A stretch of DNA of 64,000 bases from Macrostomum lignano (lineage: Eukaryota), in NCBI GenBank assembly GCA_002269645.1, contig NIVC01002545.1, positions 29,104 to 93,103 on the forward strand, given 5' to 3'. Made by a program: the position numbers and the translations under genes. This document shows positions 1 to 64,000 of the stretch, in pieces. Below the pieces are notes generated by a model. The model did not search any database and was not told where the DNA came from. It saw only the letters and a program-made list of their open reading frames with translations. Position 1 is the first letter of the stretch. Each line of letters starts with the position of its first letter.

Positions 1-3000
1 GCTGATTGGCCAAGATGCTTGGCAAAGAATTATCAGCGACAATGGGTGGCTGTGCCACCTGTGCCAGCTGCTGTCTGAGCGTCTCATTCAGCCCAGGAGC
101 GACTGGCGGCAGCGACTGTATTAGTAGGTTTCTGCTGCTGATTGATGAGAATAGAGGGGAGGGGAGCATGAGAATGGAGGGGAAGAGCAGGTATGACAAT
201 GAAGGGGAGAGGGCATGGGAATGGAGGGGAAGAGCAGGCATGAGAATGAAGGGGAGAGGGCATGAGAATGGAGGGGAAGAGCAGGCATGAGAATGAAGGG
301 GAGAGGGCATGAGAATGGAGAGGAAGAGCAGGCATGACAATGAAGGGGAGAGGGCATGAGAATGGAGGGGAGAGGGCATGAGAATGGAGAGGAAGAGCAG
401 GCATGAGAATGGAGGGGAAGAGCAGGCATGAGAATGAAGGGGAAGAGCAGGCATGAGAATGAAGGGGAAGAGCAGGCATGAGAATGGAGGGGAAGAGCAG
501 GGATGAAAATGGAGGGGAAGAGCAGGGATGAGAATGGAGGGGAAGAGCAGGATGAAAATGGAGGGGAAAAGCAGGGATGAGAATGGAGGGGAAGAGCAGG
601 GGTGAGAATGGAGGGGAAGAGCAGGATGAGAATGGAGGGGAAGAGCAGGATGAGAATGGAGGGGAAGAGCAGGGATGAGAATGGAGGGGAAGAGCAGGGG
701 TGAGAATGGAGAGGAAAATCTGTAAAAATCAGGTTAATTACCCCAAAAGCATCGCTTTTATTTATTGCAGCCAAACGGAGCCCCATTCTCTGCACCCGCC
801 GCCGCCGCCGGAGCTTCAGCGCAGCGCGTGCTGCTCCCAGCCGCTCCGAGTTCTGTCGCTATTCGATGGCGTGGCGTCCGCCTTGCTGTGCCTGCAGTCC
901 GCCGGCCTGTCCGTAGAAATCTGCTTCGCCTCCGAAATCGACCCGGACGCAATCCGTGTGGCCGCTTGTAACCATGGCAACCGGGTGCGGCAGCTGGGCA
1001 GCGTCACCGAGCTGACTGAGGACCGGCTGCGCTCTCTGCTGCCCATCGATCTGCTGATTGGGGGCTCGCCTTGCAGTCAGCTGTCCGCTGCCAATCCCAA
1101 TAGGTGACTGCTTGCTCCACTGGTGCACGTGTTCTGCCTCCCGGATCCTCAGTTGCTGGGCCAGCCTCCCGGATCCTCAGTTGCTGGGCCAGCCTCCCAG
1201 ATGCTCAGTTGTTGGGCCAGCCTCCCGGATCCTCAGTTGCTGGGCCAGCCTCCCAGATCCTCAGTTGCTGGGCCAGCCTCCCAGAGTGTCAGTTGCTGTG
1301 CCAGCCTCCCAGAGTGTCTGCTGCTGGGCCAGCCTCCCAGATCCTCAGTTGCTGGGCCAGCCTCCCAGATCCTCAGTTGCTGGGCCAGCCTCCCAGATCC
1401 TCAGTTGTTGGGCCAGCCTCCCAGATCCTCAGTTGCTGGGCCAGCCTCCCAGATCCTCAGTTGCTGGGCCAGCCTCCCAGATCCCCAGTTGCTGGGCCAG
1501 CCTCCCAGATGCTCAGTTGTTGGGCCAGCCTCCCGGATCCTCAGTTGCTGGGCCAGCCTCCCAGAGTGTCAGTTGCTGTGCCAGCCTCCCAGAGTGTCTG
1601 CTGCTGGGCCAGCCTCCCAGATCCTCAGTTGCTGGGCCAGCCTCCCAGATCCTCAGTTGCTGGGCCAGCCTCCCAGATCCTCAGTTGCTGGGCCAGCCTC
1701 CCAGATCCCCAGTTGTTGGGCCAGCCTCCCGGATCCTCAGTTGCTGGGCCAGCCTCCCAGAGTGTCAGTTGCTGTGCCAGCCTCCCAGAGTGTCTGCTGC
1801 TGGGCCAGCCTCCCAGATCCTCAGTTGCTGGGCCAGCCTCCCAGATCCTCAGTTGCTGGGCCAGCCTCCCAGAGTGTCAGTTGCTGTGCCAGCCTCCCAG
1901 AGTGTCTGCTGCTGGGCCAGCCTCCCAAATCCTCAGTTGCTGGGCCAGCCTCCCAGATCCTCAGTTGCTGGGCCAGCCTCCCGGATCCTCAGTTGCTGGG
2001 CCAGCCTCCCAGATGCTCAGTTGTTGGGCCAGCCTCCCGGATCCTCAGTTGCTGGGCCAGCCTCCCAGATTCTCAGTTGCTGGGCCAGCCTCCCAGAGTG
2101 TCAGTTGCTGTGCCAGCCTCCCAGAGTGTCTGCTGCTGGGCCAGCCTCCCAGATCCTCAGTTGCTGGGCCAGCCTCCCAGATCCTCAGTTGCTGGGCCAG
2201 CCTCCCAGATCCTCAGTTGCTGGGCCAGCCTCCCAGATCCTCAGTTGTTGGGCCAGCCTCCCAGATCCTCAGTTGCTGGGCCAGCCTCCCAGATCCTCAG
2301 TTGCTGGGCCAGCCTCCCAGATCCCCAGTTGCTGGGCCAGCCTCCCAGATGCTCAGTTGTTGGGCCAGCCTCCCGGATCCTCAGTTGCTGGGCCAGCCTC
2401 CCAGAGTGTCAGTTGCTGTGCCAGCCTCCCAGAGTGTCTGCTGCTGGGCCAGCCTCCCAGATCCTCAGTTGCTGGGCCAGCCTCCCAGATCCTCAGTTGC
2501 TGGGCCAGCCTCCCAGAGTGTCAGTTGCTGTGCCAGCCTCCCAGAGTGTCTGCTGCTGGGCCAGCCTCCCAAATCCTCAGTTGCTGGGCCAGCCTCCCAG
2601 ATCCTCAGTTGCTGGGCCAGCCTCCCAGATCCTCAGTTGCTGGGCCAGCCTCCCAGATGCTCAGTTGTTGGGCCAGCCTCTCGGATCCTCAGTTGCTGGG
2701 CCAGCCTCCCAGATCCTCAGTTGCTGGGCCAGCCTCCCAGAGTGTCAGTTGCTGTGCCAGCCTCCCAGAGTGTCTGCTGCTGGGCCAGCCTCCCAAATCC
2801 TCAGTTGCTGGGCCAGCCTCCCAGATCCTCAGTTGCTGGGCCAGCCTCCCGGATCCTCAGTTGCTGGGCCAGCCTCCCAGATGCTCAGTTGTTGGGCCAG
2901 CCTCCCGGATCCTCAGTTGCTGGGCCAGCCTCCCAGATTCTCAGTTGCTGGGCCAGCCTCCCAGAGTGTCAGTTGCTGTGCCAGCCTCCCAGAGTGTCTG

Positions 3001-4151
3001 CTGCTGGGCCAGCCTCCCAGATCCTCAGTTGCTGGGCCAGCCTCCCAGATCCTCAGTTGCTGGGCCAGCCTCCCAGATCCTCAGTTGCTGGGCCAGCCTC
3101 CCAGATCCTCAGTTGTTGGGCCAGCCTCCCAGATCCTCAGTTGCTGGGCCAGCCTCCCAGATCCTCAGTTGCTGGGCCAGCCTCCCAGATCCCCAGTTGC
3201 TGGGCCAGCCTCCCAGATGCTCAGTTGTTGGGCCAGCCTCCCGGATCCTCAGTTGCTGGGCCAGCCTCCCAGAGTGTCAGTTGCTGTGCCAGCCTCCCAG
3301 AGTGTCTGCTGCTGGGCCAGCCTCCCAGATCCTCAGTTGCTGGGCCAGCCTCCCAGATCCTCAGTTGCTGGGCCAGCCTCCCAGAGTGTCAGTTGCTGTG
3401 CCAGCCTCCCAGATTCTCAGTTGCTGGGCCAGCCTCCCAGATCCTCAGTTGCTGGGCCAGCCTCCCAGATCCTCAGTTGCTGGGCCAGCCTCCCAGATCC
3501 TCAGTTGCTGGGCCAGCCTCCCAGAGTGTCAGTTGCTGGGCCAGCCTCCCAGATCCTCAGTTGCTGGGCCAGCCTCCAAGATCCTCAGTTGTTGGGCCAG
3601 CCTCCCAGATCCTCAGTTGCTGGGCCAGCCTCCCAGAGTGTCAGTTGCTGGGCCAGCCTCCCAGATCCTCAGTTGCTGGGCCAGCCTCCAAGATCCTCAG
3701 TTGTTGGGCCAGCCTCCCAGATCCTCAGTTGCTGGGCCAGCCTCCCAGAGTGTCAGTTGCTGTGCCAGCCTCCCAGATCCTCAGTTGCTGGGCTGCCCGC
3801 CTCCCAGGTGTCGTTTTCTTGGCCAGCCTCCTGTATCGAGAATCCTATGAAAATTTTAATTTTCTAATATCCCATCTCCGTCAGGCAAGGCCTGGCCTCA
3901 GAATCCGGACTGCTTTTTTTCGAGTTTCACCGAATTCTCGAACTGCTCCGTCGGATTGGCAGCCCGAGCGCCGACGAGCGCCAACGGCGCCCCCTGTTCT
4001 GGCTGTTCGAGAATGTGGCCAGCATGCGGCAGGAGGATAAGACTCGCATTTCCAGGTCTGTCTGTCCGTCTGTCCGTCTGTCTGTCCGTCTGTCCGTCTG
4101 TCTGTCCGTCTGTCTGTCTGTCTCTCTGTCCGTCTGTCTGTCCGTCTGTCC

Positions 4152-4199
<48 letters not shown>

Positions 4200-4212
4200 G
4201 TCTGTCTGTCTC

Positions 4213-4259
<47 letters not shown>

Positions 4260-5653
4260 GTCTGTCTGTCTCTCTGTCTGTCTGACTGTCTGTCTGTCCT
4301 CCGTCAGTCCATTACTCTGCCCCACCCCGCAGGTTCCTAGGCCGCGAGCCGATCCGCCTGGACGCCGTCATTTTCTCAGCTCAGCGCCGAGCCCGCCTGT
4401 TCTGGGGCAACCTTCCCGGCATGCTGCGCTCCTCTGGCGTCGCCTCCACGCTGGCTGCCGATGTTGTGCACTGCGCCAGGCCGGCTGCCGCTGCTGGGCC
4501 TGAGCCCTGTGAAGCTGAGTGAGTTGGTTCCGGCAACTGGGTCTGGTTGGTTCTCCCAAAGCCAGTCACCCTCAGAACCAGTCACTCCCTGAACAGAAAG
4601 CGTCACTCTCTGAACCAGTCACTCCCTGAACCAGTCACTCCCTGAACCAGTCACTCCCTGAACCAGTCACTTCCTGAACCAGTCACTTCCTGAACCAGTC
4701 ACTTCCTGAACCAGTCACTTCCTGAACAGAAAGCGTCACTCCCTGAACCAGTCACTCCCTGAACAGAAAGCGTCACTCCCTGAACCAGTCACTCCTTGAA
4801 CCATTCACTCCCTGAACCAGTCACTCCCTGAACCAGTCACTCCCTGAACCAGTCACTCCCTGAACCAGTCACTCCCTGAACCAGTCACTCCCTGAACCAG
4901 TCACTCCCTGAACCAGTCACTCCCTGAACCAGTCACTCCCTGAACCAGTCACTCCCTGAACCAGTCACTTCCTGAACAGAAAGCGTCACTCCCTGAACCA
5001 GTCACTCCCTGAACCAGTCACTTCCTGAACAGAAAGCGTCACTCCCTGAACCAGTCACTCCCTGAACCAGTCACTCCCTGAACCAGTCACTCCCTGAACC
5101 AGTCACTCCCTGAACCAGTCACTCCCTGAACCAGTCACTCCCTGAACCAGTCACTCCCTGAACCAGTCACTCCCTGAACCAGTCACTCCCTGAACCAGTC
5201 ACTCCCTGAACCAGTCACTCCCTGAACCAGTCACTCCCTGAACCAGTCACTCCCTGAACCAGTCACTCCCTGAACCAGTCACTCCCTGAACCAGTCACTC
5301 CCATCCTGAAGGCGCCAGCGCCATCTGGCCAGCTGCATCGACCCTCGCAGCGGCCGCGCCGCCCGTCACGCCACCGTCGGCTGCGTCACCACGAAGCGCT
5401 GCAGCGGCCGCGGCCCTGACGGCTCCCTGCCGGTGGCCGACGCTGACGGCCTCCCGGACGCCCTGTGGGTGACGGAGCTCGAGCGGCTGTTCGGTTTCCC
5501 GGCACACTATACACGGACTGCGGACTGACCGACCTGGCCAGGCGCAGGCTGATTGGCCGCAGCTGGTGTCTGCCTCTGGTTGCCCACCTGCTGCGCCCGC
5601 TGCGCCACTTCTTTGCTGTGCTGCCGGGGCCTGATGCCGGCGACGGCGAGTGA
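1..5653 (+). CDS. DNMT3: DNMT3-family DNA (cytosine-5) methyltransferase, 3' part; exons <2-117, 771-1103, 3885-4055, 4333-4518, 5312-5653; apparent 2-bp insertion at about 5511
   Basis: Manual splicing gives an ADD-domain end ([21 protein letters not shown]...RSDWRQRL), motif [13 protein letters not shown], catalytic GGSPC, LLFFEF, motif [37 protein letters not shown] and (after the shift) [30 protein letters not shown]. All four introns are GT-AG and phase 2; the donor at 118 is weak. Confidence 0.93.
155..715. repeat. Purine-rich ~22-bp minisatellite (GAGAATGGAGGGGAAGAGCAGG) in a DNMT3 intron
   Basis: Visible tandem copies between the exon ending at 117 and the acceptor at 769-770. Confidence 0.9.
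1138..3795 (+). repeat. 28-bp minisatellite (CCCAGATCCTCAGTTGCTGGGCCAGCCT), about 95 units with higher-order blocks
   Basis: Tandem units fill DNMT3 intron 1104-3884; lines 1441-1620 recur at 2281-2460 (offset 840). Confidence 0.97.
4056..4300. repeat. (TCTG)n microsatellite starting at the splice donor
   Basis: The donor GTCTGT at 4056 is the first repeat unit. Confidence 0.95.
4565..5302. repeat. 16-bp minisatellite (CCTGAACCAGTCACTC)
   Basis: Tandem units run to within about 10 nt of the DNMT3 acceptor at 5310-5311. Confidence 0.95.
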
Positions 5654-5771
5654 GCACTGCTCTGAGCTTGTTGATGAGGCCTGCTGAGCATTGGGAATTA
5701 CCTGATACTCTGACTGACATTGTCAATCCCTTTATGTCCCTAATAATCTGGTTTTCCATGTCCCTGATCCT

Positions 5772-6595
5772 CATTCTGAGCGCAGAGTATTTCTCAGATC
5801 CTCATTCTGAGCACTGAGTATTTCTCAAATCCTCATTCTGAGCACTGAGTATCTCTCAGATCTCTCATTCTGAGCACTGAGTATCTCTTAAATCTCTCAT
5901 TCTGAGCACTAAGTATCTCTCAGATCCTCATTCTGAGCACTGAGTATCTCTCAGATCTCTCATTCTGAGCACTGCGTATCTCTCAGATCTCTCATTCTGA
6001 GCACTGAGTATCTCTCAGATCCTCATTCTGAGCACTGAGTATCTCTCAGATCTCTCATTCTGAGCACTGAGTATCTCTCAGATATCTCATTCTGAGCACT
6101 GAGTATCTCTCAAATCCTCATTCTGAGCACTGAGTATCTCTCAAATCCTCATTCTGAGCACTGAGTATCTCTCAAATCCTCATTCTGAGCACTGAGTATC
6201 TCTCAAATCCTCATTCTGAGCACTGAGTATCTCTCAAATCCTCATTCTGAGCACTGAGTATCTCTCAAATCCTCATTCTGAGCACTGAGTATCTCTCAAA
6301 TCCTCATTCTGAGCACTGAGTATCTCTCAGATCTCTCATTCTGAGCACTGCGTATCTCTCAGATATCTGATTCTGAGCACTGAGTATCTCTCAGATCTCT
6401 CATTCTGAGCACTGAGTATCTCTCAGATCCTCATTCTGAGCACTGAGTATCTCTCAAATCTCTCATTCTGAGCACTGAGTATCTCTCAGATCTCTCATTC
6501 TGAGCACTGAGTATCTCTCAGATATCTCATTCTGAGTATCTCAGATCTCAGAATCTGAGACGGAATCTCAGATCTCTCATATCTCTCATTCTGAG
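5772..6595. repeat. 31-33-bp minisatellite (CATTCTGAGCACTGAGTATCTCTCAGATCCT)
   Basis: Tandem copies just 3' of the DNMT3 stop codon. Confidence 0.93.
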
Positions 6596-7244
6596 CACCA
6601 CCTAAGAGTCGAAAGTTTTCCCCCTAATTTTTATATGATGAAGCGCTTACAAAATTAATCCCAAGTTTATTTTTTTATTGACCCAGTGCAGTTAAGGACC
6701 GTGAGTCCTGCATTTTATCGGCTAACAGCATATTAACACCACTAATTACCACAAGTAGTAAAACGCAATCTTTTTTAAAATTATTTTTTCTTTTTTTTTT
6801 AATACTCTACTTTTTACTTGATCTCCCAATTTGCCATATTTTGGCCACTGGTTATGAAAGCTTCCTCCAATTTTTACTTTTTTGTTTCAACATTTTAATA
6901 AAGCTATTTATTTTTCAAAACAATTTATCCTCATTAAAACAACAAATAAAAAAGTGCGACTGATTTTTTTTGTTTAATCGTTTCTCGTTTCTTTAAAACA
7001 ATTTAAACATTGACAGCAGTAGTATATTTATGTTTTGTTATCTTTTTTCTTTGTCAGTCTGTAGTTTTATTGAATAATTTTATTCGTGTTCAGCTTAGCA
7101 ATGGCAAGAAATATGGAAAGTTTTTAAATTGTTTTTAACAGTTTCGTCAATTCACTAAATTTTCCTGTAGAAACTTTAATTGGCTAATTAATAAAAGCCG
7201 TGGTTTCTCAGGCCACGAGACAAACGGTAGAATGTAGATAGATA

Positions 7245-7575
7245 GACCCACAGAAGGATAAACAGATTGAGACATGCATGCGGAATGCGGACACAGACAA
7301 AGACACTTTAGACAGATAGACAGACACGCATGCAAGGAGAGACAGACAGACGTGTAGACAGGCAGACAGACAGGCAGGTAGGCAGGTAGACAGACAGGTA
7401 GACAGACATATTGACAGGGAGACAGACAGGCAGGTAGGCAGGCAGACACAGGCAGGTAGGCAGGCAGACACAGACAGGTAGACAGGCAGACACAGGCAGG
7501 TAGGCAGGCAGACAGACAGGTAAGGTAGACAGACACCGACAGGTAGGCAGACAGAGGCAGACCTGAGGCAGGTAA
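7245..7575. repeat. Degenerate GACA/GGCA microsatellite
   Basis: Low-complexity tetranucleotide tract. Confidence 0.8.
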
Positions 7576-7638
7576 AACTGCTGGTGCCCAAAACTTAAAA
7601 TTTATGTACATCTGTCCTGCGGTCAGTCCACTGCAGCC

Positions 7639-8313
7639 TCACAGATTGTCCAAATCGTCTAGAAAACTTTTCTGCTTCCGCCGGTCTTCCGGCTCCCACT
7701 GAGCAGCCTTGTTGGTCTCGGCGATGAAGCTGTCCAGCTTCTGGTAGAAGCCACCAATTCGCTGCTTCAGCCGCTCACTCTGCTCGTCCAGCTGCAGCCT
7801 CCTGCTGGACATTCTCTCCTCTCTATCCGAATAGAATTTCGTCTTCTTCAAACTTTCCGTGGTTAAAAATCCGCGCAACGCGTGAAAAACGCGCGGATTC
7901 AAAGTTGGAAAGTTCGGCTCGCTGCCGCCTGCCGCGCCGTTGGCTCCGGCCGCCGCCGATGACGAAGTAGTCTGCTGCTGCTGCTGCTCGATCCCCAGGG
8001 CGGTCTTCGGTCGTCTCTTCTTTCGTTTCTTCCGTCTCAGGCCGGTCATGGTTGTGTTGGCAGGGCCTGCAGCAGATGAAGGATGCTGCGGGTCTCTGCT
8101 GGGCTGGGTACGGTTGCCCTGGGCATCCAGGAACGGCGCTCCACACGACGGCCCAGCGGCAGCGGCGGCTGTGTGCGGTCGAACCCGACGCACTGCAGCA
8201 GGCGGCGGCGGTTTTGCATCGGCTGCAGTTGGCGAATGATTTGAATTCTGAGTTGACGACTGCGGCGGCTCGTTGAAACGAACGCTGATCTCAGGGCGAC
8301 TGTTGGCGGGCAT
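7639..8313 (-). CDS. Hypothetical 224-aa protein: low-complexity N-half, basic RRKKRKKRR patch, helical or coiled-coil C-half
   Basis: ATG-to-stop ORF in GC-rich non-repetitive sequence with natural-looking composition; no family recognised. Confidence 0.6.
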   Translation of the reverse strand: MPANSRPEISVRFNEPPQSSTQNSNHSPTAADAKPPPPAAVRRVRPHTAAAAAGPSCGAPFLDAQGNRTQPSRDPQHPSSAAGPANTTMTGLRRKKRKKRRPKTALGIEQQQQQTTSSSAAAGANGAAGGSEPNFPTLNPRVFHALRGFLTTESLKKTKFYSDREERMSSRRLQLDEQSERLKQRIGGFYQKLDSFIAETNKAAQWEPEDRRKQKSFLDDLDNL

Positions 8314-9729
8314 TGCAGTGGACCTGGCTACAGCTGTATAGCCTGCGCCCGGCTCTCCACAGAAGCTATAATTTTAGGCTTCTTCCACTGTGTCCCTTTT
8401 ATAGTGTAGATAAACTCTTGTGGATAGAATACCTGCTTCAGTGTGTATTGTTGTGTTGGGCTTCCGCTGGCGTGAGAGGAAAGATTTTAATAAATGGCTG
8501 CCGCAGATGCTAGAGCTCAATAGGCCAGACAGGCGGGTCTCTGCGCACTGTGCTTTTCTTGGCGTTCAAAAAAATCTTAAGCCTGATGAAGAGAATATAA
8601 GGCGGGACAGAGAGCCCAGAGGTTACCGCACTGCGTCACTGTGTGCAACTCTTTCGCCAAGCCAGCCAACTGCCAAGCGCTGTAGATGTGGAGTAGACTT
8701 CAAGTGATGCTTTAGTAAGAATGGTGTTGGCTCATGCAGTTATTTGGTGTTTCATCTTGAAATTTCTGCTTTTCTGCAGATCAATTTTCTAGCAAATGAC
8801 CTTGGAATCCGTTGCCCAAGGCGTTGCACCAGGGTGCCCACAGCCCTACTGAGAATATTTATATACGAATACTACATTGACATTTCAATAGCTTTAGTCT
8901 TTATTATACGAGTAGATCACTAGTAATATTATTATTCGATACTGCCATTTTAACTTCGCTAAAATGTTGCTCTACTAACAGTAGACGCTAGGCGTGTGCC
9001 AGCTATGGGCAAGCAGGGGTCGTTCTGAACGTTCTAAAAGCTTATAATTGTGCCGCCAACGGAAGTGCGTTAATTAAATTCAGCCAACCTACTGCGTGGC
9101 AGCAAAACTGCTTCAATCCAGTCGACAAAGCAGAAACAAAGCTAGCTTAAAGTTCATTTTGACATTAACTTGAAAAATCAAAGTTAAAGAGTTCTTCCTA
9201 ACAAAATAAATGGAAATGAGTATATTGGAAATCTAGTACGGTTTTATTGCTATAAATAATTAACCAGTGTATACATATGGCCACAAGCAGCGGACAATCA
9301 TTAGTTAGAAGTTATCTAATAGATTTATAAATTAGTATTAAGTAATAAACTCAAACTACTAATTGGCAGGCAGGTGAAAATTTGGCAGGAGAAATCAAAG
9401 ACTCGTTTAGCTGATTAGGCGATTGGAATTAATTAGGTGCTAATTAGTAATTAGTAGTAATTAGCAGCTCTGTAAAAATTAGCGCGCGAATGTAGATAAG
9501 AAATTCTAAACAGGTCTGATAGCAATAATGATAATTACAGTTAGCACAGCTGCATGCACAAGACTAAATTAAAACAAACCAGCTGAGGCGCATAAAAATC
9601 TTAGAAAAAAATCCTAGCTGTAGTGATATGCCATTGTGCGCCAATCATGTTGTAAATGTGCGCTTCGTGTGCACCGAATGTGCGTGTACATCTCAGCATA
9701 GAGATATTTAGCGAGCAGGGGACTCTACT

Positions 9730-10370
9730 TGAATCTCACCCATTAGACACTCAGAGACACTAGTAGAATCTCACCCATTAGACACTCAGAGACACTAGTA
9801 GAGTCTCAACCATTAGACACTCAGAGACACTAGTAGAATCTCACCCATTAGACACTCAGAGACACTAGTAGAGTCTCAACCATTAGACACTCAGAGACAC
9901 TAGTAGAGTCTCAACCATTAGACACTCAGAGACACTAGTAGAATCTCACCCATTAGACACTCAGAGACACTAGTAGAGTCTCAACCATTAGACACTCAGA
10001 GACACTAAAAGAATCTCACCCATGAGATATTCTGAGACACTAGTAGAATCTCACGCATTAGACACTCAGAGACACTAGTAGAGTCTCAACCATGAGATAC
10101 TCAGACACTAGTAGAATCTCACCCATTAGACACTCAGAGACACTAAAATAATCTCACCCATGAGATACTCAGAGACACTAAAATAATCTCACACATTAGA
10201 CACTCAGAGACACTAAAAGAATCTCACCCATGAGATACTCAGAGACACTAGTAGAATTTCACCCATGAGATACTCTGAGACACTAGTAGAATCTCACCCA
10301 TGAGATACTCTGAGACACTAGTAGAATCTCACCCACGAGATACTCTGAGACACGAGTAGAATCTCACCTT
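9730..10370. repeat. ~35-bp minisatellite (TAGTAGAATCTCACCCATTAGACACTCAGAGACAC)
   Basis: Tandem copies 3' of the Kir gene. Confidence 0.92.
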
Positions 10371-10506
10371 TGAACGACAGCGATAAACTAAATAAAAGTA
10401 CACTAGTATCGAATTTGCTTGAAACAATTTGCACCATATTAAAAACGAATAAAAAACAGGCACAAGCTGAGTTCTCAGAAAGTGAACACCAAGCAGTCTG
10501 CAATCT

Positions 10507-13500
10507 CTAGGCCAGCGATATTGGACAGGCAAAGTCAGAGTGGGCTCCGGCACCAGATGTGGAGGCGCCACCGGCAGATTTGCGCTGATGAAGCGGCGCA
10601 GACTCTTGATCGCGAGTTGACTGCTGCTTAGGCAGAATCATCGAGTGCAGATTGGAAGCGCTGGTGACGGTCCTGCTGGCCAGTGAGTACTGGTCGTCAT
10701 CGATCATGCCCTGATAGGGGAAATTTTCCTCCCCTAAGTCGGCCAGATCTTTCGCCGAGCATCTGGGAAATCTGGGGATCTCCCTCGTGGCGTGGAATTT
10801 CTCGTAGTTGATCTGGTATTCGCCGTTGTCCTTCTGGTAGGTGATCAGGCGTTCGAACCTGTGACCCCAGCGAATCTCAGAGGGCAGGTAGCTGGAACGA
10901 GCCTGGAGAGGGGATCAAGGGGTAGTTGCTACGCTATCAATTGAAAAGTACAACTGAGCTGAAAAAACCCACAAGTTATAATCGTGATAGATTACTTCAA
11001 AATCTCACCCTGGATAATGGATACTCCAAAATCTCACCCTATAAGACTATAGATATTCCAAAATCTCACCCTAGATTATAGATACTCCAAAATCTCACCC
11101 TAGAAGACTATAGATACTTCAAAATCTCAAACTAGAAGACTATAGATACTCCAAAATCTCACTTTAGAAGTATATAGATATTCTAGAATCTCACCCTAGA
11201 AGACTATAGATACTCCAAAATCTCACTTTAGAAGTATATAGATACTCTAGAATCTCACCCTAGAAGACTATAGATACACCAAAATCTCACCCAGAAAGTT
11301 ACAGATACTCCCAAAATATCACTTTAGAAGACTATAGATACTCCAAAATCTCACCCTAGAAGATTATAGATACTCCAAAATCTCACCCTAGATTATAGAT
11401 ACTCCAAAATCTCACCCTAGAAGACTATAGATACTCCAAAATCTCACTTTAGAAGTCTATAGATACTCCAAAATCTCACCCTGGAAAACTATAGATACTC
11501 CAAAATCTCACCCTAGAAGACTATAGATACTCCAAAATCTCACCCTTGAAGACTATAGATACTCCAAAATCTCACTTTAGAAGACTATAGATACTCTAAA
11601 ACCTCACCCTAGAGGACTATAGACACTCCAAAATCTCACTTTAGAAGACTATATAGATTCTCTAAAACCTCACCAGAAGTCTATAGATACTCCAAAATCT
11701 CACCCTAGAAAACTATAAACACCAAAACCACAGCCGTACCTGAGTAGTCATCCCAGTGGACTCAATAATGCCCTCCAGTATGACAATTAGCTCGAATTGT
11801 TCGCTCAACAAATCGCCGCTAGAAATCTCCCAGAATGGCGAATCCTTCGTGATTTTATGCTCGACAATAATTGGCCAGACTAGGAACAGTCGATCGTAGC
11901 CCTCGCCGTAGCCTAAGTCAATGTCGAACTGCTCCAAAGGCAGCACTTCGCCCTCCCTTGTGATTCGTTTTTTAATTAATATTCCACGAACGTGAGCCTC
12001 TAGCAGTTGAGACTTGCGCATGTCGCCTACGCGAAACAGCAGCACCATCTGACCGTCCCGCTTGCAGATCACCGCGTTCTTGCTGAACATCAGCGTCTCG
12101 GCGCGCTTCTTGGGGCGCGACAGCTTGGCGAATACTAATCCAGTCATCAGGGCCTAAAGGGTAGGTGGGTACGGCGATGCAATGCTTATTAAAGTTTGCA
12201 ATGTACGTTGATAAATATTAAGTTTCATATGTATTTTATAGATTCATAAGTTCGACATGTACTTTATTAGATTCCTAAAGTTACACATGTGCTTTGCTAG
12301 ATTCCTAAAGTTCCACATGTACTTTGCTAGATTCTGAAAGTTCCACATGTACTTGGCTAGATTCCTAAAGTTTAACATGTTTTTGCTAGATTCCTAAAGT
12401 TCCACATGTACTTTGCTAGATTCTGAAAGTTCCACATGTACTTGGCTAGATTCCTAAAGTTTAACATGTTTTTGCTAGATTCCTAAAGTTCCACATGTAC
12501 TTTGCTAGATTCTGAAAGTTCCACATGTACTTGGCTAGATTCCTAAAGTTTAACATGTTTTTGCTAGATTCCTAAAGTTCCACATGTACTTTGCTAGATT
12601 CTGAAAGTTCCACAAGTACTTGGCTAGATTCCTAAAGTTTAACATGTTTTTGCTAGATTATTTAAGTTCCACATGTACTTTGCTAGATTCTGAAAGTTCC
12701 ACATGTACTTTGCTAGATTCTGAAAGTTCCACGTATACTTTGCTAGATTCTGAAAGTTCCACATGAACTTTGCCAGATTCTGAAAGTTCCACATGTTACT
12801 TTCCTATTTCTGCATTCCTGAAGTTCAAAATGAGTACTAAGCCTTACTCCGTCGACTCCTAAAATTCAAAATAGCACTTTAAAGAATTTTTTTCGAATTT
12901 TTTTTAAATTAAAACATTAATTTTTAGATCCTTAATCTCACAAAAGTCTCACCTGGATGATGACTCCAAAGCAGCTCTGCACCATCACCATGAGCACAGC
13001 CTCCGGGCACCTGTCTGACGGATACCGAAACCCGTAGCCAATCGTGTGCTGAGTCTCAATAGAGAACAGCAGGGCATCGGTGAATCCATTCACATTTTCA
13101 ACGCACGGTACAAAATTCTTCGGCTTTTTTTCGTCCAAATCGCCGTGCGAGAAGCAGATGAGCAACCAGAATAGGGAGAAAAACAACCAGCTGGCTATGA
13201 ACCCCACTGTGAACAACAGAAGCGCGTACCGCCATTTAATATCCACCAGAGTGGTGAAAATGTCTGCTAGGAATCTCCGCTTTCGTTTCTTGATGTTGTA
13301 GTGGGAGATGTTGCACTCGCCGTTCTTGAATACCAGGCGCTTGTACCTGCGGTCGGGTGCGGGTGCCCGATGTCAGCTGGCTGATGTCGAAAACACACAC
13401 ACACACACACACACATCACAGCTAAATAAACACACACATCAAAGCTAAATAAACACACACATCACAGCTAAATAAACACACACATCACAGCTAAATAAAC

Positions 13501-14536
13501 ACACACATCACAGCTAAATAAACACACATCACAGCTAAATAAACACACACACACATCACAGCTAAATAAACACACACATCAAAGCTAAATAAACACACAT
13601 CACAGCTAAATAAACACACACATCAAAGCTAAATAAACACACATCACAGCTAAATAAACACACACATCACAGCTAAATAAACACACACATCACAGCTAAA
13701 TAAACACACATCACAGCTAAATAAACACACACACACATCACAGCTAAATAAACACACACACACATCACAGCTAAATAAACACACACACACATCACAGCTA
13801 AATAAACACACACATCACAGCAAAATAAACACACACATCACAGCAAAATAAACACACACATCACAGCTAAATAAACACACACACACATCACATCAAAATA
13901 AACACACACATCACAGCAAAATAAACACACACATCACAGCAAAATAAACACACACATCACAGCAAAATAAACACACACATCACAGCTAAATAAACACACA
14001 TCACAGCTAAATAAACACACATCACAGCTAAATAAAAACACACATCACAGCAAAATAAACACACACATCACAGCAAAATAAACACACACACATTACAGCT
14101 AAATAAACACACATCACAGCTAAATAAAAACACACATTACAGCTAAATAAACACACACATCACAGCTAAATAAAAACACACATCACAGCTAAATAAACAC
14201 ACACACACATCACAGCTAAATAAACACACACATCACAGCAAAATAAACACACACATCACAGCTAAATAAACACACATCACTGCTGAATAAACACACGCAA
14301 ATCACAGCTAAATAAACACACCAAATTACAGCTAAATAAACACACACACACAAATCAGAGCTAAATAAACACACGCAAATCAAAGCTAAATAAACACACA
14401 CACACATCACAGCTAAATAAACACACATCACAGCTAAATAAACACACATGACAGGTGAATAAACACACGCAAATCACAGCTAAATAAACACACCAAATCA
14501 CAGCTAAATAAACACACACACAAATCAGAGCTAAAT

Positions 14537-14591
<55 letters not shown>

Positions 14592-15048
14592 AATCACACC
14601 CCAAAGTACATCGCGACCCCTTGATAAAGCTCACCTCCTTGTACTTTTAGCTTTCATATCGCGCCATGACTTGGTGCTGACAGCTAATCTGCGCCTGCTA
14701 GTAGCGGCAGCAGCGCCAGTATCTGCATTGCCAGCGGCTCTGCCAGCACCATCCATTGGCACTGAGTCGTTCTCGAGTCCGTCGGCAGACTTTCTGCGAA
14801 ACATGAACAGATTGTGGGCAAACTGACGCAAGCGGTTGTCGGCCTGAGAAGCTCCTGTCACAGTGTAGTGCGGCAGGTTTGGCAGCGGTTTCAAGTCGTC
14901 AGCCTTGGTGGAGGCGGCGGCGGCGGCGGCCGGTGGCGAGCCAGACGAGGCAACGGGCTGGACTGAGAATGCCCTGCCCCCTCCGCTGGGGGACCGCGTC
15001 GAGTCACTGCCACTGTTGGATTCGCGGTAGTGGGCGGTGCTGCTTAAA
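10507..15048 (-). CDS. KCNJ-like: Inward-rectifier potassium channel (Kir/Irk); exons 15048-14635, 13346-12953, 12153-11740, 10902-10507; start uncertain
   Basis: Spliced product contains RLVFKNGECN, DIFTTLVDIKWRY, filter ETQHTIGYG, FAKLSRPKKRAETLMFSKNAVI, EFELIVILEGIIESTGMTTQ|ARSSYLPSEIRWGHRF. Splice sites are GT-AG with consistent phases. Confidence 0.95.
10995..11715. repeat. ~32-bp minisatellite (AAAATCTCACCCTAGAAGACTATAGATACTCC) in a Kir intron
   Basis: Tandem copies; shares AATCTCACC with the 9730 array. Confidence 0.92.
12255..12800. repeat. ~30-bp minisatellite (TAGATTCCTAAAGTTCCACATGTACTTTGC) in a Kir intron
   Basis: Tandem copies with three alternating variants. Confidence 0.92.
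13392..14590. repeat. ~23-bp minisatellite (CACACATCACAGCTAAATAAACA) ending in (CA)n, in a Kir intron
   Basis: Tandem copies between the exon boundaries at 13346 and 14635. Confidence 0.93.
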
Positions 15049-15194
15049 CTGAATTTCTATTTATGATTATGAAAACGTTATCTTGTGGTTTAAATTAGCA
15101 TTCAAATGTGCATCCAAAGGAGGTGATTATTAAGAGTGTGAAAATGGATATTCGTGAGTGTAGAGCTCACGGGAGGACAGTGTAAGACACACAA

Positions 15195-15252
15195 GAAGAC
15201 AGATAGCCAGACACAGACAGACAGACAGACAGACAGACATATTCAGAAAACG

Positions 15253-15283
<31 letters not shown>

Positions 15284-15296
15284 TATTCAGAAAACG

Positions 15297-15327
<31 letters not shown>

Positions 15328-15340
15328 TATTCAGAAAACG

Positions 15341-15374
<34 letters not shown>

Positions 15375-15680
15375 AGTTTCAGAAAACGACAGACGGACGG
15401 ACAGACAGACAGACATATTCAGAAACGACAGACGGACAGACAGACAGACATATTCAGAAAACGACAGACGGACAGACAGACAGACAGACAGCCATATTCA
15501 GAAAACGACAGACGGACAGACACAGACAGACAGACAGACAGGCAGACAGACAGACAGACATACAAAAATACATAAAGCCATAAAGCCAGACAGGTAGGAA
15601 GACAAACAGACAGACAAAAATACATAAAGCCAGACACAGGTAGGGAGACAAACAGACAGACAGGAGCAGACAGGCAGACA
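15195..15680. repeat. GACA-based compound repeat
   Basis: (GACA)n interleaved with ATATTCAGAAAAC. Confidence 0.85.
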
Positions 15681-16238
15681 CAGCAAAGACAGAACAGCAG
15701 CAATACAACTTACAGTAAATCGCTAGTCACTCAGTAGGAATGCAACTTAAGGATTGCGTGCAATGCAAGAATAAATAGAGTCAAATTTGCTTTCCTTAGC
15801 TGAATTATTGCTAACAAATCTCCTAAAGGATGTTTTTCGAAACAGATATCAGTTACACTATAATTTATTTATAAAACATGCATACTGAGCTGTAAGAATA
15901 TCAGCTAATACTGTGTCACTCTAATAGGGATGCAACAGAACAGATTAGAACCAATAGGTACTAATTAATAAAATTTAAGGCTTGGAATTCAATTTAAATA
16001 GCTTTTAAGATGCTTTGATAATCTGCCCCAACACACAGGCACGTTGCATAGAAGCTTGACCCTGATGGCACCAATTATTAGCAAGACCAGGTGGTGTTCG
16101 AGGTAAATTTGCCATCAAGAGTTTATAAGAAGCTTACATAATATAAATTCAGTAATATCATTATTCAAGACTCTTTGATTCATACTTCTCAGTCTGTGTT
16201 ATCAGGAAAAACTTGCCGATGGCGCTGTGTGACTAGAA

Positions 16239-16270
<32 letters not shown>

Positions 16271-19200
16271 GGACAGACACAGACACACACACATAGATAG
16301 ACATGTCACAACATAAATGGACAGGCAAACAAACAAGAACCAAAAGAACTTGAAAACAAGCAGTAATACAGAAGGTTAGACAAAAAAAACTTCTGCAAGA
16401 GTAAGATACTTCAAGTCCAGTAAGAAACCATTAGAGCAAGTTCACAGAAACAGAAATGATAGAGCAATATCAAAGTCAAGCAATTATCTGTGTACTGCAA
16501 AATCTGAGGATGTGAAATACTGCGCATTGTTTTGAAGCAACAAGTTGAATAAAAGGACTTAGATTTTTTGACAGTGATGCATGCTTAGATCCAGGCCACA
16601 ATCTATGCCAATATGGCTAAGTTGAAAAACAGATTACTAACTGAGAAATTTTGGAAATTTTGAAAATTTTATACTTTTTTTAAAGACAATTTGATGACAA
16701 ATTGAAGACTTAATTAGTTTCAAGGTTTTAAGGTGTCAAGTTTCAATAAATTTGCCACTGAATTTTTTTTATGTAGGACTGAACAACTTATAATTTTGGT
16801 TTTGCTGTTTTCCTTATTACTTTAAAAATGCACTTTAAAAATTTTTTGCTTCGGAAAGTTAAAATAATAAGTATTTTTTATCACTCAGTGAATATATATA
16901 TAAGCAAAATGCAAAAATAAGTTAAATACTTCATATTTAATTAAAAATTGGTTTTTAGCATATCCATATTGAGCAGACTAGAAGATTGGAAACAATAATT
17001 CAGTGTGTTTGAAATTCTTAAACACCTTGGCAAATATCTCCTTTGATAAGCTGGCTTCACATTCTCCTTTGTTTGAGCAGCTGGTCTAAAACTGAGTAAT
17101 ACATTCATTATTAATGAAATTTCCAACAATAAAATAATCTAAAAATGATAAAAGAAGTAGAAATATAAGCTAGATAATAAATCTGATATAGAGCATACAA
17201 AAAGCAAGTCTTACTTACCTCATTATTGCTACTTTAGGTAGCAAAATTTAATTTTCTAGTTGAATTTGATGCTTAATGAAGTTTGCCAAGTGTCATCAAA
17301 ACATCTTGTTGTCAAAAAACACATGCATCAAAAGCAGTAAAAGCAATATTAATCAATTGAATTTTTACTTTCATTTAAAAGTTTTTAAGGCAAATTATAC
17401 ATGGTAAAACATAAAAACCAAAATATATAGAAATATAAAGATTATAGAATATGCATTGTTCTATATTTTTGGTACATATTCATTTACCAAAAATATTTGA
17501 TATACTAAAAAACAATTAATGGATATTCTATTACTATGAAATTCAAATTATCAGAAAGTATAATTTTTTTATGTTTTGGAAACATCAAAATAAAATCTTT
17601 TATTAACAATATGGCCTAGTCAAACTGCTACCCTACCAAAAGAGATGACTTTTTTATCTGAACTATAAGTTACCTCTTAAAGTCTAAATAAGACAATAGC
17701 TTTTCCTATTGCTAGGTATAAATATTATAAAATGACTTTTGATATGCTACATATGTATAGCATTTTGAGGTAGAGATAATTAAACTCAAATTAAATTTTA
17801 ATTTCTCAACCTTTTAGCCAATTAATATATAAATAGTGGGTTTCTAAATAGATATAAAGAAGTATATATATATAAAACTTTGACCAATTGTTTTTATTAA
17901 CATTAAAATTTATATAGCTAATGTACATAACAAACTGAGCAAATTACATGATTTGGCATGCCTGATGACTTATTTACCCTTTATCCCTTGGTCAACTACC
18001 CAATTCTGCTTGTTGCCAAATGTGCTGCCATTCAACCTAATTTGCTATACAAATTTTTAATATGAGGGTGGTTAGTAACTAAAATTGATTGAAATTTTTT
18101 ATATAAACTTAGGCTTAGGTAGATAAATTCTTGGACCTTGGTCTGTCAATATTTTTTATTTCATCACATCAGTGTTTACAATATTTCTAGATAAGAGTAG
18201 GGAGTCCAGTGAGCCTATTTTTAGCATGTGCAAAAATGAAAAATGGTGAAAAAGTGGTTTTCTATAAATGGCCGAATTTTTTTTAATATTTAAGATATGG
18301 CTACATTATTAAATTCATTGAAAAATAGACAAATAGATCTTTCAAACGACATATAGTTTACATGTTTAGGAATAGGACATATGATTACAAAGATATAGAC
18401 TATCAAACACCATGTACATTTTCATTCATTTTCAAAACTGTGCTGAATTTGCTTGAAAATATGGGGTTGGAAGGATTTTTTTAGAAAATAAGTGCATAAC
18501 TGCTAAGAATGCTTGCACACTAAGTGTAGGTAACTTCCTGGAGGTCATTTTAAGTGAACTTTTTTGTTCACAAATATGTACATATTTATGTACATGTAAA
18601 ATTTAAAATGGCCAAAACTTTTGAATGGAAAGAGTGGCCTGGCCACTCTAATTCTTTTTGCTACTTACTTCTAGTGACAAAATGAAACTTTTAGGCAAGA
18701 CAGGATGAGTGTAACTTTTGCCACAGTATGCTTAACAGAAATTGTCAAAATGCATGCAATTAAATCCTATGAGACATAAAAATTGGGAAACTTTTGAAGC
18801 TCAAAAGAATGGCCTGTTATATATAGTTTCTTCAATAAAATGATAGCAAAACAGGCCAAACTCTTTGTCCTAAAGGCACATCCAGATAGATTTTGTCACA
18901 CCAAAGTTATTAACCATAATTGGCCTAGATGTACATACAAATACACTACAGAGATAGGAAAATGCACATTGAAAGGTTGGACATTTGAAAAGAAGTCAGA
19001 TATGCAATTTTTTTTTCAAAAATGGATAGCAGAATTTATGATATACTTTATCTTTTATGCATTTCTCACTAATCCATCTTTTATTTGCAGATATTGCAGA
19101 TGCCAGACACGCTACACCTATATAGTATCTGCTATGAGCACTTGACATACTCATGTGCTGCTTTGTGCTGCTGTACAGTTGCCTCTATCATTTCAGCTGG

Positions 19201-19799
19201 ACCCAAAGATTGTGCACAGCTTCTTAAAGGCCTGCATTGGCATCCCTCTCCTCTTAAGGGGACCAAGCAATAGCAGCAGCAGAGAAATGTTGTCAAACTG
19301 GTGTGCTAGAAGTCAACTCTAGCACAGTTGCAGATGGGACCACTGCAGGAAAGATGAATGCCTGGTCCATATAGATGGCCTAGGCACTCTGCTTGCCAGC
19401 AGCTTCCTCATGCATGTTTGACCTCAACAGGTCCCGCACATTTCCTTCACTTTCATTACTGCCTCCCATAGCCATAGATTATAAAGCTATAAAGTATATC
19501 TGGTTCAGTGTTTGCAGACAGACTAAGACATTCTGCCAAGCTAATTAAAAGTACAAGCTGTTGAAACCCACGGATTTTGAACCCGGGGAACTCCATTCCC
19601 CGGAATTATTTTTGCATGTATTCTAAAATCTGAGGTAAAACTCAAACAAAAACTTGTTCCCTTGTTAATAGTTAGGAATAGGATAGAGTTAAACATAAAA
19701 TAGTGTACATTCATTTAAAATTAGGATTTGAGGCAAACATTGATATTGTTGGCTGGGGTGCTACGCAGAATGTTAGGCAAACTCTGGCCTCTACCTCTG

Positions 19800-20540
19800 C
19801 CTCTCCCTATGTCCTTTGCATCCTTTGAAACTTCTATCTTCTTTTCTGTTTCCTATCTTCTCTCTCATCTCTTCTCTTTCTCCCCTCTTATCTCTTCTTT
19901 CTTCTCTCCTCTCTTGTCTCTTCCCTCTCCCCTCTATTCTTTTCTCTCTCTCTTCTCCTCTCTTCGCTCTGGTCTCTGGTCTCTCATATTTCCTTTCTCA
20001 TGTTTTATCTTTTCTCATTTATCTCTGCTCTCTACTCTCTCTTTCCTCTGCTCTCTGCTCTCTCTTCCCTCACCTCTCTTCTCACTCCTTACTCTACCCT
20101 CTCTTAACACTTTCCTTATCTCTACTCTCTCCTTTTTCCTCTCTTCTCTCAACTCTTTCCTCTCCTCTGTCCACTCTCTCCTTTCATCTATCTGCTCTCT
20201 CCTATCCTATCTCTCATCTCTATCTTCTCTCTTCTCACTCATCTCCCCCTTTTTATCTCCTCTCCTCTATCCTTTCTAATCCCCCCTCTCGATACTCTCA
20301 TCTCCTCTTTGTTCTCTCATCTCACTCTTCTTTACTCTCCTCTCTCATCAATCCTCTGTCTCATCTCTCCCCTCTTCTCTCTCCATCTTCTCACCTCTAT
20401 TATATCCTCTCCCTTCTCTCTCCCCTCCTCTCGCTTCTTCGTCCCATATTCTCTGCTCTCTCCTCAACCTCCTTGTACGTCTCTCCTGTTATCTTCTATC
20501 TTTTCTTTTATCCTCTCTCGCCCCTCCTCCCTTTCTAATA
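19800..20540. repeat. Pyrimidine-rich (CT) low-complexity tract
   Basis: Almost exclusively C/T on the + strand. Confidence 0.85.
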
Positions 20541-20661
20541 GTCTATTCTTTTTCCTTTTCACTCTCATCTGGCCCGTAGCCATGAGCTAGATTCTTTATC
20601 TGGCCTTTGAGATAAAAATCTGCCGATCCCTGCTTCGAAAGCCAGTTTGTGGGACATAGTA

Positions 20662-21963
20662 TGAGGGGGGTTCAAAAAGTTTTTGTCGTTTGGCTATATC
20701 ACATAATATTTTAATGAAACTTTTTTCGTTTAGAATAGTACTTTTATATAGAGTGTATATGGCAAATGTTCAACCTTCTATCAGTTTTTGAAGTCACTTT
20801 TTCAGCAAGAACTCAAGGCATCCCCTGCATTTTCAGCAAAATGGAGAAACAGGAGTATTGAGCTCTCATTAATTTTTTTTACCTTAAAAGGATTAAAGCA
20901 ACTAGCGATCGAAGCAGAGATCAAGTCTGTGTACCCCGCAACTTGCCCATCTCTATGCACAATTGAGAGACACCATACTGAATTTAAGCGAGGCAGGGTG
21001 ACCCTCGAAGATGACCCCTGGAGTGGGTGCCCTGCTACCAGCGCCAACCAGGAGAAAGTTGATGCAGTTGCCAAGCTCCTGGATGAAGATTGGCGAATTT
21101 GAGTTGCCAGCATTGCACACACTGTTGGCATCTCAATTGGCTCAGTTGAGGAAATCCTGCACCAAATCCTTGGATACAACAAGGTCAGTGCCCGTTGGAT
21201 GCCCCAAATGCTTTCGTGGGACCACAAGCTGAATTGGGTGAACTCTAGCTGCTTCATGCTTGACCTGTACAACGCGGACCCAAATGGATTCGAGCAACAA
21301 ATCATAACAGGGGATGAGTGCTGGCTACACCACTACGACCCTGAGTCCAAGCATGACTCCATGGAGTGGCGGCGCCCAGGAGAAGATGCACCTCGCAAGT
21401 TCAAGCAAGTGAAGTTGGCTGACAAGGTCTTGGGCTGCTTCTTCTGGGATTGTCAGGGGATGCTGCTTGCTGAGTACCTGCCAGTTGGGCACACTGTGAC
21501 AGGTGTGCGGTACGCTGAACAGCTAGGCCAACTTCATCAAGCAGTTGTCAGGAAGAGGCGAGGCAAGTTGAGTGCTCGCCCCCTGCTGCTTCATGACAAC
21601 GCCCTTGCTCACACAGCCCAAGTTGCAGTGAATGCTGCCACCACTGCAGGATTCGAAATTCTGCCCCATCTTGCCTATTCACCAGACCTGGCCCCATTAG
21701 ATTTCTACTTGTTTTGCCAGCTGAAGAAGCCACTCCGAGGGTGCCATTTTAAGTCCAATGAGGAAGTCATTGCCCTCGTGAACCAGTGGCTGGAGGACCA
21801 GACGGCAACCTTCTACACCAGCGGCATCCAAGAGCTGTGTGACCATTGGCAGAAGTGTATTGATTGCCAAGGAGATTATGTTGAAAAATAATGTAGCCTT
21901 GTCCTAAAATTTTTTGTTTGAATGTACTATGTACAAACGACAGAACTTTTTGAACCCCCCTTG
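20662..21963 (+). mobile_element. Complete but degraded mariner (Tc1/mariner) DNA transposon, 1302 bp, TA target duplication
   Basis: ~30-bp TIRs at 20662-20692 and 21934-21963, TA at 20660-61 and 21964-65, with a transposase relic inside. Confidence 0.95.
20841..21891 (+). pseudogene. Mariner transposase pseudogene
   Basis: Begins MEKQEY*, frameshifts in the T run at about 20873-20880, has TGA at 21100, then IITGDECWLHHYDPE, LLHDNA and YSPDLAP.DFYLF motifs. Confidence 0.92.
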
Positions 21964-22539
21964 TACTATCATGGTTGTTATCATTTCTCATGCTTTAATC
22001 ACGTCATCTTTCTGGTCAATTAGCAGCCCTGAGAGAAATTTGTATATCCCCAGCTCTACCACCACAGTCTGCATCAGTCTAACAACCATGGAAATATGCA
22101 TTTCTTAGGAGGCCATTTAAATTTTGAAGTACCTTATGTGAATCTTAATGTTAAAATTTTCATGGTGTAATTAATTTAGCAGGATTGCATTGTAATCAGT
22201 TATTCATTAATTTTTTGATATTTTTTACAAACCATCCCATATTGCCTTGATTTGCCATCCTTGTTTAACTGCTGCAGACTTGTCTATTCAGAGGACAGTG
22301 GTTTGAAATTGAATCTCTCACTAAACTCTCTCCTCTCCATGCCTCTCCACTTGCGGGGGTACAGAGAAGGCTATAAAAAAGTTATTCCAAAACACTGTAC
22401 ATTCGCTATGTACATTGAGCTCTATTGCCTGACCCTTCGTCTAGACTGGGGGAATGAGTGAGTTAAGCGCCACAAACAACAGAAAAAGCAAACAAACTTC
22501 ACAAGCTTACAGTTTCTGTTCTGATTGAGTTACAGAGTT

Positions 22540-23092
22540 GAGACTTAACATTTAGACAAAGAATGAGTCAATGAAGAATTGTGTCAAGTTTGAAGTCAAT
22601 CGCTTCACGTGGAGCAAACTTATGGCAGCCATAAATGTAGTCAATTTTTGAACCCATTTTCCACATCTCACAAGATACGGGAAAGAGGCAGGCGGATGGA
22701 GGTTGGGGTGGCTATCTTGCTAAAAAAAACAGCCTAATTTTAAAAGTACACAGCGCCATACAGGATTAACTTGCAAATTCAAAATTTTACACAATTGTGT
22801 CAAAATAGTTTAAAATTGTCTGTGTCAAATTTGAACAGAATTGGTAGAAGTGGAGTGGCGCTATGGAGGATTAAGTGAAAAAATCGCAGATTTTGAGCAA
22901 TTTTTTTGTACTTTGAGGCAGGAAGACTTGAGTCTAGGAAATTTGAAGGTAGCCTAAGACATTCTCTGTAGTAAGTTTAGGGTGGGTGTAAAGTTTGGTG
23001 TAATTTGGTAGAGCAGTTTGGGAGTCCATAGCGATCAAAATTGTATACACACATAGACAGACAGACAGTTTTGATTTTTATATATAGAGATA
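22540..23092 (+). mobile_element. Decayed non-autonomous interspersed repeat resembling Helitron/Helentron-derived (HINE-like) elements
   Basis: Recurring AAGTTTG/AAATTTG...AATTGG motifs ending in ACAGACAGACAG...TTTTATATATAGAGA; resemblance recalled from memory only. Confidence 0.3.
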
Positions 23093-24649
23093 TTTAAAGC
23101 ACTAAACTATACTAGCTAAGTAAAAGCTGAGCTGACTAAAAAGGTTCTCAGTCAATTTGGCTAATTGCAGATAAAGTGGATGGGGATGAAAACGGGAGCA
23201 GACGAATCAATTGTCATACTCTCATTTATGTACATGTATATATACAATGTAATCACATTGTATATTGCCCTTAATATTGTTAGATTGGCTACGAGCGAGT
23301 CACCAATGTAATACTCTATTGCCAAACTAGTGTCTTGTCCTAGCAAACTATTGCACAGTTGGCGACTCCAGTCTCCAGCTGCCTAGCCATGTCATTCAAG
23401 CTAATTCATACCGTCTGCAGCTGGTGCAGATGCTACTGACGTTGCAGGCACTGTAATATTGGAGACAAAAGGCATACACTCATGTTTTGTTGACTGCTTG
23501 CTGGCTGATGCAGCCAACGCCCTAGACACTACTGATAGTGTAACCTACATTTGTGTCAAGGCCCTAAAACCCACCCAATAACATTGTCTCAACCATGCCT
23601 GACTGGCTTGACTATATAATATTATACATCATATATTTCATATATTATGATAATATTTTGATTTTTATAGGTATAGATATATAACAGTATATAGTACAAA
23701 AATAATAAAAAACGTTATGGTAACAAAAATCTTTAAAATAGGCCCTAATACCTAAAACACTAAAATTGGTTATGAAATAAAAAATTACAGACATTTTATT
23801 GCAAAAAACATGCTTTTTGCCCAAAAATGGCACAGTTTTTAGTGTATTTGAGATAGGCCTAAGAAAAAACACTTTTTTTAAATGAAAAATGTCATGACAT
23901 TTTTATTATGTGATCAGTTTTTAAAAGTTTAGTGTCATTTTACTCATAACATCTAGGGCTTCAACATGGCATGGTTAAAAAATTGAATTTAGATCATTTT
24001 TCTCACTGGACCCCCTAATTAATAGGAGTTGGCCTATCAAACTTCTAACACAAATTAGGCCTGCTAATTATAGGCTTATAATTAAACCTAATTTTATATG
24101 TAATATTCTGCCATTTTTACTACTAGTAAGGTAACAAGAAAATGCTGGCATTGCCATTTGCATAATGTAGGCCTATTCCTATATTTTAGGCTATGTTAAT
24201 GTAGAACTGTAGAAGATAAACAGCCAGTGCAGTGTGCTATGCATATATTGGTCTTGGATAAGACATTAATTAGGCCTATTGCTATCAATATCAATTCATA
24301 TAGGCCTATCTACCAATAAAAATCAAAACTCTGTACTATAGGGCAAAATTCCACTTGGCATCAAGTCCTGATTGTTAGCTGTCAAAATCCAAAGTTGATT
24401 CTGAAGCTGGTAGGCCCTACTCTCTCCCTCTATCTGTACCTTTCGCTGTCTAGTAGTAGTAGTAGTAAGTTTGGCTATGGCAAAAAAGCCCATTTAGCCA
24501 GTATAATTCAATGTATTTAGGGCCTAATAATAGTTCAAGAGGACTAGAGGAGGCTAGGGAGGCCAGGAGGGCACATTTAGTATAGTGAGTTAATTAATTA
24601 GATAAAATATGTGCCTAGGCCCTAGTATTTGAAATTGTGGCTAAAATTT

Positions 24650-25170
24650 TTCTACGAATCTTAAAACCAACTTTAGTGAGCTATATAACGAAACGAAAAG
24701 TATTTAAATAAGGAATTATAAAACATCTAAACTGTATGAACTTGATCGAGAGCAATTTTTCTAATAGGCCCTAGGTAATTTAAAAGTGAGTCAGTGAGTC
24801 AGGTTGATGGTTGTTTCGTCTGCTGCTGCTGCTGCCAGTTCGTTCGTCTACAAAAATATGATGCTGTCATTTTGTCTGCCACAGAATATTAAGACTAAGT
24901 AAGACGCCAAGTACATGTAATATTTAAAACAAATATCTGTATATCTCAAAAAGTACTTATAGTGAAGGTAACAAACTCATTAGGGGCCTACGTTAGAAGC
25001 ACGAGTGTATCTAAAAATATTGATTTTTCCCAAACAATGCTGGTCGACCCAAACGTCGACCTGTAGTACGGCTTGTTAAGTATTTGTATCATTTTATGGT
25101 AGGCCTATACGAATCAAAACTGAAAAGGGAATAACATGTAAGCTTTTAGGAGTCTGGCGAAACGGATTTG
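24650..25170. promoter_or_regulatory. CpG-retaining island, probable Rap1 promoter and 5' UTR exon (donor AA|GTAAGA at 24899)
   Basis: More than a dozen CpGs in 0.5 kb between CpG-poor flanks, two TGAGTCA (AP-1-like) sites near 24787-24797, a good donor, and a matching acceptor at 28708-09 upstream of the Rap1 ATG. Confidence 0.5.
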
Positions 25171-25779
25171 ATTGGTATTGTATTGGTATACATAATTAAG
25201 AATAAGATGGGTAGCAACAGCATGGTACACAGGGTGTTGTCTAAGTTTTCATATTGGTTGTGGAGAAGAGTAGGCCTATTTATTTATGAGTAAATTTTCT
25301 TGATAGCTAGCAGGTCTTTTGTTGCCATTTTGTTAACAATCTTGAGATCAATGCAAGTTGCTATGGGTCTAGGTCCCTAGATTTCATTCACAACCATAGC
25401 ATAATACCATGTTAGGGCCTATATATAACTAGTGTGACTAGGGAATTGAATAATCTACTAATGAGTGCTCATGCATGGTGTCTAGCCATTGGCATTGCTT
25501 TGCATAAAGACAAAAAACATGCATTTTCATAGACCTATAGGCTATATTCTTGATTAGGCCTAGGTTCATAGGCCTAGGCCTATCCTATCTTTTTTGATGT
25601 CTTAGTTAGCTAATACATAGGCCTACTAGAGTGTAGGTTAATATTACTTTCATTATTAATTTGATTTCATGGTCAATAAAACCAATAAACAAAGATTCCT
25701 TTCATTGTTAAATTTATTAATAATATTATATAAGTTAAAGCAAAGCATTGGTCAATTGTGTATAGTGTATTGGGCCTGA

Positions 25780-27450
25780 CTGTGGTTCTATTTGAAGTCA
25801 AACTAGTATTTAGAGATGAGGTTGTTCAAATAGGCAAGGTCATGGCAGGTTTTAATGAGTAAGCAGAGGGATTTAGGCCCTATCTAGAATGGGTTAAACA
25901 TAGAAGCCTCTATAGTTGTTTGAGTCAGAGGTATAGCCTTTGTTTTTGTAAATAAGATATAGGATGTTAGTTAGTAATCTAGTTGGTAAAGATTTCTTTA
26001 TTGACGATCTTACTAAATAGTTGGCATAGTGCTTCTAATAAGTCTTCTCCAAGATAGAGCAATGTTTTAGCATATTTTGTCTTTGCTAGGTGCCTTGTTG
26101 GCTTTAAGTTTTTTAATATGTTTCTCAACTTCATCTAGAATAAAAAGAGAGTTAAAGACATCTAGATTTAGGAGCATATTGCTATCAAGATGGAAGTTGT
26201 AGGTATTTTAAATATCTTTGTTCTATTAAGTTGATAGGTTCTAAAAGTATGATTTGAAGTTTCTATCAATGTGTATGCTATTAGAGTATAGAGTTTTCTT
26301 GACTAATAGGCTTTATTAGATTCCATAGTTACTTTGCTTCATTTTTAATAAAAGCTTGGTTTATTAGGTTTTTCTTGCTTAGTACAGCTTTGTGTTTCCA
26401 TTGTATAATGCTTTTTCATAAGATTTCCTTAGGTCCCTCTTTGTTTAGGTAGCTATCAATTGTATAAAGTTTGAACATTTTTGTAAAGTTCTTTGATTTG
26501 TAACGTCTAGCAATATCTAGCAATTTTAGTAAGTCTCTATTGGAATAAGTGTAACAAACCTGCAGGCAGATGTGCAACATGGGGTCTAAAAGTATGGTTA
26601 AAAATGTGACAACATAGGACATGTTAATTTTTGCTCTAAATACATACATGTGTAGTACTAATTAGATAATAAAGCATTTAGCCTTCACAAGACAGTCATA
26701 GTTACTTCTGCTGTTTACCCAAAACCTGCATCATGCCATGACCATTTGCCTTGACTCCAAACTACAATGCAGCACTGGAAAATTCTAAAATTGTGATTGA
26801 CAATCAAACACCTTTTGTCCATTTATTCCAATAGGGTAGTAGGTTTTTCTTTTTTATGCCCAGGGTTGATGTTTCGGTTTTTATTCACATTTAAGCTGAT
26901 TTTTTAAAGTATAGATTTAAAAGAAAGGAGAGTTTTTACTGTACTATAACCATCTCATACCTTTTTGTGGGTTTAACATTGAATCAAGATTTGATTTGTC
27001 ATTTATTGGGAAAAGTCAATAGTTTCTTGTATATGGAGTTCCACTCTTATATGCTATCTTTAAGTTTGATTTGCTTGCTGTATGTCACACTGAGCTCTTC
27101 AATAATTTTGGCTTTAAACTCTTTGTCTTTTGGTTAGGTTGCATTCCAGTTTAACTTTGGCAAACTTATCTTTTTCCCTGAGGTTGTGCAGGTTGTTGAA
27201 GATCTTGACTTTTGCAGACTCCTTGGCTAGGGAGATGACCTGTAAGTTGATGACCTGTAGTTGTGGCCATCCAACTTGGTAAGTTTTACTAATAGGAACT
27301 TGATCAGCTGACACTTGCAGCCCTTCTTTGAGGAGGTCTACCACAGCTACTACATTGTTGTCTTTTTTAGGTATGTTAAAGCAAATCAGGTTGTTTCTTT
27401 TTTCAATTCTCTCTTTAATCTCCTGAAATACTACAGCACTTCAGCATTCA
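25780..27450 (-). mobile_element. Highly decayed non-LTR retrotransposon (LINE) with ORF1-like and ORF2 fragments
   Basis: Minus-strand translation gives IKERIEKRNNLICFNIP (ORF1-type motif, ~27370-27420), EVEKHIKKLKANKAPSKDKI (~26075-26135) and IYKNKGYTSDSNNYRG (~25905-25955), all RT-proximal or ORF1 motifs, with many stops. Confidence 0.8.
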
Positions 27451-28766
27451 GCAACTGGCATTGAGTTTGTTATGCTCAGAGATGGTGGTTTTGAATAGTA
27501 CCACAATTACTTAGTGAGCATCTAAGGTCCAAGACTAGGCAGTAATGTTGTAAAGATCTAAGGCTTAGTTGGTTGTCTTTTTTTCTGTCGTTGACCTTGG
27601 TCTTTGTTTGTCTTTTTATTATAAAAACAACTTGCATGCAAAGAAGAAAGGCCTAAATAGCAGATCAGTTAAACAAATAAGTTATATTTTAGTTAGTTAA
27701 AAATGTGCAGGTGATTTATTATTTATTTATAATTTATAAATGCATTCACATTCAAATAAATTTGCAATTTAAGCTTGTAATTGTAACTCTTTTGTAAGGC
27801 ACTAAAGAGCATGCTAGGTTTATAAAAATGCTAGGTACTAGCCCAAATGGCCCAAGAGTTTTACTTATCTTAGCTAGTCAGTCTTAACTTAATCCTATTT
27901 AATAAAATGTGTAACAGAATAATAAAATAATTTCAAAAAACCAAAAGTCAAGTTTTTGCCTTTTTAAATGATTTTTTGGCTTATTTAGAACATATCAAGT
28001 GTATTGTATAAACTAGACTATATCATAGTCTATAGTAGGTACGCCTATAAAATTAATATAGGGCATAGAATTCTAATTTTCTAGGGTCTAAACTGCATTA
28101 ACAAAAAGCTTTATGTATACCAATACAATAGACAGCTATAAAAAAGTCAAGACATATTGAAAGACAAACACCAGGTCTCCCTTTTAGCTTTTATCAATAT
28201 CAATATAAATATTGGCATTGCCAATCATTTTTGTGTTGAAAAAAATTAAAACCTTTTTCTATCTATGTAAAACCTGCTTCTTTAGTTTTTGAAGAAAATT
28301 ACCAGAGAGAAGTAGGCCTAGCTAAGCTTGCTATATACCTGTACTATACTTTTACTTAAATAGAGCTAGGGGCCATAGGGCCTAGGCCCCAGCCTAGTCC
28401 TTAAGCCTAGTATTTAAGTTAAGGTTAAGTTTTTGGATCCTGCTGAAAAGTTTTGACTAGGCCTACTTTTATTTTATCCTAGTTTATTAATAGGCCTACC
28501 TGCCTAGGCCTAATTATAAGATGTCAATAAATATTAAAAAACTGAAAAGTTAGGCCTATATTAGAGTTGTTAGACCTAGCTAGGTCTAGACTCTGGGCAT
28601 AGAAAATGCTCAAGTAAATTGTATATTTGTTATCACAAGTTGGTACTTTTACTAAGGATATTCTATATATAGTTTGTATTTACTAATCAAAATATGCTTC
28701 TTTTTGCAGACCCAAAAACAAAACTATTGATATTAATATCAAGGGTGACTGTGTGCTCTAGCCATC

Positions 28767-30622
28767 ATGCGAGAATACAAATTAGTAGTCCTTGGCTCTG
28801 GTGGTGTTGGCAAATCTGCTCTCACTGTCCAGTTTGTGCAGGGAATTTTTGTTGAAAAATATGACCCAACAATTGAGGATAGCTATAGGAAACAGGTGGA
28901 GATTGACTCCAGCCAGTGCATGCTAGAGATTCTTGACACTGCCGGTACAGAGCAATTCACTGCAATGCGAGACTTGTATATGAAGAATGGCCAAGGCTTT
29001 CTATTGGTCTATTCGATCACTTCACAGTCCAGTTTTAATGATCTTGCTGAGTTAAGAGAGCAGATTCTGCGAGTAAAGGATAGCGATAATGTGAGTTTAC
29101 ACTTGGCCTCTGTGTTCTCAGTTATTTGTCTTCGTGTTTCACCCTACTAGGTTCTTTAAGAAGCTTGTCTGTCACTCTCTCAGATTCTCTGGCTTTGTCT
29201 GTCACTCTCTCAGATTCTCTGATTTTGTCTGTCACTCTCTCAGTTTCTCTGATTTCGTCTGTCACTCTCTCAGATTCTCTGATTTTGTCTGTCACTCTCT
29301 CAGTTTCTCTGATTTTGTCTGTCACTCTCTCAGATTCTCTGATTTTGTCTGTCACTCTCTCAGATTCTCTGATTTCGTCTGTCACTCTCTCAGATTCTCT
29401 GGCCTTGTCTGTCACTCTCTCAGATTCTCTGATTTTGTCTGTCACTCTCTCAGATTCTCTGGCCTTGTCTGTCACTCTCTCAGATTCTCTGGCCTTGTCT
29501 GTCACTCTCTCAGATTCTTTGGCCTTGTCTGTCACTCTCTCAGATTCTTTGGCCTTGTCTGTCACTCTCTCAGATTCTCTGATTTTGTCTGTCACTCTCT
29601 CAGATTCTCTGATTTTGTCTGTCACTCTCTCAGATTCTCTGGCCTTGTCTGTCACTCTCTCAGATTCTCTGGCCTTGTCTGTCACTCTCTTAGATTCTTT
29701 GGCCTTGTCTGTCACCCTCTTAATTTTATTTTCACTGACCATACTGTTCCTTCAAACCTACAGGTGCCAATCATAGTGGTTGGCAACAAGTGCGACTTAG
29801 AGGACGAGCGAACTGTCGGCAAGGAGCGGGGCCACAGCTTGGCCAGGCAGTGGAACTGCGCCTTCCTTGAGACTTCAGCCAAGGCCAAGCTCAATGTGCA
29901 GGAGGTGGGCCAATACCGATACTAGGGTAGACACTTTCAGATCCCCAGTTGCTAGGCCAGCCTCCCAGATCCTCAGTTGCAGGGCCAGACTCGCAGATCC
30001 TCAGTTGCTGGGCCAGCCTCCCAGATCCTCAGTTGCTGGGCCAGCCTCCCAGAGTGTCAGTTGCTGGGCCAGCCTCCCAGATCCTCAGTTGCTGGGCCAG
30101 CCTCCCAGATCCTCAGTTGCTGGGCCAGCCTCCCAGAGTGTCAGTTGCTGTGCCAGCCTCCCAGATCCTCAGTTGCTGGGCCAGCCTCCCAGATCCTCAG
30201 TTGCTGGGCCAGCCTCCCAGAGTGTCAGTTGCTGTGCCAGCCTCCCAGAGTGTCTGCTGCTGGGCCAGCCTCCCAGATCCTCAGTTGCTGGGCCAGCCTC
30301 CCAGATCCTCAGTTGCTGGGCCAGCCTCCCAGAGTGTCAGTTGCTGGGCCAGCCTCCCAGAGTGTCAGTTGCTGGGCCAGCCTCCCAGAGTGTCAGTTGC
30401 TGGGCCAGCCTCCCAGATCCTCAGTTGCTGGGCCAGCCTCCCAGAGTGTCAGTTGCTGGGCCAGCCTCCCAGATCCTCAGTTGCTGGGCCACCGCTACCC
30501 TCCCGCAGGTATTTTTCGACCTGGTCCACCAGATCAATTCGAACTCATCAGCTGACTCCGGCAAGAAACGAAAGGCCGGTGGCGGCAGCGGCGGAGGCTC
30601 GTCGAAGTGTTCGGCCTTGTGA
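28767..30622 (+). CDS. RAP1: Ras-related GTPase Rap1, 192 aa; exons 28767-29090, 29764-29904, 30509-30622
   Basis: [58 protein letters not shown]-terminal CAAX CSAL; both introns are phase 0 GT-AG. Confidence 0.97.
29165..29720. repeat. 30-bp minisatellite (CTGTCACTCTCTCAGATTCTCTGATTTTGT) in a Rap1 intron
   Basis: About 18 tandem units. Confidence 0.95.
29940..30490 (+). repeat. 28-bp minisatellite of the same family as 1138-3795, in a Rap1 intron
   Basis: Identical unit and the same AGTGTCAG and AGTGTCTG variants. Confidence 0.95.
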
Positions 30623-31305
30623 CGGATTTTTTCATTTTTACACAAATATTTTATACTTTTACTTGGAGCCTGAGAAATCTCTTGTGAACAGTAAGTAGTA
30701 TGCGACGCGTTTGTTTAGAAAAGTTTACTAATCACGTTTTTTGCTGCAGTGGGTTTTTATAAGAAACAGTTTTTTTGTTGGTCATGATTCATATCTGCAT
30801 AAATAATGATAGCGTCTTTCAAGGCATTAAGGTGAAAGGCATCTCCCATTGTTGAGGCAACTGATATATAATTAATATTTTGCTCACTAAAGTCAGCATT
30901 CTGATTTACATACTGATTTATTGATTCCAGTTTGTTTATAATTCTATAATCAGGCTTTGTGTTTGCAAGACTGCTAATGTTAATGCAATACTACTTCACA
31001 AGAACTAGGGTTTTTATTTAGTTTTTGCGGCATTATTGACTGATAGTTTTTGTTATATAGACTAGAAAATTATTCACAATAAATAATTATGTAATATGAA
31101 TCCGGTGTTTTGTTTGTCAGCTTTTTTCGTACTTGTATTGTTTTAATCTCAGAAATATTGCAATAAGTCAAATATAAAGTTATTACAATAGTGCACGTTG
31201 TGTGTGTTTACCATTATAATTAAACTTTTTTGTTGTTAAAAGCCTTTTTATTTTTTGAAAACAGCTTTTCTGTTTGTTTGGGGTCATTGGACATTTAGTT
31301 TATGG

Positions 31306-32186
31306 CCACTGGATAATCTAGTTCAAAGCCATTCGATAATCTAGTTCAAAGCCACTGGATAATCTAGTTCAAAGCCACTGGATAATCTAGTTCAAAGCCA
31401 CTGGATAATCTAGTTCAAAGCCATTCGATAATCTAGTTCAAAGCCACTGGATAATCTAGTTCAAAGCCATTGGATAATCTAGTTCAAAGCCACTGGATAA
31501 TCTAGTTCAAAGCCACTGGATAATCTAGTTCAAAGCCACTGGATAATCTAGTTCAAAGCCACTGGATAATCTAGTTCAAAGCCATTCGATAATCTAGTTC
31601 AAAGCCACTGGATAATCTAGTTCAAAGCCACTGGATAATCTAGTTCAAAGCCACTGGATAATCTAGTTCAAAGCCATTCGATAATCTAGTTCAAAGCCAC
31701 TGGATAATCTAGTTCAAAGCCATTGGATAATCTAGTTCAAAGCCACTGGATAATCTAGTTCAAAGCCATTCGATAATCTAGTTCAAAGCCACTGGATAAT
31801 CTAGTTCAAAGCCACTGGATAATCTAGTTCAAAGCCATTCGATAATCTAGTTCAAAGCCACTGGATAATCTAGTTCAAAGCCACTGGATAATCTAGTTCA
31901 AAGCCACTGGATAATCTAGTTCAAAGCCACTGGATAATCTAGTTCAAAGCCACTGGATAATCTAGTTCAAAGCCACTGGATAATCTAGTTCAAAGCCATT
32001 CGATAATCTAGTTCAAAGCCACTGGATAATCTAGTTCAAAGCCACTGGATAATCTAGTTCAAAGCCATTCGATAATCTAGTTCAAAGCCACTGGATAATC
32101 TAGTTCAAAGCCATTCGATAATCTAGTTCAAAGCCACTGGATAATCTAGTTCAAAGCCACTGGATAATCTAGTTCAAAGCCACTGG
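31306..32186. repeat. 23-bp minisatellite (GCCACTGGATAATCTAGTTCAAA)
   Basis: About 38 near-perfect units with a CATTCG variant. Confidence 0.96.
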
Positions 32187-32613
32187 AATTCGCAGCAGCA
32201 GAGGCGACCAGCCTTGATGTACTTACATGTAAATGTGTACAGCATACGGGGCATGTCACGCTAAGAACGCGTGCCCGAACATGATTCATACTAATTATTT
32301 AATCACTCAGAAGAAAGCAGGAGTATTAGAGGGACAGACAGAGAGAGAGGGACAGCAGTGGACGTACTGCTGCTGCTACTAATTAAGTAAAGTGACCGCC
32401 CAGGTTTGTCTCACGTTTGGGACCGCGGTACGCTATGCTGAGCTAGGGACGGGTGGACAGCGGATTAGCTAGTAGAGCAGGGTTTGGAGATCGAGCCGTG
32501 CACCGATTGGATAAGAGATGGGACTGTTTTTGGATATTTCTGAGCTGCAAAAGGGGGATATTTAGGGAAGAGGCGCAAGACGCTATGACACACGGCAGTC
32601 GCTGTTAGCCAGG

Positions 32614-33057
32614 ATGAGCGGTGTCTCCAGTGCCAGACTGGACCAGCAGCTGCCCGCAACAGCGCAAAACAGCGTCAATCGAGCATCAGCTCCACGCGTA
32701 GTTACCTTAGTCATTGATGAGGACAGCCAGGCGGTGAGAGCGAACCGGGCGGAAGAGGAAGCTGCAGACAGCAGTTTTAGAAGACGCGATACTCCGGCAC
32801 CTTCGAAAGACGATCGGATTTTGATTGAAGAGGATCAAGAGGAAGTTGATGAAGCTGAGCAGGATTCAGAAAATCCAGGCGACACCAGTAGCGGGGATAG
32901 CGAAGCTCTTGACGATGAAGATTCGGATGCTGGAGACGATGAAGCTACGGTTGAGGAGCAGGCGGCGGTGGCAGCGGCAGAGCCTGCAGCTCAGCAGCCG
33001 CCTCCGCAATCCACAGTGTCGGTGGGCACCATCGGCAGGCTGGTTCGGACTATACAG
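32614..33057 (+). CDS. Probable first coding exon of an unknown protein with an acidic low-complexity N-terminus
   Basis: ATG at 32614, E/D/A-rich open frame, donor CAG|GTGAGA at 33057/33058; downstream exons are uncertain. Confidence 0.55.
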
Positions 33058-33139
33058 GTGAGAGATGCAGCTGGGGCGGGTCTGGCTCTGGAGTTTGTAG
33101 GGCGAATTTATGGAAAACGAATCAATATAGGATATGAGT

Positions 33140-35175
33140 GATAGCACAGGAGTGATTAGCACAAGAGTGACTCTCTATAGCACAGAGTGACTCTATAGCA
33201 CAGGAGTGATTAGCACAGGAGTGACTCTATAGCACAGGAGTGATTAGCATAGGAGTGACTCTCTATAGCACAGAGTGACTCTATAGCACAGGAGTGACTA
33301 GCACAGGAGTGATTAGCACAGGAGTGACTCTCTATAGCACAGAGTGACTCTATAGCACAGGAGTGACTAGCACAGGAGTGACTCTATAGCACAGGAGTGA
33401 GTAGCACAGGAGTGCCTCTATAGCACAGGAGTGACTCTATAGAACAGGAGTGACTCTATAGAACAGGAGTGACTCTATAGCACAGGAGTGACTATAGCAC
33501 AGGAGTGACTCTATAGAACAGGAGTGACTCTATAGAACAGGAGTGACTCTATAGCACAGGAGTGATTAGCATAGGAGTGACTCTATAGCACAGGAGTGAC
33601 TCTATAGCACAGGAGTGACTAGCACAGGAATGACTCTATAGCACAGGAGTGAGTAGCACAGGAGTGCCTCTATAGCACAGGAGTGACTCTATAGAACAGG
33701 AGTGACTCTATAGAACAGGAGTGACTCTATAGCACAGGAGTGACTATAGCACAGGAGTGACTCTATAGCACAGGAGTGATTAGCATAGGAGTGACTCTAT
33801 AGCACAGGAGTGACTCTATAGCACAGGAGTGACTAGCACAGGAATGACTCTATAGCACAGGAGTGAGTAGCACAGGAGTGCCTCTATAGCACAGGAGTGA
33901 CTCTATAGAACAGGAGTGACTCTATAGAACAGGAGTGACTCTATAGCACAGGAGTGATTAGCATAGGAGTGACTCTATAGCACAGGAGTGACTCTATAGC
34001 ACAGGAGTGACTAGCACAGGAATGACTCTATAGCACAGGAGTGAGTAGCACAGGAGTGCCTCTATAGCACAGGAGTGACTCTATAGAACAGGAGTGACTC
34101 TATAGAACAGGAGTGACTCTATAGCACAGGAGTGACTATAGCACAGGAGTGAGTAGCACAGGAGTGCCTCTATAGCACAGGAGTGACTCTATAGCACAGG
34201 AGTGATTAGCATAGGAGTGACTCTATAGCACAGGAGTGACTCTATAGCACAGGAGTGAGTAGCACAGGAGTGACTCTATAGCACAGGAGTGACTCTATAG
34301 AACAGGAGTGACTAGCACAGGAGTGACTCTATAGCACAGGAGTGAGTAGCACAGGAGTGACTCTATAGCACAGGAGTGACTATAGCACAGGAGTGACTAG
34401 CACAGGAGTGACTCTATAGCCCATGAGTGAGTAGCACAGGAGTGACTCTATAGCACAGGAGTGACTCTATAGCACAGGAGTGACTATAGCACAGGAGTGA
34501 CTAGCACAGGAGTGACTCTATAGCACAGGAGTGACTCTATAGCACAGGAGTGACTATAGCACATGAGTGAGTAGCACAGGAGTGACTCTATAGCACAGGA
34601 GTGATTAGCACAGGAGTGACTCTATAGCACAGGAGTGACTAGCACAGGAGTGATTAGAATAGGAGTGACTCTATAGCATAGGAGTGACTCTATAGCACAG
34701 GAGTGACTCTATAGCACAGGAGTGATTAGCACAGGAGTGACTCTATAGCACAGGAGTGATTAGCATAGGAGTGACTCTATAGCACAGGAGTGACTCTATA
34801 GCACAGGAGTGACTAGCACAGGAGTGACTCTATAGCACAGGAGTGAGTAGCACAGGAGTGACTCTATAGCACAGGAGTGACTATAGCACAGGAGTGACTA
34901 GCACAGGAGTGACTCTATAGCCCAGGAGTGAGTAGCACAGGAGTGACTCTATAGCACAGGAGTGACTCTATAGCACAGGAGTGACTCTATAGCACAGGAG
35001 TGACTCTATAGCACAGGAGTGACTATAGCACAGGAGTGACTAGCACAGGAGTGACTCTATAGCACAGGAGTGACTATAGCACAGGAGTGACTAGCACAGG
35101 AGTGACTCTATAGCACAGGAGTGAGTAGCACAGGAGTGACTCTCTATAGCAGAGGAGTGACTCTCCATAGCTCAG
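33140..35175. repeat. 17-21-bp minisatellite (AGCACAGGAGTGACTCTAT) with variant units
   Basis: About 2 kb of tandem units. Confidence 0.95.
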
Positions 35176-36206
35176 GAATGAATCTATTTCACATGAGCGT
35201 GACTCTCTACTGTGTCTTGTACAATAAATGTGTAGGACATAAGTGAATCTCTATAGAATCTGAAGTCACTACCTTCAGCACATGATTTTAAAGAACTCAG
35301 GATTCGAGCAGCAGAGCTTCGAGTTATAGCTTACTTAGCAGGACTTAGCAGGCTCTTTTAGGTCGCACTCAGTATAGAATTATGTTAATAGTATTCTATA
35401 GTACGAACTCAGAATGAGCGCATCGCATACGATTAATCCCATAACAAGCTGCGCCATTTTGAAGGTAATTAGGTGAACCAATCATCCGAGAGAAGGCGTA
35501 GTCGTTTGTTCTTGTTCGGGCTTCTTGGCGAGTTATTTTCTCGCTGTTAGCCACCGAGAAAAATTGAGAGATTTGGGAAATCATTATTTGTAATCGCTAG
35601 ATTTACCTGCCCTGAAGCAGATCTCCCAGTCCTTAAGTAGATTTACCTGTCCTGAAGTAGATTTACCTGTTCTGAAGTAGATTTACCTATCCTGAAGTAG
35701 ATTTACCTGTCCTGAAGTAGATTTACCTGTCCTGAAGTAGATTTACCTGTTCTGAAGTAGATTTACCTATCCTGAAGTAGATTTACCTTTCCTGAAGTAG
35801 ATTTACCTGTTCTGAAGTAGATTTACCTGTCCTGAAGTAGATTTACCTGTTCTGAAGTAGATTTACCTGTTCTGAAGTAGATTTACCTGTCCTGAAGTAG
35901 ATTTACCTATCCTGAAGTAGATTTACCTATCCTGAAGTAGATTTACCTATCCTGAAGTTGATTTTAAACTTTGCTGTAGTAGATTTACCTGTCCTGAAGT
36001 AGATCTCCCGGTTTCCAAGTAGATACCCCTGTCCTAAAGTAGATACCCCTGTCCTAAAGTAGATACCCCTGTCCTAAAGTAGATACCCCTGTCCTAAAGT
36101 AGATACCCCTGTCCTAAAGTAGATACCCCTGTCCTAAAGTAGATACCCCTGTCCTAAAGTAGATACCCCTGTCCTAAAGTAGATACCCCTGTCCTAAAGT
36201 AGATAC

Positions 36207-36520
36207 TGTAATATATTGAAGCTAAAGGCTTGTAGTGAATGCGTAGGAAAGTTGAACGTGGAGAGCCAGTACACACAACTGGGCTCTTATATGACTTGTT
36301 TATTCTTATTCATCAACCCTAGGACTAAAGAGGGTGGTTGGCCTGACTGCTCAGACCCCACCATGCTAGCCACGCGTAAAACGCAAACAACCCGACGCAG
36401 TGCACATGCACTGAAACACACTAGCCAATCAGCGCGCACGCAAATACTAACTAACTAAGAATGCACAAAGCATAATATTGCAATAATAAAAATACACTAG
36501 CATATCGCCACAATGTCACA
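36207..36520 (-). repeat. 3' LTR
   Basis: Direct repeat of 40546-40859, adjacent to the [13 protein letters not shown]. Confidence 0.97.
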
Positions 36521-36546
36521 CTTCCCCCCTGAGTCAGTTCTCCCCT

Positions 36547-39500
36547 TCACAGCTGAAGTCTCTGAGGTGGGCCTCGAACCCTCAGTGGGTACCGCCGTGT
36601 AGTGCCCGGCTCGTGTCGCACGCCGCTCGCATGCTCGTCGTCAGTGCCGGATGACGCCCCACAGGCCGTGTCGGCGACGGCTGCGGCGTCAGCGCTTTGC
36701 ACGCCGCTGTCACTCGGGGCGGCGCCGTCATCCGTAGCAGGCGGCGGATGGACGGTGTCGGCGGAGTCAGCGCGGGCTGCCACCAGCTGATCAGCGTGCC
36801 GGAAGTGCTGGCCTCGCTCCGAGTCAACCGTGTAGTTGCGGCTGCCGGCGCCCGTGACGACACCCTCAGCCCAGCGTGGCGTGTCGCCGGCTCTCGCGCC
36901 GGCGCTGTAGTCGCGGAGGAGGACGTGATCACCCGGCTGAAACTCGCGCGCTGGTCTGCGTCCCTGCAGCTGCCGCTCTTGCCGCCGTTGGACGTCGTCA
37001 GCCAGCGACGGTGCCAGGAGGTCCAGACGGCAGCGAAGCCGACGGCCGATGAGCAGCTGACTCGGGGCTGCGCCGCTGATGCTGTGTGGGGTGTTGCGGT
37101 AGCTGAGCAGCAGTCGCTGAAGCTCGACGTCAGAGTGGCCGCTCTTGAGCAGATGTCGCTTCAGGACTTGCACAAACCTCTCGGCCTGGCCGTTGGTGGC
37201 GGGATGAAACGGCGCCGAGAACACGTGACGAATGCCGTTGGCCCGGGTAAACTCGGCGAACTCGGCGGAGGCGAACTGCGGCCCGTTGTCGGACACCAGG
37301 GTGCGCGGAATGCCTTGGCGCGCGAACATCTCCCGCAGAGCCGCGATGGTGGCCGCCGACGTTGTACCGCGCATCCGCTGGACCTCCGGCCACTTGCTAT
37401 GAGCATCGACTACCACCAGGTACGTATGACCGTCGACCGGACCGGCAAAGTCGATGTGCAGGCGCTCCCACGGTTCGGATGGCAGAGGCCACGGTTGCAC
37501 CGGCGCCTTGGGCGGGTCGGGCTGGTTGAGCTGACAGGTGCGGCAGGACTTGGCCGCAGCTTCCAGATCGCCGTCGAGGCCGGGCCACCACACGTAGCTG
37601 CGAGCCAGGGCGCGCATTCTGCTGATGCCGGGATGCGCCTGATGTAGCTCTTGGATCACGCGTCGACGCAGCGCTGTAGGCACAACGACCCTTGCGCCCC
37701 ACAGGACACAGTCTTGGTCGACTGACAGCTCCGACTGCCGCCGGGCGAAGTCGCTCAGGTCGTCGCCGATGGGCGCGCCGGTCTGCAAGCAGCGAAGCAC
37801 CCGACCGAGTGAGACGTCTGTCCTAGTGTGCCGCGCCACCGCCAGCGCCGTGATGGCCGATCCGGAGCCCTCGTCGAGCAGCAGCGAGTTGACGGCCGGC
37901 TCCTCCTCGAACAGGTGCGGCAGCGGCAGCCGCGAGAGCGAGTCGCAGTTGGCATGCTTTTCGGTCGGCCGGAACTCCAGCGTGTAGTCGTAGCTCGACA
38001 GCCGAATGGCCCAGCGCTGCATCCGGGCGGCCGCGTGTGCCGGAATGCCCTTGCGCTCGCCCAGCAGACCCAGCAGCGGCAGATGGTCGGTGACGATGGT
38101 GAACCGCCGGCCATAGAGGAACTGGTGAAACCGGTGCAGACCAAACATGATGGCCAGCGCCTCCTTGTCCAGCTGGGAGTAGCCGCGCTGCGCTGCTGTT
38201 AGGCTGCGGCTAGCGAAGGCGACCGCGCAGTCCTTGTCGTCGATGCGGTGCGTCAAGACGACCCCCAGGCCGTAGGGAGAGGCGTCGCACTCTAATCGCA
38301 GCGGCAGATTCGGATTGTAGTGCACGAGAACCGGTGACTCGAGCAGCAGCCGCTTGGCCTCTGCAAATGCCTGTTGCTGCGGTGGCCCCCATGACCAGCG
38401 GGTGTTCTTGGCCAAGAGCTGGTGGAGCGGCGCCAGGACGGTAGACAAGTTGGGCAGGAACTTGCAGTACTGCGCTAGCATGCCCAGAAACGAGCGCAGC
38501 TGGCTGACGTCCTTGGGTGCTGGCGCGTCCTGGACGGCGGCGACCCGGTCCGGCAGCGGCTTGAGTCCGCTGGCGTCGATCCGATGGCCGAGGTACTCAA
38601 CAGAGTCTTCGAAGAATTTGCATTTCTCTTTGTTGAGCCGCAGGCCGGCGTCCTTCAAGCGCCGCAGGACCAGCGCCAGGTTCCTCTTGTGCTGTTGCAG
38701 GGTGCTGCCGGTGACCAGAATGTCGTCGACGAAGACTTGGACGGCATCCAGGTCTCCCAGCAGGGTGTCCAGGGTGCGTTGAAAGATCGCGCTGGCGCTC
38801 GTTATGCCGAATGGGAGGCGATTGACCTGGAAGAGGCCTCTGGGCGTGTTGATAGTGAGAAACGCCTTGCTGTCGTCGGCCAGAGGAAGCTGCAAGAAGG
38901 CGTTGGACAGATCGAGCTTGGTCCACTTGCAGCCGCCGCCGAGCTTGGCGAAGAGGTCCTCGATGCGGGGCAGCGGGTAGTGCTCCGGCTTGCTCGCCGC
39001 GTTGTATGTCAGCTTGTAGTCTCCGCAAATCCGAACGCTGCCGTCCTTCTTGACGACCGGCACGATCGGCGCAGCCCAGTCGCTGTGCTTCACGGCGGTT
39101 ATGATGCCACTGGACTCCATGCGCTGCAGTTCGGCGTCGACGCGCTCGCGCAGCGCGTAGGGGACCGGCCGCGCCTTGAAGAACCTGGGCTGAGCGTCCT
39201 CGGAGACTTGAAGCCGCACCTGGCCGTGCCGGAACTCGCCTAGGCCGTCCTCGAAGACTGGTGCGAACTCCTTGACGATGCTGCCGATGTCTTCGGAGTC
39301 GTGGACGGCGTGAACCTGCGCCATGATGCTCGGCCAGTCTAGCCGCAGCTTGGCCAGCCAGTCGCGACCGAGCAGGGCCGTGTCGCCGTGCTTGACGATC
39401 AGCAGGGGCAACTGCAGCTGCTGACCATCTTGCTGAACGGAGACCAACGCTTGGCCGAGAGGGCGGAACTGCTCGTCGGTGAAGGTGCGTAGGACAGCAA

Positions 39501-40545
39501 CGGACGGTGACATGGAGAGCCGCGGTAGAAGCATGAGCTGCAGAAACTCGGGCATCAGAGTGACGGCGGAGCCCGTATCGATGACAAACCGGCATGGCTG
39601 GCCATTGACTTGCAGCTGCACCGTCGGACCCGCGTTGCCACCAGCCGGCTGCACGGCAAAAATCGGCAGCTGCGCGGAGGCTTTCGGTGGTGGTGTCGGT
39701 GTCGCTTCTTGTAGAAAATGCAGCTTGGCTGAGCGACAGACCTTGCGAATATGGCCCGTCTTTCCGCACGCGTGGCATTTAGCGTCTCGCAGCTTACACT
39801 GCTGGCGACTGTGAGCACCGCCGCAGCTTGCACAGGTGCCACTGCCGGTGTTGCCGCTGCTGCCGACTCCGCTTCTGCTGTTGTTGCCACCGCCCTTGCG
39901 CTGCTGCGAACCTTCGAGCGCTGGCTTGGGTCCTTGGCGCTTATTCAGCTGGTGAGCGCGCAGCTGGGCTACTTGTGCTGCTGACTTCTGCGCCATCTCC
40001 GATGATGACCGCTCCACTGCCTCGAGGGATAGAACTCTCTCCTGCAGCGAGTTGAAGGTGGGATTTTTCTCCTCCAGCAGCTTCGCTCGGTAGGCATCGC
40101 TGTGCAGGCCGAAAACCAGCTGGTCTCGCAGTCGCTCATCTAGAGTGCCGCCGAAGTGACAGTGCTCACACGGGGAAGCACTGAAATTGCAGTGACTTGA
40201 CAAGGCCTTCAGGCTGGCAACGAACTCGGCAAGGCTCTCGCCAGGCTGCTGCAGGCGTCTTTGGAACCGAAATCTGGCTGCCAACTCGGACGGCTTTGGA
40301 GCGTAGTGGTCCTCCAGAATCTTGGTCAACTGGGCCAGAGACTTGTCGGAGACCTTGGCAGGTAGACACAAGTTTCTCAACACGGTATATGCCTCCTCAC
40401 CGATGGCAGTGACGAGTGTGGCCACTTTAGCTTCTTCCTTTACCTCCTTGCAGGTAAAGTAATGGTCGAGCCGTTCCAGCCAGACCTCAATGTTAGTATT
40501 GGCAGTTAGTATTGGAATTCCACCCAGCGCGGAGCTCGTCGCCAT
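36547..40545 (-). CDS. Gag-Pol polyprotein, 1332 aa, single ORF
   Basis: Gag with two zinc knuckles (CASCGGAH, CHACGKTGH), protease IDTGS, RT FVDD, RNase H CDAS...EALA, integrase with HHCC and HIDFAG/SDNGPQF/NGQAER; order PR-RT-RH-IN. Confidence 0.98.
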   Translation of the reverse strand: MATSSALGGIPILTANTNIEVWLERLDHYFTCKEVKEEAKVATLVTAIGEEAYTVLRNLCLPAKVSDKSLAQLTKILEDHYAPKPSELAARFRFQRRLQQPGESLAEFVASLKALSSHCNFSASPCEHCHFGGTLDERLRDQLVFGLHSDAYRAKLLEEKNPTFNSLQERVLSLEAVERSSSEMAQKSAAQVAQLRAHQLNKRQGPKPALEGSQQRKGGGNNSRSGVGSSGNTGSGTCASCGGAHSRQQCKLRDAKCHACGKTGHIRKVCRSAKLHFLQEATPTPPPKASAQLPIFAVQPAGGNAGPTVQLQVNGQPCRFVIDTGSAVTLMPEFLQLMLLPRLSMSPSVAVLRTFTDEQFRPLGQALVSVQQDGQQLQLPLLIVKHGDTALLGRDWLAKLRLDWPSIMAQVHAVHDSEDIGSIVKEFAPVFEDGLGEFRHGQVRLQVSEDAQPRFFKARPVPYALRERVDAELQRMESSGIITAVKHSDWAAPIVPVVKKDGSVRICGDYKLTYNAASKPEHYPLPRIEDLFAKLGGGCKWTKLDLSNAFLQLPLADDSKAFLTINTPRGLFQVNRLPFGITSASAIFQRTLDTLLGDLDAVQVFVDDILVTGSTLQQHKRNLALVLRRLKDAGLRLNKEKCKFFEDSVEYLGHRIDASGLKPLPDRVAAVQDAPAPKDVSQLRSFLGMLAQYCKFLPNLSTVLAPLHQLLAKNTRWSWGPPQQQAFAEAKRLLLESPVLVHYNPNLPLRLECDASPYGLGVVLTHRIDDKDCAVAFASRSLTAAQRGYSQLDKEALAIMFGLHRFHQFLYGRRFTIVTDHLPLLGLLGERKGIPAHAAARMQRWAIRLSSYDYTLEFRPTEKHANCDSLSRLPLPHLFEEEPAVNSLLLDEGSGSAITALAVARHTRTDVSLGRVLRCLQTGAPIGDDLSDFARRQSELSVDQDCVLWGARVVVPTALRRRVIQELHQAHPGISRMRALARSYVWWPGLDGDLEAAAKSCRTCQLNQPDPPKAPVQPWPLPSEPWERLHIDFAGPVDGHTYLVVVDAHSKWPEVQRMRGTTSAATIAALREMFARQGIPRTLVSDNGPQFASAEFAEFTRANGIRHVFSAPFHPATNGQAERFVQVLKRHLLKSGHSDVELQRLLLSYRNTPHSISGAAPSQLLIGRRLRCRLDLLAPSLADDVQRRQERQLQGRRPAREFQPGDHVLLRDYSAGARAGDTPRWAEGVVTGAGSRNYTVDSERGQHFRHADQLVAARADSADTVHPPPATDDGAAPSDSGVQSADAAAVADTACGASSGTDDEHASGVRHEPGTTRRYPLRVRGPPQRLQL

Positions 40546-40859
40546 TGTAATATATTGAAGCTAAAGGCTTGTAGTGAATGCGTAGGAAAGTTGAACGTGG
40601 AGAGCCAGTACACACAACTGGGCTCTTATATGACTTGTTTATTCTTATTCATCAACCCTAGGACTAAAGAGGGTGGTTGGCCTGACTGCTCAGACCCCAC
40701 CATGCTAGCCACGCGTAAAACGCAAACAACCCGACGCAGTGCACATGCACTGAAACACACTAGCCAATCAGCGCGCACGCAAATACTAACTAACTAAGAA
40801 TGCACAAAGCATAATATTGCAATAATAAAAATACACTAGCATATCGCCACAATGTCACA
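40546..40859 (-). repeat. 5' LTR
   Basis: Followed on the minus strand by A plus the PBS TGGCGACGAG. Confidence 0.97.
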
Positions 40860-42689
40860 GATACCCCTGTCCTAAAGTAGATACCCCTGTCCTAAAGTAG
40901 ATACCCCTGTCCTAAAGTAGATACCCCTGTCCTAAAGTAGATACCCCTGTCCTAAAGTAGATACCCCTGTCCTAAAGTAGATACCCCTGTCCTAAAGTAG
41001 ATACCCCTGTCCTAAAGTAGATACCCCTGTCCTAAAGTAGATACCCCTGTCCTAAAGTAGATACCCCTGTCCTAAAGTAGATACCCCTGTCCTAAAGTAG
41101 ATACCCCTGTCCTAAAGTAGATACCCCTGTCCTAAAGTAGATACCCCTGTCCTAAAGTAGATACCCCTGTCCTAAAGTAGATACCCCTGTCCTAAAGTAG
41201 ATACCCCTGTCCTAAAGTAGATACCCCTGTCCTAAAGTAGATACCCCTGTCCTAAAGTAGATACCCCTGTCCTAAAGTAGATACCCCTGTCCTAAAGTAG
41301 ATACCCCTGTCCTAAAGTAGATACCCCTGTCCTAAAGTAGATACCCCTGTCCTAAAGTAGATACCCCTGTCCTAAAGTAGATACCCCTGTCCTAAAGTAG
41401 ATACCCCTGTCCTAAAGTAGATACCCCTGTCCTAAAGTAGATACCCCTGTCCTAAAGTAGATACCCCTGTCCTAAAGTAGATACCCCTGTCCTAAAGTAG
41501 ATACCCCTGTCCTAAAGTAGATACCCCTGTCCTAAAGTAGATACCCCTGTCTTAAAGTCCTGAAGTACATGTAGATCTCACTGTCCTAAAGTAGATCTCA
41601 CTGTCCTGAAGTAGATCTCACTGTCCTGAAGTAGATCTCACTGTCCTGAAGTAGATCTCCCTGTCCTAAAGTAGATCTCACTGTCCTGAAGTAGATCTCA
41701 CTGTCCTGAAGTAGATATCACTGTCCTGAAGTAGATCTCACTGTCCTGAAGTAGATCTCACTGTCCTGAGGTAGATCTCACTGTCCTGAAGTAGATCTCA
41801 CTGTCCTGAAGTAGATCTCACTGTCCTGAAGTAGATCTCACTGTCCTGAGGTAGATCTCACTGTCCTGAAGTAGATCTCACTGTCCTGAAGTAGATCTCA
41901 CTGTCCTGAAGTAGATCTCACTGTCCTGAAGTAGATCTCACTATCCTGAGGTAGATCTCACTGTCCTGAAGTAGATCTCACTGTCCTGAAGTAGATCTCA
42001 CTGTCCTGAAGTAGATCTCACTGTCCTGAAGTAGATCTCACTGTCCTGAGGTAGATCTCACTGTCCTGAGGTAGATCTCACTGTCCTGAAGTAGATCTCA
42101 CTGTCCTGAAGTAAATCTCACTGTCCTGAAGTAGATCTCACTGTCCTGAAGTAGATCTCACTGTCCTGAAGCGGCCTGCAATTTGGCCAGCAGCTTCTAC
42201 ATCAAAGTATCTGTCCGTGCAACAACCTCCGTCACATGGCTCAACACACTGCTCAGCGAAATTCGAGAAAATAAACTCGGCAGGTGAACCTCTGCAGGGC
42301 CTCTACACCCTGCTCCTTCCCTGCCTACTCGAATAGCCTTTGTCTCCCCCCCCCCAACTCGAGTTCAGTGTGAAGGCCTTCGGTTTTATTCACCTTCCGT
42401 CTCATCCCCTCTCCCGGGCCGTTAAAATTAGAAAGTCCCTCTCTCGGCGGCCCTCTCAGTTTCGGTTGCGCCTCGAGATCTCGAGAATGCTTCGCTTTGC
42501 TGCAGCCTCATCCCCCCGCTGCTCTGCCTGTCCTGCTCCATCCTAATTCTTAACGAGCAGCCTCCCTCCCGGAGCACCGCCGATTGCAGTGCCGCCTCGC
42601 TTCATTAAGAAGACAACTGAAAAACCTGCCTCCCGTCTCCTCCGCCGTGCCTCCTTCCGCTCTTCCCCGAGGAGATCTATTCGAGCACT

Positions 42690-42705
42690 GGTTGCCATGG
42701 CAACC
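42690..42705. promoter_or_regulatory. Perfect RFX X-box (GTTGCCATGGCAAC within a 16-bp palindrome)
   Basis: Exact match to the canonical X-box in a GC-rich promoter-like segment upstream of the CNG gene. Confidence 0.7.
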
Positions 42706-43199
42706 GGGCTAGAGAAGTCGGAAAAATAGAAGGGAGGAAAGACAGACGGGGAGTGTGTGCCTGTCTGCCTGTCTCCCCGGGCAAGGGCAGAAGGCTGCCT
42801 CAGCTTCGCGTGAGATGCAGCAGAGCACCGAGTTTGCGGGGGCAAGGGAGAGCGACTCAGGTGTTGTTTCGGCTTTGAAGATTGAAAATTGTTGCAGCAA
42901 TTGCAGTCGCGAGAGCAGGTCAGGGGCTGAGGGACTCGTTTTCGTATTAGATTTTTGTCTCTGAAAGACATGCAGTTTGGAAACTGCGTGTTTTCTTTCA
43001 ACCGAATTGCTGCTTTGATGTAGAAGCAAAGTTGCGGAAGTAATTTTGGCAACAGTTGCCGGAGTTCCCACCCTGCTGCCAGGGCCTACCGTTGGATTCA
43101 GAATTCCTACAGCTGTTGGTTTCTGCTTGACCGGAACAATCTGCTTTTCATGCTCTGGAAGAGCAACTGATCCTGCTATCAATTACTAAAAAAATAAGC

Positions 43200-45270
43200 A
43201 GAAGTATCCACACTCTGAAGTATCCACACCCTGAAGTATCCACACTCTGAAGTATCCACACCCTGAAGTATCCACACCCTGAAGTATCCACACCCTGAAG
43301 TATCCACACCCTGAAGTATCCACACTCTGAAGTATCCACACCCTGAAGTATCCACACCCTGAAGTATCCACACTCTGAAGTATCCACACTCTGAAGTATC
43401 CACACTCTGAAGTATCCACACCCTGAAGTATCCACACTCTGAAGTATCCACACTCTGAAGTATCCACACTCTGAAGTATCCACACCCTAAAGTATCCACA
43501 CTCTGAAGTATCCACACTCTGAAGTATCCACACCCTGAAGTATCCACACCCTGAAGTATCCACACTCTGAAGTATCCACACCCTGAAGTATCCACACCCT
43601 GAAGTATCCACACTCTGAAGTATCCACACCCTGAAGTATCCACACTCTGAAGTATCCACACTCTGAAGTATCCACACTCTGAAGTATCCACACCCTAAAG
43701 TATCCACACTCTGAAGTATCCACACTCTGAAGTATCCACACCCTGAAGTATCCACACCCTGAAGTATCCACACTCTGAAGTATCCACACCCTGAAGTATC
43801 CACACCCTGAAGTATCCACACCCTGAAGTATCCACACTCTGAAGTATCCACACCCTGAAGTATCCACACTCTGAAGTATCCACACCCTGAAGTATCCACA
43901 CTCTGAAGTATCCACACCCTGAAGTATCCACACCCTGAAGTATCCACACCCTGAAGTATCCACACTCTGAAGTATCCACACCCTGAAGTATCCACACCCT
44001 GAAGTATCCACACTCTGAAGTATCCACACTCTGAAGTATCCACACTCTGAAGTATCCACACCCTGAAGTATCCACACTCTGAAGTATCCACACCCTAAAG
44101 TATCCACACTCTGAAGTATCCACACCCTGAAGTATCCACACCCTGAAGTATCCACACCCTGAAGTATCCACACTCTGAAGTATCCACACCCTGAAGTATC
44201 CACACCCTGAAGTATCCACACTCTGAAGTATCCACACCCTGAAGTATCCACACTCTGAAGTATCCACACCCTGAAGTATCCACACCCTGAAGTATCCACA
44301 CCCTGAAGTATCCACACTCTGAAGTATCCACACCCTGAAGTATCCACACTCTGAAGTATCCACACCCTGAAGTATCCACACCCTGAAGTATCCACACTCT
44401 GAAGTATCCACACTCTGAAGTATCCACACCCTGAAGTATCCACACCCTGAAGTATCCACACTCTGAAGTATCCACACCCTGAAGTATCCACACTCTGAAG
44501 TATCCACACCCTGAAGTATCCACACTCTGAAGTATCCACACCCTGAAGTATCCACACCCTGAAGTATCCACACCCTGAAGTATCCACACTCTGAAGTATC
44601 CACACCCTGAAGTATCCACACCCTGAAGTATCCACACTCTGAAGTATCCACACCCTGAAGTATCCACACTCTGAAGTATCCACACCCTGAAGTATCCACA
44701 CTCTGAAGTATCCACACCCTGAAGTATCCACACCCTGAAGTATCCACACCCTGAAGTATCCACACTCTGAAGTATCCACACCCTGAAGTATCCACACTCT
44801 GAAGTATCCACACCCTGAAGTATCCACACCCTGAAGTATCCACACTCTGAAGTATCCACACCCTGAAGTATCCACACCCTGAAGTATCCACACCCTGAAG
44901 TATCCACACTCTGAAGTATCCACACCCTGAAGTATCCACACCCTGAAGTATCCACACCCTGAAGTATCCACACTCTGAAGTATCCACACCCTGAAGTATC
45001 CACACCCTGAAGTATCCACACTCTGAAGTATCCACACCCTGAAGTATCCACACTCTGAAGTATCCACACCCTGAAGTATCCACACCCTGAAGTATCCACA
45101 CCCTGAAGTATCCACACTCTGAAGTATCCACACCCTGAAGTATCCACACTCTGAAGTATCCACACCCTGAAGTATCCACACCCTGAAGTATCCACAACCT
45201 GAAGTATCCACAACCTAAAGTACCCACACCCTGAAGTATCCACAACCTAAAGTACCCACACCCTGAAGTA
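43200..45270. repeat. 16-bp minisatellite (CTGAAGTATCCACAC[C/T]), about 128 units
   Basis: Near-perfect array with one alternating C/T site. Confidence 0.97.
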
Positions 45271-45399
45271 TTCTCATCCTGAGGTGTCCCTGAACCCTTA
45301 GCAACCCTGCAGAACGACCTTAGCAACCAAATTAGCTTTCGTAGCACCATAATGGTGTCCTGGCAACAGGAAAATCCAAAGCCCTAGAAACAAATAAAC

Positions 45400-45705
45400 T
45401 CGGCGTCCCTAGCAACAGATAAAATCGGCCCCTAGCAACAGATAAAATCAGCCACCTAGCAACAGATAAAATCGCTCCATAGCAACAGATAAAATAGATG
45501 CCCCTAGCAACAGATAAAATCAGCTCCCCTAGCAACAGATAAAATCGGCTCCCCTAGCAACAGATAAAATCGGCTCCCCTAGCAACAGATAAAATCGCCC
45601 CCCTAGCATCAGATAAAATCAGCCCCCTAGCAACAGATAAAATCGCTCCATAGCAACAGATGAAATCGCCCCCTAGCAACAGATAAAATCGGGTCCTAGC
45701 AACGG
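45400..45705. repeat. ~24-bp minisatellite built on CCTAGCAACAGATAAAATC
   Basis: About 12 units, each carrying an RFX half-site-like TAGCAAC. Confidence 0.9.
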
Positions 45706-45962
45706 AAAAATGGGCGCCCAACTAGAGCCGCTCAACTATTTAATTGCTACCATAGAAACACGACTGCATCGGAGAGAGCACGAATCCAAATCACCTGACT
45801 AATTACCTCAGCAAAAGCTGCCCGTGCAAGAAGGATCTCAACAATCAACCGAGACGAACAAAAAAACCTCAACCCTGCACCCCACTCCGCCACTGTCTCT
45901 CCAGTTGTATATTTAAGCAGCCAGCTGAATCTGCTTGTCTTTGCTCGCCTCATCAATTCCAG

Positions 45963-48900
45963 TCGCTGCACCGCTGGATCCACCGGGCCGGGGTCAGCGC
46001 CGAGGAGCTCGGCTCGCGTCGTTTGAGCAATCGAACTCAGGACCTTCAACAGCAGCGCCAGCGGCAGCAGGCGGAGGAGGAGGAGGAGCGCCAGAGGCAG
46101 AGGCAGCACGACAAGCGCAGGGACTCGTTCCTGGTGAAGCTGGGCATCGGCGCCGGGGCGATGCCGGATCCGGGAGGCGAAGCTGCCGGGGAAACCGGGG
46201 AAAAACCGCGGCTGGCCGAGCGAATCCGGCTGAGGATGCGGTAGTGAGTGAACTGGAGCTGAGACTCTGAACCTTCAGGGTCTGCGGTAGTGAGTGAACT
46301 GGAGCTGAGACTCTGAACCTTCAGGGTCTGCGGTAGTGAGTGAACTGGAGCTGAGACTCTGAACCTTCAGGGTCTGCGGTAGTGAGTGAACTGGAGCTGA
46401 GACTCTGAACCTTCAGGGTCTGCGGTAGTGAGTGAACTGGAGCTGAGACTCTGAACCTTCAGGGTCTGCGGTAGTGAGTGAACTGGAGCTGAGACTCTGA
46501 ACCTTCAGGGTCTGCGGTAGTGAGTGAACTGGAGCTGAGACTCTGAACCTTCAGGGTCTGCGGTAGTGAGTGAACTGGAGCTGAGACTCTGAACCTTCAG
46601 GGTCTGCGGCTGAGAGAACTGAGGGAATAGGGCTTCAGGGAATGAGGCTTCAGGGAATGAGGCTTCAGGGAATGAGGCTTTAGGGAATGAGGCTTCAGGG
46701 AATGAGGCTTCAGAGAATGAGGCTTCAGAGAATGAGGCTTCAGGGAATGAGGCTTCAGAGAATGAGGCTTCAGAGAATGAGGCTTCAGGGAATTGGGCTT
46801 CAGAGAATGAGGCTTCAGGGAATGAGGCTTTAGGGAATGAGACTTCAGAAAATGAGGCTTCAGGGAATGAAGCTTCAGGGAATGAGGATTTAAGGAATGA
46901 GGCTTCAGGGAATGAGGCTTCAGGGAATTGGGCTTCAGAGAATAAGGCTTCAGGGAATGAGGCTTTAGGGAATGAGACTTCAGGGAATGAGGCTTCAGGG
47001 AATGAAGCTTCAGGGAATGAGGATTTAGGGAATGAGGCTTCAGGGAATGAGGCTTCAGGGAATGAAGCTTCAGGGAATGAGGCTTCAGGGAATAAGACTT
47101 CAGGGAATGAGGCTTCAGGGAATGAAGCTTCAGGGAATGAGGCTTCGGGGAATGAGGCTTCAGGGAATGAGGCTTCAGAGAATGAGGATTCAGGGAATGA
47201 GGCTTCAGGGAATGAGGCTTCAGGGTATCGGGCTTCAGGGAATGAGGCTTTATTTAATGAGGCTTCAGGGAATGAGGCTTCAGGGAATGAGGCTTCAGGG
47301 TATTGGGCTTCAGGGAATGAGGCTTCAGGGAATGAGGCTTCAGGGTATTGGGCTTCAGGGAATGAGGCTTCAGGGAATGAGGCTTCAGGGTATCGAGCTT
47401 CAGGGAATGAGGCTTTATTTAATGAGGCTTCAGGGAATGAGGCTTCAGGGAATGAGGCTTCAGGGAATGAGGCTTCAGGGTATTGGGCTTCAGGGAATGA
47501 GGCTTCAGGGAATGAGGCTTCAGGGAATGAGGCTTCAGGGTATTGGGCTTCAGGGAATGAGGCTTCAGCTTCAGCTACTCAGTTAGTTGTAGTAAATTTG
47601 GAAACTGCAGTCACAAAAAGCTTCAGAGAGAGGCCTGAAAATTGTCCCAATGCCCAAAGTTGTTCATCGAATCTCTTGTACCATCGCCCAACCCCCACCC
47701 CATGCCGTCAGCATCGCCAAGGAGTTTGTGGTGGACGTGTCGCAGCCGTTTTACTACCGCTGGCTGGCCGTGCTGTCCGTGGCCGCCTGCTACAACCTGA
47801 TATTCATTGTGATGAGGTCGGCGTTCACACAGATTCAGGAGGAGTACCCGATATGGCCCTGGTTCCTGCTAGACTATGCGGCGGATGCTGTGTACGCTGT
47901 GGACGTGTTTATCGGTTCTAGGAAAGGTACATGATGTACTCCGCTCATGGGGGGAATTGCTGAGTTGTCAAGACTCACCTTTTGAAATCTGAAATCCCAA
48001 ATTCAATCTGAAATCCCAAATTCAATAAAAAAATCCCAAATTCAATCTGAAATCCCAAATTCAATCTGAAATCCCAAATTCAATCTGAAATCCCAAATGC
48101 AATCTGAAATCCCACATTCAATCAGAAATCCCAAATTCAATCTGAAATCCCAAATTCAATCTGAAATCCCAAATTCAATCTGAAATCCCAAATGCAATCT
48201 GAAATCCCAAATTCAATCTGAAATCCCAAATTCAATCTGAAATCCCACATTCAATCAGAAATCCCAAATCAGTCTGAAATCCCACATTCAATCAGAAATC
48301 CCAAATTCAATCTGAAATCCCAAATTCAATCTGAAATCCCAAATCAGTCTGAAATCCCAAATTCAATCTGAAATCCCAAATTCAATCTGAAATCCCAAAT
48401 GCAATCTGAAATTCCAAATGCAATTTGAAATCCCAAATGCAATCTGAAATCCCAAATGCAATCTGAAATCCCAAATGCAATTTGAAATGAATAAAAATTT
48501 CCCAAACATTTATCATCCCAGGCTTCCTCGAGCAGGGCCTGCTGGTCAGAGACCTGCCCCGCCTCCGCCAGGTGTACATGCAGTCAGCTGGGTTCAAGCT
48601 GGACTTGGCCTGTCTGTTCCCCACCGATGTACTTTACTTCGTGCCCCAGATCGGCATCGTTGGCACCTACGTCAGAATCAACCGGCTGATAAAATGCCTC
48701 AGACTGCAGGAGTTCATCGATAGAACGGAGACTCGAACCAATTATCCCAACCTGTTCCGGATCAGCAACCTCATCCTGATCCTGCTGGTGGTGGTGCACT
48801 GGAACGGTTGCATCTACTTCTCCATCTGCCTGGTGCTGGGCCTGGGCCGGGACTCGTGGACGTACCCGCCAAGACCCGACAACCTCATCGCCCTGGCGAA

Positions 48901-51416
48901 CACCGAGCCGTACAACTACACAAGCATATGGGACAACCTGTCTAGAAAGTACATCTACTCATTTTTCTGGTCCACTATGATTTTAACAACTATTGGCGAT
49001 GTGCCAAGGCCGGTGACAGATTTCGAGTACGCCTTCATGACCGTGGACTTTCTAGTTGGTGTGCTCATCTTCGCAGTGGTGGTTGGAAATGTTGGTTCAA
49101 TGATCACCAATATGAATGCGGCGAGGACCGAGTTCCAGATGCGGATGGATGGGGTGAGATCGGAGGCTGAGGGTGGATTATAAGCTGCCAAATGGTAGAT
49201 TACAATGTAGATTAGTAGTGGATTAAATGTAGAATATTGGTACATTACAATGTAGAACAATGGTAGAGCACATTGCAGAATACTGGTAGATTACATTGGA
49301 TAAGAATGGTAGACTACAATGCAGAATAATGTTAAATAACAATAGCCGATTGCATTTTAGAATAATGGTAGATTACATCATAGAAAAATGGAAGTTTACA
49401 TTGTAGAATAACAGTAGATTAAAGTGTAGAACACTGGTAGATTACAGTTGTTGGCAAGATACAGTAACTACACACGCAAATCCGCGTGCTCTCCCAGGTA
49501 AAACGCTACATGGAGTTTCGTAAGGTAGGTCGCGAGCTCGAACGCCGCGTAATCCGCTGGTTCGACTACCTGTGGACCAACAAGCAATCGCTGGACGAAG
49601 AAAGAATTCTGGGCACCTTGCCAGACAAACTCAAGGCTGAGATCGCCATCCACGTGCACTTTGACACGCTGAAGAGGGTGGCGATCTTCCAGGATTGTGA
49701 GCCAGGCCTGCTGGTTGAGCTGGTGCTCAAACTCAAGCTGCAGGTGAGGCATTTTTGGCATTCAGCTCTACGGGACTGTAGTTTAACAAAAAAATTGAAG
49801 GCAGCGTCGAAAATCCAAATATTAGCTCAACTTTGGTAATGGGATAGTAAAGGACTCACAGAAGTCCTTGTTAAAGTTCAGGATGTACTATGCAGTTAAA
49901 GTATTTAAAGGTCGAACATCGTATTTTTGCCAAGGACCACCGCTATGTAGTATAATCAGGACTCAAAATTTTAGGCCAATTTCCTGGGAAAAATCATTTG
50001 TGTCATCACAAAATCAATCACTACATTTGATCTCGGGCGGTGAAGATTTACCATTCCTTTAATTCAGAATGCAAAGCACAGGCTACTGTTGTATTTTGCA
50101 TAGCTATATGTAATGAAAATTTGATATTTAATTATTTTCATTTTTCTAAGCCAAAAGCTACCTGCAATACTCACTATTGGGGCATTAGCTGAACTTTTTG
50201 GTTTGGTCCGTCTTGAATGCAAATATATTTCATTTTTATTAAAAAAAATTGTTTTTTTTTAAAGCATGCAGGTTCTCTCCAGCCATTATTGTAGGTATGT
50301 ACTCCCATTTCAATGTCTATTAATACCTATACATACAAGTACATACCTTCTATACTACATATTGTATGTACGCTCAAGTATCTGAAGGCTGCGCACGGCT
50401 GTTCAGTCCAAGGACTGGGGGGTCGCCACACACAGCCTCAATTACCCCAGCTAATGCTGGCACCCATTTTACAGCTGGGTGAACTGAAGCAATGCAGAGT
50501 TAAATGTCTTGCTCAAGGAAATAAATTGTTCCAGTGGGACCGGGAATCGAACCCTCGACCTTTCAAGTCGTGAGTCCGACGGTAGCTAAATTTTGCTATA
50601 TAAAATACAACAGAGCATTAAAAGTAAAACAATGGAAATGTTCACTGCCCCAGATCAAATACAATCATGTTGATCATTTGAAGAAAGAAAAGAATTTTTT
50701 CCTATATGTGTATTATTTACAGGAAATTGCTGGCCTCAAATAAATAAAAATCTTTTTGTGGCCTGCGCAGTGTGATTTACATGTAATGCACTCATTCAAC
50801 CAGCTCGACGACTCAATTACGGCAGGTGTACTCACCCGGAGACTACATCTGCCGTAAGGGCGACATCGGCAAGGAGATGTACATAGTGAAACGCGGCAAG
50901 CTCAGCGTGGTCTCACCAGACGGCAAAACCGTTTTCGTCACCCTGGGCGAGGGCAGCGTGTTCGGCGAGGTGTCCATCCTGAACATCCCGGGCAACAAGA
51001 CGGGCAATCGGCGCACCGCAAACGTGCGCAGCGACGGCTACTCGGACCTGTTCTGCCTGAGCAAGAACGACCTGTGGGAGGCGCTGACCGAGTACCCCGA
51101 CGCCAAGGTCAAACTGCTGGAGAAAGGACAGCAGGTTCTGCGCAAAGACAACCTCATCGACGAGGAGGCGCTGGCCAAGGCGCTGCAAGATCGCGAGTCG
51201 ACCGAGCGTCGAGTCGAGCGGCTGAACGCCGAGCTCGGCGTGCTGCAGACTCGGTTCGCCAGGATGCTGGCCGAGTTCGGCTCGACGCAGAGCAAACTGA
51301 GGCGGCGCCTGGTCGCACTGGAGGCTTCCTCGGCTGGCGGCCTGCGGGCCGATGCGGCAGGAGACGAGGCCAGCGATGAGGCTACGGATGCTGGGGCTGC
51401 TGGACCAGCTGACTGA
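45963..51416 (+). CDS. CNGA-like: Cyclic nucleotide-gated channel alpha subunit (CNGA/TAX-4-like); exons ~45963-46240/46243, 47712-47926, 48522-49153, 49498-49743, 50826-51416; first exon not located
   Basis: [42 protein letters not shown], pore TTIGDVP, C-linker, CNBD ([27 protein letters not shown]) and C-terminal leucine zipper; intron phases are consistent. Confidence 0.95.
46241..46608 (+). repeat. 46-bp perfect tandem repeat, 8 copies, beginning at the CNG 5' splice site
   Basis: Unit GTAGTGAGTGAACTGGAGCTGAGACTCTGAACCTTCAGGGTCTGCG. Confidence 0.97.
46625..47570. repeat. 15-bp minisatellite (GAATGAGGCTTCAGG)
   Basis: About 60 units in the same CNG intron. Confidence 0.95.
47985..48485. 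repeat. 19-bp minisatellite (AAATTCAATCTGAAATCCC)
   Basis: Tandem units in a CNG intron. Confidence 0.93.
50330..50590 (-). mobile_element. tRNA-derived SINE with a CORE-like domain, in the last CNG intron
   Basis: On the minus strand a B box GGTTCGATTCC (50543-50553) is followed by CCTTGAGCAAGACATTTAACTCT...TCAGTT...CTGTAAAATGGG (50463-50518), resembling the MIR/CORE consensus as recalled. Confidence 0.7.
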
Positions 51417-52384
51417 TGAAGGAGCTGTATGTACACGGATACACGATGGATCGTGTCATTTTGCAGGTATTAAAATGCGCGTGGATGCTGGGTGACACAC
51501 TAACGGCCCCTGGTTCGATTCCTGCGCGGCCACATTCAAAATTGTCCGGAAGGGGGTTGTCTGCGATTCACAGCATAAAATCTTGCATTTCTGCATCTTT
51601 CTTCACTCGTCCATCGAATGAAGACCCATTGGGAATTCAATTGGATCAAATCCAGTTCTGAATGCCTTATATCAGATTTGGAAAATCTTGGGGAACAATT
51701 CCTAGTTATCAGCACTCTTTGTCCTTCGCGGGACATTCTGTGACATGCTCAGGGGTCAACGGAATGTCGCTGATGATGTTACGGCAGGGTGCCCACAACC
51801 AACGGAATCTACGATAAAAGCAGCTAACCTTTAACTATATTATTAATTACATTTTTAATAACCCAAATTTGAATTTCCAGAGTCCAACCCTGCTGCATCA
51901 AACTGACTGACAGGCAGGCGGGCATTCAAAAGCAATATCAGACGCGAAACAACTTCTAACCTGTAATGTACATGCCGATACAAATTGTAACTTGAACAAA
52001 CTTTTTTCTAACACTTTTGATTGTTTTCAATGCAAGCACTGAATGTTTTAGAATGTACTCGTAGTTTCGAAAATATTTTATTACACACTAATCCAGTCTT
52101 GTCTCGTTGTGCTAAACGCGCACTCAGTTGCCGCCATCAATATATAATATTCCTTTATTAACAGAAAAACCCGCTATTCACTACTGCCTGTCTCATTGTT
52201 AACAGTAGTAATCATAATGCGATATTGTTATGTTTTTCTGCAACAAGTAAAAACATAAAATTGCAGCACAATTTTTCTGGACCAGATCAACACGTTTTCA
52301 CGATTTTCATGCTGATTTTTGAAAGTTTTTACTCTAATTTAAACGTATAGAAGATAACACTGGGCCCGGGTCGGTAGACTTGGA

Positions 52385-52735
52385 TGAGAGCGGAGAGAGA
52401 GGAGATGAAAGGAGAGAAAATATGAGAGGAGAGAAGTGAGGAGAGGACAGAAGAGGGAAGAGATGAGACGAGAGGAGAGAAGACGAGGAAGAGATGAGAG
52501 AGGAGCAAAGGGGGGAGAGATGAGACGAGAGGAGAGAGGAGAGATGAGAAGAGAGGAGAGGAGAGGGGAGAGATGAGAAGAGAGGAGAGGAGAGGAGAGG
52601 GGAGAGATGAGACGAGAGGAGAGAAGAGGGAAGAGAAGAGAGGAGAGATGAGAGGAGAGAAGAGGGGATATATGAGAGGACAGGAGAGAAGAAAGAGAGG
52701 AGAGCTGAGAAGAGACAGAAGCCGGAGGCCGAGGA
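52385..52735. repeat. Purine-rich (GAGAG) low-complexity tract
   Basis: Almost only G/A on the + strand. Confidence 0.85.
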
Positions 52736-53054
52736 GACAGAGGCCGGATTGCTATTGTGAAGTTTCAAAGGACCCAGAGGGCCGGAGTTTGCCACTGCAC
52801 AAACAAAATCAAAAAGCGAGTGGAGAATTACTACGGTTTCATAATAATATTTAGCAAAGCACCGGTTTAAAAAGTTTTTTATCATAAAAGTTTTATTTCT
52901 GCAACAAAGAATTGATTGAATTTATCAAATCAAATGAATTACACATAATTTTGTGTTATACATGATAAAATTGGATATACGTGAATAAAAGATAAGGTTT
53001 AAAAAGATAAGGCGAAATATGGATTAAACAGTAATAGCTGCCATGAAAACAGCC

Positions 53055-54445
53055 TAGGGAATTGCTAATCAGATGCCAAAGGAAAATTGCTAATCAGATG
53101 TCAAAGGGGAATTGCTAATCAGGTGCAAAAATGGGAATTGCTAATCAGATGTCAAAGGGGAATCGCTAATCAGATGTCAAAGGGGAATTGCTAATCAGAT
53201 GTCAAAGGGGAATTGCTAATCAGGTGCAAAAATGGGAATTGCTAATCAGATGTCAAAGGGGAATCGCTAATCAGATGTCAAAGGGGAATTGCTAATCAGA
53301 TGTCAAAGGGGAATCGCTAATCAGATGTCAAAGGGGAATCGCTAATCAGATGTCAAAGGGGAATTGCTAATCAGATGTCAAAGGGGAATCGCTAATCAGA
53401 TGTCAAAGGGGAATCGCTAATCAGATGTCAAAGGGGAATTGCTAATCAGATGTCAAAGGGGAATTGCTAATCAGATGTCAAAGGGGAATTGCTAATCAGA
53501 TGTCAAAGGGGAATTGCTAATCAGATGTCAAAGGGGAATCGCTAATCAGATGTCAAAGGGGAATTGCTAATCAGATGTCAAAGGGGAATCGCTAATCAGA
53601 TGTCAAAGGGGAATTGCTAATCAGATGTCAAAGGGGAATCGCTAATCAGATGTCAAACGGGAATTGCTAATCAGATGTCAAAGGGGAATTGCTAATCAGA
53701 TGTCAAAGGGGAATTGCTATTCAGATGTCAAAGGGGAATTGCTATTCAGATGCCAAAGGGGAATTGCTAATCAGATGTCAAAGGGGAATTGCTAATCAGA
53801 TGTCAAAGGGGAATTGCTAATCAGATGTCAAAGGGGAATTGCTAATCAGATGCCGAAGGGGAATTGCTAATCAGATGCCGAAGGGGAATTGCTAATCAGA
53901 TGCCGAAGGGGAATTGCTAATCAGATGCCGAAGGGGAATTGCTAATCAGATGCCGAAGGGGAATTGCTAATCAGATGCCGAAGGGGAATTGCTAATCAGG
54001 TGCAAAAATGGGAATTGCTAATCAGATGTCAAAGGGGAATCGCTAATCAGATGTCAAAGGGGAATCGCTAATCAGATGTCAAAGGGGAATCGCTAATCAG
54101 ATGCCGAAGGGGAATTGCTAATCAGGTGCAAAAATGGGAATTGCTAATCAGATGTCAAAGGGGAATCGCTAATCAGATGTCAAAGGGGAATTGCTAATCA
54201 GATGCCAATGCTCACGGGGAATTGCTAATCAGATGCCAATGCTCACGGGGAATTGCTAATCAGATGCCAATGCTCATGGGGAATTGCTAATCAGATGCCA
54301 ATGCTCACGGGGAATTGCTAATCAGATGCCAATGCTCACGGGGAATTGCTAATCAGATGCCAATGCTCACGGGGAATTGCTAATCAGATGCCAATGCTCA
54401 CGGGGAATTGCTAAACAGATGCCAATGCTCACGGGGAATTGCTAA
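53055..54445. repeat. 25-bp minisatellite (GGGGAATTGCTAATCAGATGTCAAA), shifting to a 30-bp variant
   Basis: About 50 tandem units. Confidence 0.95.
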
Positions 54446-54660
54446 ATGTTGTTTATTTGCTTGAAGCTTGAAGCAACCTTTCTGTTGGCTAATAAATGAG
54501 TAACAAAAAGGCCTGCACAATGAAGTTATTACTGTTAATCTCGACCAGACCAGAATAAAGATGGGCTACATATTTATATATAAAATACTGGTACATTCTT
54601 ACACAAAACATAAACAATGCACAATTAAGGAAGGCCAAGAAACCTTGGAAGAGTTCCCGA

Positions 54661-56741
54661 TCAGGTCAGCAAATGCCGGAACCTACCAGGCAGACTTCTG
54701 ATCATCTTCTTGGAGGCGACATTCAGCAGATACCATTTAAAAGACACGCAGCCCAGAGTCCGCTGCAGCTCCAGCCGGGAGGTCAAGTCGCCAGGGTCCA
54801 CACCAACAGCCCTGGGCTCCTGATAGAAGAACACCTCGCGAAACGGGCCCAGCCACACGTTGGCCAACCGAACAGAATTGAACAGCCAGCTGTCCCGGCC
54901 AGAGAACTCGCCGTACGGTCGGCGGCTCCTGAACACGTGGCCAACCCGAGAGCAGGGACAGGCGTACACGGTGCCGCCGCACTGCCAATAGCGAAACGAC
55001 ATCTCCAGATTCTCGCCGCCCCAGGTCTCCATGAGGTTGTCGTAGGCGCCGAACGCGTGGAAGGTGCTGGCCCGGACGGCGAGAAGACCACCGGACATCA
55101 CGGGCGAGTGGAACGGCTCGTCCAAGGGCACGCTGGCCGGCAGGGGGTCCCAGGCGAACCGCAGGTTCCACGTGAAACCGCCGACAACGTGGGGCGTAGC
55201 CGAATATTCGAACGTCTTCTCGTCGATAACGTCTACTAGGGGAAGAGCGACCGATTTTGGCCGGATGCTGAGGTGATGAAGCAGAGGCTGCAGCCAGCCG
55301 ACATTCACTTCGATGTGACTGTCTAGGAAGATGAGCACCTGCGGGTTTGAGATTGAAGCTGTGGGGATTAGGGGTATGGGATTGATCGAGTGTGGGGATC
55401 GATCATGTGGGAATTTGGGGTATGGGGATTCAGGCTGTGGGAATTAGGGTATAGGGATTGAGGGTGTGGGAATTAGGGGTATGGGGACTAAGGGTGTGGG
55501 AATTAGGGTATGGGGATTGATGTGGTAATTAGGGGCATGGGGATTAGAAGTATGGGGATGGAGGGTGTGGGAATTAAGGTATGGAGATTGATGATATGGG
55601 AACTGAGGGTGGGGAATTAGGGGTATGGGGATTGAGGATGTGGGGACCTATATTCCACAAGCTAAATAGATATTCAATCAAAATGCACCAAATTCAAACT
55701 GATTGTAAACCCTGACAGCCAGCCACTCACCCGCCCTGTGGCCAGTTTGGCCGCATAATTTCTCGCCCTGATGAGGCCCAGCTTCATTGGCGCAATTTCG
55801 TAGCGAATTTTCGACGATATAAAATTCACATCAAAGCTGCTGATGCCTGGGAAAATCATTGAATCGGGTTTTTTTGTCTTCAATTTACATAGAACACTCG
55901 ATAGGTGCAAAAAGTATTGCTAAAACAGAATCATCTAGATAATGATCCCCAGATTAGACAAGATTCGAGAATTCCTTCAGATCAAAGACAAGAGCCTTCC
56001 AGTTATTCAAAATCCTTCAGATCAAAGACAAGAGCCTTCCAGTTATTCAAAATCGTTCAGATCAAAGGCAAGAGCCTTCCAGTTATCCAAAATCCTTCAG
56101 ATCAAAGGCAAGAGCCTTCCAGTTATCCAAAATCCTTCAGATCAAAGACAAGAGCCTTCCAGTTATCCAAAATCCTTCAGATCAAAGGCAAGAGCCTTCC
56201 AGTTATCCAAAATCCTTCAGATCAAAGGCAAGAGCCTTCCAGTTATCCAAAATCCTTCAGATCAAAGGCAAGAGCCTTCCAGTTATCCAAAATCCTTCAG
56301 ATCAAAGGCAAGAGCCTTCCAGTTATCCAAAATCCTTCAGATCAAAGGCAAGAGCCTTCCAGTTATTCAAAATTCTTCAGATCAAAGGCAAGAGCCTTCC
56401 AGTTATCCAAAATCCTTCAGATCAAAGACTCAAGATCAAAGATCAAGTCTCAATCTGAGCCTTCCAGTTATCCAAAATCCTTCAGATCAAAGGAAAAATC
56501 CATCCAGTGTTTATAAATCGCAGGAGGCTGAGTTATTCACTAACCATTATTGCTTTCATCGTCCAGAACGATCACTTCGTGCAGCAGATGAGGCGGCGAC
56601 CGATTGAAAATGCTGTACAGTGTGCGGCGAAGGGTCGACTTGGCCTCGTTATAGAAGCAGATAATAACTGATGCGGTTAAATTATCGTAGGACTGAGAAT
56701 TGGCGTAGTAAGACTTGGACTGGCAGGCGGCGGCACTAATC
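54661..56741 (-). CDS. GALNT-like: Polypeptide N-acetylgalactosaminyltransferase catalytic domain; exons 56741-56545, 55846-55731, 55338-54661 (or a donor near 54690); TM and lectin exons not found
   Basis: [40 protein letters not shown] (DxH), [29 protein letters not shown]; intron phases are consistent. Confidence 0.92.
55360..55645. repeat. Degenerate G-rich repeat (GGGTATGGGGATT) in a GALNT intron
   Basis: Repeated G-tracts. Confidence 0.75.
55965..56490. repeat. 40-bp minisatellite in a GALNT intron
   Basis: AGAGCCTTCC recurs at 55991, 56031, 56071 and onward. Confidence 0.95.
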
Positions 56742-57304
56742 CTGCAAGGCTGAGCCTATCGCTTAGAAACTTCGAATGCAAGCTGAGCCTTCGCTTAGAA
56801 ACGATTATTAAAAAATTTTGAAATGTTTCAAGTTATACCGTTAGCTCTTCCGTGTTTTAGGACAAGATTTTTAAAACTAGCAAAACAAGAGCCAATGTAA
56901 TCTTGATCTGACGCGCAGTTATCAATTGATGACAGAGCTGAGTAGCACAGCAGGCCGACTCCAGTTGTGCAGTCCTTAGATCAAAGCTGAGCTGGCCGAA
57001 GTTATGCCCAAACTGATAACGCAGTTATAAACCTTTAAAAAGTCAATTCCAGGTAAAACCTACATCAAACTGAGCTTTATATCCAAACTAATAAAGGAAG
57101 CTATAAAACCTTAGTAAATTCATTATAAAATTTTCAATCAAAGACGAAAAATTGTTAAAATCTTCAGCAAATTTGTTATAAAATTTCAAATTAAAGAAAT
57201 TCAATTGTAAAATCCTTTCAAAGACAATTGTATAAAAATTGTATCACAAAGCTTGTTTAAAACCTTGTATCAAAGACAATAGCAAATTAGGGCAAGCAAT
57301 TCCA

Positions 57305-57880
57305 TTGGGCAGGAATTGTTACCGGGCAAGTCTGGGGTGTGCGTACATTGGGGCAGGAATTGTTTACCGGGCAAGCTGGGTCTGGGGTGTGCGTACATTG
57401 GGGCAGGAATTGTTTACCGGGCAAGCTGGGTCTGGGGTGTGCGTACATTGGGGCAGGAATTGTTTACCGGGCAGGCTGGGTCTGGGGTGTGCGTACATTG
57501 GGGCAGGAATTGTTTACCGGGCAGGCTGGGTCTGGGGTGTGCGTACATTGGGGCAGGAATTGTTTACCGGGCAGGCTGGGTCTGGGGTGTGCGTACATTG
57601 GGGCAGGAATTGGTTAGCGGGCAGGCGGGGTCTGGAGTGTGCGTACATTGGGGCAGGAATTGGTTAGCGGGCAGGCGGGGTCTGGAGTGTGCGTACATTG
57701 GGGCAGGAATTGTTTACCGGGCAGGCTGGGTCTGGGGTGTGCGTACATTGGGGCAGGAATTGTTTACCGGGCAGGCTGGGTCTGGGGTGTGCGTACATTG
57801 GGGCAGGAATTGGTTAGCGGGCAGGCTGGGTCTGGGGTGTGCGTACATTGGGGCAGGAATTGGTTAGCGGGGCGTACATT
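57305..57880. repeat. 50-bp minisatellite (GGGCAGGAATTGTTTACCGGGCAGGCTGGGTCTGGGGTGTGCGTACATTG)
   Basis: About 11 units at 50-bp spacing. Confidence 0.95.
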
Positions 57881-58519
57881 GGAAATTGGTAAGACTACTA
57901 CGGGATTATCTCCCCATTCTACATAAACAACAGCCCATATTTACTCGTGTAGCACAGCGTGTATATTATTGTTGCACGGAATTAAACAAAAATGAACTGC
58001 AAGAATTATTTCAAAGGAATGTACAAACTAGTTCAACATTATTAATCGTAGTTATTAGCAAAATATGAGTAATCTATTCAGCGAAAAAAAGATGAAAAAA
58101 TGGAAGACGACGTTGCAAAAGTCCAATTAAAAAGGTGGAAACATTCTCTGGAGTTCAGAAAGATTCATTAAGAAAGTAAGTGCAACAAGAAAATAAGTTT
58201 AAAGATTACTTGATAGAAACAAATTTGCAGTAAAATAGCAACATTGTAGAGGTTGGTCCAGTGGGCCTTAACCAAAGGTGTACACGCTTATACTTTGAAC
58301 GCTTTTAGACTGACGATTGAACAGCAGATATGATGAGGAATACAGTGGCATTCGTTGGCCTTCAATTTTTTAGTTTTTGAAAATTAGAAAAATAGAACTT
58401 TGAATTTGTTCTGATCGAAAATACAAGTTTTAATACTATTTCTGAAACTATTGCCACGTACACAAATAAAAAAATCAGCGAAGTTGGCCGAATTTAATCT
58501 GCTATGATGAGAATGCAAG

Positions 58520-59070
58520 GATCTGGGAGGCTGGCAGCCCAGCAACGGAGGATCTGGGAGACTGGCAGCCCAGCAACTGAGGATCTGGGAGGCTGGCCCA
58601 GCAACTGAGGATCTGGGAGGCTGGCAGCCTAGCAACTGAGGATCTGGGAGGCTAGCCCAGTAACTGAGGATCTGGGAGGCTGTGGCCCAGTAACTGAGGA
58701 TCTGGGAGGCTGTGGCCCAGTAACTGAGGATCTGGGAGGCTGTGGCCCAGCAACTGAGGATCTGGGAGGCTGGCCCAGTAACTGAGGATCTGGGAGGCTG
58801 TGGCCCAGCAACTGAGGATCGGGAGGCTGGCAGCCCAGCAACTGAGGATCTGGGAGGCTGGCAGCCCAGCAACTGAGGATCTGGGAGGCTGGCAGCCCAG
58901 CAACTGAGGATCTGGGAGGCTGGCAGCCCAGCAACTGAGGATCTGGGAGGCTGGCAGCCCAGCAACTGAGGATCTGGGAGGCTGGCCCAGCAACTGAGGA
59001 TCTGGGAGGCTGGCCCAGCAACTGAGGATCTGGGAGGCTGACAGCCCAGCAACTGATGATCTGGGGTCCC
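58520..59070 (-). repeat. 28/31/32-bp variants of the CCCAGATCCTCAGTTGCTGGG family, reverse orientation
   Basis: CCCAGCAACTGAGGATCTGGGAGGCTGG units. Confidence 0.93.
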
Positions 59071-59188
59071 CCTCAAAATATCAGTGAGCCAATTTTCTAT
59101 TTAATTTATCGGCACTTTTTGTTATCACTTTTGCTCATCTTCAGGGTGAATCCCAACCTACTCTTCAATGCCGAATAAAAAGACAAGC

Positions 59189-59875
59189 TCAGTCAAAATC
59201 AAGCAAAGAGCCGGAAGCGCTCATATAGACTGTATCGATAATGACGCTGGTCAGCGGGTCCAGTTCCGACCGAGGCAGAGCCTCTACCTCGCTCAGCATC
59301 ACAACCGGAGCGTGCTGACTGACCAACTCCTGTCGATTCTGTGCCGGAAAAGATGAAAAAGAATTCGAGGCAGATTTTGAAGAGTCCAACTGAGACTGCG
59401 GAGCATTGTCCGGCTCCAAGTCAATGAGGACGGCGGCTGCCCGGGTTGGAAGCTTTTGCTTCGGTGAAGACTCCGAATGGATGGCAACTGGCGGCGACAG
59501 GAAAGCGGCTAAAGCGTGAGCGCACGCGGACTGACCCGGTTGAGAAGCCAATTCAAGCATGCCAGCTAGATAAGACTCGAACTCGTGACGTTTAGTATCG
59601 GGTCCAGACAGTCTGCTAGGCAGTCTTGGCTGCGGAACAGAAGGATTCAATGACAGCGAATGCCGGCGAGTCTGCCTGTGCAGCGACTCGAACTCGGCGA
59701 ACAGTTTCTCCAGATTGTAGGCCGGCTGGCCGGGCCGAGCGACCCGGAGTTGATACAGAGTTGGCGCCGATTTCAGACGCGACACGGCCGGGTGATTCGG
59801 TGGCGCCTTACGGTAGCCTGGCACTGTGACTCGAGTGCCAGGCAAGCCGCTGGGGTCCAGCTGATGATTATGATG
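59189..59875 (-). CDS. PX-domain protein exon, SNX22/SNX24-like; start-codon exon not located
   Basis: VTVPGYR...LYQLRV...LEKLFAEFESLHRQ...LPSR...KRHEFESYLAGML...LAAFL, plus a tail QHAPVVML...SVIIDTV resembling the SNX24 C-terminus from memory; acceptor CCCTCAG at 59876-77. Confidence 0.65.
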   Translation of the reverse strand, partial: HHNHQLDPSGLPGTRVTVPGYRKAPPNHPAVSRLKSAPTLYQLRVARPGQPAYNLEKLFAEFESLHRQTRRHSLSLNPSVPQPRLPSRLSGPDTKRHEFESYLAGMLELASQPGQSACAHALAAFLSPPVAIHSESSPKQKLPTRAAAVLIDLEPDNAPQSQLDSSKSASNSFSSFPAQNRQELVSQHAPVVMLSEVEALPRSELDPLTSVIIDTVYMSASGSLLDFD

Positions 59876-59944
59876 CTGAGGGTGACCAATTTATTCATGT
59901 TTGACAGATGTAGGACCTATTAATACCTATTAAAAAGGATTAAT

Positions 59945-60935
59945 GATCAAGCACCGCTAATCCCAGGTACCTTTAAATGATGGAGCACCGCTATTCCCAG
60001 GTACCTTTAAATGATGGAGCACCGCTAATCCCAGGTACCCTTAAATGATGGAGCACCACTAATCCCAGGTACCTTAAAATGATTGAGCACCGCTAATCCC
60101 AGGTACCTTAATGATCAAGCACTGCTAATCCCAGGTACCTTAATGATAAAAGCACTGCTAATCCCAGGTACCTTAATGATCAAGCACTGCTAATCCCAGG
60201 TACCTTAATGATCAAGCACTGCTAATCCCAGGTACCTTAATGATAAAAGCACTGCTAATCCCAGGTACCTTAATGATCAAGCACTGCTAATCCCAGGTAC
60301 CTTAATGATAAAAGCACTGCTAATCCCAGGTACCTTAATGATAAAAGCACTGCTAATCCCAGGTACCTTAATGATCGAGCACTGCTAATCCCAGGTACCT
60401 TAATGATCAAGCACTGCTAATCCCAGGTACCTTAATGATAAAAGCACTGCTAATCCCAGGTACCTTAATGATAAAAGCACTGCTAATCCCAGATACCTTA
60501 ATGCTGGAGCACCGCTAATCCCAGGTACCTTTAAATGATGGAGCACCGCTATTCCCAGGTACCTTAATGATCAAGCATCGCTAATCCCAGGTACCTTAAT
60601 GATGGATCACCGCTAATCTCAGACACATTTATGATGGAGCACCGCTAATCCCAGGGAACTTATGATTGAGCACCGCTAATCCCAGGGAACTTATGATTGA
60701 GCACCGCTAATCCCAGGCACCTTAATGATTGAGCACCGCCAATCCCAGGCACCTTAATGATTGCGCACCGCCAATCCCAGGCACCTTAATGATTGCGCAC
60801 CGCCAATCCCAGGCACCTTAATGATTGCGCACCGCCAATCCCAGGCACCTTAATGATTGCGCACCGCCAATCCCAGGCACCTTAATGATTGAGCACCGCC
60901 AATCCCAGGCACCTTAATGATTGAGCACCGCTAAT
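59945..60935. repeat. ~32-bp minisatellite (GCACTGCTAATCCCAGGTACCTTAATGATCAA)
   Basis: About 30 units that drift gradually in sequence. Confidence 0.93.
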
Positions 60936-61469
60936 CCTCATGTATTTTTACAAAGTATCGCAAATACACTAATCGTGAAAAAAGTTGTAAAGAAATTTAA
61001 AATCTGTCAATTATATTGATAATATTAATAAGCTACTATGAATAAAAAGGAATTTACATACTTAATTTTTATTAAATAGTATAGTGGGTACAAAACAAAG
61101 TGCGTTGAAATTTTTAAGTAACAAAGAATTTAGAAGTTTATACTCGTATTTTTAAAACTGGCTGTTAAGAATGAACGACAGTTGAAAATGATCTTTGAGA
61201 GAAATAAAGGCTATAAAATTATACTTATCCGTAACTCAGTAAATTCAAACCAAAGGCTATATCAGGACTCGGAACACATTTCTTACAAAAATATAGAATG
61301 TGATGGCACGGCTCAAAACCCGAAAACAGTGGCAAGGACGAAGAACTGTCCTTGACAACTCCGGTTGTCAATCGAAAATACAAATAAAATTATAGTTCAG
61401 AGCTACTCGTATTCTGAAGAGATTCTAACGATTGATAAGTCGACAGAGTGCGGCAAAACGTTTGATGAG

Positions 61470-62443
61470 TCAGTAATCGGTGAGCTTGCTCTTAGGCTGA
61501 GGCAGACGCTTAGTTTCCATCATCATCTCGTAGTCGTAGAAAGACAAGTCGTCAAACACAAAGTACTCAGTGTTCTTGTAGTCAAGAGACTTGTCCACTG
61601 AATCAATGCTGGCCGAAAATTTGCCCAAATAGATACGACTTGAGTCCGATAAGGCGCCTGAAGTAGCGAGTAGACTGCCGCTTGCTGACGTATTTGAACC
61701 CGATGCACTTCCGGTACTTCCGGTTGTTGGTGGTTTTGAAGCTGGTGGACTTGCGGAACTTCCGGTAGTTGGTGGTTGCGAAGCTGGTGGACTTGCGGAA
61801 CTTCCGGTAGTTGGTGGTTTTGAAGCTGGTGGACTTGCGGAACTTCCGGTAGTTGGTGGTTGCGAAGCTGGTGGACTTCCGGTAGTTGGTAGTTTCAAAG
61901 CTGGTGGACTTCCGGTTAATGGCTTCGAATTAGACTGACTTTCTGGGGAAGACGGCTTGGAACCGGAAGGACTTCCGGAATCTGGCTGCTTTGAACCAAT
62001 CGAAGAACTTTCTGTCAATCCTTTTGTTGCTTTCGCGGCCACACCAGCGGCAGCAGCGGCAAAAATGCCACCACCATCAAGACCCCCTTTAAGTCCAGTC
62101 TTAGTGGACGATCCCGACACGGACTTGTGCGTTGGGCCGGGATTCGAACCAGCCTCCTCCGATTCGCTATCGAATCTGACGAAGAAGAGTCGCTATCGGA
62201 GTCGCTATCGCTATCAGACGAAGACGAATGCGTTGGAGTCGAAGATTTCGAAGAGAAGAACCTGACACTCGGACTGACTTGAACCGATCGGGTTGACGAC
62301 AAAGCTACTGGTTGAGCATAGCGACACGAGTGACGCAAAATTAAAGAGGAAGTTTTCGTTAACGTCGGAAGAAGAGACACCCAACCGAGTCTCTGGGTCA
62401 GAGGTCCTGCCAAGCGAGCACTTGAAACAATTGAAGAGATCAT
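61470..62443 (-). CDS. NDUFV3: NDUFV3-like complex I accessory subunit, long low-complexity form; apparent 1-bp deletion at 62171/62172
   Basis: ATG at 62443 begins a basic mitochondrial-presequence-like N-terminus (...VRFFSS), followed by an SD-rich run and PPASxPPTTGSSAS repeats. The C-terminus YKNTEYFVFDDLSFYDYEMMMETKRLPQPKS resembles the NDUFV3 signature as recalled. Confidence 0.7.
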
Positions 62444-63084
62444 TGAGACGCAGTCGCCCTGTGTCTGGCTGGCTGAAACAAACAAATAAAATAATTAAAC
62501 GGTTTTACCGCAAGGCAGTTTTATAAACAAGTGCGGTATAGGTTTGAACGAAAACCTAGCATTTAAAAACACTCTTTAAAAACTTACAATGTCAAAAATG
62601 ATTCCGGAATCAGCAACTTGTTTGAAATGCCAAATTCTTTTCAATTTTTAAGGAATAGTTGCTTTATTAAAAAAATAGCCATCACAGTAATTAAAGTACA
62701 AGAGTTGGGCGCATGCCAGGTTAGTAAGTGCAGCCTTAACAATCTAAATTGAAATGCAATTAAGTTACATCAGCGAAATGTTCAATTTTCTACCCCAAAA
62801 CCAGATGGTCGACAAATTTCAGATTTGAGAAAAGTTGACCACTGGTTTCCGGGTTGAAACTTTAACATGTAGCTGAGAGCATATCCACATGATTTGCTAT
62901 CTCAACCAACTGCACAATATATGCAACAAGAATCAAAAGTTTCAGTTTTTGTCAAGCGAACTTTTTTTTGGTATAGTTGATTATGAAACATAACAAAACA
63001 CATACAGCTGGTAGCAACAAATATTTGCGAAAAAGAAAGCCTAGTAACTATGTAGTTTGACTCTGAACCTAAAGGCATGGCTGA

Positions 63085-63390
63085 GCAACTGAGGATCTGG
63101 GAGGCTGGCCCAGCAACTGAGGATCTGGGAGGCTGGCCCAGCAACTGAGGATCTGGGGGCTGGCCCAGCAACTGAGGATCTGGAAGCTGGCTCAGCAACT
63201 GAGGATCTGGGAAGCTGGCTCAGCAACTGAGGATCTGGGAAGCTGGCTCAGCAACTGAGGATCTGGGAAGCTGGCTCAGTAACTGAGGATCTGAGAGACT
63301 GGCCCAGCAACTGAGGATCTGAGATGCTGGTGGCCCAGCAACTGAAACTGAGGGTCTGGGCGGCTGCCCAGCAGCTGAGAATTTGGGAGG
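63085..63390 (-). repeat. 28-bp family minisatellite, reverse orientation
   Basis: CAGCAACTGAGGATCTGGGA units just 3' of the LRR gene stop. Confidence 0.9.
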
Positions 63391-63429
63391 CTGGGAAGGT
63401 GTTAAACATGAACATAAAAACCAATTAAG

Positions 63430-64000
63430 CTACATTCTCAGCAGCCGCAGAGGCCGGGTCCAACGCTCAGTGAAGGCGAACCCAGCGGCAGACTCAGGCT
63501 CGGGGACTCCGCCAGCATCGCAGCTGCCGTCAACAATGAAGCCGAAGAAGTCGACGATGCAGAGGCACGGCCGCTGGGCCACCAGCTGATGACACAGCGG
63601 GTCCTGGATAGCGTTACAGTTGCGCAGGTCCAGGAAGCGCAGATCTGGCATGCGCTCCGGAACGAGCGGCAGCTGCTTGCCGGTGAGCTGATGAAGACCA
63701 ACTAGACTCAACGAGCTCATCAGGCGACACGTGTCAAATAGCAGATCAACAGTATTGTCGGTGATTTTCCAACACCAGTTGAGCACTAGGATCTCTAGCC
63801 TATGACCGAAATTGGACACCAGATGATGCAGGCCTTCATCTGTGAGGCAGCGACACTCGGTGAGGTCAAGGTGAGTCAGGCTGGGGAAATGTCCAAACTG
63901 GCCAAGGCGATTGAATGCCTCATCGAGATTCGATAGGCTTTGCGCAAAGTCAGGGACTCCAGACAGCCAAGCTGGCTGATGCCAGAGTCCAGCAGTTCGT
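63430..64000 (-). CDS. C-terminal part of a cysteine-containing (AMN1/FBXL-type) LRR protein; possible 1-bp deletion at 63924/63925
   Basis: Repeats LTHLDLTECRCLTDEGL, LEILVLNWCWKITDNTV, LSLVGLHQLT and LRFLDLRNCNAIQD; runs off the window end, so no F-box is visible. Confidence 0.8.
   Translation of the reverse strand, partial: RTAGLWHQPAWLSGVPDFAQSLSNLDEAFNRLGQFGHFPSLTHLDLTECRCLTDEGLHHLVSNFGHRLEILVLNWCWKITDNTVDLLFDTCRLMSSLSLVGLHQLTGKQLPLVPERMPDLRFLDLRNCNAIQDPLCHQLVAQRPCLCIVDFFGFIVDGSCDAGGVPEPESAAGFAFTERWTRPLRLLRM

Follow-up and report, generated by a model that had tools for sequence, protein, structure and literature searches.

One of three DNMT3 copies in the flatworm Macrostomum lignano is truncated as assembled

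A stretch of 64,000 nucleotides of Macrostomum lignano DNA (the window) opens with a gene resembling a DNA cytosine methyltransferase, and this locus raises two questions, i.e., whether the gene is a genuine animal DNMT3, and whether this particular copy can encode a complete enzyme. We put at about 90% the probability that M. lignano has a vertically inherited animal DNMT3 gene in three near-identical copies, that positions 1-5653 cover the 3′ two-thirds of one of them, and that this copy is truncated as assembled and annotated. The copy is that of contig NIVC01002545.1 (GCA_002269645.1, assembly Mlig_3_7; label L009, reverse complement), to which the window is identical, without a mismatch, over a shared 18,313 bases.

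The part of the DNMT3 coding sequence that falls in the window comprises five exons with GT..AG borders (2-117, 771-1103, 3885-4055, 4333-4518, and 5312-5653). Their junctions were placed from the GT..AG sites, homology, the identical layout in the three copies, and the transcript-based GenBank annotation. Exon 1 starts 55 nt 5′ of the window, where the acceptor on the same contig reads ...ttttcag followed by GCCATGTGCGG... The features are as follows.

1..117, + strand: 3′ part of exon 1, ADD end (PHD-like finger), in frame from base 2, donor GT at 118
53-55 and 62-64, + strand: C18 and C21, last zinc pair of the ADD finger (WxCxxC)
118..770, + strand: intron 1, phase 2, nearly all a 25-nt minisatellite (145-716)
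771..1103, + strand: exon 2, ADD-MTase linker, motif I, ASE glutamate, and motif IV
859-879, + strand: motif I, LFDGVAS, in exon 2
in exon 2, + strand: ASE glutamate E94, invariant in the alignment
1060-1074, + strand: motif IV, GGSPC, with the catalytic Cys at 1072-1074
1104..3884, + strand: intron 2, phase 2, about 95 copies of a 28-nt minisatellite (1136-3793)
3885..4055, + strand: exon 3, FFEF helix (FF-interface Phe) and motif VI
4009-4017, + strand: motif VI, ENV, in exon 3
4056..4332, + strand: intron 3, phase 2, GTCT repeat to which the donor GT belongs
4333..4518, + strand: exon 4, motif VIII and a lineage-specific low-complexity insert of about 25 aa
4385-4411, + strand: motif VIII, RRARLFWGN, in exon 4
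4519..5311, + strand: intron 4, phase 2, 16-nt minisatellite (4562-5302), donor GTGAGT, acceptor AG inside the last repeat unit
5312..5653, + strand: exon 5 (last), TRD, motif IX, frameshift, then out-of-frame motif X
5490-5513, + strand: motif IX, FGFPAHYT, in exon 5
5508..5511, + strand: 2-bp TA insertion (TATA, against TA in both sister copies), shifting the frame
5526..5528, + strand: premature TGA, end of the CDS in the GenBank annotation (805-aa product)
5547, + strand: copy-specific SNP, G here (Arg) and A in both sister copies (Lys), 36-39 nt 3′ of the insertion
5549-5581, + strand: motif X (GRSW...), in the +2 frame
5651-5653, + strand: ancestral stop, in the same +2 frame as motif X

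Motifs I, IV (PC), VI (ENV), VIII (RxR), the TRD, and motif IX lie in one spliced frame (859-5513), in linear order and colinear with human DNMT3A. We take E94 to be a SAM contact. A sequence-only reading of this DNA had rebuilt, from five exons, an ADD end and motifs I to X; the exons, the ADD end, and motifs I-IX stand, whereas motif X is out of frame, the spliced CDS of the five exons being 1148 nt long (i.e., not a multiple of three) with an extra TA. At the exon 4/5 boundary, an alternative junction (GAT/GTTGTG ... CAG/CGC) would also be in frame and would drop the lineage-specific insert, which has low pLDDT at residues 252-264 of the AlphaFold model. This alternative was set aside and not adopted, since GTGAGT is the stronger donor and is kept in all three copies, and since the insert is present in conspecific models. 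The DNMT3 introns are packed with minisatellites; intron 1 measures 653, 502, and 609 nt in the three copies, and intron 2 measures 2781, 543, and 457 nt.

To which family does the encoded protein belong? The proteins nearest to it are M. lignano UniProt models. In a phmmer search of the PDB, it matched DNMT3A (E=1.8e-74, 254 bits) and DNMT3B (5e-66), followed by other families, i.e., DRM (7e-17, at most 65 bits) and HhaI (1e-4), and neither DNMT1 nor DNMT2 was among the matches at E<=1e-3. The Pfam DNA_methylase model (PF00145) scores 3.4e-19 on the same protein. Its AlphaFold model has a pLDDT of 79.7, and the best 50 Foldseek matches in the PDB are all DNMT3A/B/C, with target-normalised TM-scores of 0.87-0.92 as measured against catalytic-domain-only chains. 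In a neighbour-joining tree built on 271 columns, with DNMT1 and DNMT2 sequences left out, a clade of 27 sequences with 100% bootstrap gathers all named animal DNMT3s and the window protein, and takes in some database relatives that are unnamed or not from animals. At the base of this clade, the window protein and an M. lignano model share a long branch, and the tree separates the window protein from the non-animal relatives. Moreover, it keeps 67 of the 76 positions that are conserved at 90% or more in other animal DNMT3s. By these comparisons, the gene is a host-type, ADD-linked animal DNMT3.

The ADD assignment deserves a closer look. The Pfam scan of the window-only protein returned PF00145 alone and no ADD match, because the ADD model PF17980 describes the GATA-like finger, encoded 5′ of the window. 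Against the PDB, the 39-aa ADD piece in the window is weakly significant (E=0.09), and its best five matches are all DNMT3A ADD domains, at their exact C-terminal end. Two things identify it as ADD, namely this colinearity and the contig sequence further 5′, where the remaining ADD (GATA-like and PHD fingers) is found 55-1035 nt upstream of the window. PF17980 scores on conspecific M. lignano models, and the record of the annotated products lists it together with PF21255. Hence, the window and the upstream contig together place an ADD directly N-terminal of the catalytic domain. PWWP (PF00855) is absent from the Pfam record of the 805- and 846-aa products, this being a statement about the record and not about the sequence of the N-terminal ~325 aa, and the conspecific partial models, which are incomplete, show no PWWP.

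The closest known systems are vertebrate DNMT3A and DNMT3B (PDB 5YX2, 4U7T, 6U8P), in which an ADD likewise immediately precedes the catalytic domain and the linear motif order, TRD included, is the same. The Cys, ENV, RxR, HYTD, GRSW, and FF-interface Phe are conserved between them and the M. lignano gene (~40% identity, E~1e-74, TM-score ~0.9). By contrast, the window gene has the ~25-aa insert between motif VIII and the TRD and is truncated before motif X, and the record of the 846-aa product lists no PWWP. Several contact positions also differ: in DNMT3A numbering, the TRD residue R836 is Lys here (as in DNMT3B), the catalytic-loop V716 Ala, and R882 Asp. DNMT3C and the tick 'DNMT3C-like' proteins share the ADD plus MTase layout and have no PWWP, a domain also missing from the Pfam record of the annotated M. 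lignano products; this is a likeness of architecture only and not of orthology. Rodent DNMT3C is a recent DNMT3B duplicate, and tick sequences give some of the best matches outside flatworms (43-46% identity). Plant DRM2, of the next-best PDB family, has a related fold, but DRM enzymes carry UBA domains and circularly permuted motifs (VI-X before I-V), whereas the window gene is linear.

A different origin, namely a bacterial-type methylase or one captured by a transposon or retroelement, could be suggested by the prokaryote-type DNMT3 relatives among the matches (30-35% identity) and by the young Ty3/gypsy element and the mariner transposase present in the window. We give this reading next to no credence. 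The prokaryotic DNMT3-like C5 methylases (~130 bits) have neither ADD nor introns and stand outside the animal clade, whereas the gene studied here has an ADD, a place within the 100%-bootstrap animal clade, apart from non-animal relatives, and introns, of which four (GT..AG) are in the window and others 5′ of it. Its neighbours are a 224-aa gene and a Kir channel, and synteny with these host genes is kept in the three subgenome copies. The transposable elements lie 15-31 kb away, the Ty3/gypsy element on the opposite strand, and the nearest reverse transcriptase or transposase is at least 15 kb from the DNMT3 gene. Look-ups of the gag-pol ORF and of Trichinella protein P0003 returned nothing. 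The traits of a captured methylase (absence of introns, absence of ADD, adjacency to reverse transcriptase, integrase, transposase, or restriction genes, and grouping with non-animal sequences) were not observed, and introns, ADD, host synteny, and clade placement refute capture.

The introns raised another idea, i.e., a retrogene with newly gained introns. The gene has four introns here, against 8 or 9 in the bilaterian DNMT3 genes compared (Lineus, Spea, Ciona, and Pollicipes), and most are at other positions. The idea came from Lineus and Spea, with which no intron seemed ancestral, and was dropped after Ciona and Pollicipes were added, since intron 3 is identical in position and phase to an intron of the DNMT3 gene of the barnacle Pollicipes, and intron 1 is within one codon of another.

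Assembly Mlig_3_7 holds three DNMT3 copies, on NIVC01002545.1 (the window), NIVC01000305.1, and NIVC01003236.1. M. lignano has three subgenomes with 1.4-2.4% divergence (PMC10733133), and the three copies fit the published S, L1, and L2 subgenomes. Both sister copies are without the TA insertion and encode 846 aa, while the product that GenBank annotates on NIVC01002545.1 has 805 aa, with an ADD and a methylase domain. Among the copies, pN/pS is 0.16-0.35 and synonymous divergence 1-3%, and a lesion in one of them, if real, would therefore be very recent. To judge from their sequences, purifying selection acts on the two sister copies, both of which are intact, and the animal should thus retain a working DNMT3. 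Relaxed selection on the window copy was also considered, but its private changes (4 non-synonymous and 4 synonymous, against 3 and 8 in L008) are too few to conclude. The UniProt models A0A1I8FN39, A0A1I8IKC4, and A0A1I8F4V2, which derive from assembly ML2, represent the same gene and hold out-of-frame stretches, e.g., in exon 3, whereas the TA insertion is found in the window copy alone. At diagnostic residues, A0A1I8FN39 matches the NIVC01003236.1 copy and A0A1I8IKC4 the NIVC01000305.1 copy.

What, then, is the nature of the lesion? In the window copy, the frame with motifs I-IX stops at HYTRTAD*, and the extra TA within 5508-5511 puts motif X and the stop at 5651-5653 out of that frame. 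The site reads CACAC-TA-TACACGG in the window copy (L009) and CACACTACACGG in the sister copies L010 and L008, where motif X and the C-terminal helices share the ORF of the other motifs. A comparison with protein A0A1I8FN39 had suggested an extra 'AC', but the sister-copy DNA shows an extra TA instead. The annotation carries the same event: the annotated gene start, 12786 in L009, equals window position 5528, and the annotated lengths (805, 846, and 846 aa) differ by 41 aa, exactly as the frameshift predicts.

We lean towards the TA insertion being a real lesion of one subgenome copy. The other explanation, to which we grant a substantial if lesser chance, is that the extra TA arose in Mlig_3_7 as an error of consensus or polishing, in which case the window copy would be intact and all three copies would encode 846 aa. 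Mlig_3_7 is a Canu assembly of noisy PacBio reads to which short-read polishing with Pilon was applied, and 93% of read pairs have more than one mapping locus (PMC5730564, PMC10733133); many frame errors occur in the earlier UniProt models of the gene, which are based on ML2; and, 3′ of the insertion, the window copy is nearly identical to the intact ones (one conservative change in 45 codons). However, PacBio errors are not usually 2-bp insertions in a non-homopolymer context. In non-coding DNA, the copies differ by a small indel roughly every 160 bp, while no other frame-shifting indel was found in the ~2.2 kb of coding sequence compared directly (DNMT3 and the 224-aa gene), nor in the Kir channel as judged from its annotated lengths alone (527, 528, and 528 aa). 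Since indels are common in non-coding and rare in coding DNA, most of them look real and coding errors rare. The window copy has four private non-synonymous changes as well, which also speaks against an error. A protein search found no Macrostomum contigs for the DNMT3 gene in Logan or ENA. The SNP at 5547 can be used to phase the TA insertion within single short reads, the insertion-bearing string of the window copy being CACACTATACACGG, with G at 5547.

By homology, the intact copies should be de novo CpG methyltransferases with a mechanism like that of DNMT3A/B. The ADD would bind the unmodified H3 tail, which would relieve autoinhibition, and the enzyme would oligomerise via the conserved FF interface. 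The target cytosine would be flipped out, its C6 attacked by the Cys of GGSPC with the help of the ENV Glu and the RxR Arg, and SAM, bound by motifs I and X, would be the methyl donor. In the window copy, the 2-bp TA insertion just after motif IX would end the protein at HYTRTAD*. The predicted truncated product, without the last 45 residues, should be catalytically dead, because it would lose motif X and the C-terminal helices. The gene had been read as a host-type de novo 5mC writer rather than a bacterial or captured enzyme; the origin is upheld, but the sequence of this copy, truncated as it stands, does not support a working writer.

Could such a product have a function of its own? It seems very unlikely that the 2-bp insertion is real and that the truncated copy is expressed as a dead ADD/partial-MTase protein modulating the two intact copies. 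The more specific proposal of a catalytically dead accessory subunit, pairing with the intact copies via the FF interface like mammalian DNMT3L or DNMT3B3, is very unlikely indeed. The window copy likewise lacks a complete C-terminal catalytic region and keeps the ADD, motifs I-IX, and both FF-interface Phe (FFEF, ISRF), and the 805-aa product is annotated by GenBank, whose annotation is transcript-based (PMC5730564). Against this, the lesion would be very recent, and its loss of the C-terminal helices that pack on the Rossmann core would probably destabilise the fold. DNMT3L is an old, selected gene that has lost its catalytic residues. Unlike DNMT3L, the window copy shows no sign of adaptation, since GGSPC with its catalytic Cys and ENV are intact, and its truncation is a single very recent 2-bp event or possibly an artefact.

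The presence of DNMT3 in this animal is not a new finding. The sequence-only reading had stated that Macrostomum has been reported to keep DNMT1 and DNMT3, and their retention is indeed published (PMC9246332, PMC11292947, PMC10658182); two of these papers, both reviews, report low-level 5mC in M. lignano, citing Wasik 2015 (PMC11292947, PMC10658182). The DNMT3 gene is likewise already annotated in GenBank. For studies of flatworm methylation, and for dnmt3 knock-out or RNAi, the present results mean that there are three copies to target, that the NIVC01002545.1 copy is truncated as assembled, and that frame errors occur in the UniProt models. A real lesion would illustrate, on a small scale, early gene fractionation in a neopolyploid. 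Were the lesion real and the truncated product in fact a modulator of the intact copies, this very young polyploid flatworm would show the first step in the origin of an accessory DNMT3 subunit; with a real lesion but no such role, it would show DNMT3 loss at its beginning, in a phylum with repeated losses.

The first 5653 nt of the window contain five coding segments on the + strand, and the four introns between them all have GT..AG borders. Motifs are located on the spliced translation.

Parts of the DNMT3 gene and the repeats of its introns
2-117, + strand: DNMT3 exon, GT..AG border
145-716: 25-mer minisatellite, intron 1
771-1103, + strand: DNMT3 exon, GT..AG borders
859-879, + strand: motif I, LFDGVAS
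1060-1074, + strand: motif IV, GGSPC
1136-3793: 28-mer minisatellite, ~95 copies, intron 2
3885-4055, + strand: DNMT3 exon, GT..AG borders
4009-4017, + strand: motif VI, ENV
4056-4298: GTCT repeat, intron 3
4333-4518, + strand: DNMT3 exon, GT..AG borders
4385-4411, + strand: motif VIII
between motifs VIII and IX, + strand: short TRD
4562-5302: 16-mer minisatellite, intron 4
5312-5653, + strand: DNMT3 exon, GT..AG border
5490-5513, + strand: motif IX
5549-5581, + strand: motif X, in the +2 frame

The gene is a DNMT3. Among all PDB sequences, the window protein matches DNMT3A (E=1.8e-74) and DNMT3B (5e-66), and the DNMT3A alignment stays colinear all the way from the ADD C terminus to the final residue. 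Weaker matches are plant DRM2 (7e-17) and the bacterial HhaI and HaeIII (~1e-4), and neither DNMT1 nor DNMT2 is found among the PDB matches at E<=1e-3. It is this score gap, and not the tree, which excludes these two families. Our neighbour-joining tree (41 sequences, 271 columns, 100 bootstraps), from which DNMT1 and DNMT2 were left out, places the window protein as sister to a M. lignano UniProt model, and this Macrostomum pair within a 100%-supported clade containing all named animal DNMT3s, with prokaryote-type and protist relatives outside. The Pfam DNA_methylase profile is found on the spliced protein (3.4e-19). We compared an AlphaFold model derived from 44 homologues (mean pLDDT 79.7, pTM 0.77; low confidence in the catalytic loop, 141-155, and in a lineage-specific insert, 252-264) to the PDB with Foldseek: the best 50 matches are DNMT3A, 3B or 3C in 50 cases out of 50, with target-normalised TM-scores of 0.87-0.92 against catalytic-domain-only chains. 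Finally, conservation among other animal DNMT3s reaches at least 90% at 76 positions; the window protein keeps 67 of them, and the nine changes are mostly conservative. Thus, the family assignment of the sequence-only reading is upheld by the PDB E-values, Pfam, Foldseek and the 100%-bootstrap animal clade. The best protein matches are three M. lignano UniProt entries. The UniProt models of this gene (A0A1I8FN39, A0A1I8IKC4 and A0A1I8F4V2), derived from the ML2 assembly, include out-of-frame stretches, for instance in exon 3 and in the ADD exon, and are unfit for residue-level inference.

The ADD of this gene is complete and genuine, since upstream exons on the same contig supply the part that the window lacks. 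Taken alone, the 39-aa N-terminal piece encoded in the window is weakly significant against the PDB (E=0.09), and its five best matches all fall on the DNMT3A ADD, precisely at the C terminus of that domain, and include the WxCxxC zinc pair. The exon cut by the window starts 55 nt upstream of it (…AMCGSAECGRCFCQGCLTL|LIGQ…), and a further exon, 671-1035 nt upstream (…ENVCLACGTV…HPVLRGSLCVDCLENY…GDDGWFMYCSVCGRPGNQ), encodes a GATA-like finger plus the opening half of the PHD finger. The ADD end that had been proposed from the window is therefore the real one, the GATA-like finger and the rest of the PHD finger being encoded upstream. The annotated products of the three contigs that carry this gene (see below) have ADD_DNMT3, DNMT3_ADD_GATA1-like and DNA_methylase matches. 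Compared with vertebrate DNMT3, no PWWP is detected in these products (846, 805 and 846 aa; Pfam matches on record), whose N-terminal ~325 aa lie beyond the DNA examined, and we lean towards its absence from M. lignano DNMT3.

The window DNMT3 is a host gene: its introns are spliceosomal, it carries an ADD, it keeps the same host neighbours in three copies, and it groups with animal DNMT3s. On these same grounds, the view that it is host-type, and not bacterial-type or transposon-captured, proved correct.

Other features of the window
7639-8313, - strand: 224-aa ORF, annotated gene, convergent with DNMT3
11713-12147, - strand: inward-rectifier K+ (Kir) channel, annotated product 528 aa
21199-21891, + strand: mariner-type transposase ORF, PF01359, 230 aa
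28767-30622, + strand: Rap1-type small GTPase, three exons
36207-40845, - strand (opposite to DNMT3): young Ty3/gypsy LTR retrotransposon
48572-51416, + strand: cyclic-nucleotide-gated channel
54661-55338, - strand: glycosyltransferase exon, resembling polypeptide GalNAc-transferase

The neighbours common to the three copies are the 224-aa gene, whose protein is identical in all of them and has no convincing Pfam family, and the Kir channel. The 224-aa gene is annotated on NIVC01000305.1, NIVC01002545.1 and NIVC01003236.1 of GCA_002269645.1 (Mlig_3_7). Across 18,313 bases, the window agrees without a single mismatch with the reverse complement of the NIVC01002545.1 locus, which identifies it as M. 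lignano (Platyhelminthes, Macrostomorpha). The transposable elements of the window sit 15-31 kb from DNMT3. The mariner-type ORF is probably a fragment or a domesticated remnant. The Ty3/gypsy element has an intact gag-pol ORF (1332 aa, 36547-40545, with protease, RT, RNase H and integrase) and flanks (36207-36506 and 40546-40845) with 100% identity across 300 nt or more; an array of a 20-nt minisatellite surrounds it (35598-36204 and 40859-42171).

All four DNMT3 introns of the window (118-770, 1104-3884, 4056-4332 and 4519-5311) are in phase 2, and each consists almost entirely of one minisatellite. In intron 3, the GTCT repeat includes the donor GT; in intron 4, the last repeat unit contains the acceptor AG. 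The 28-nt unit of intron 2, GCCTCCCAGATCCTCAGTTGCTGGGCCA, belongs to a dispersed minisatellite family: it has 112 matches in the window, with none expected by chance, and forms arrays in both orientations at 1136-3793 (+), 29938-30491 (+), 58518-59065 (-) and 63073-63330 (-), one in the DNMT3 intron and one within the Rap1 gene. In the same region of DNMT3, Lineus (nemertean), Spea (frog) and Ciona have 8-9 intron positions and phases in common. Macrostomum has four introns there: the one at ISR|F, in phase 2, matches an intron of Pollicipes, a barnacle, exactly, another is no more than one codon away from a Pollicipes intron, a third is unique and the last falls in the lineage-specific insert, while five conserved positions are empty. 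This pattern points to heavy intron loss with some repositioning, and not to a foreign origin.

The insert itself, Ala/Pro-rich and ~25 aa long (4440-4518 and 5312-5325, protein residues ~245-272), separates motif VIII from the TRD. Its pLDDT is low, two of the rare amino-acid differences among the copies fall within it, and it is probably disordered. An alternative in-frame splice, from GAT|GTTGTG (~4457) to CAG|CGC (5318|5319), would excise it.

The proposal that the five exons rebuild an ADD end and the methyltransferase motifs holds through motif IX and fails for motif X, which is out of frame. The exons total 1148 nt, a length not divisible by three; the frame carrying motifs I-IX terminates at a TGA (5526-5528), and the stop at 5651-5653 is in the +2 frame, as is motif X. 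The three-copy alignment shows that this is due to a 2-bp TA insertion: the window copy reads CACAC-TA-TACACGG (CACACTATACACGG), whereas both sister copies read CACACTACACGG, in frame, and their same five exons form a clean 1146-nt CDS. The annotated CDS ends at 5528 in the window copy and at the normal stop in both sisters. The annotated products are of 846 aa (NIVC01000305.1), 805 aa (NIVC01002545.1, the window contig) and 846 aa (NIVC01003236.1), and the 41-aa deficit is exactly the loss predicted from the frameshift. The G at 5547, 36-39 nt from the insertion, is a SNP specific to the window copy; G-to-C and R-to-C codons are further copy-specific differences. In C5 methyltransferases, motifs X and I together form the SAM pocket. 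Also lost are the C-terminal helices and the residues that correspond to the RD interface of DNMT3A, so the window product, as encoded, should be inactive.

The exon/intron layout is identical in the three copies, and intron length varies through minisatellite copy number (window first: 2781, 543 and 457 nt for intron 2; 793, 511 and 2023 nt for intron 4; 615, 1144 and 2509 nt for the first intron upstream of the window). Across the 1566 coding nt that were aligned, pS ranges over 1.2-3.0% and pN/pS over 0.16-0.35, which indicates purifying selection on the gene overall. The private changes of the window copy, four non-synonymous and four synonymous plus the insertion, are too few to show relaxed constraint on it. 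The DV1 line has three genetically isolated subgenomes, S, L1 and L2, with SNP-level divergence of 1.4-2.4% (PMC10733133), and the three DNMT3 copies fit these subgenomes.

We consider the TA insertion to be a real lesion with a probability of roughly 60%. It is 2 bp long and not in a homopolymer; non-coding DNA shows a small indel between the copies roughly every 160 bp, and no other indel shifts the frame in the coding sequence that was compared (~2.2 kb from DNMT3 and the 224-aa gene by direct comparison; for the Kir channel, annotated product lengths only, 527, 528 and 528 aa). An artefact of assembly or polishing is nonetheless quite conceivable: the assembly was made from PacBio reads with Canu and polished with Pilon (PMC5730564), and multiple mapping loci are reported for 93% of read pairs (PMC10733133).

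The main finding is already known, through published retention and a GenBank-annotated gene. In agreement with the sequence-only reading, reviews and research papers that cite the 2015 genome paper (PMC9246332, PMC11292947 and PMC10658182) state that M. lignano, in contrast to planarians and parasitic flatworms, has kept DNMT1 and DNMT3; they also describe its 5mC as low. What we add are the triplicate copies, the truncating insertion in the window copy, the frame errors of the UniProt models and the intron structure.

The intact M. lignano copies should, judging from their sequence, act like DNMT3A/B. Some differences exist: the TRD has TT-K, like DNMT3B, where DNMT3A has TT-R; the ~25-aa insert is additional to vertebrate DNMT3; and Ala and Asp replace, respectively, what we take to be V716 and R882 in DNMT3A numbering. 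Both FF-interface phenylalanines (FFEF and ISRF) are kept. By homology, the ADD would bind the unmodified H3 tail, releasing autoinhibition; the FF interface would join the subunits; the TRD would contact the CpG; and the Cys of GGSPC, the Glu of ENV and the RxR arginines would catalyse methyl transfer from SAM.
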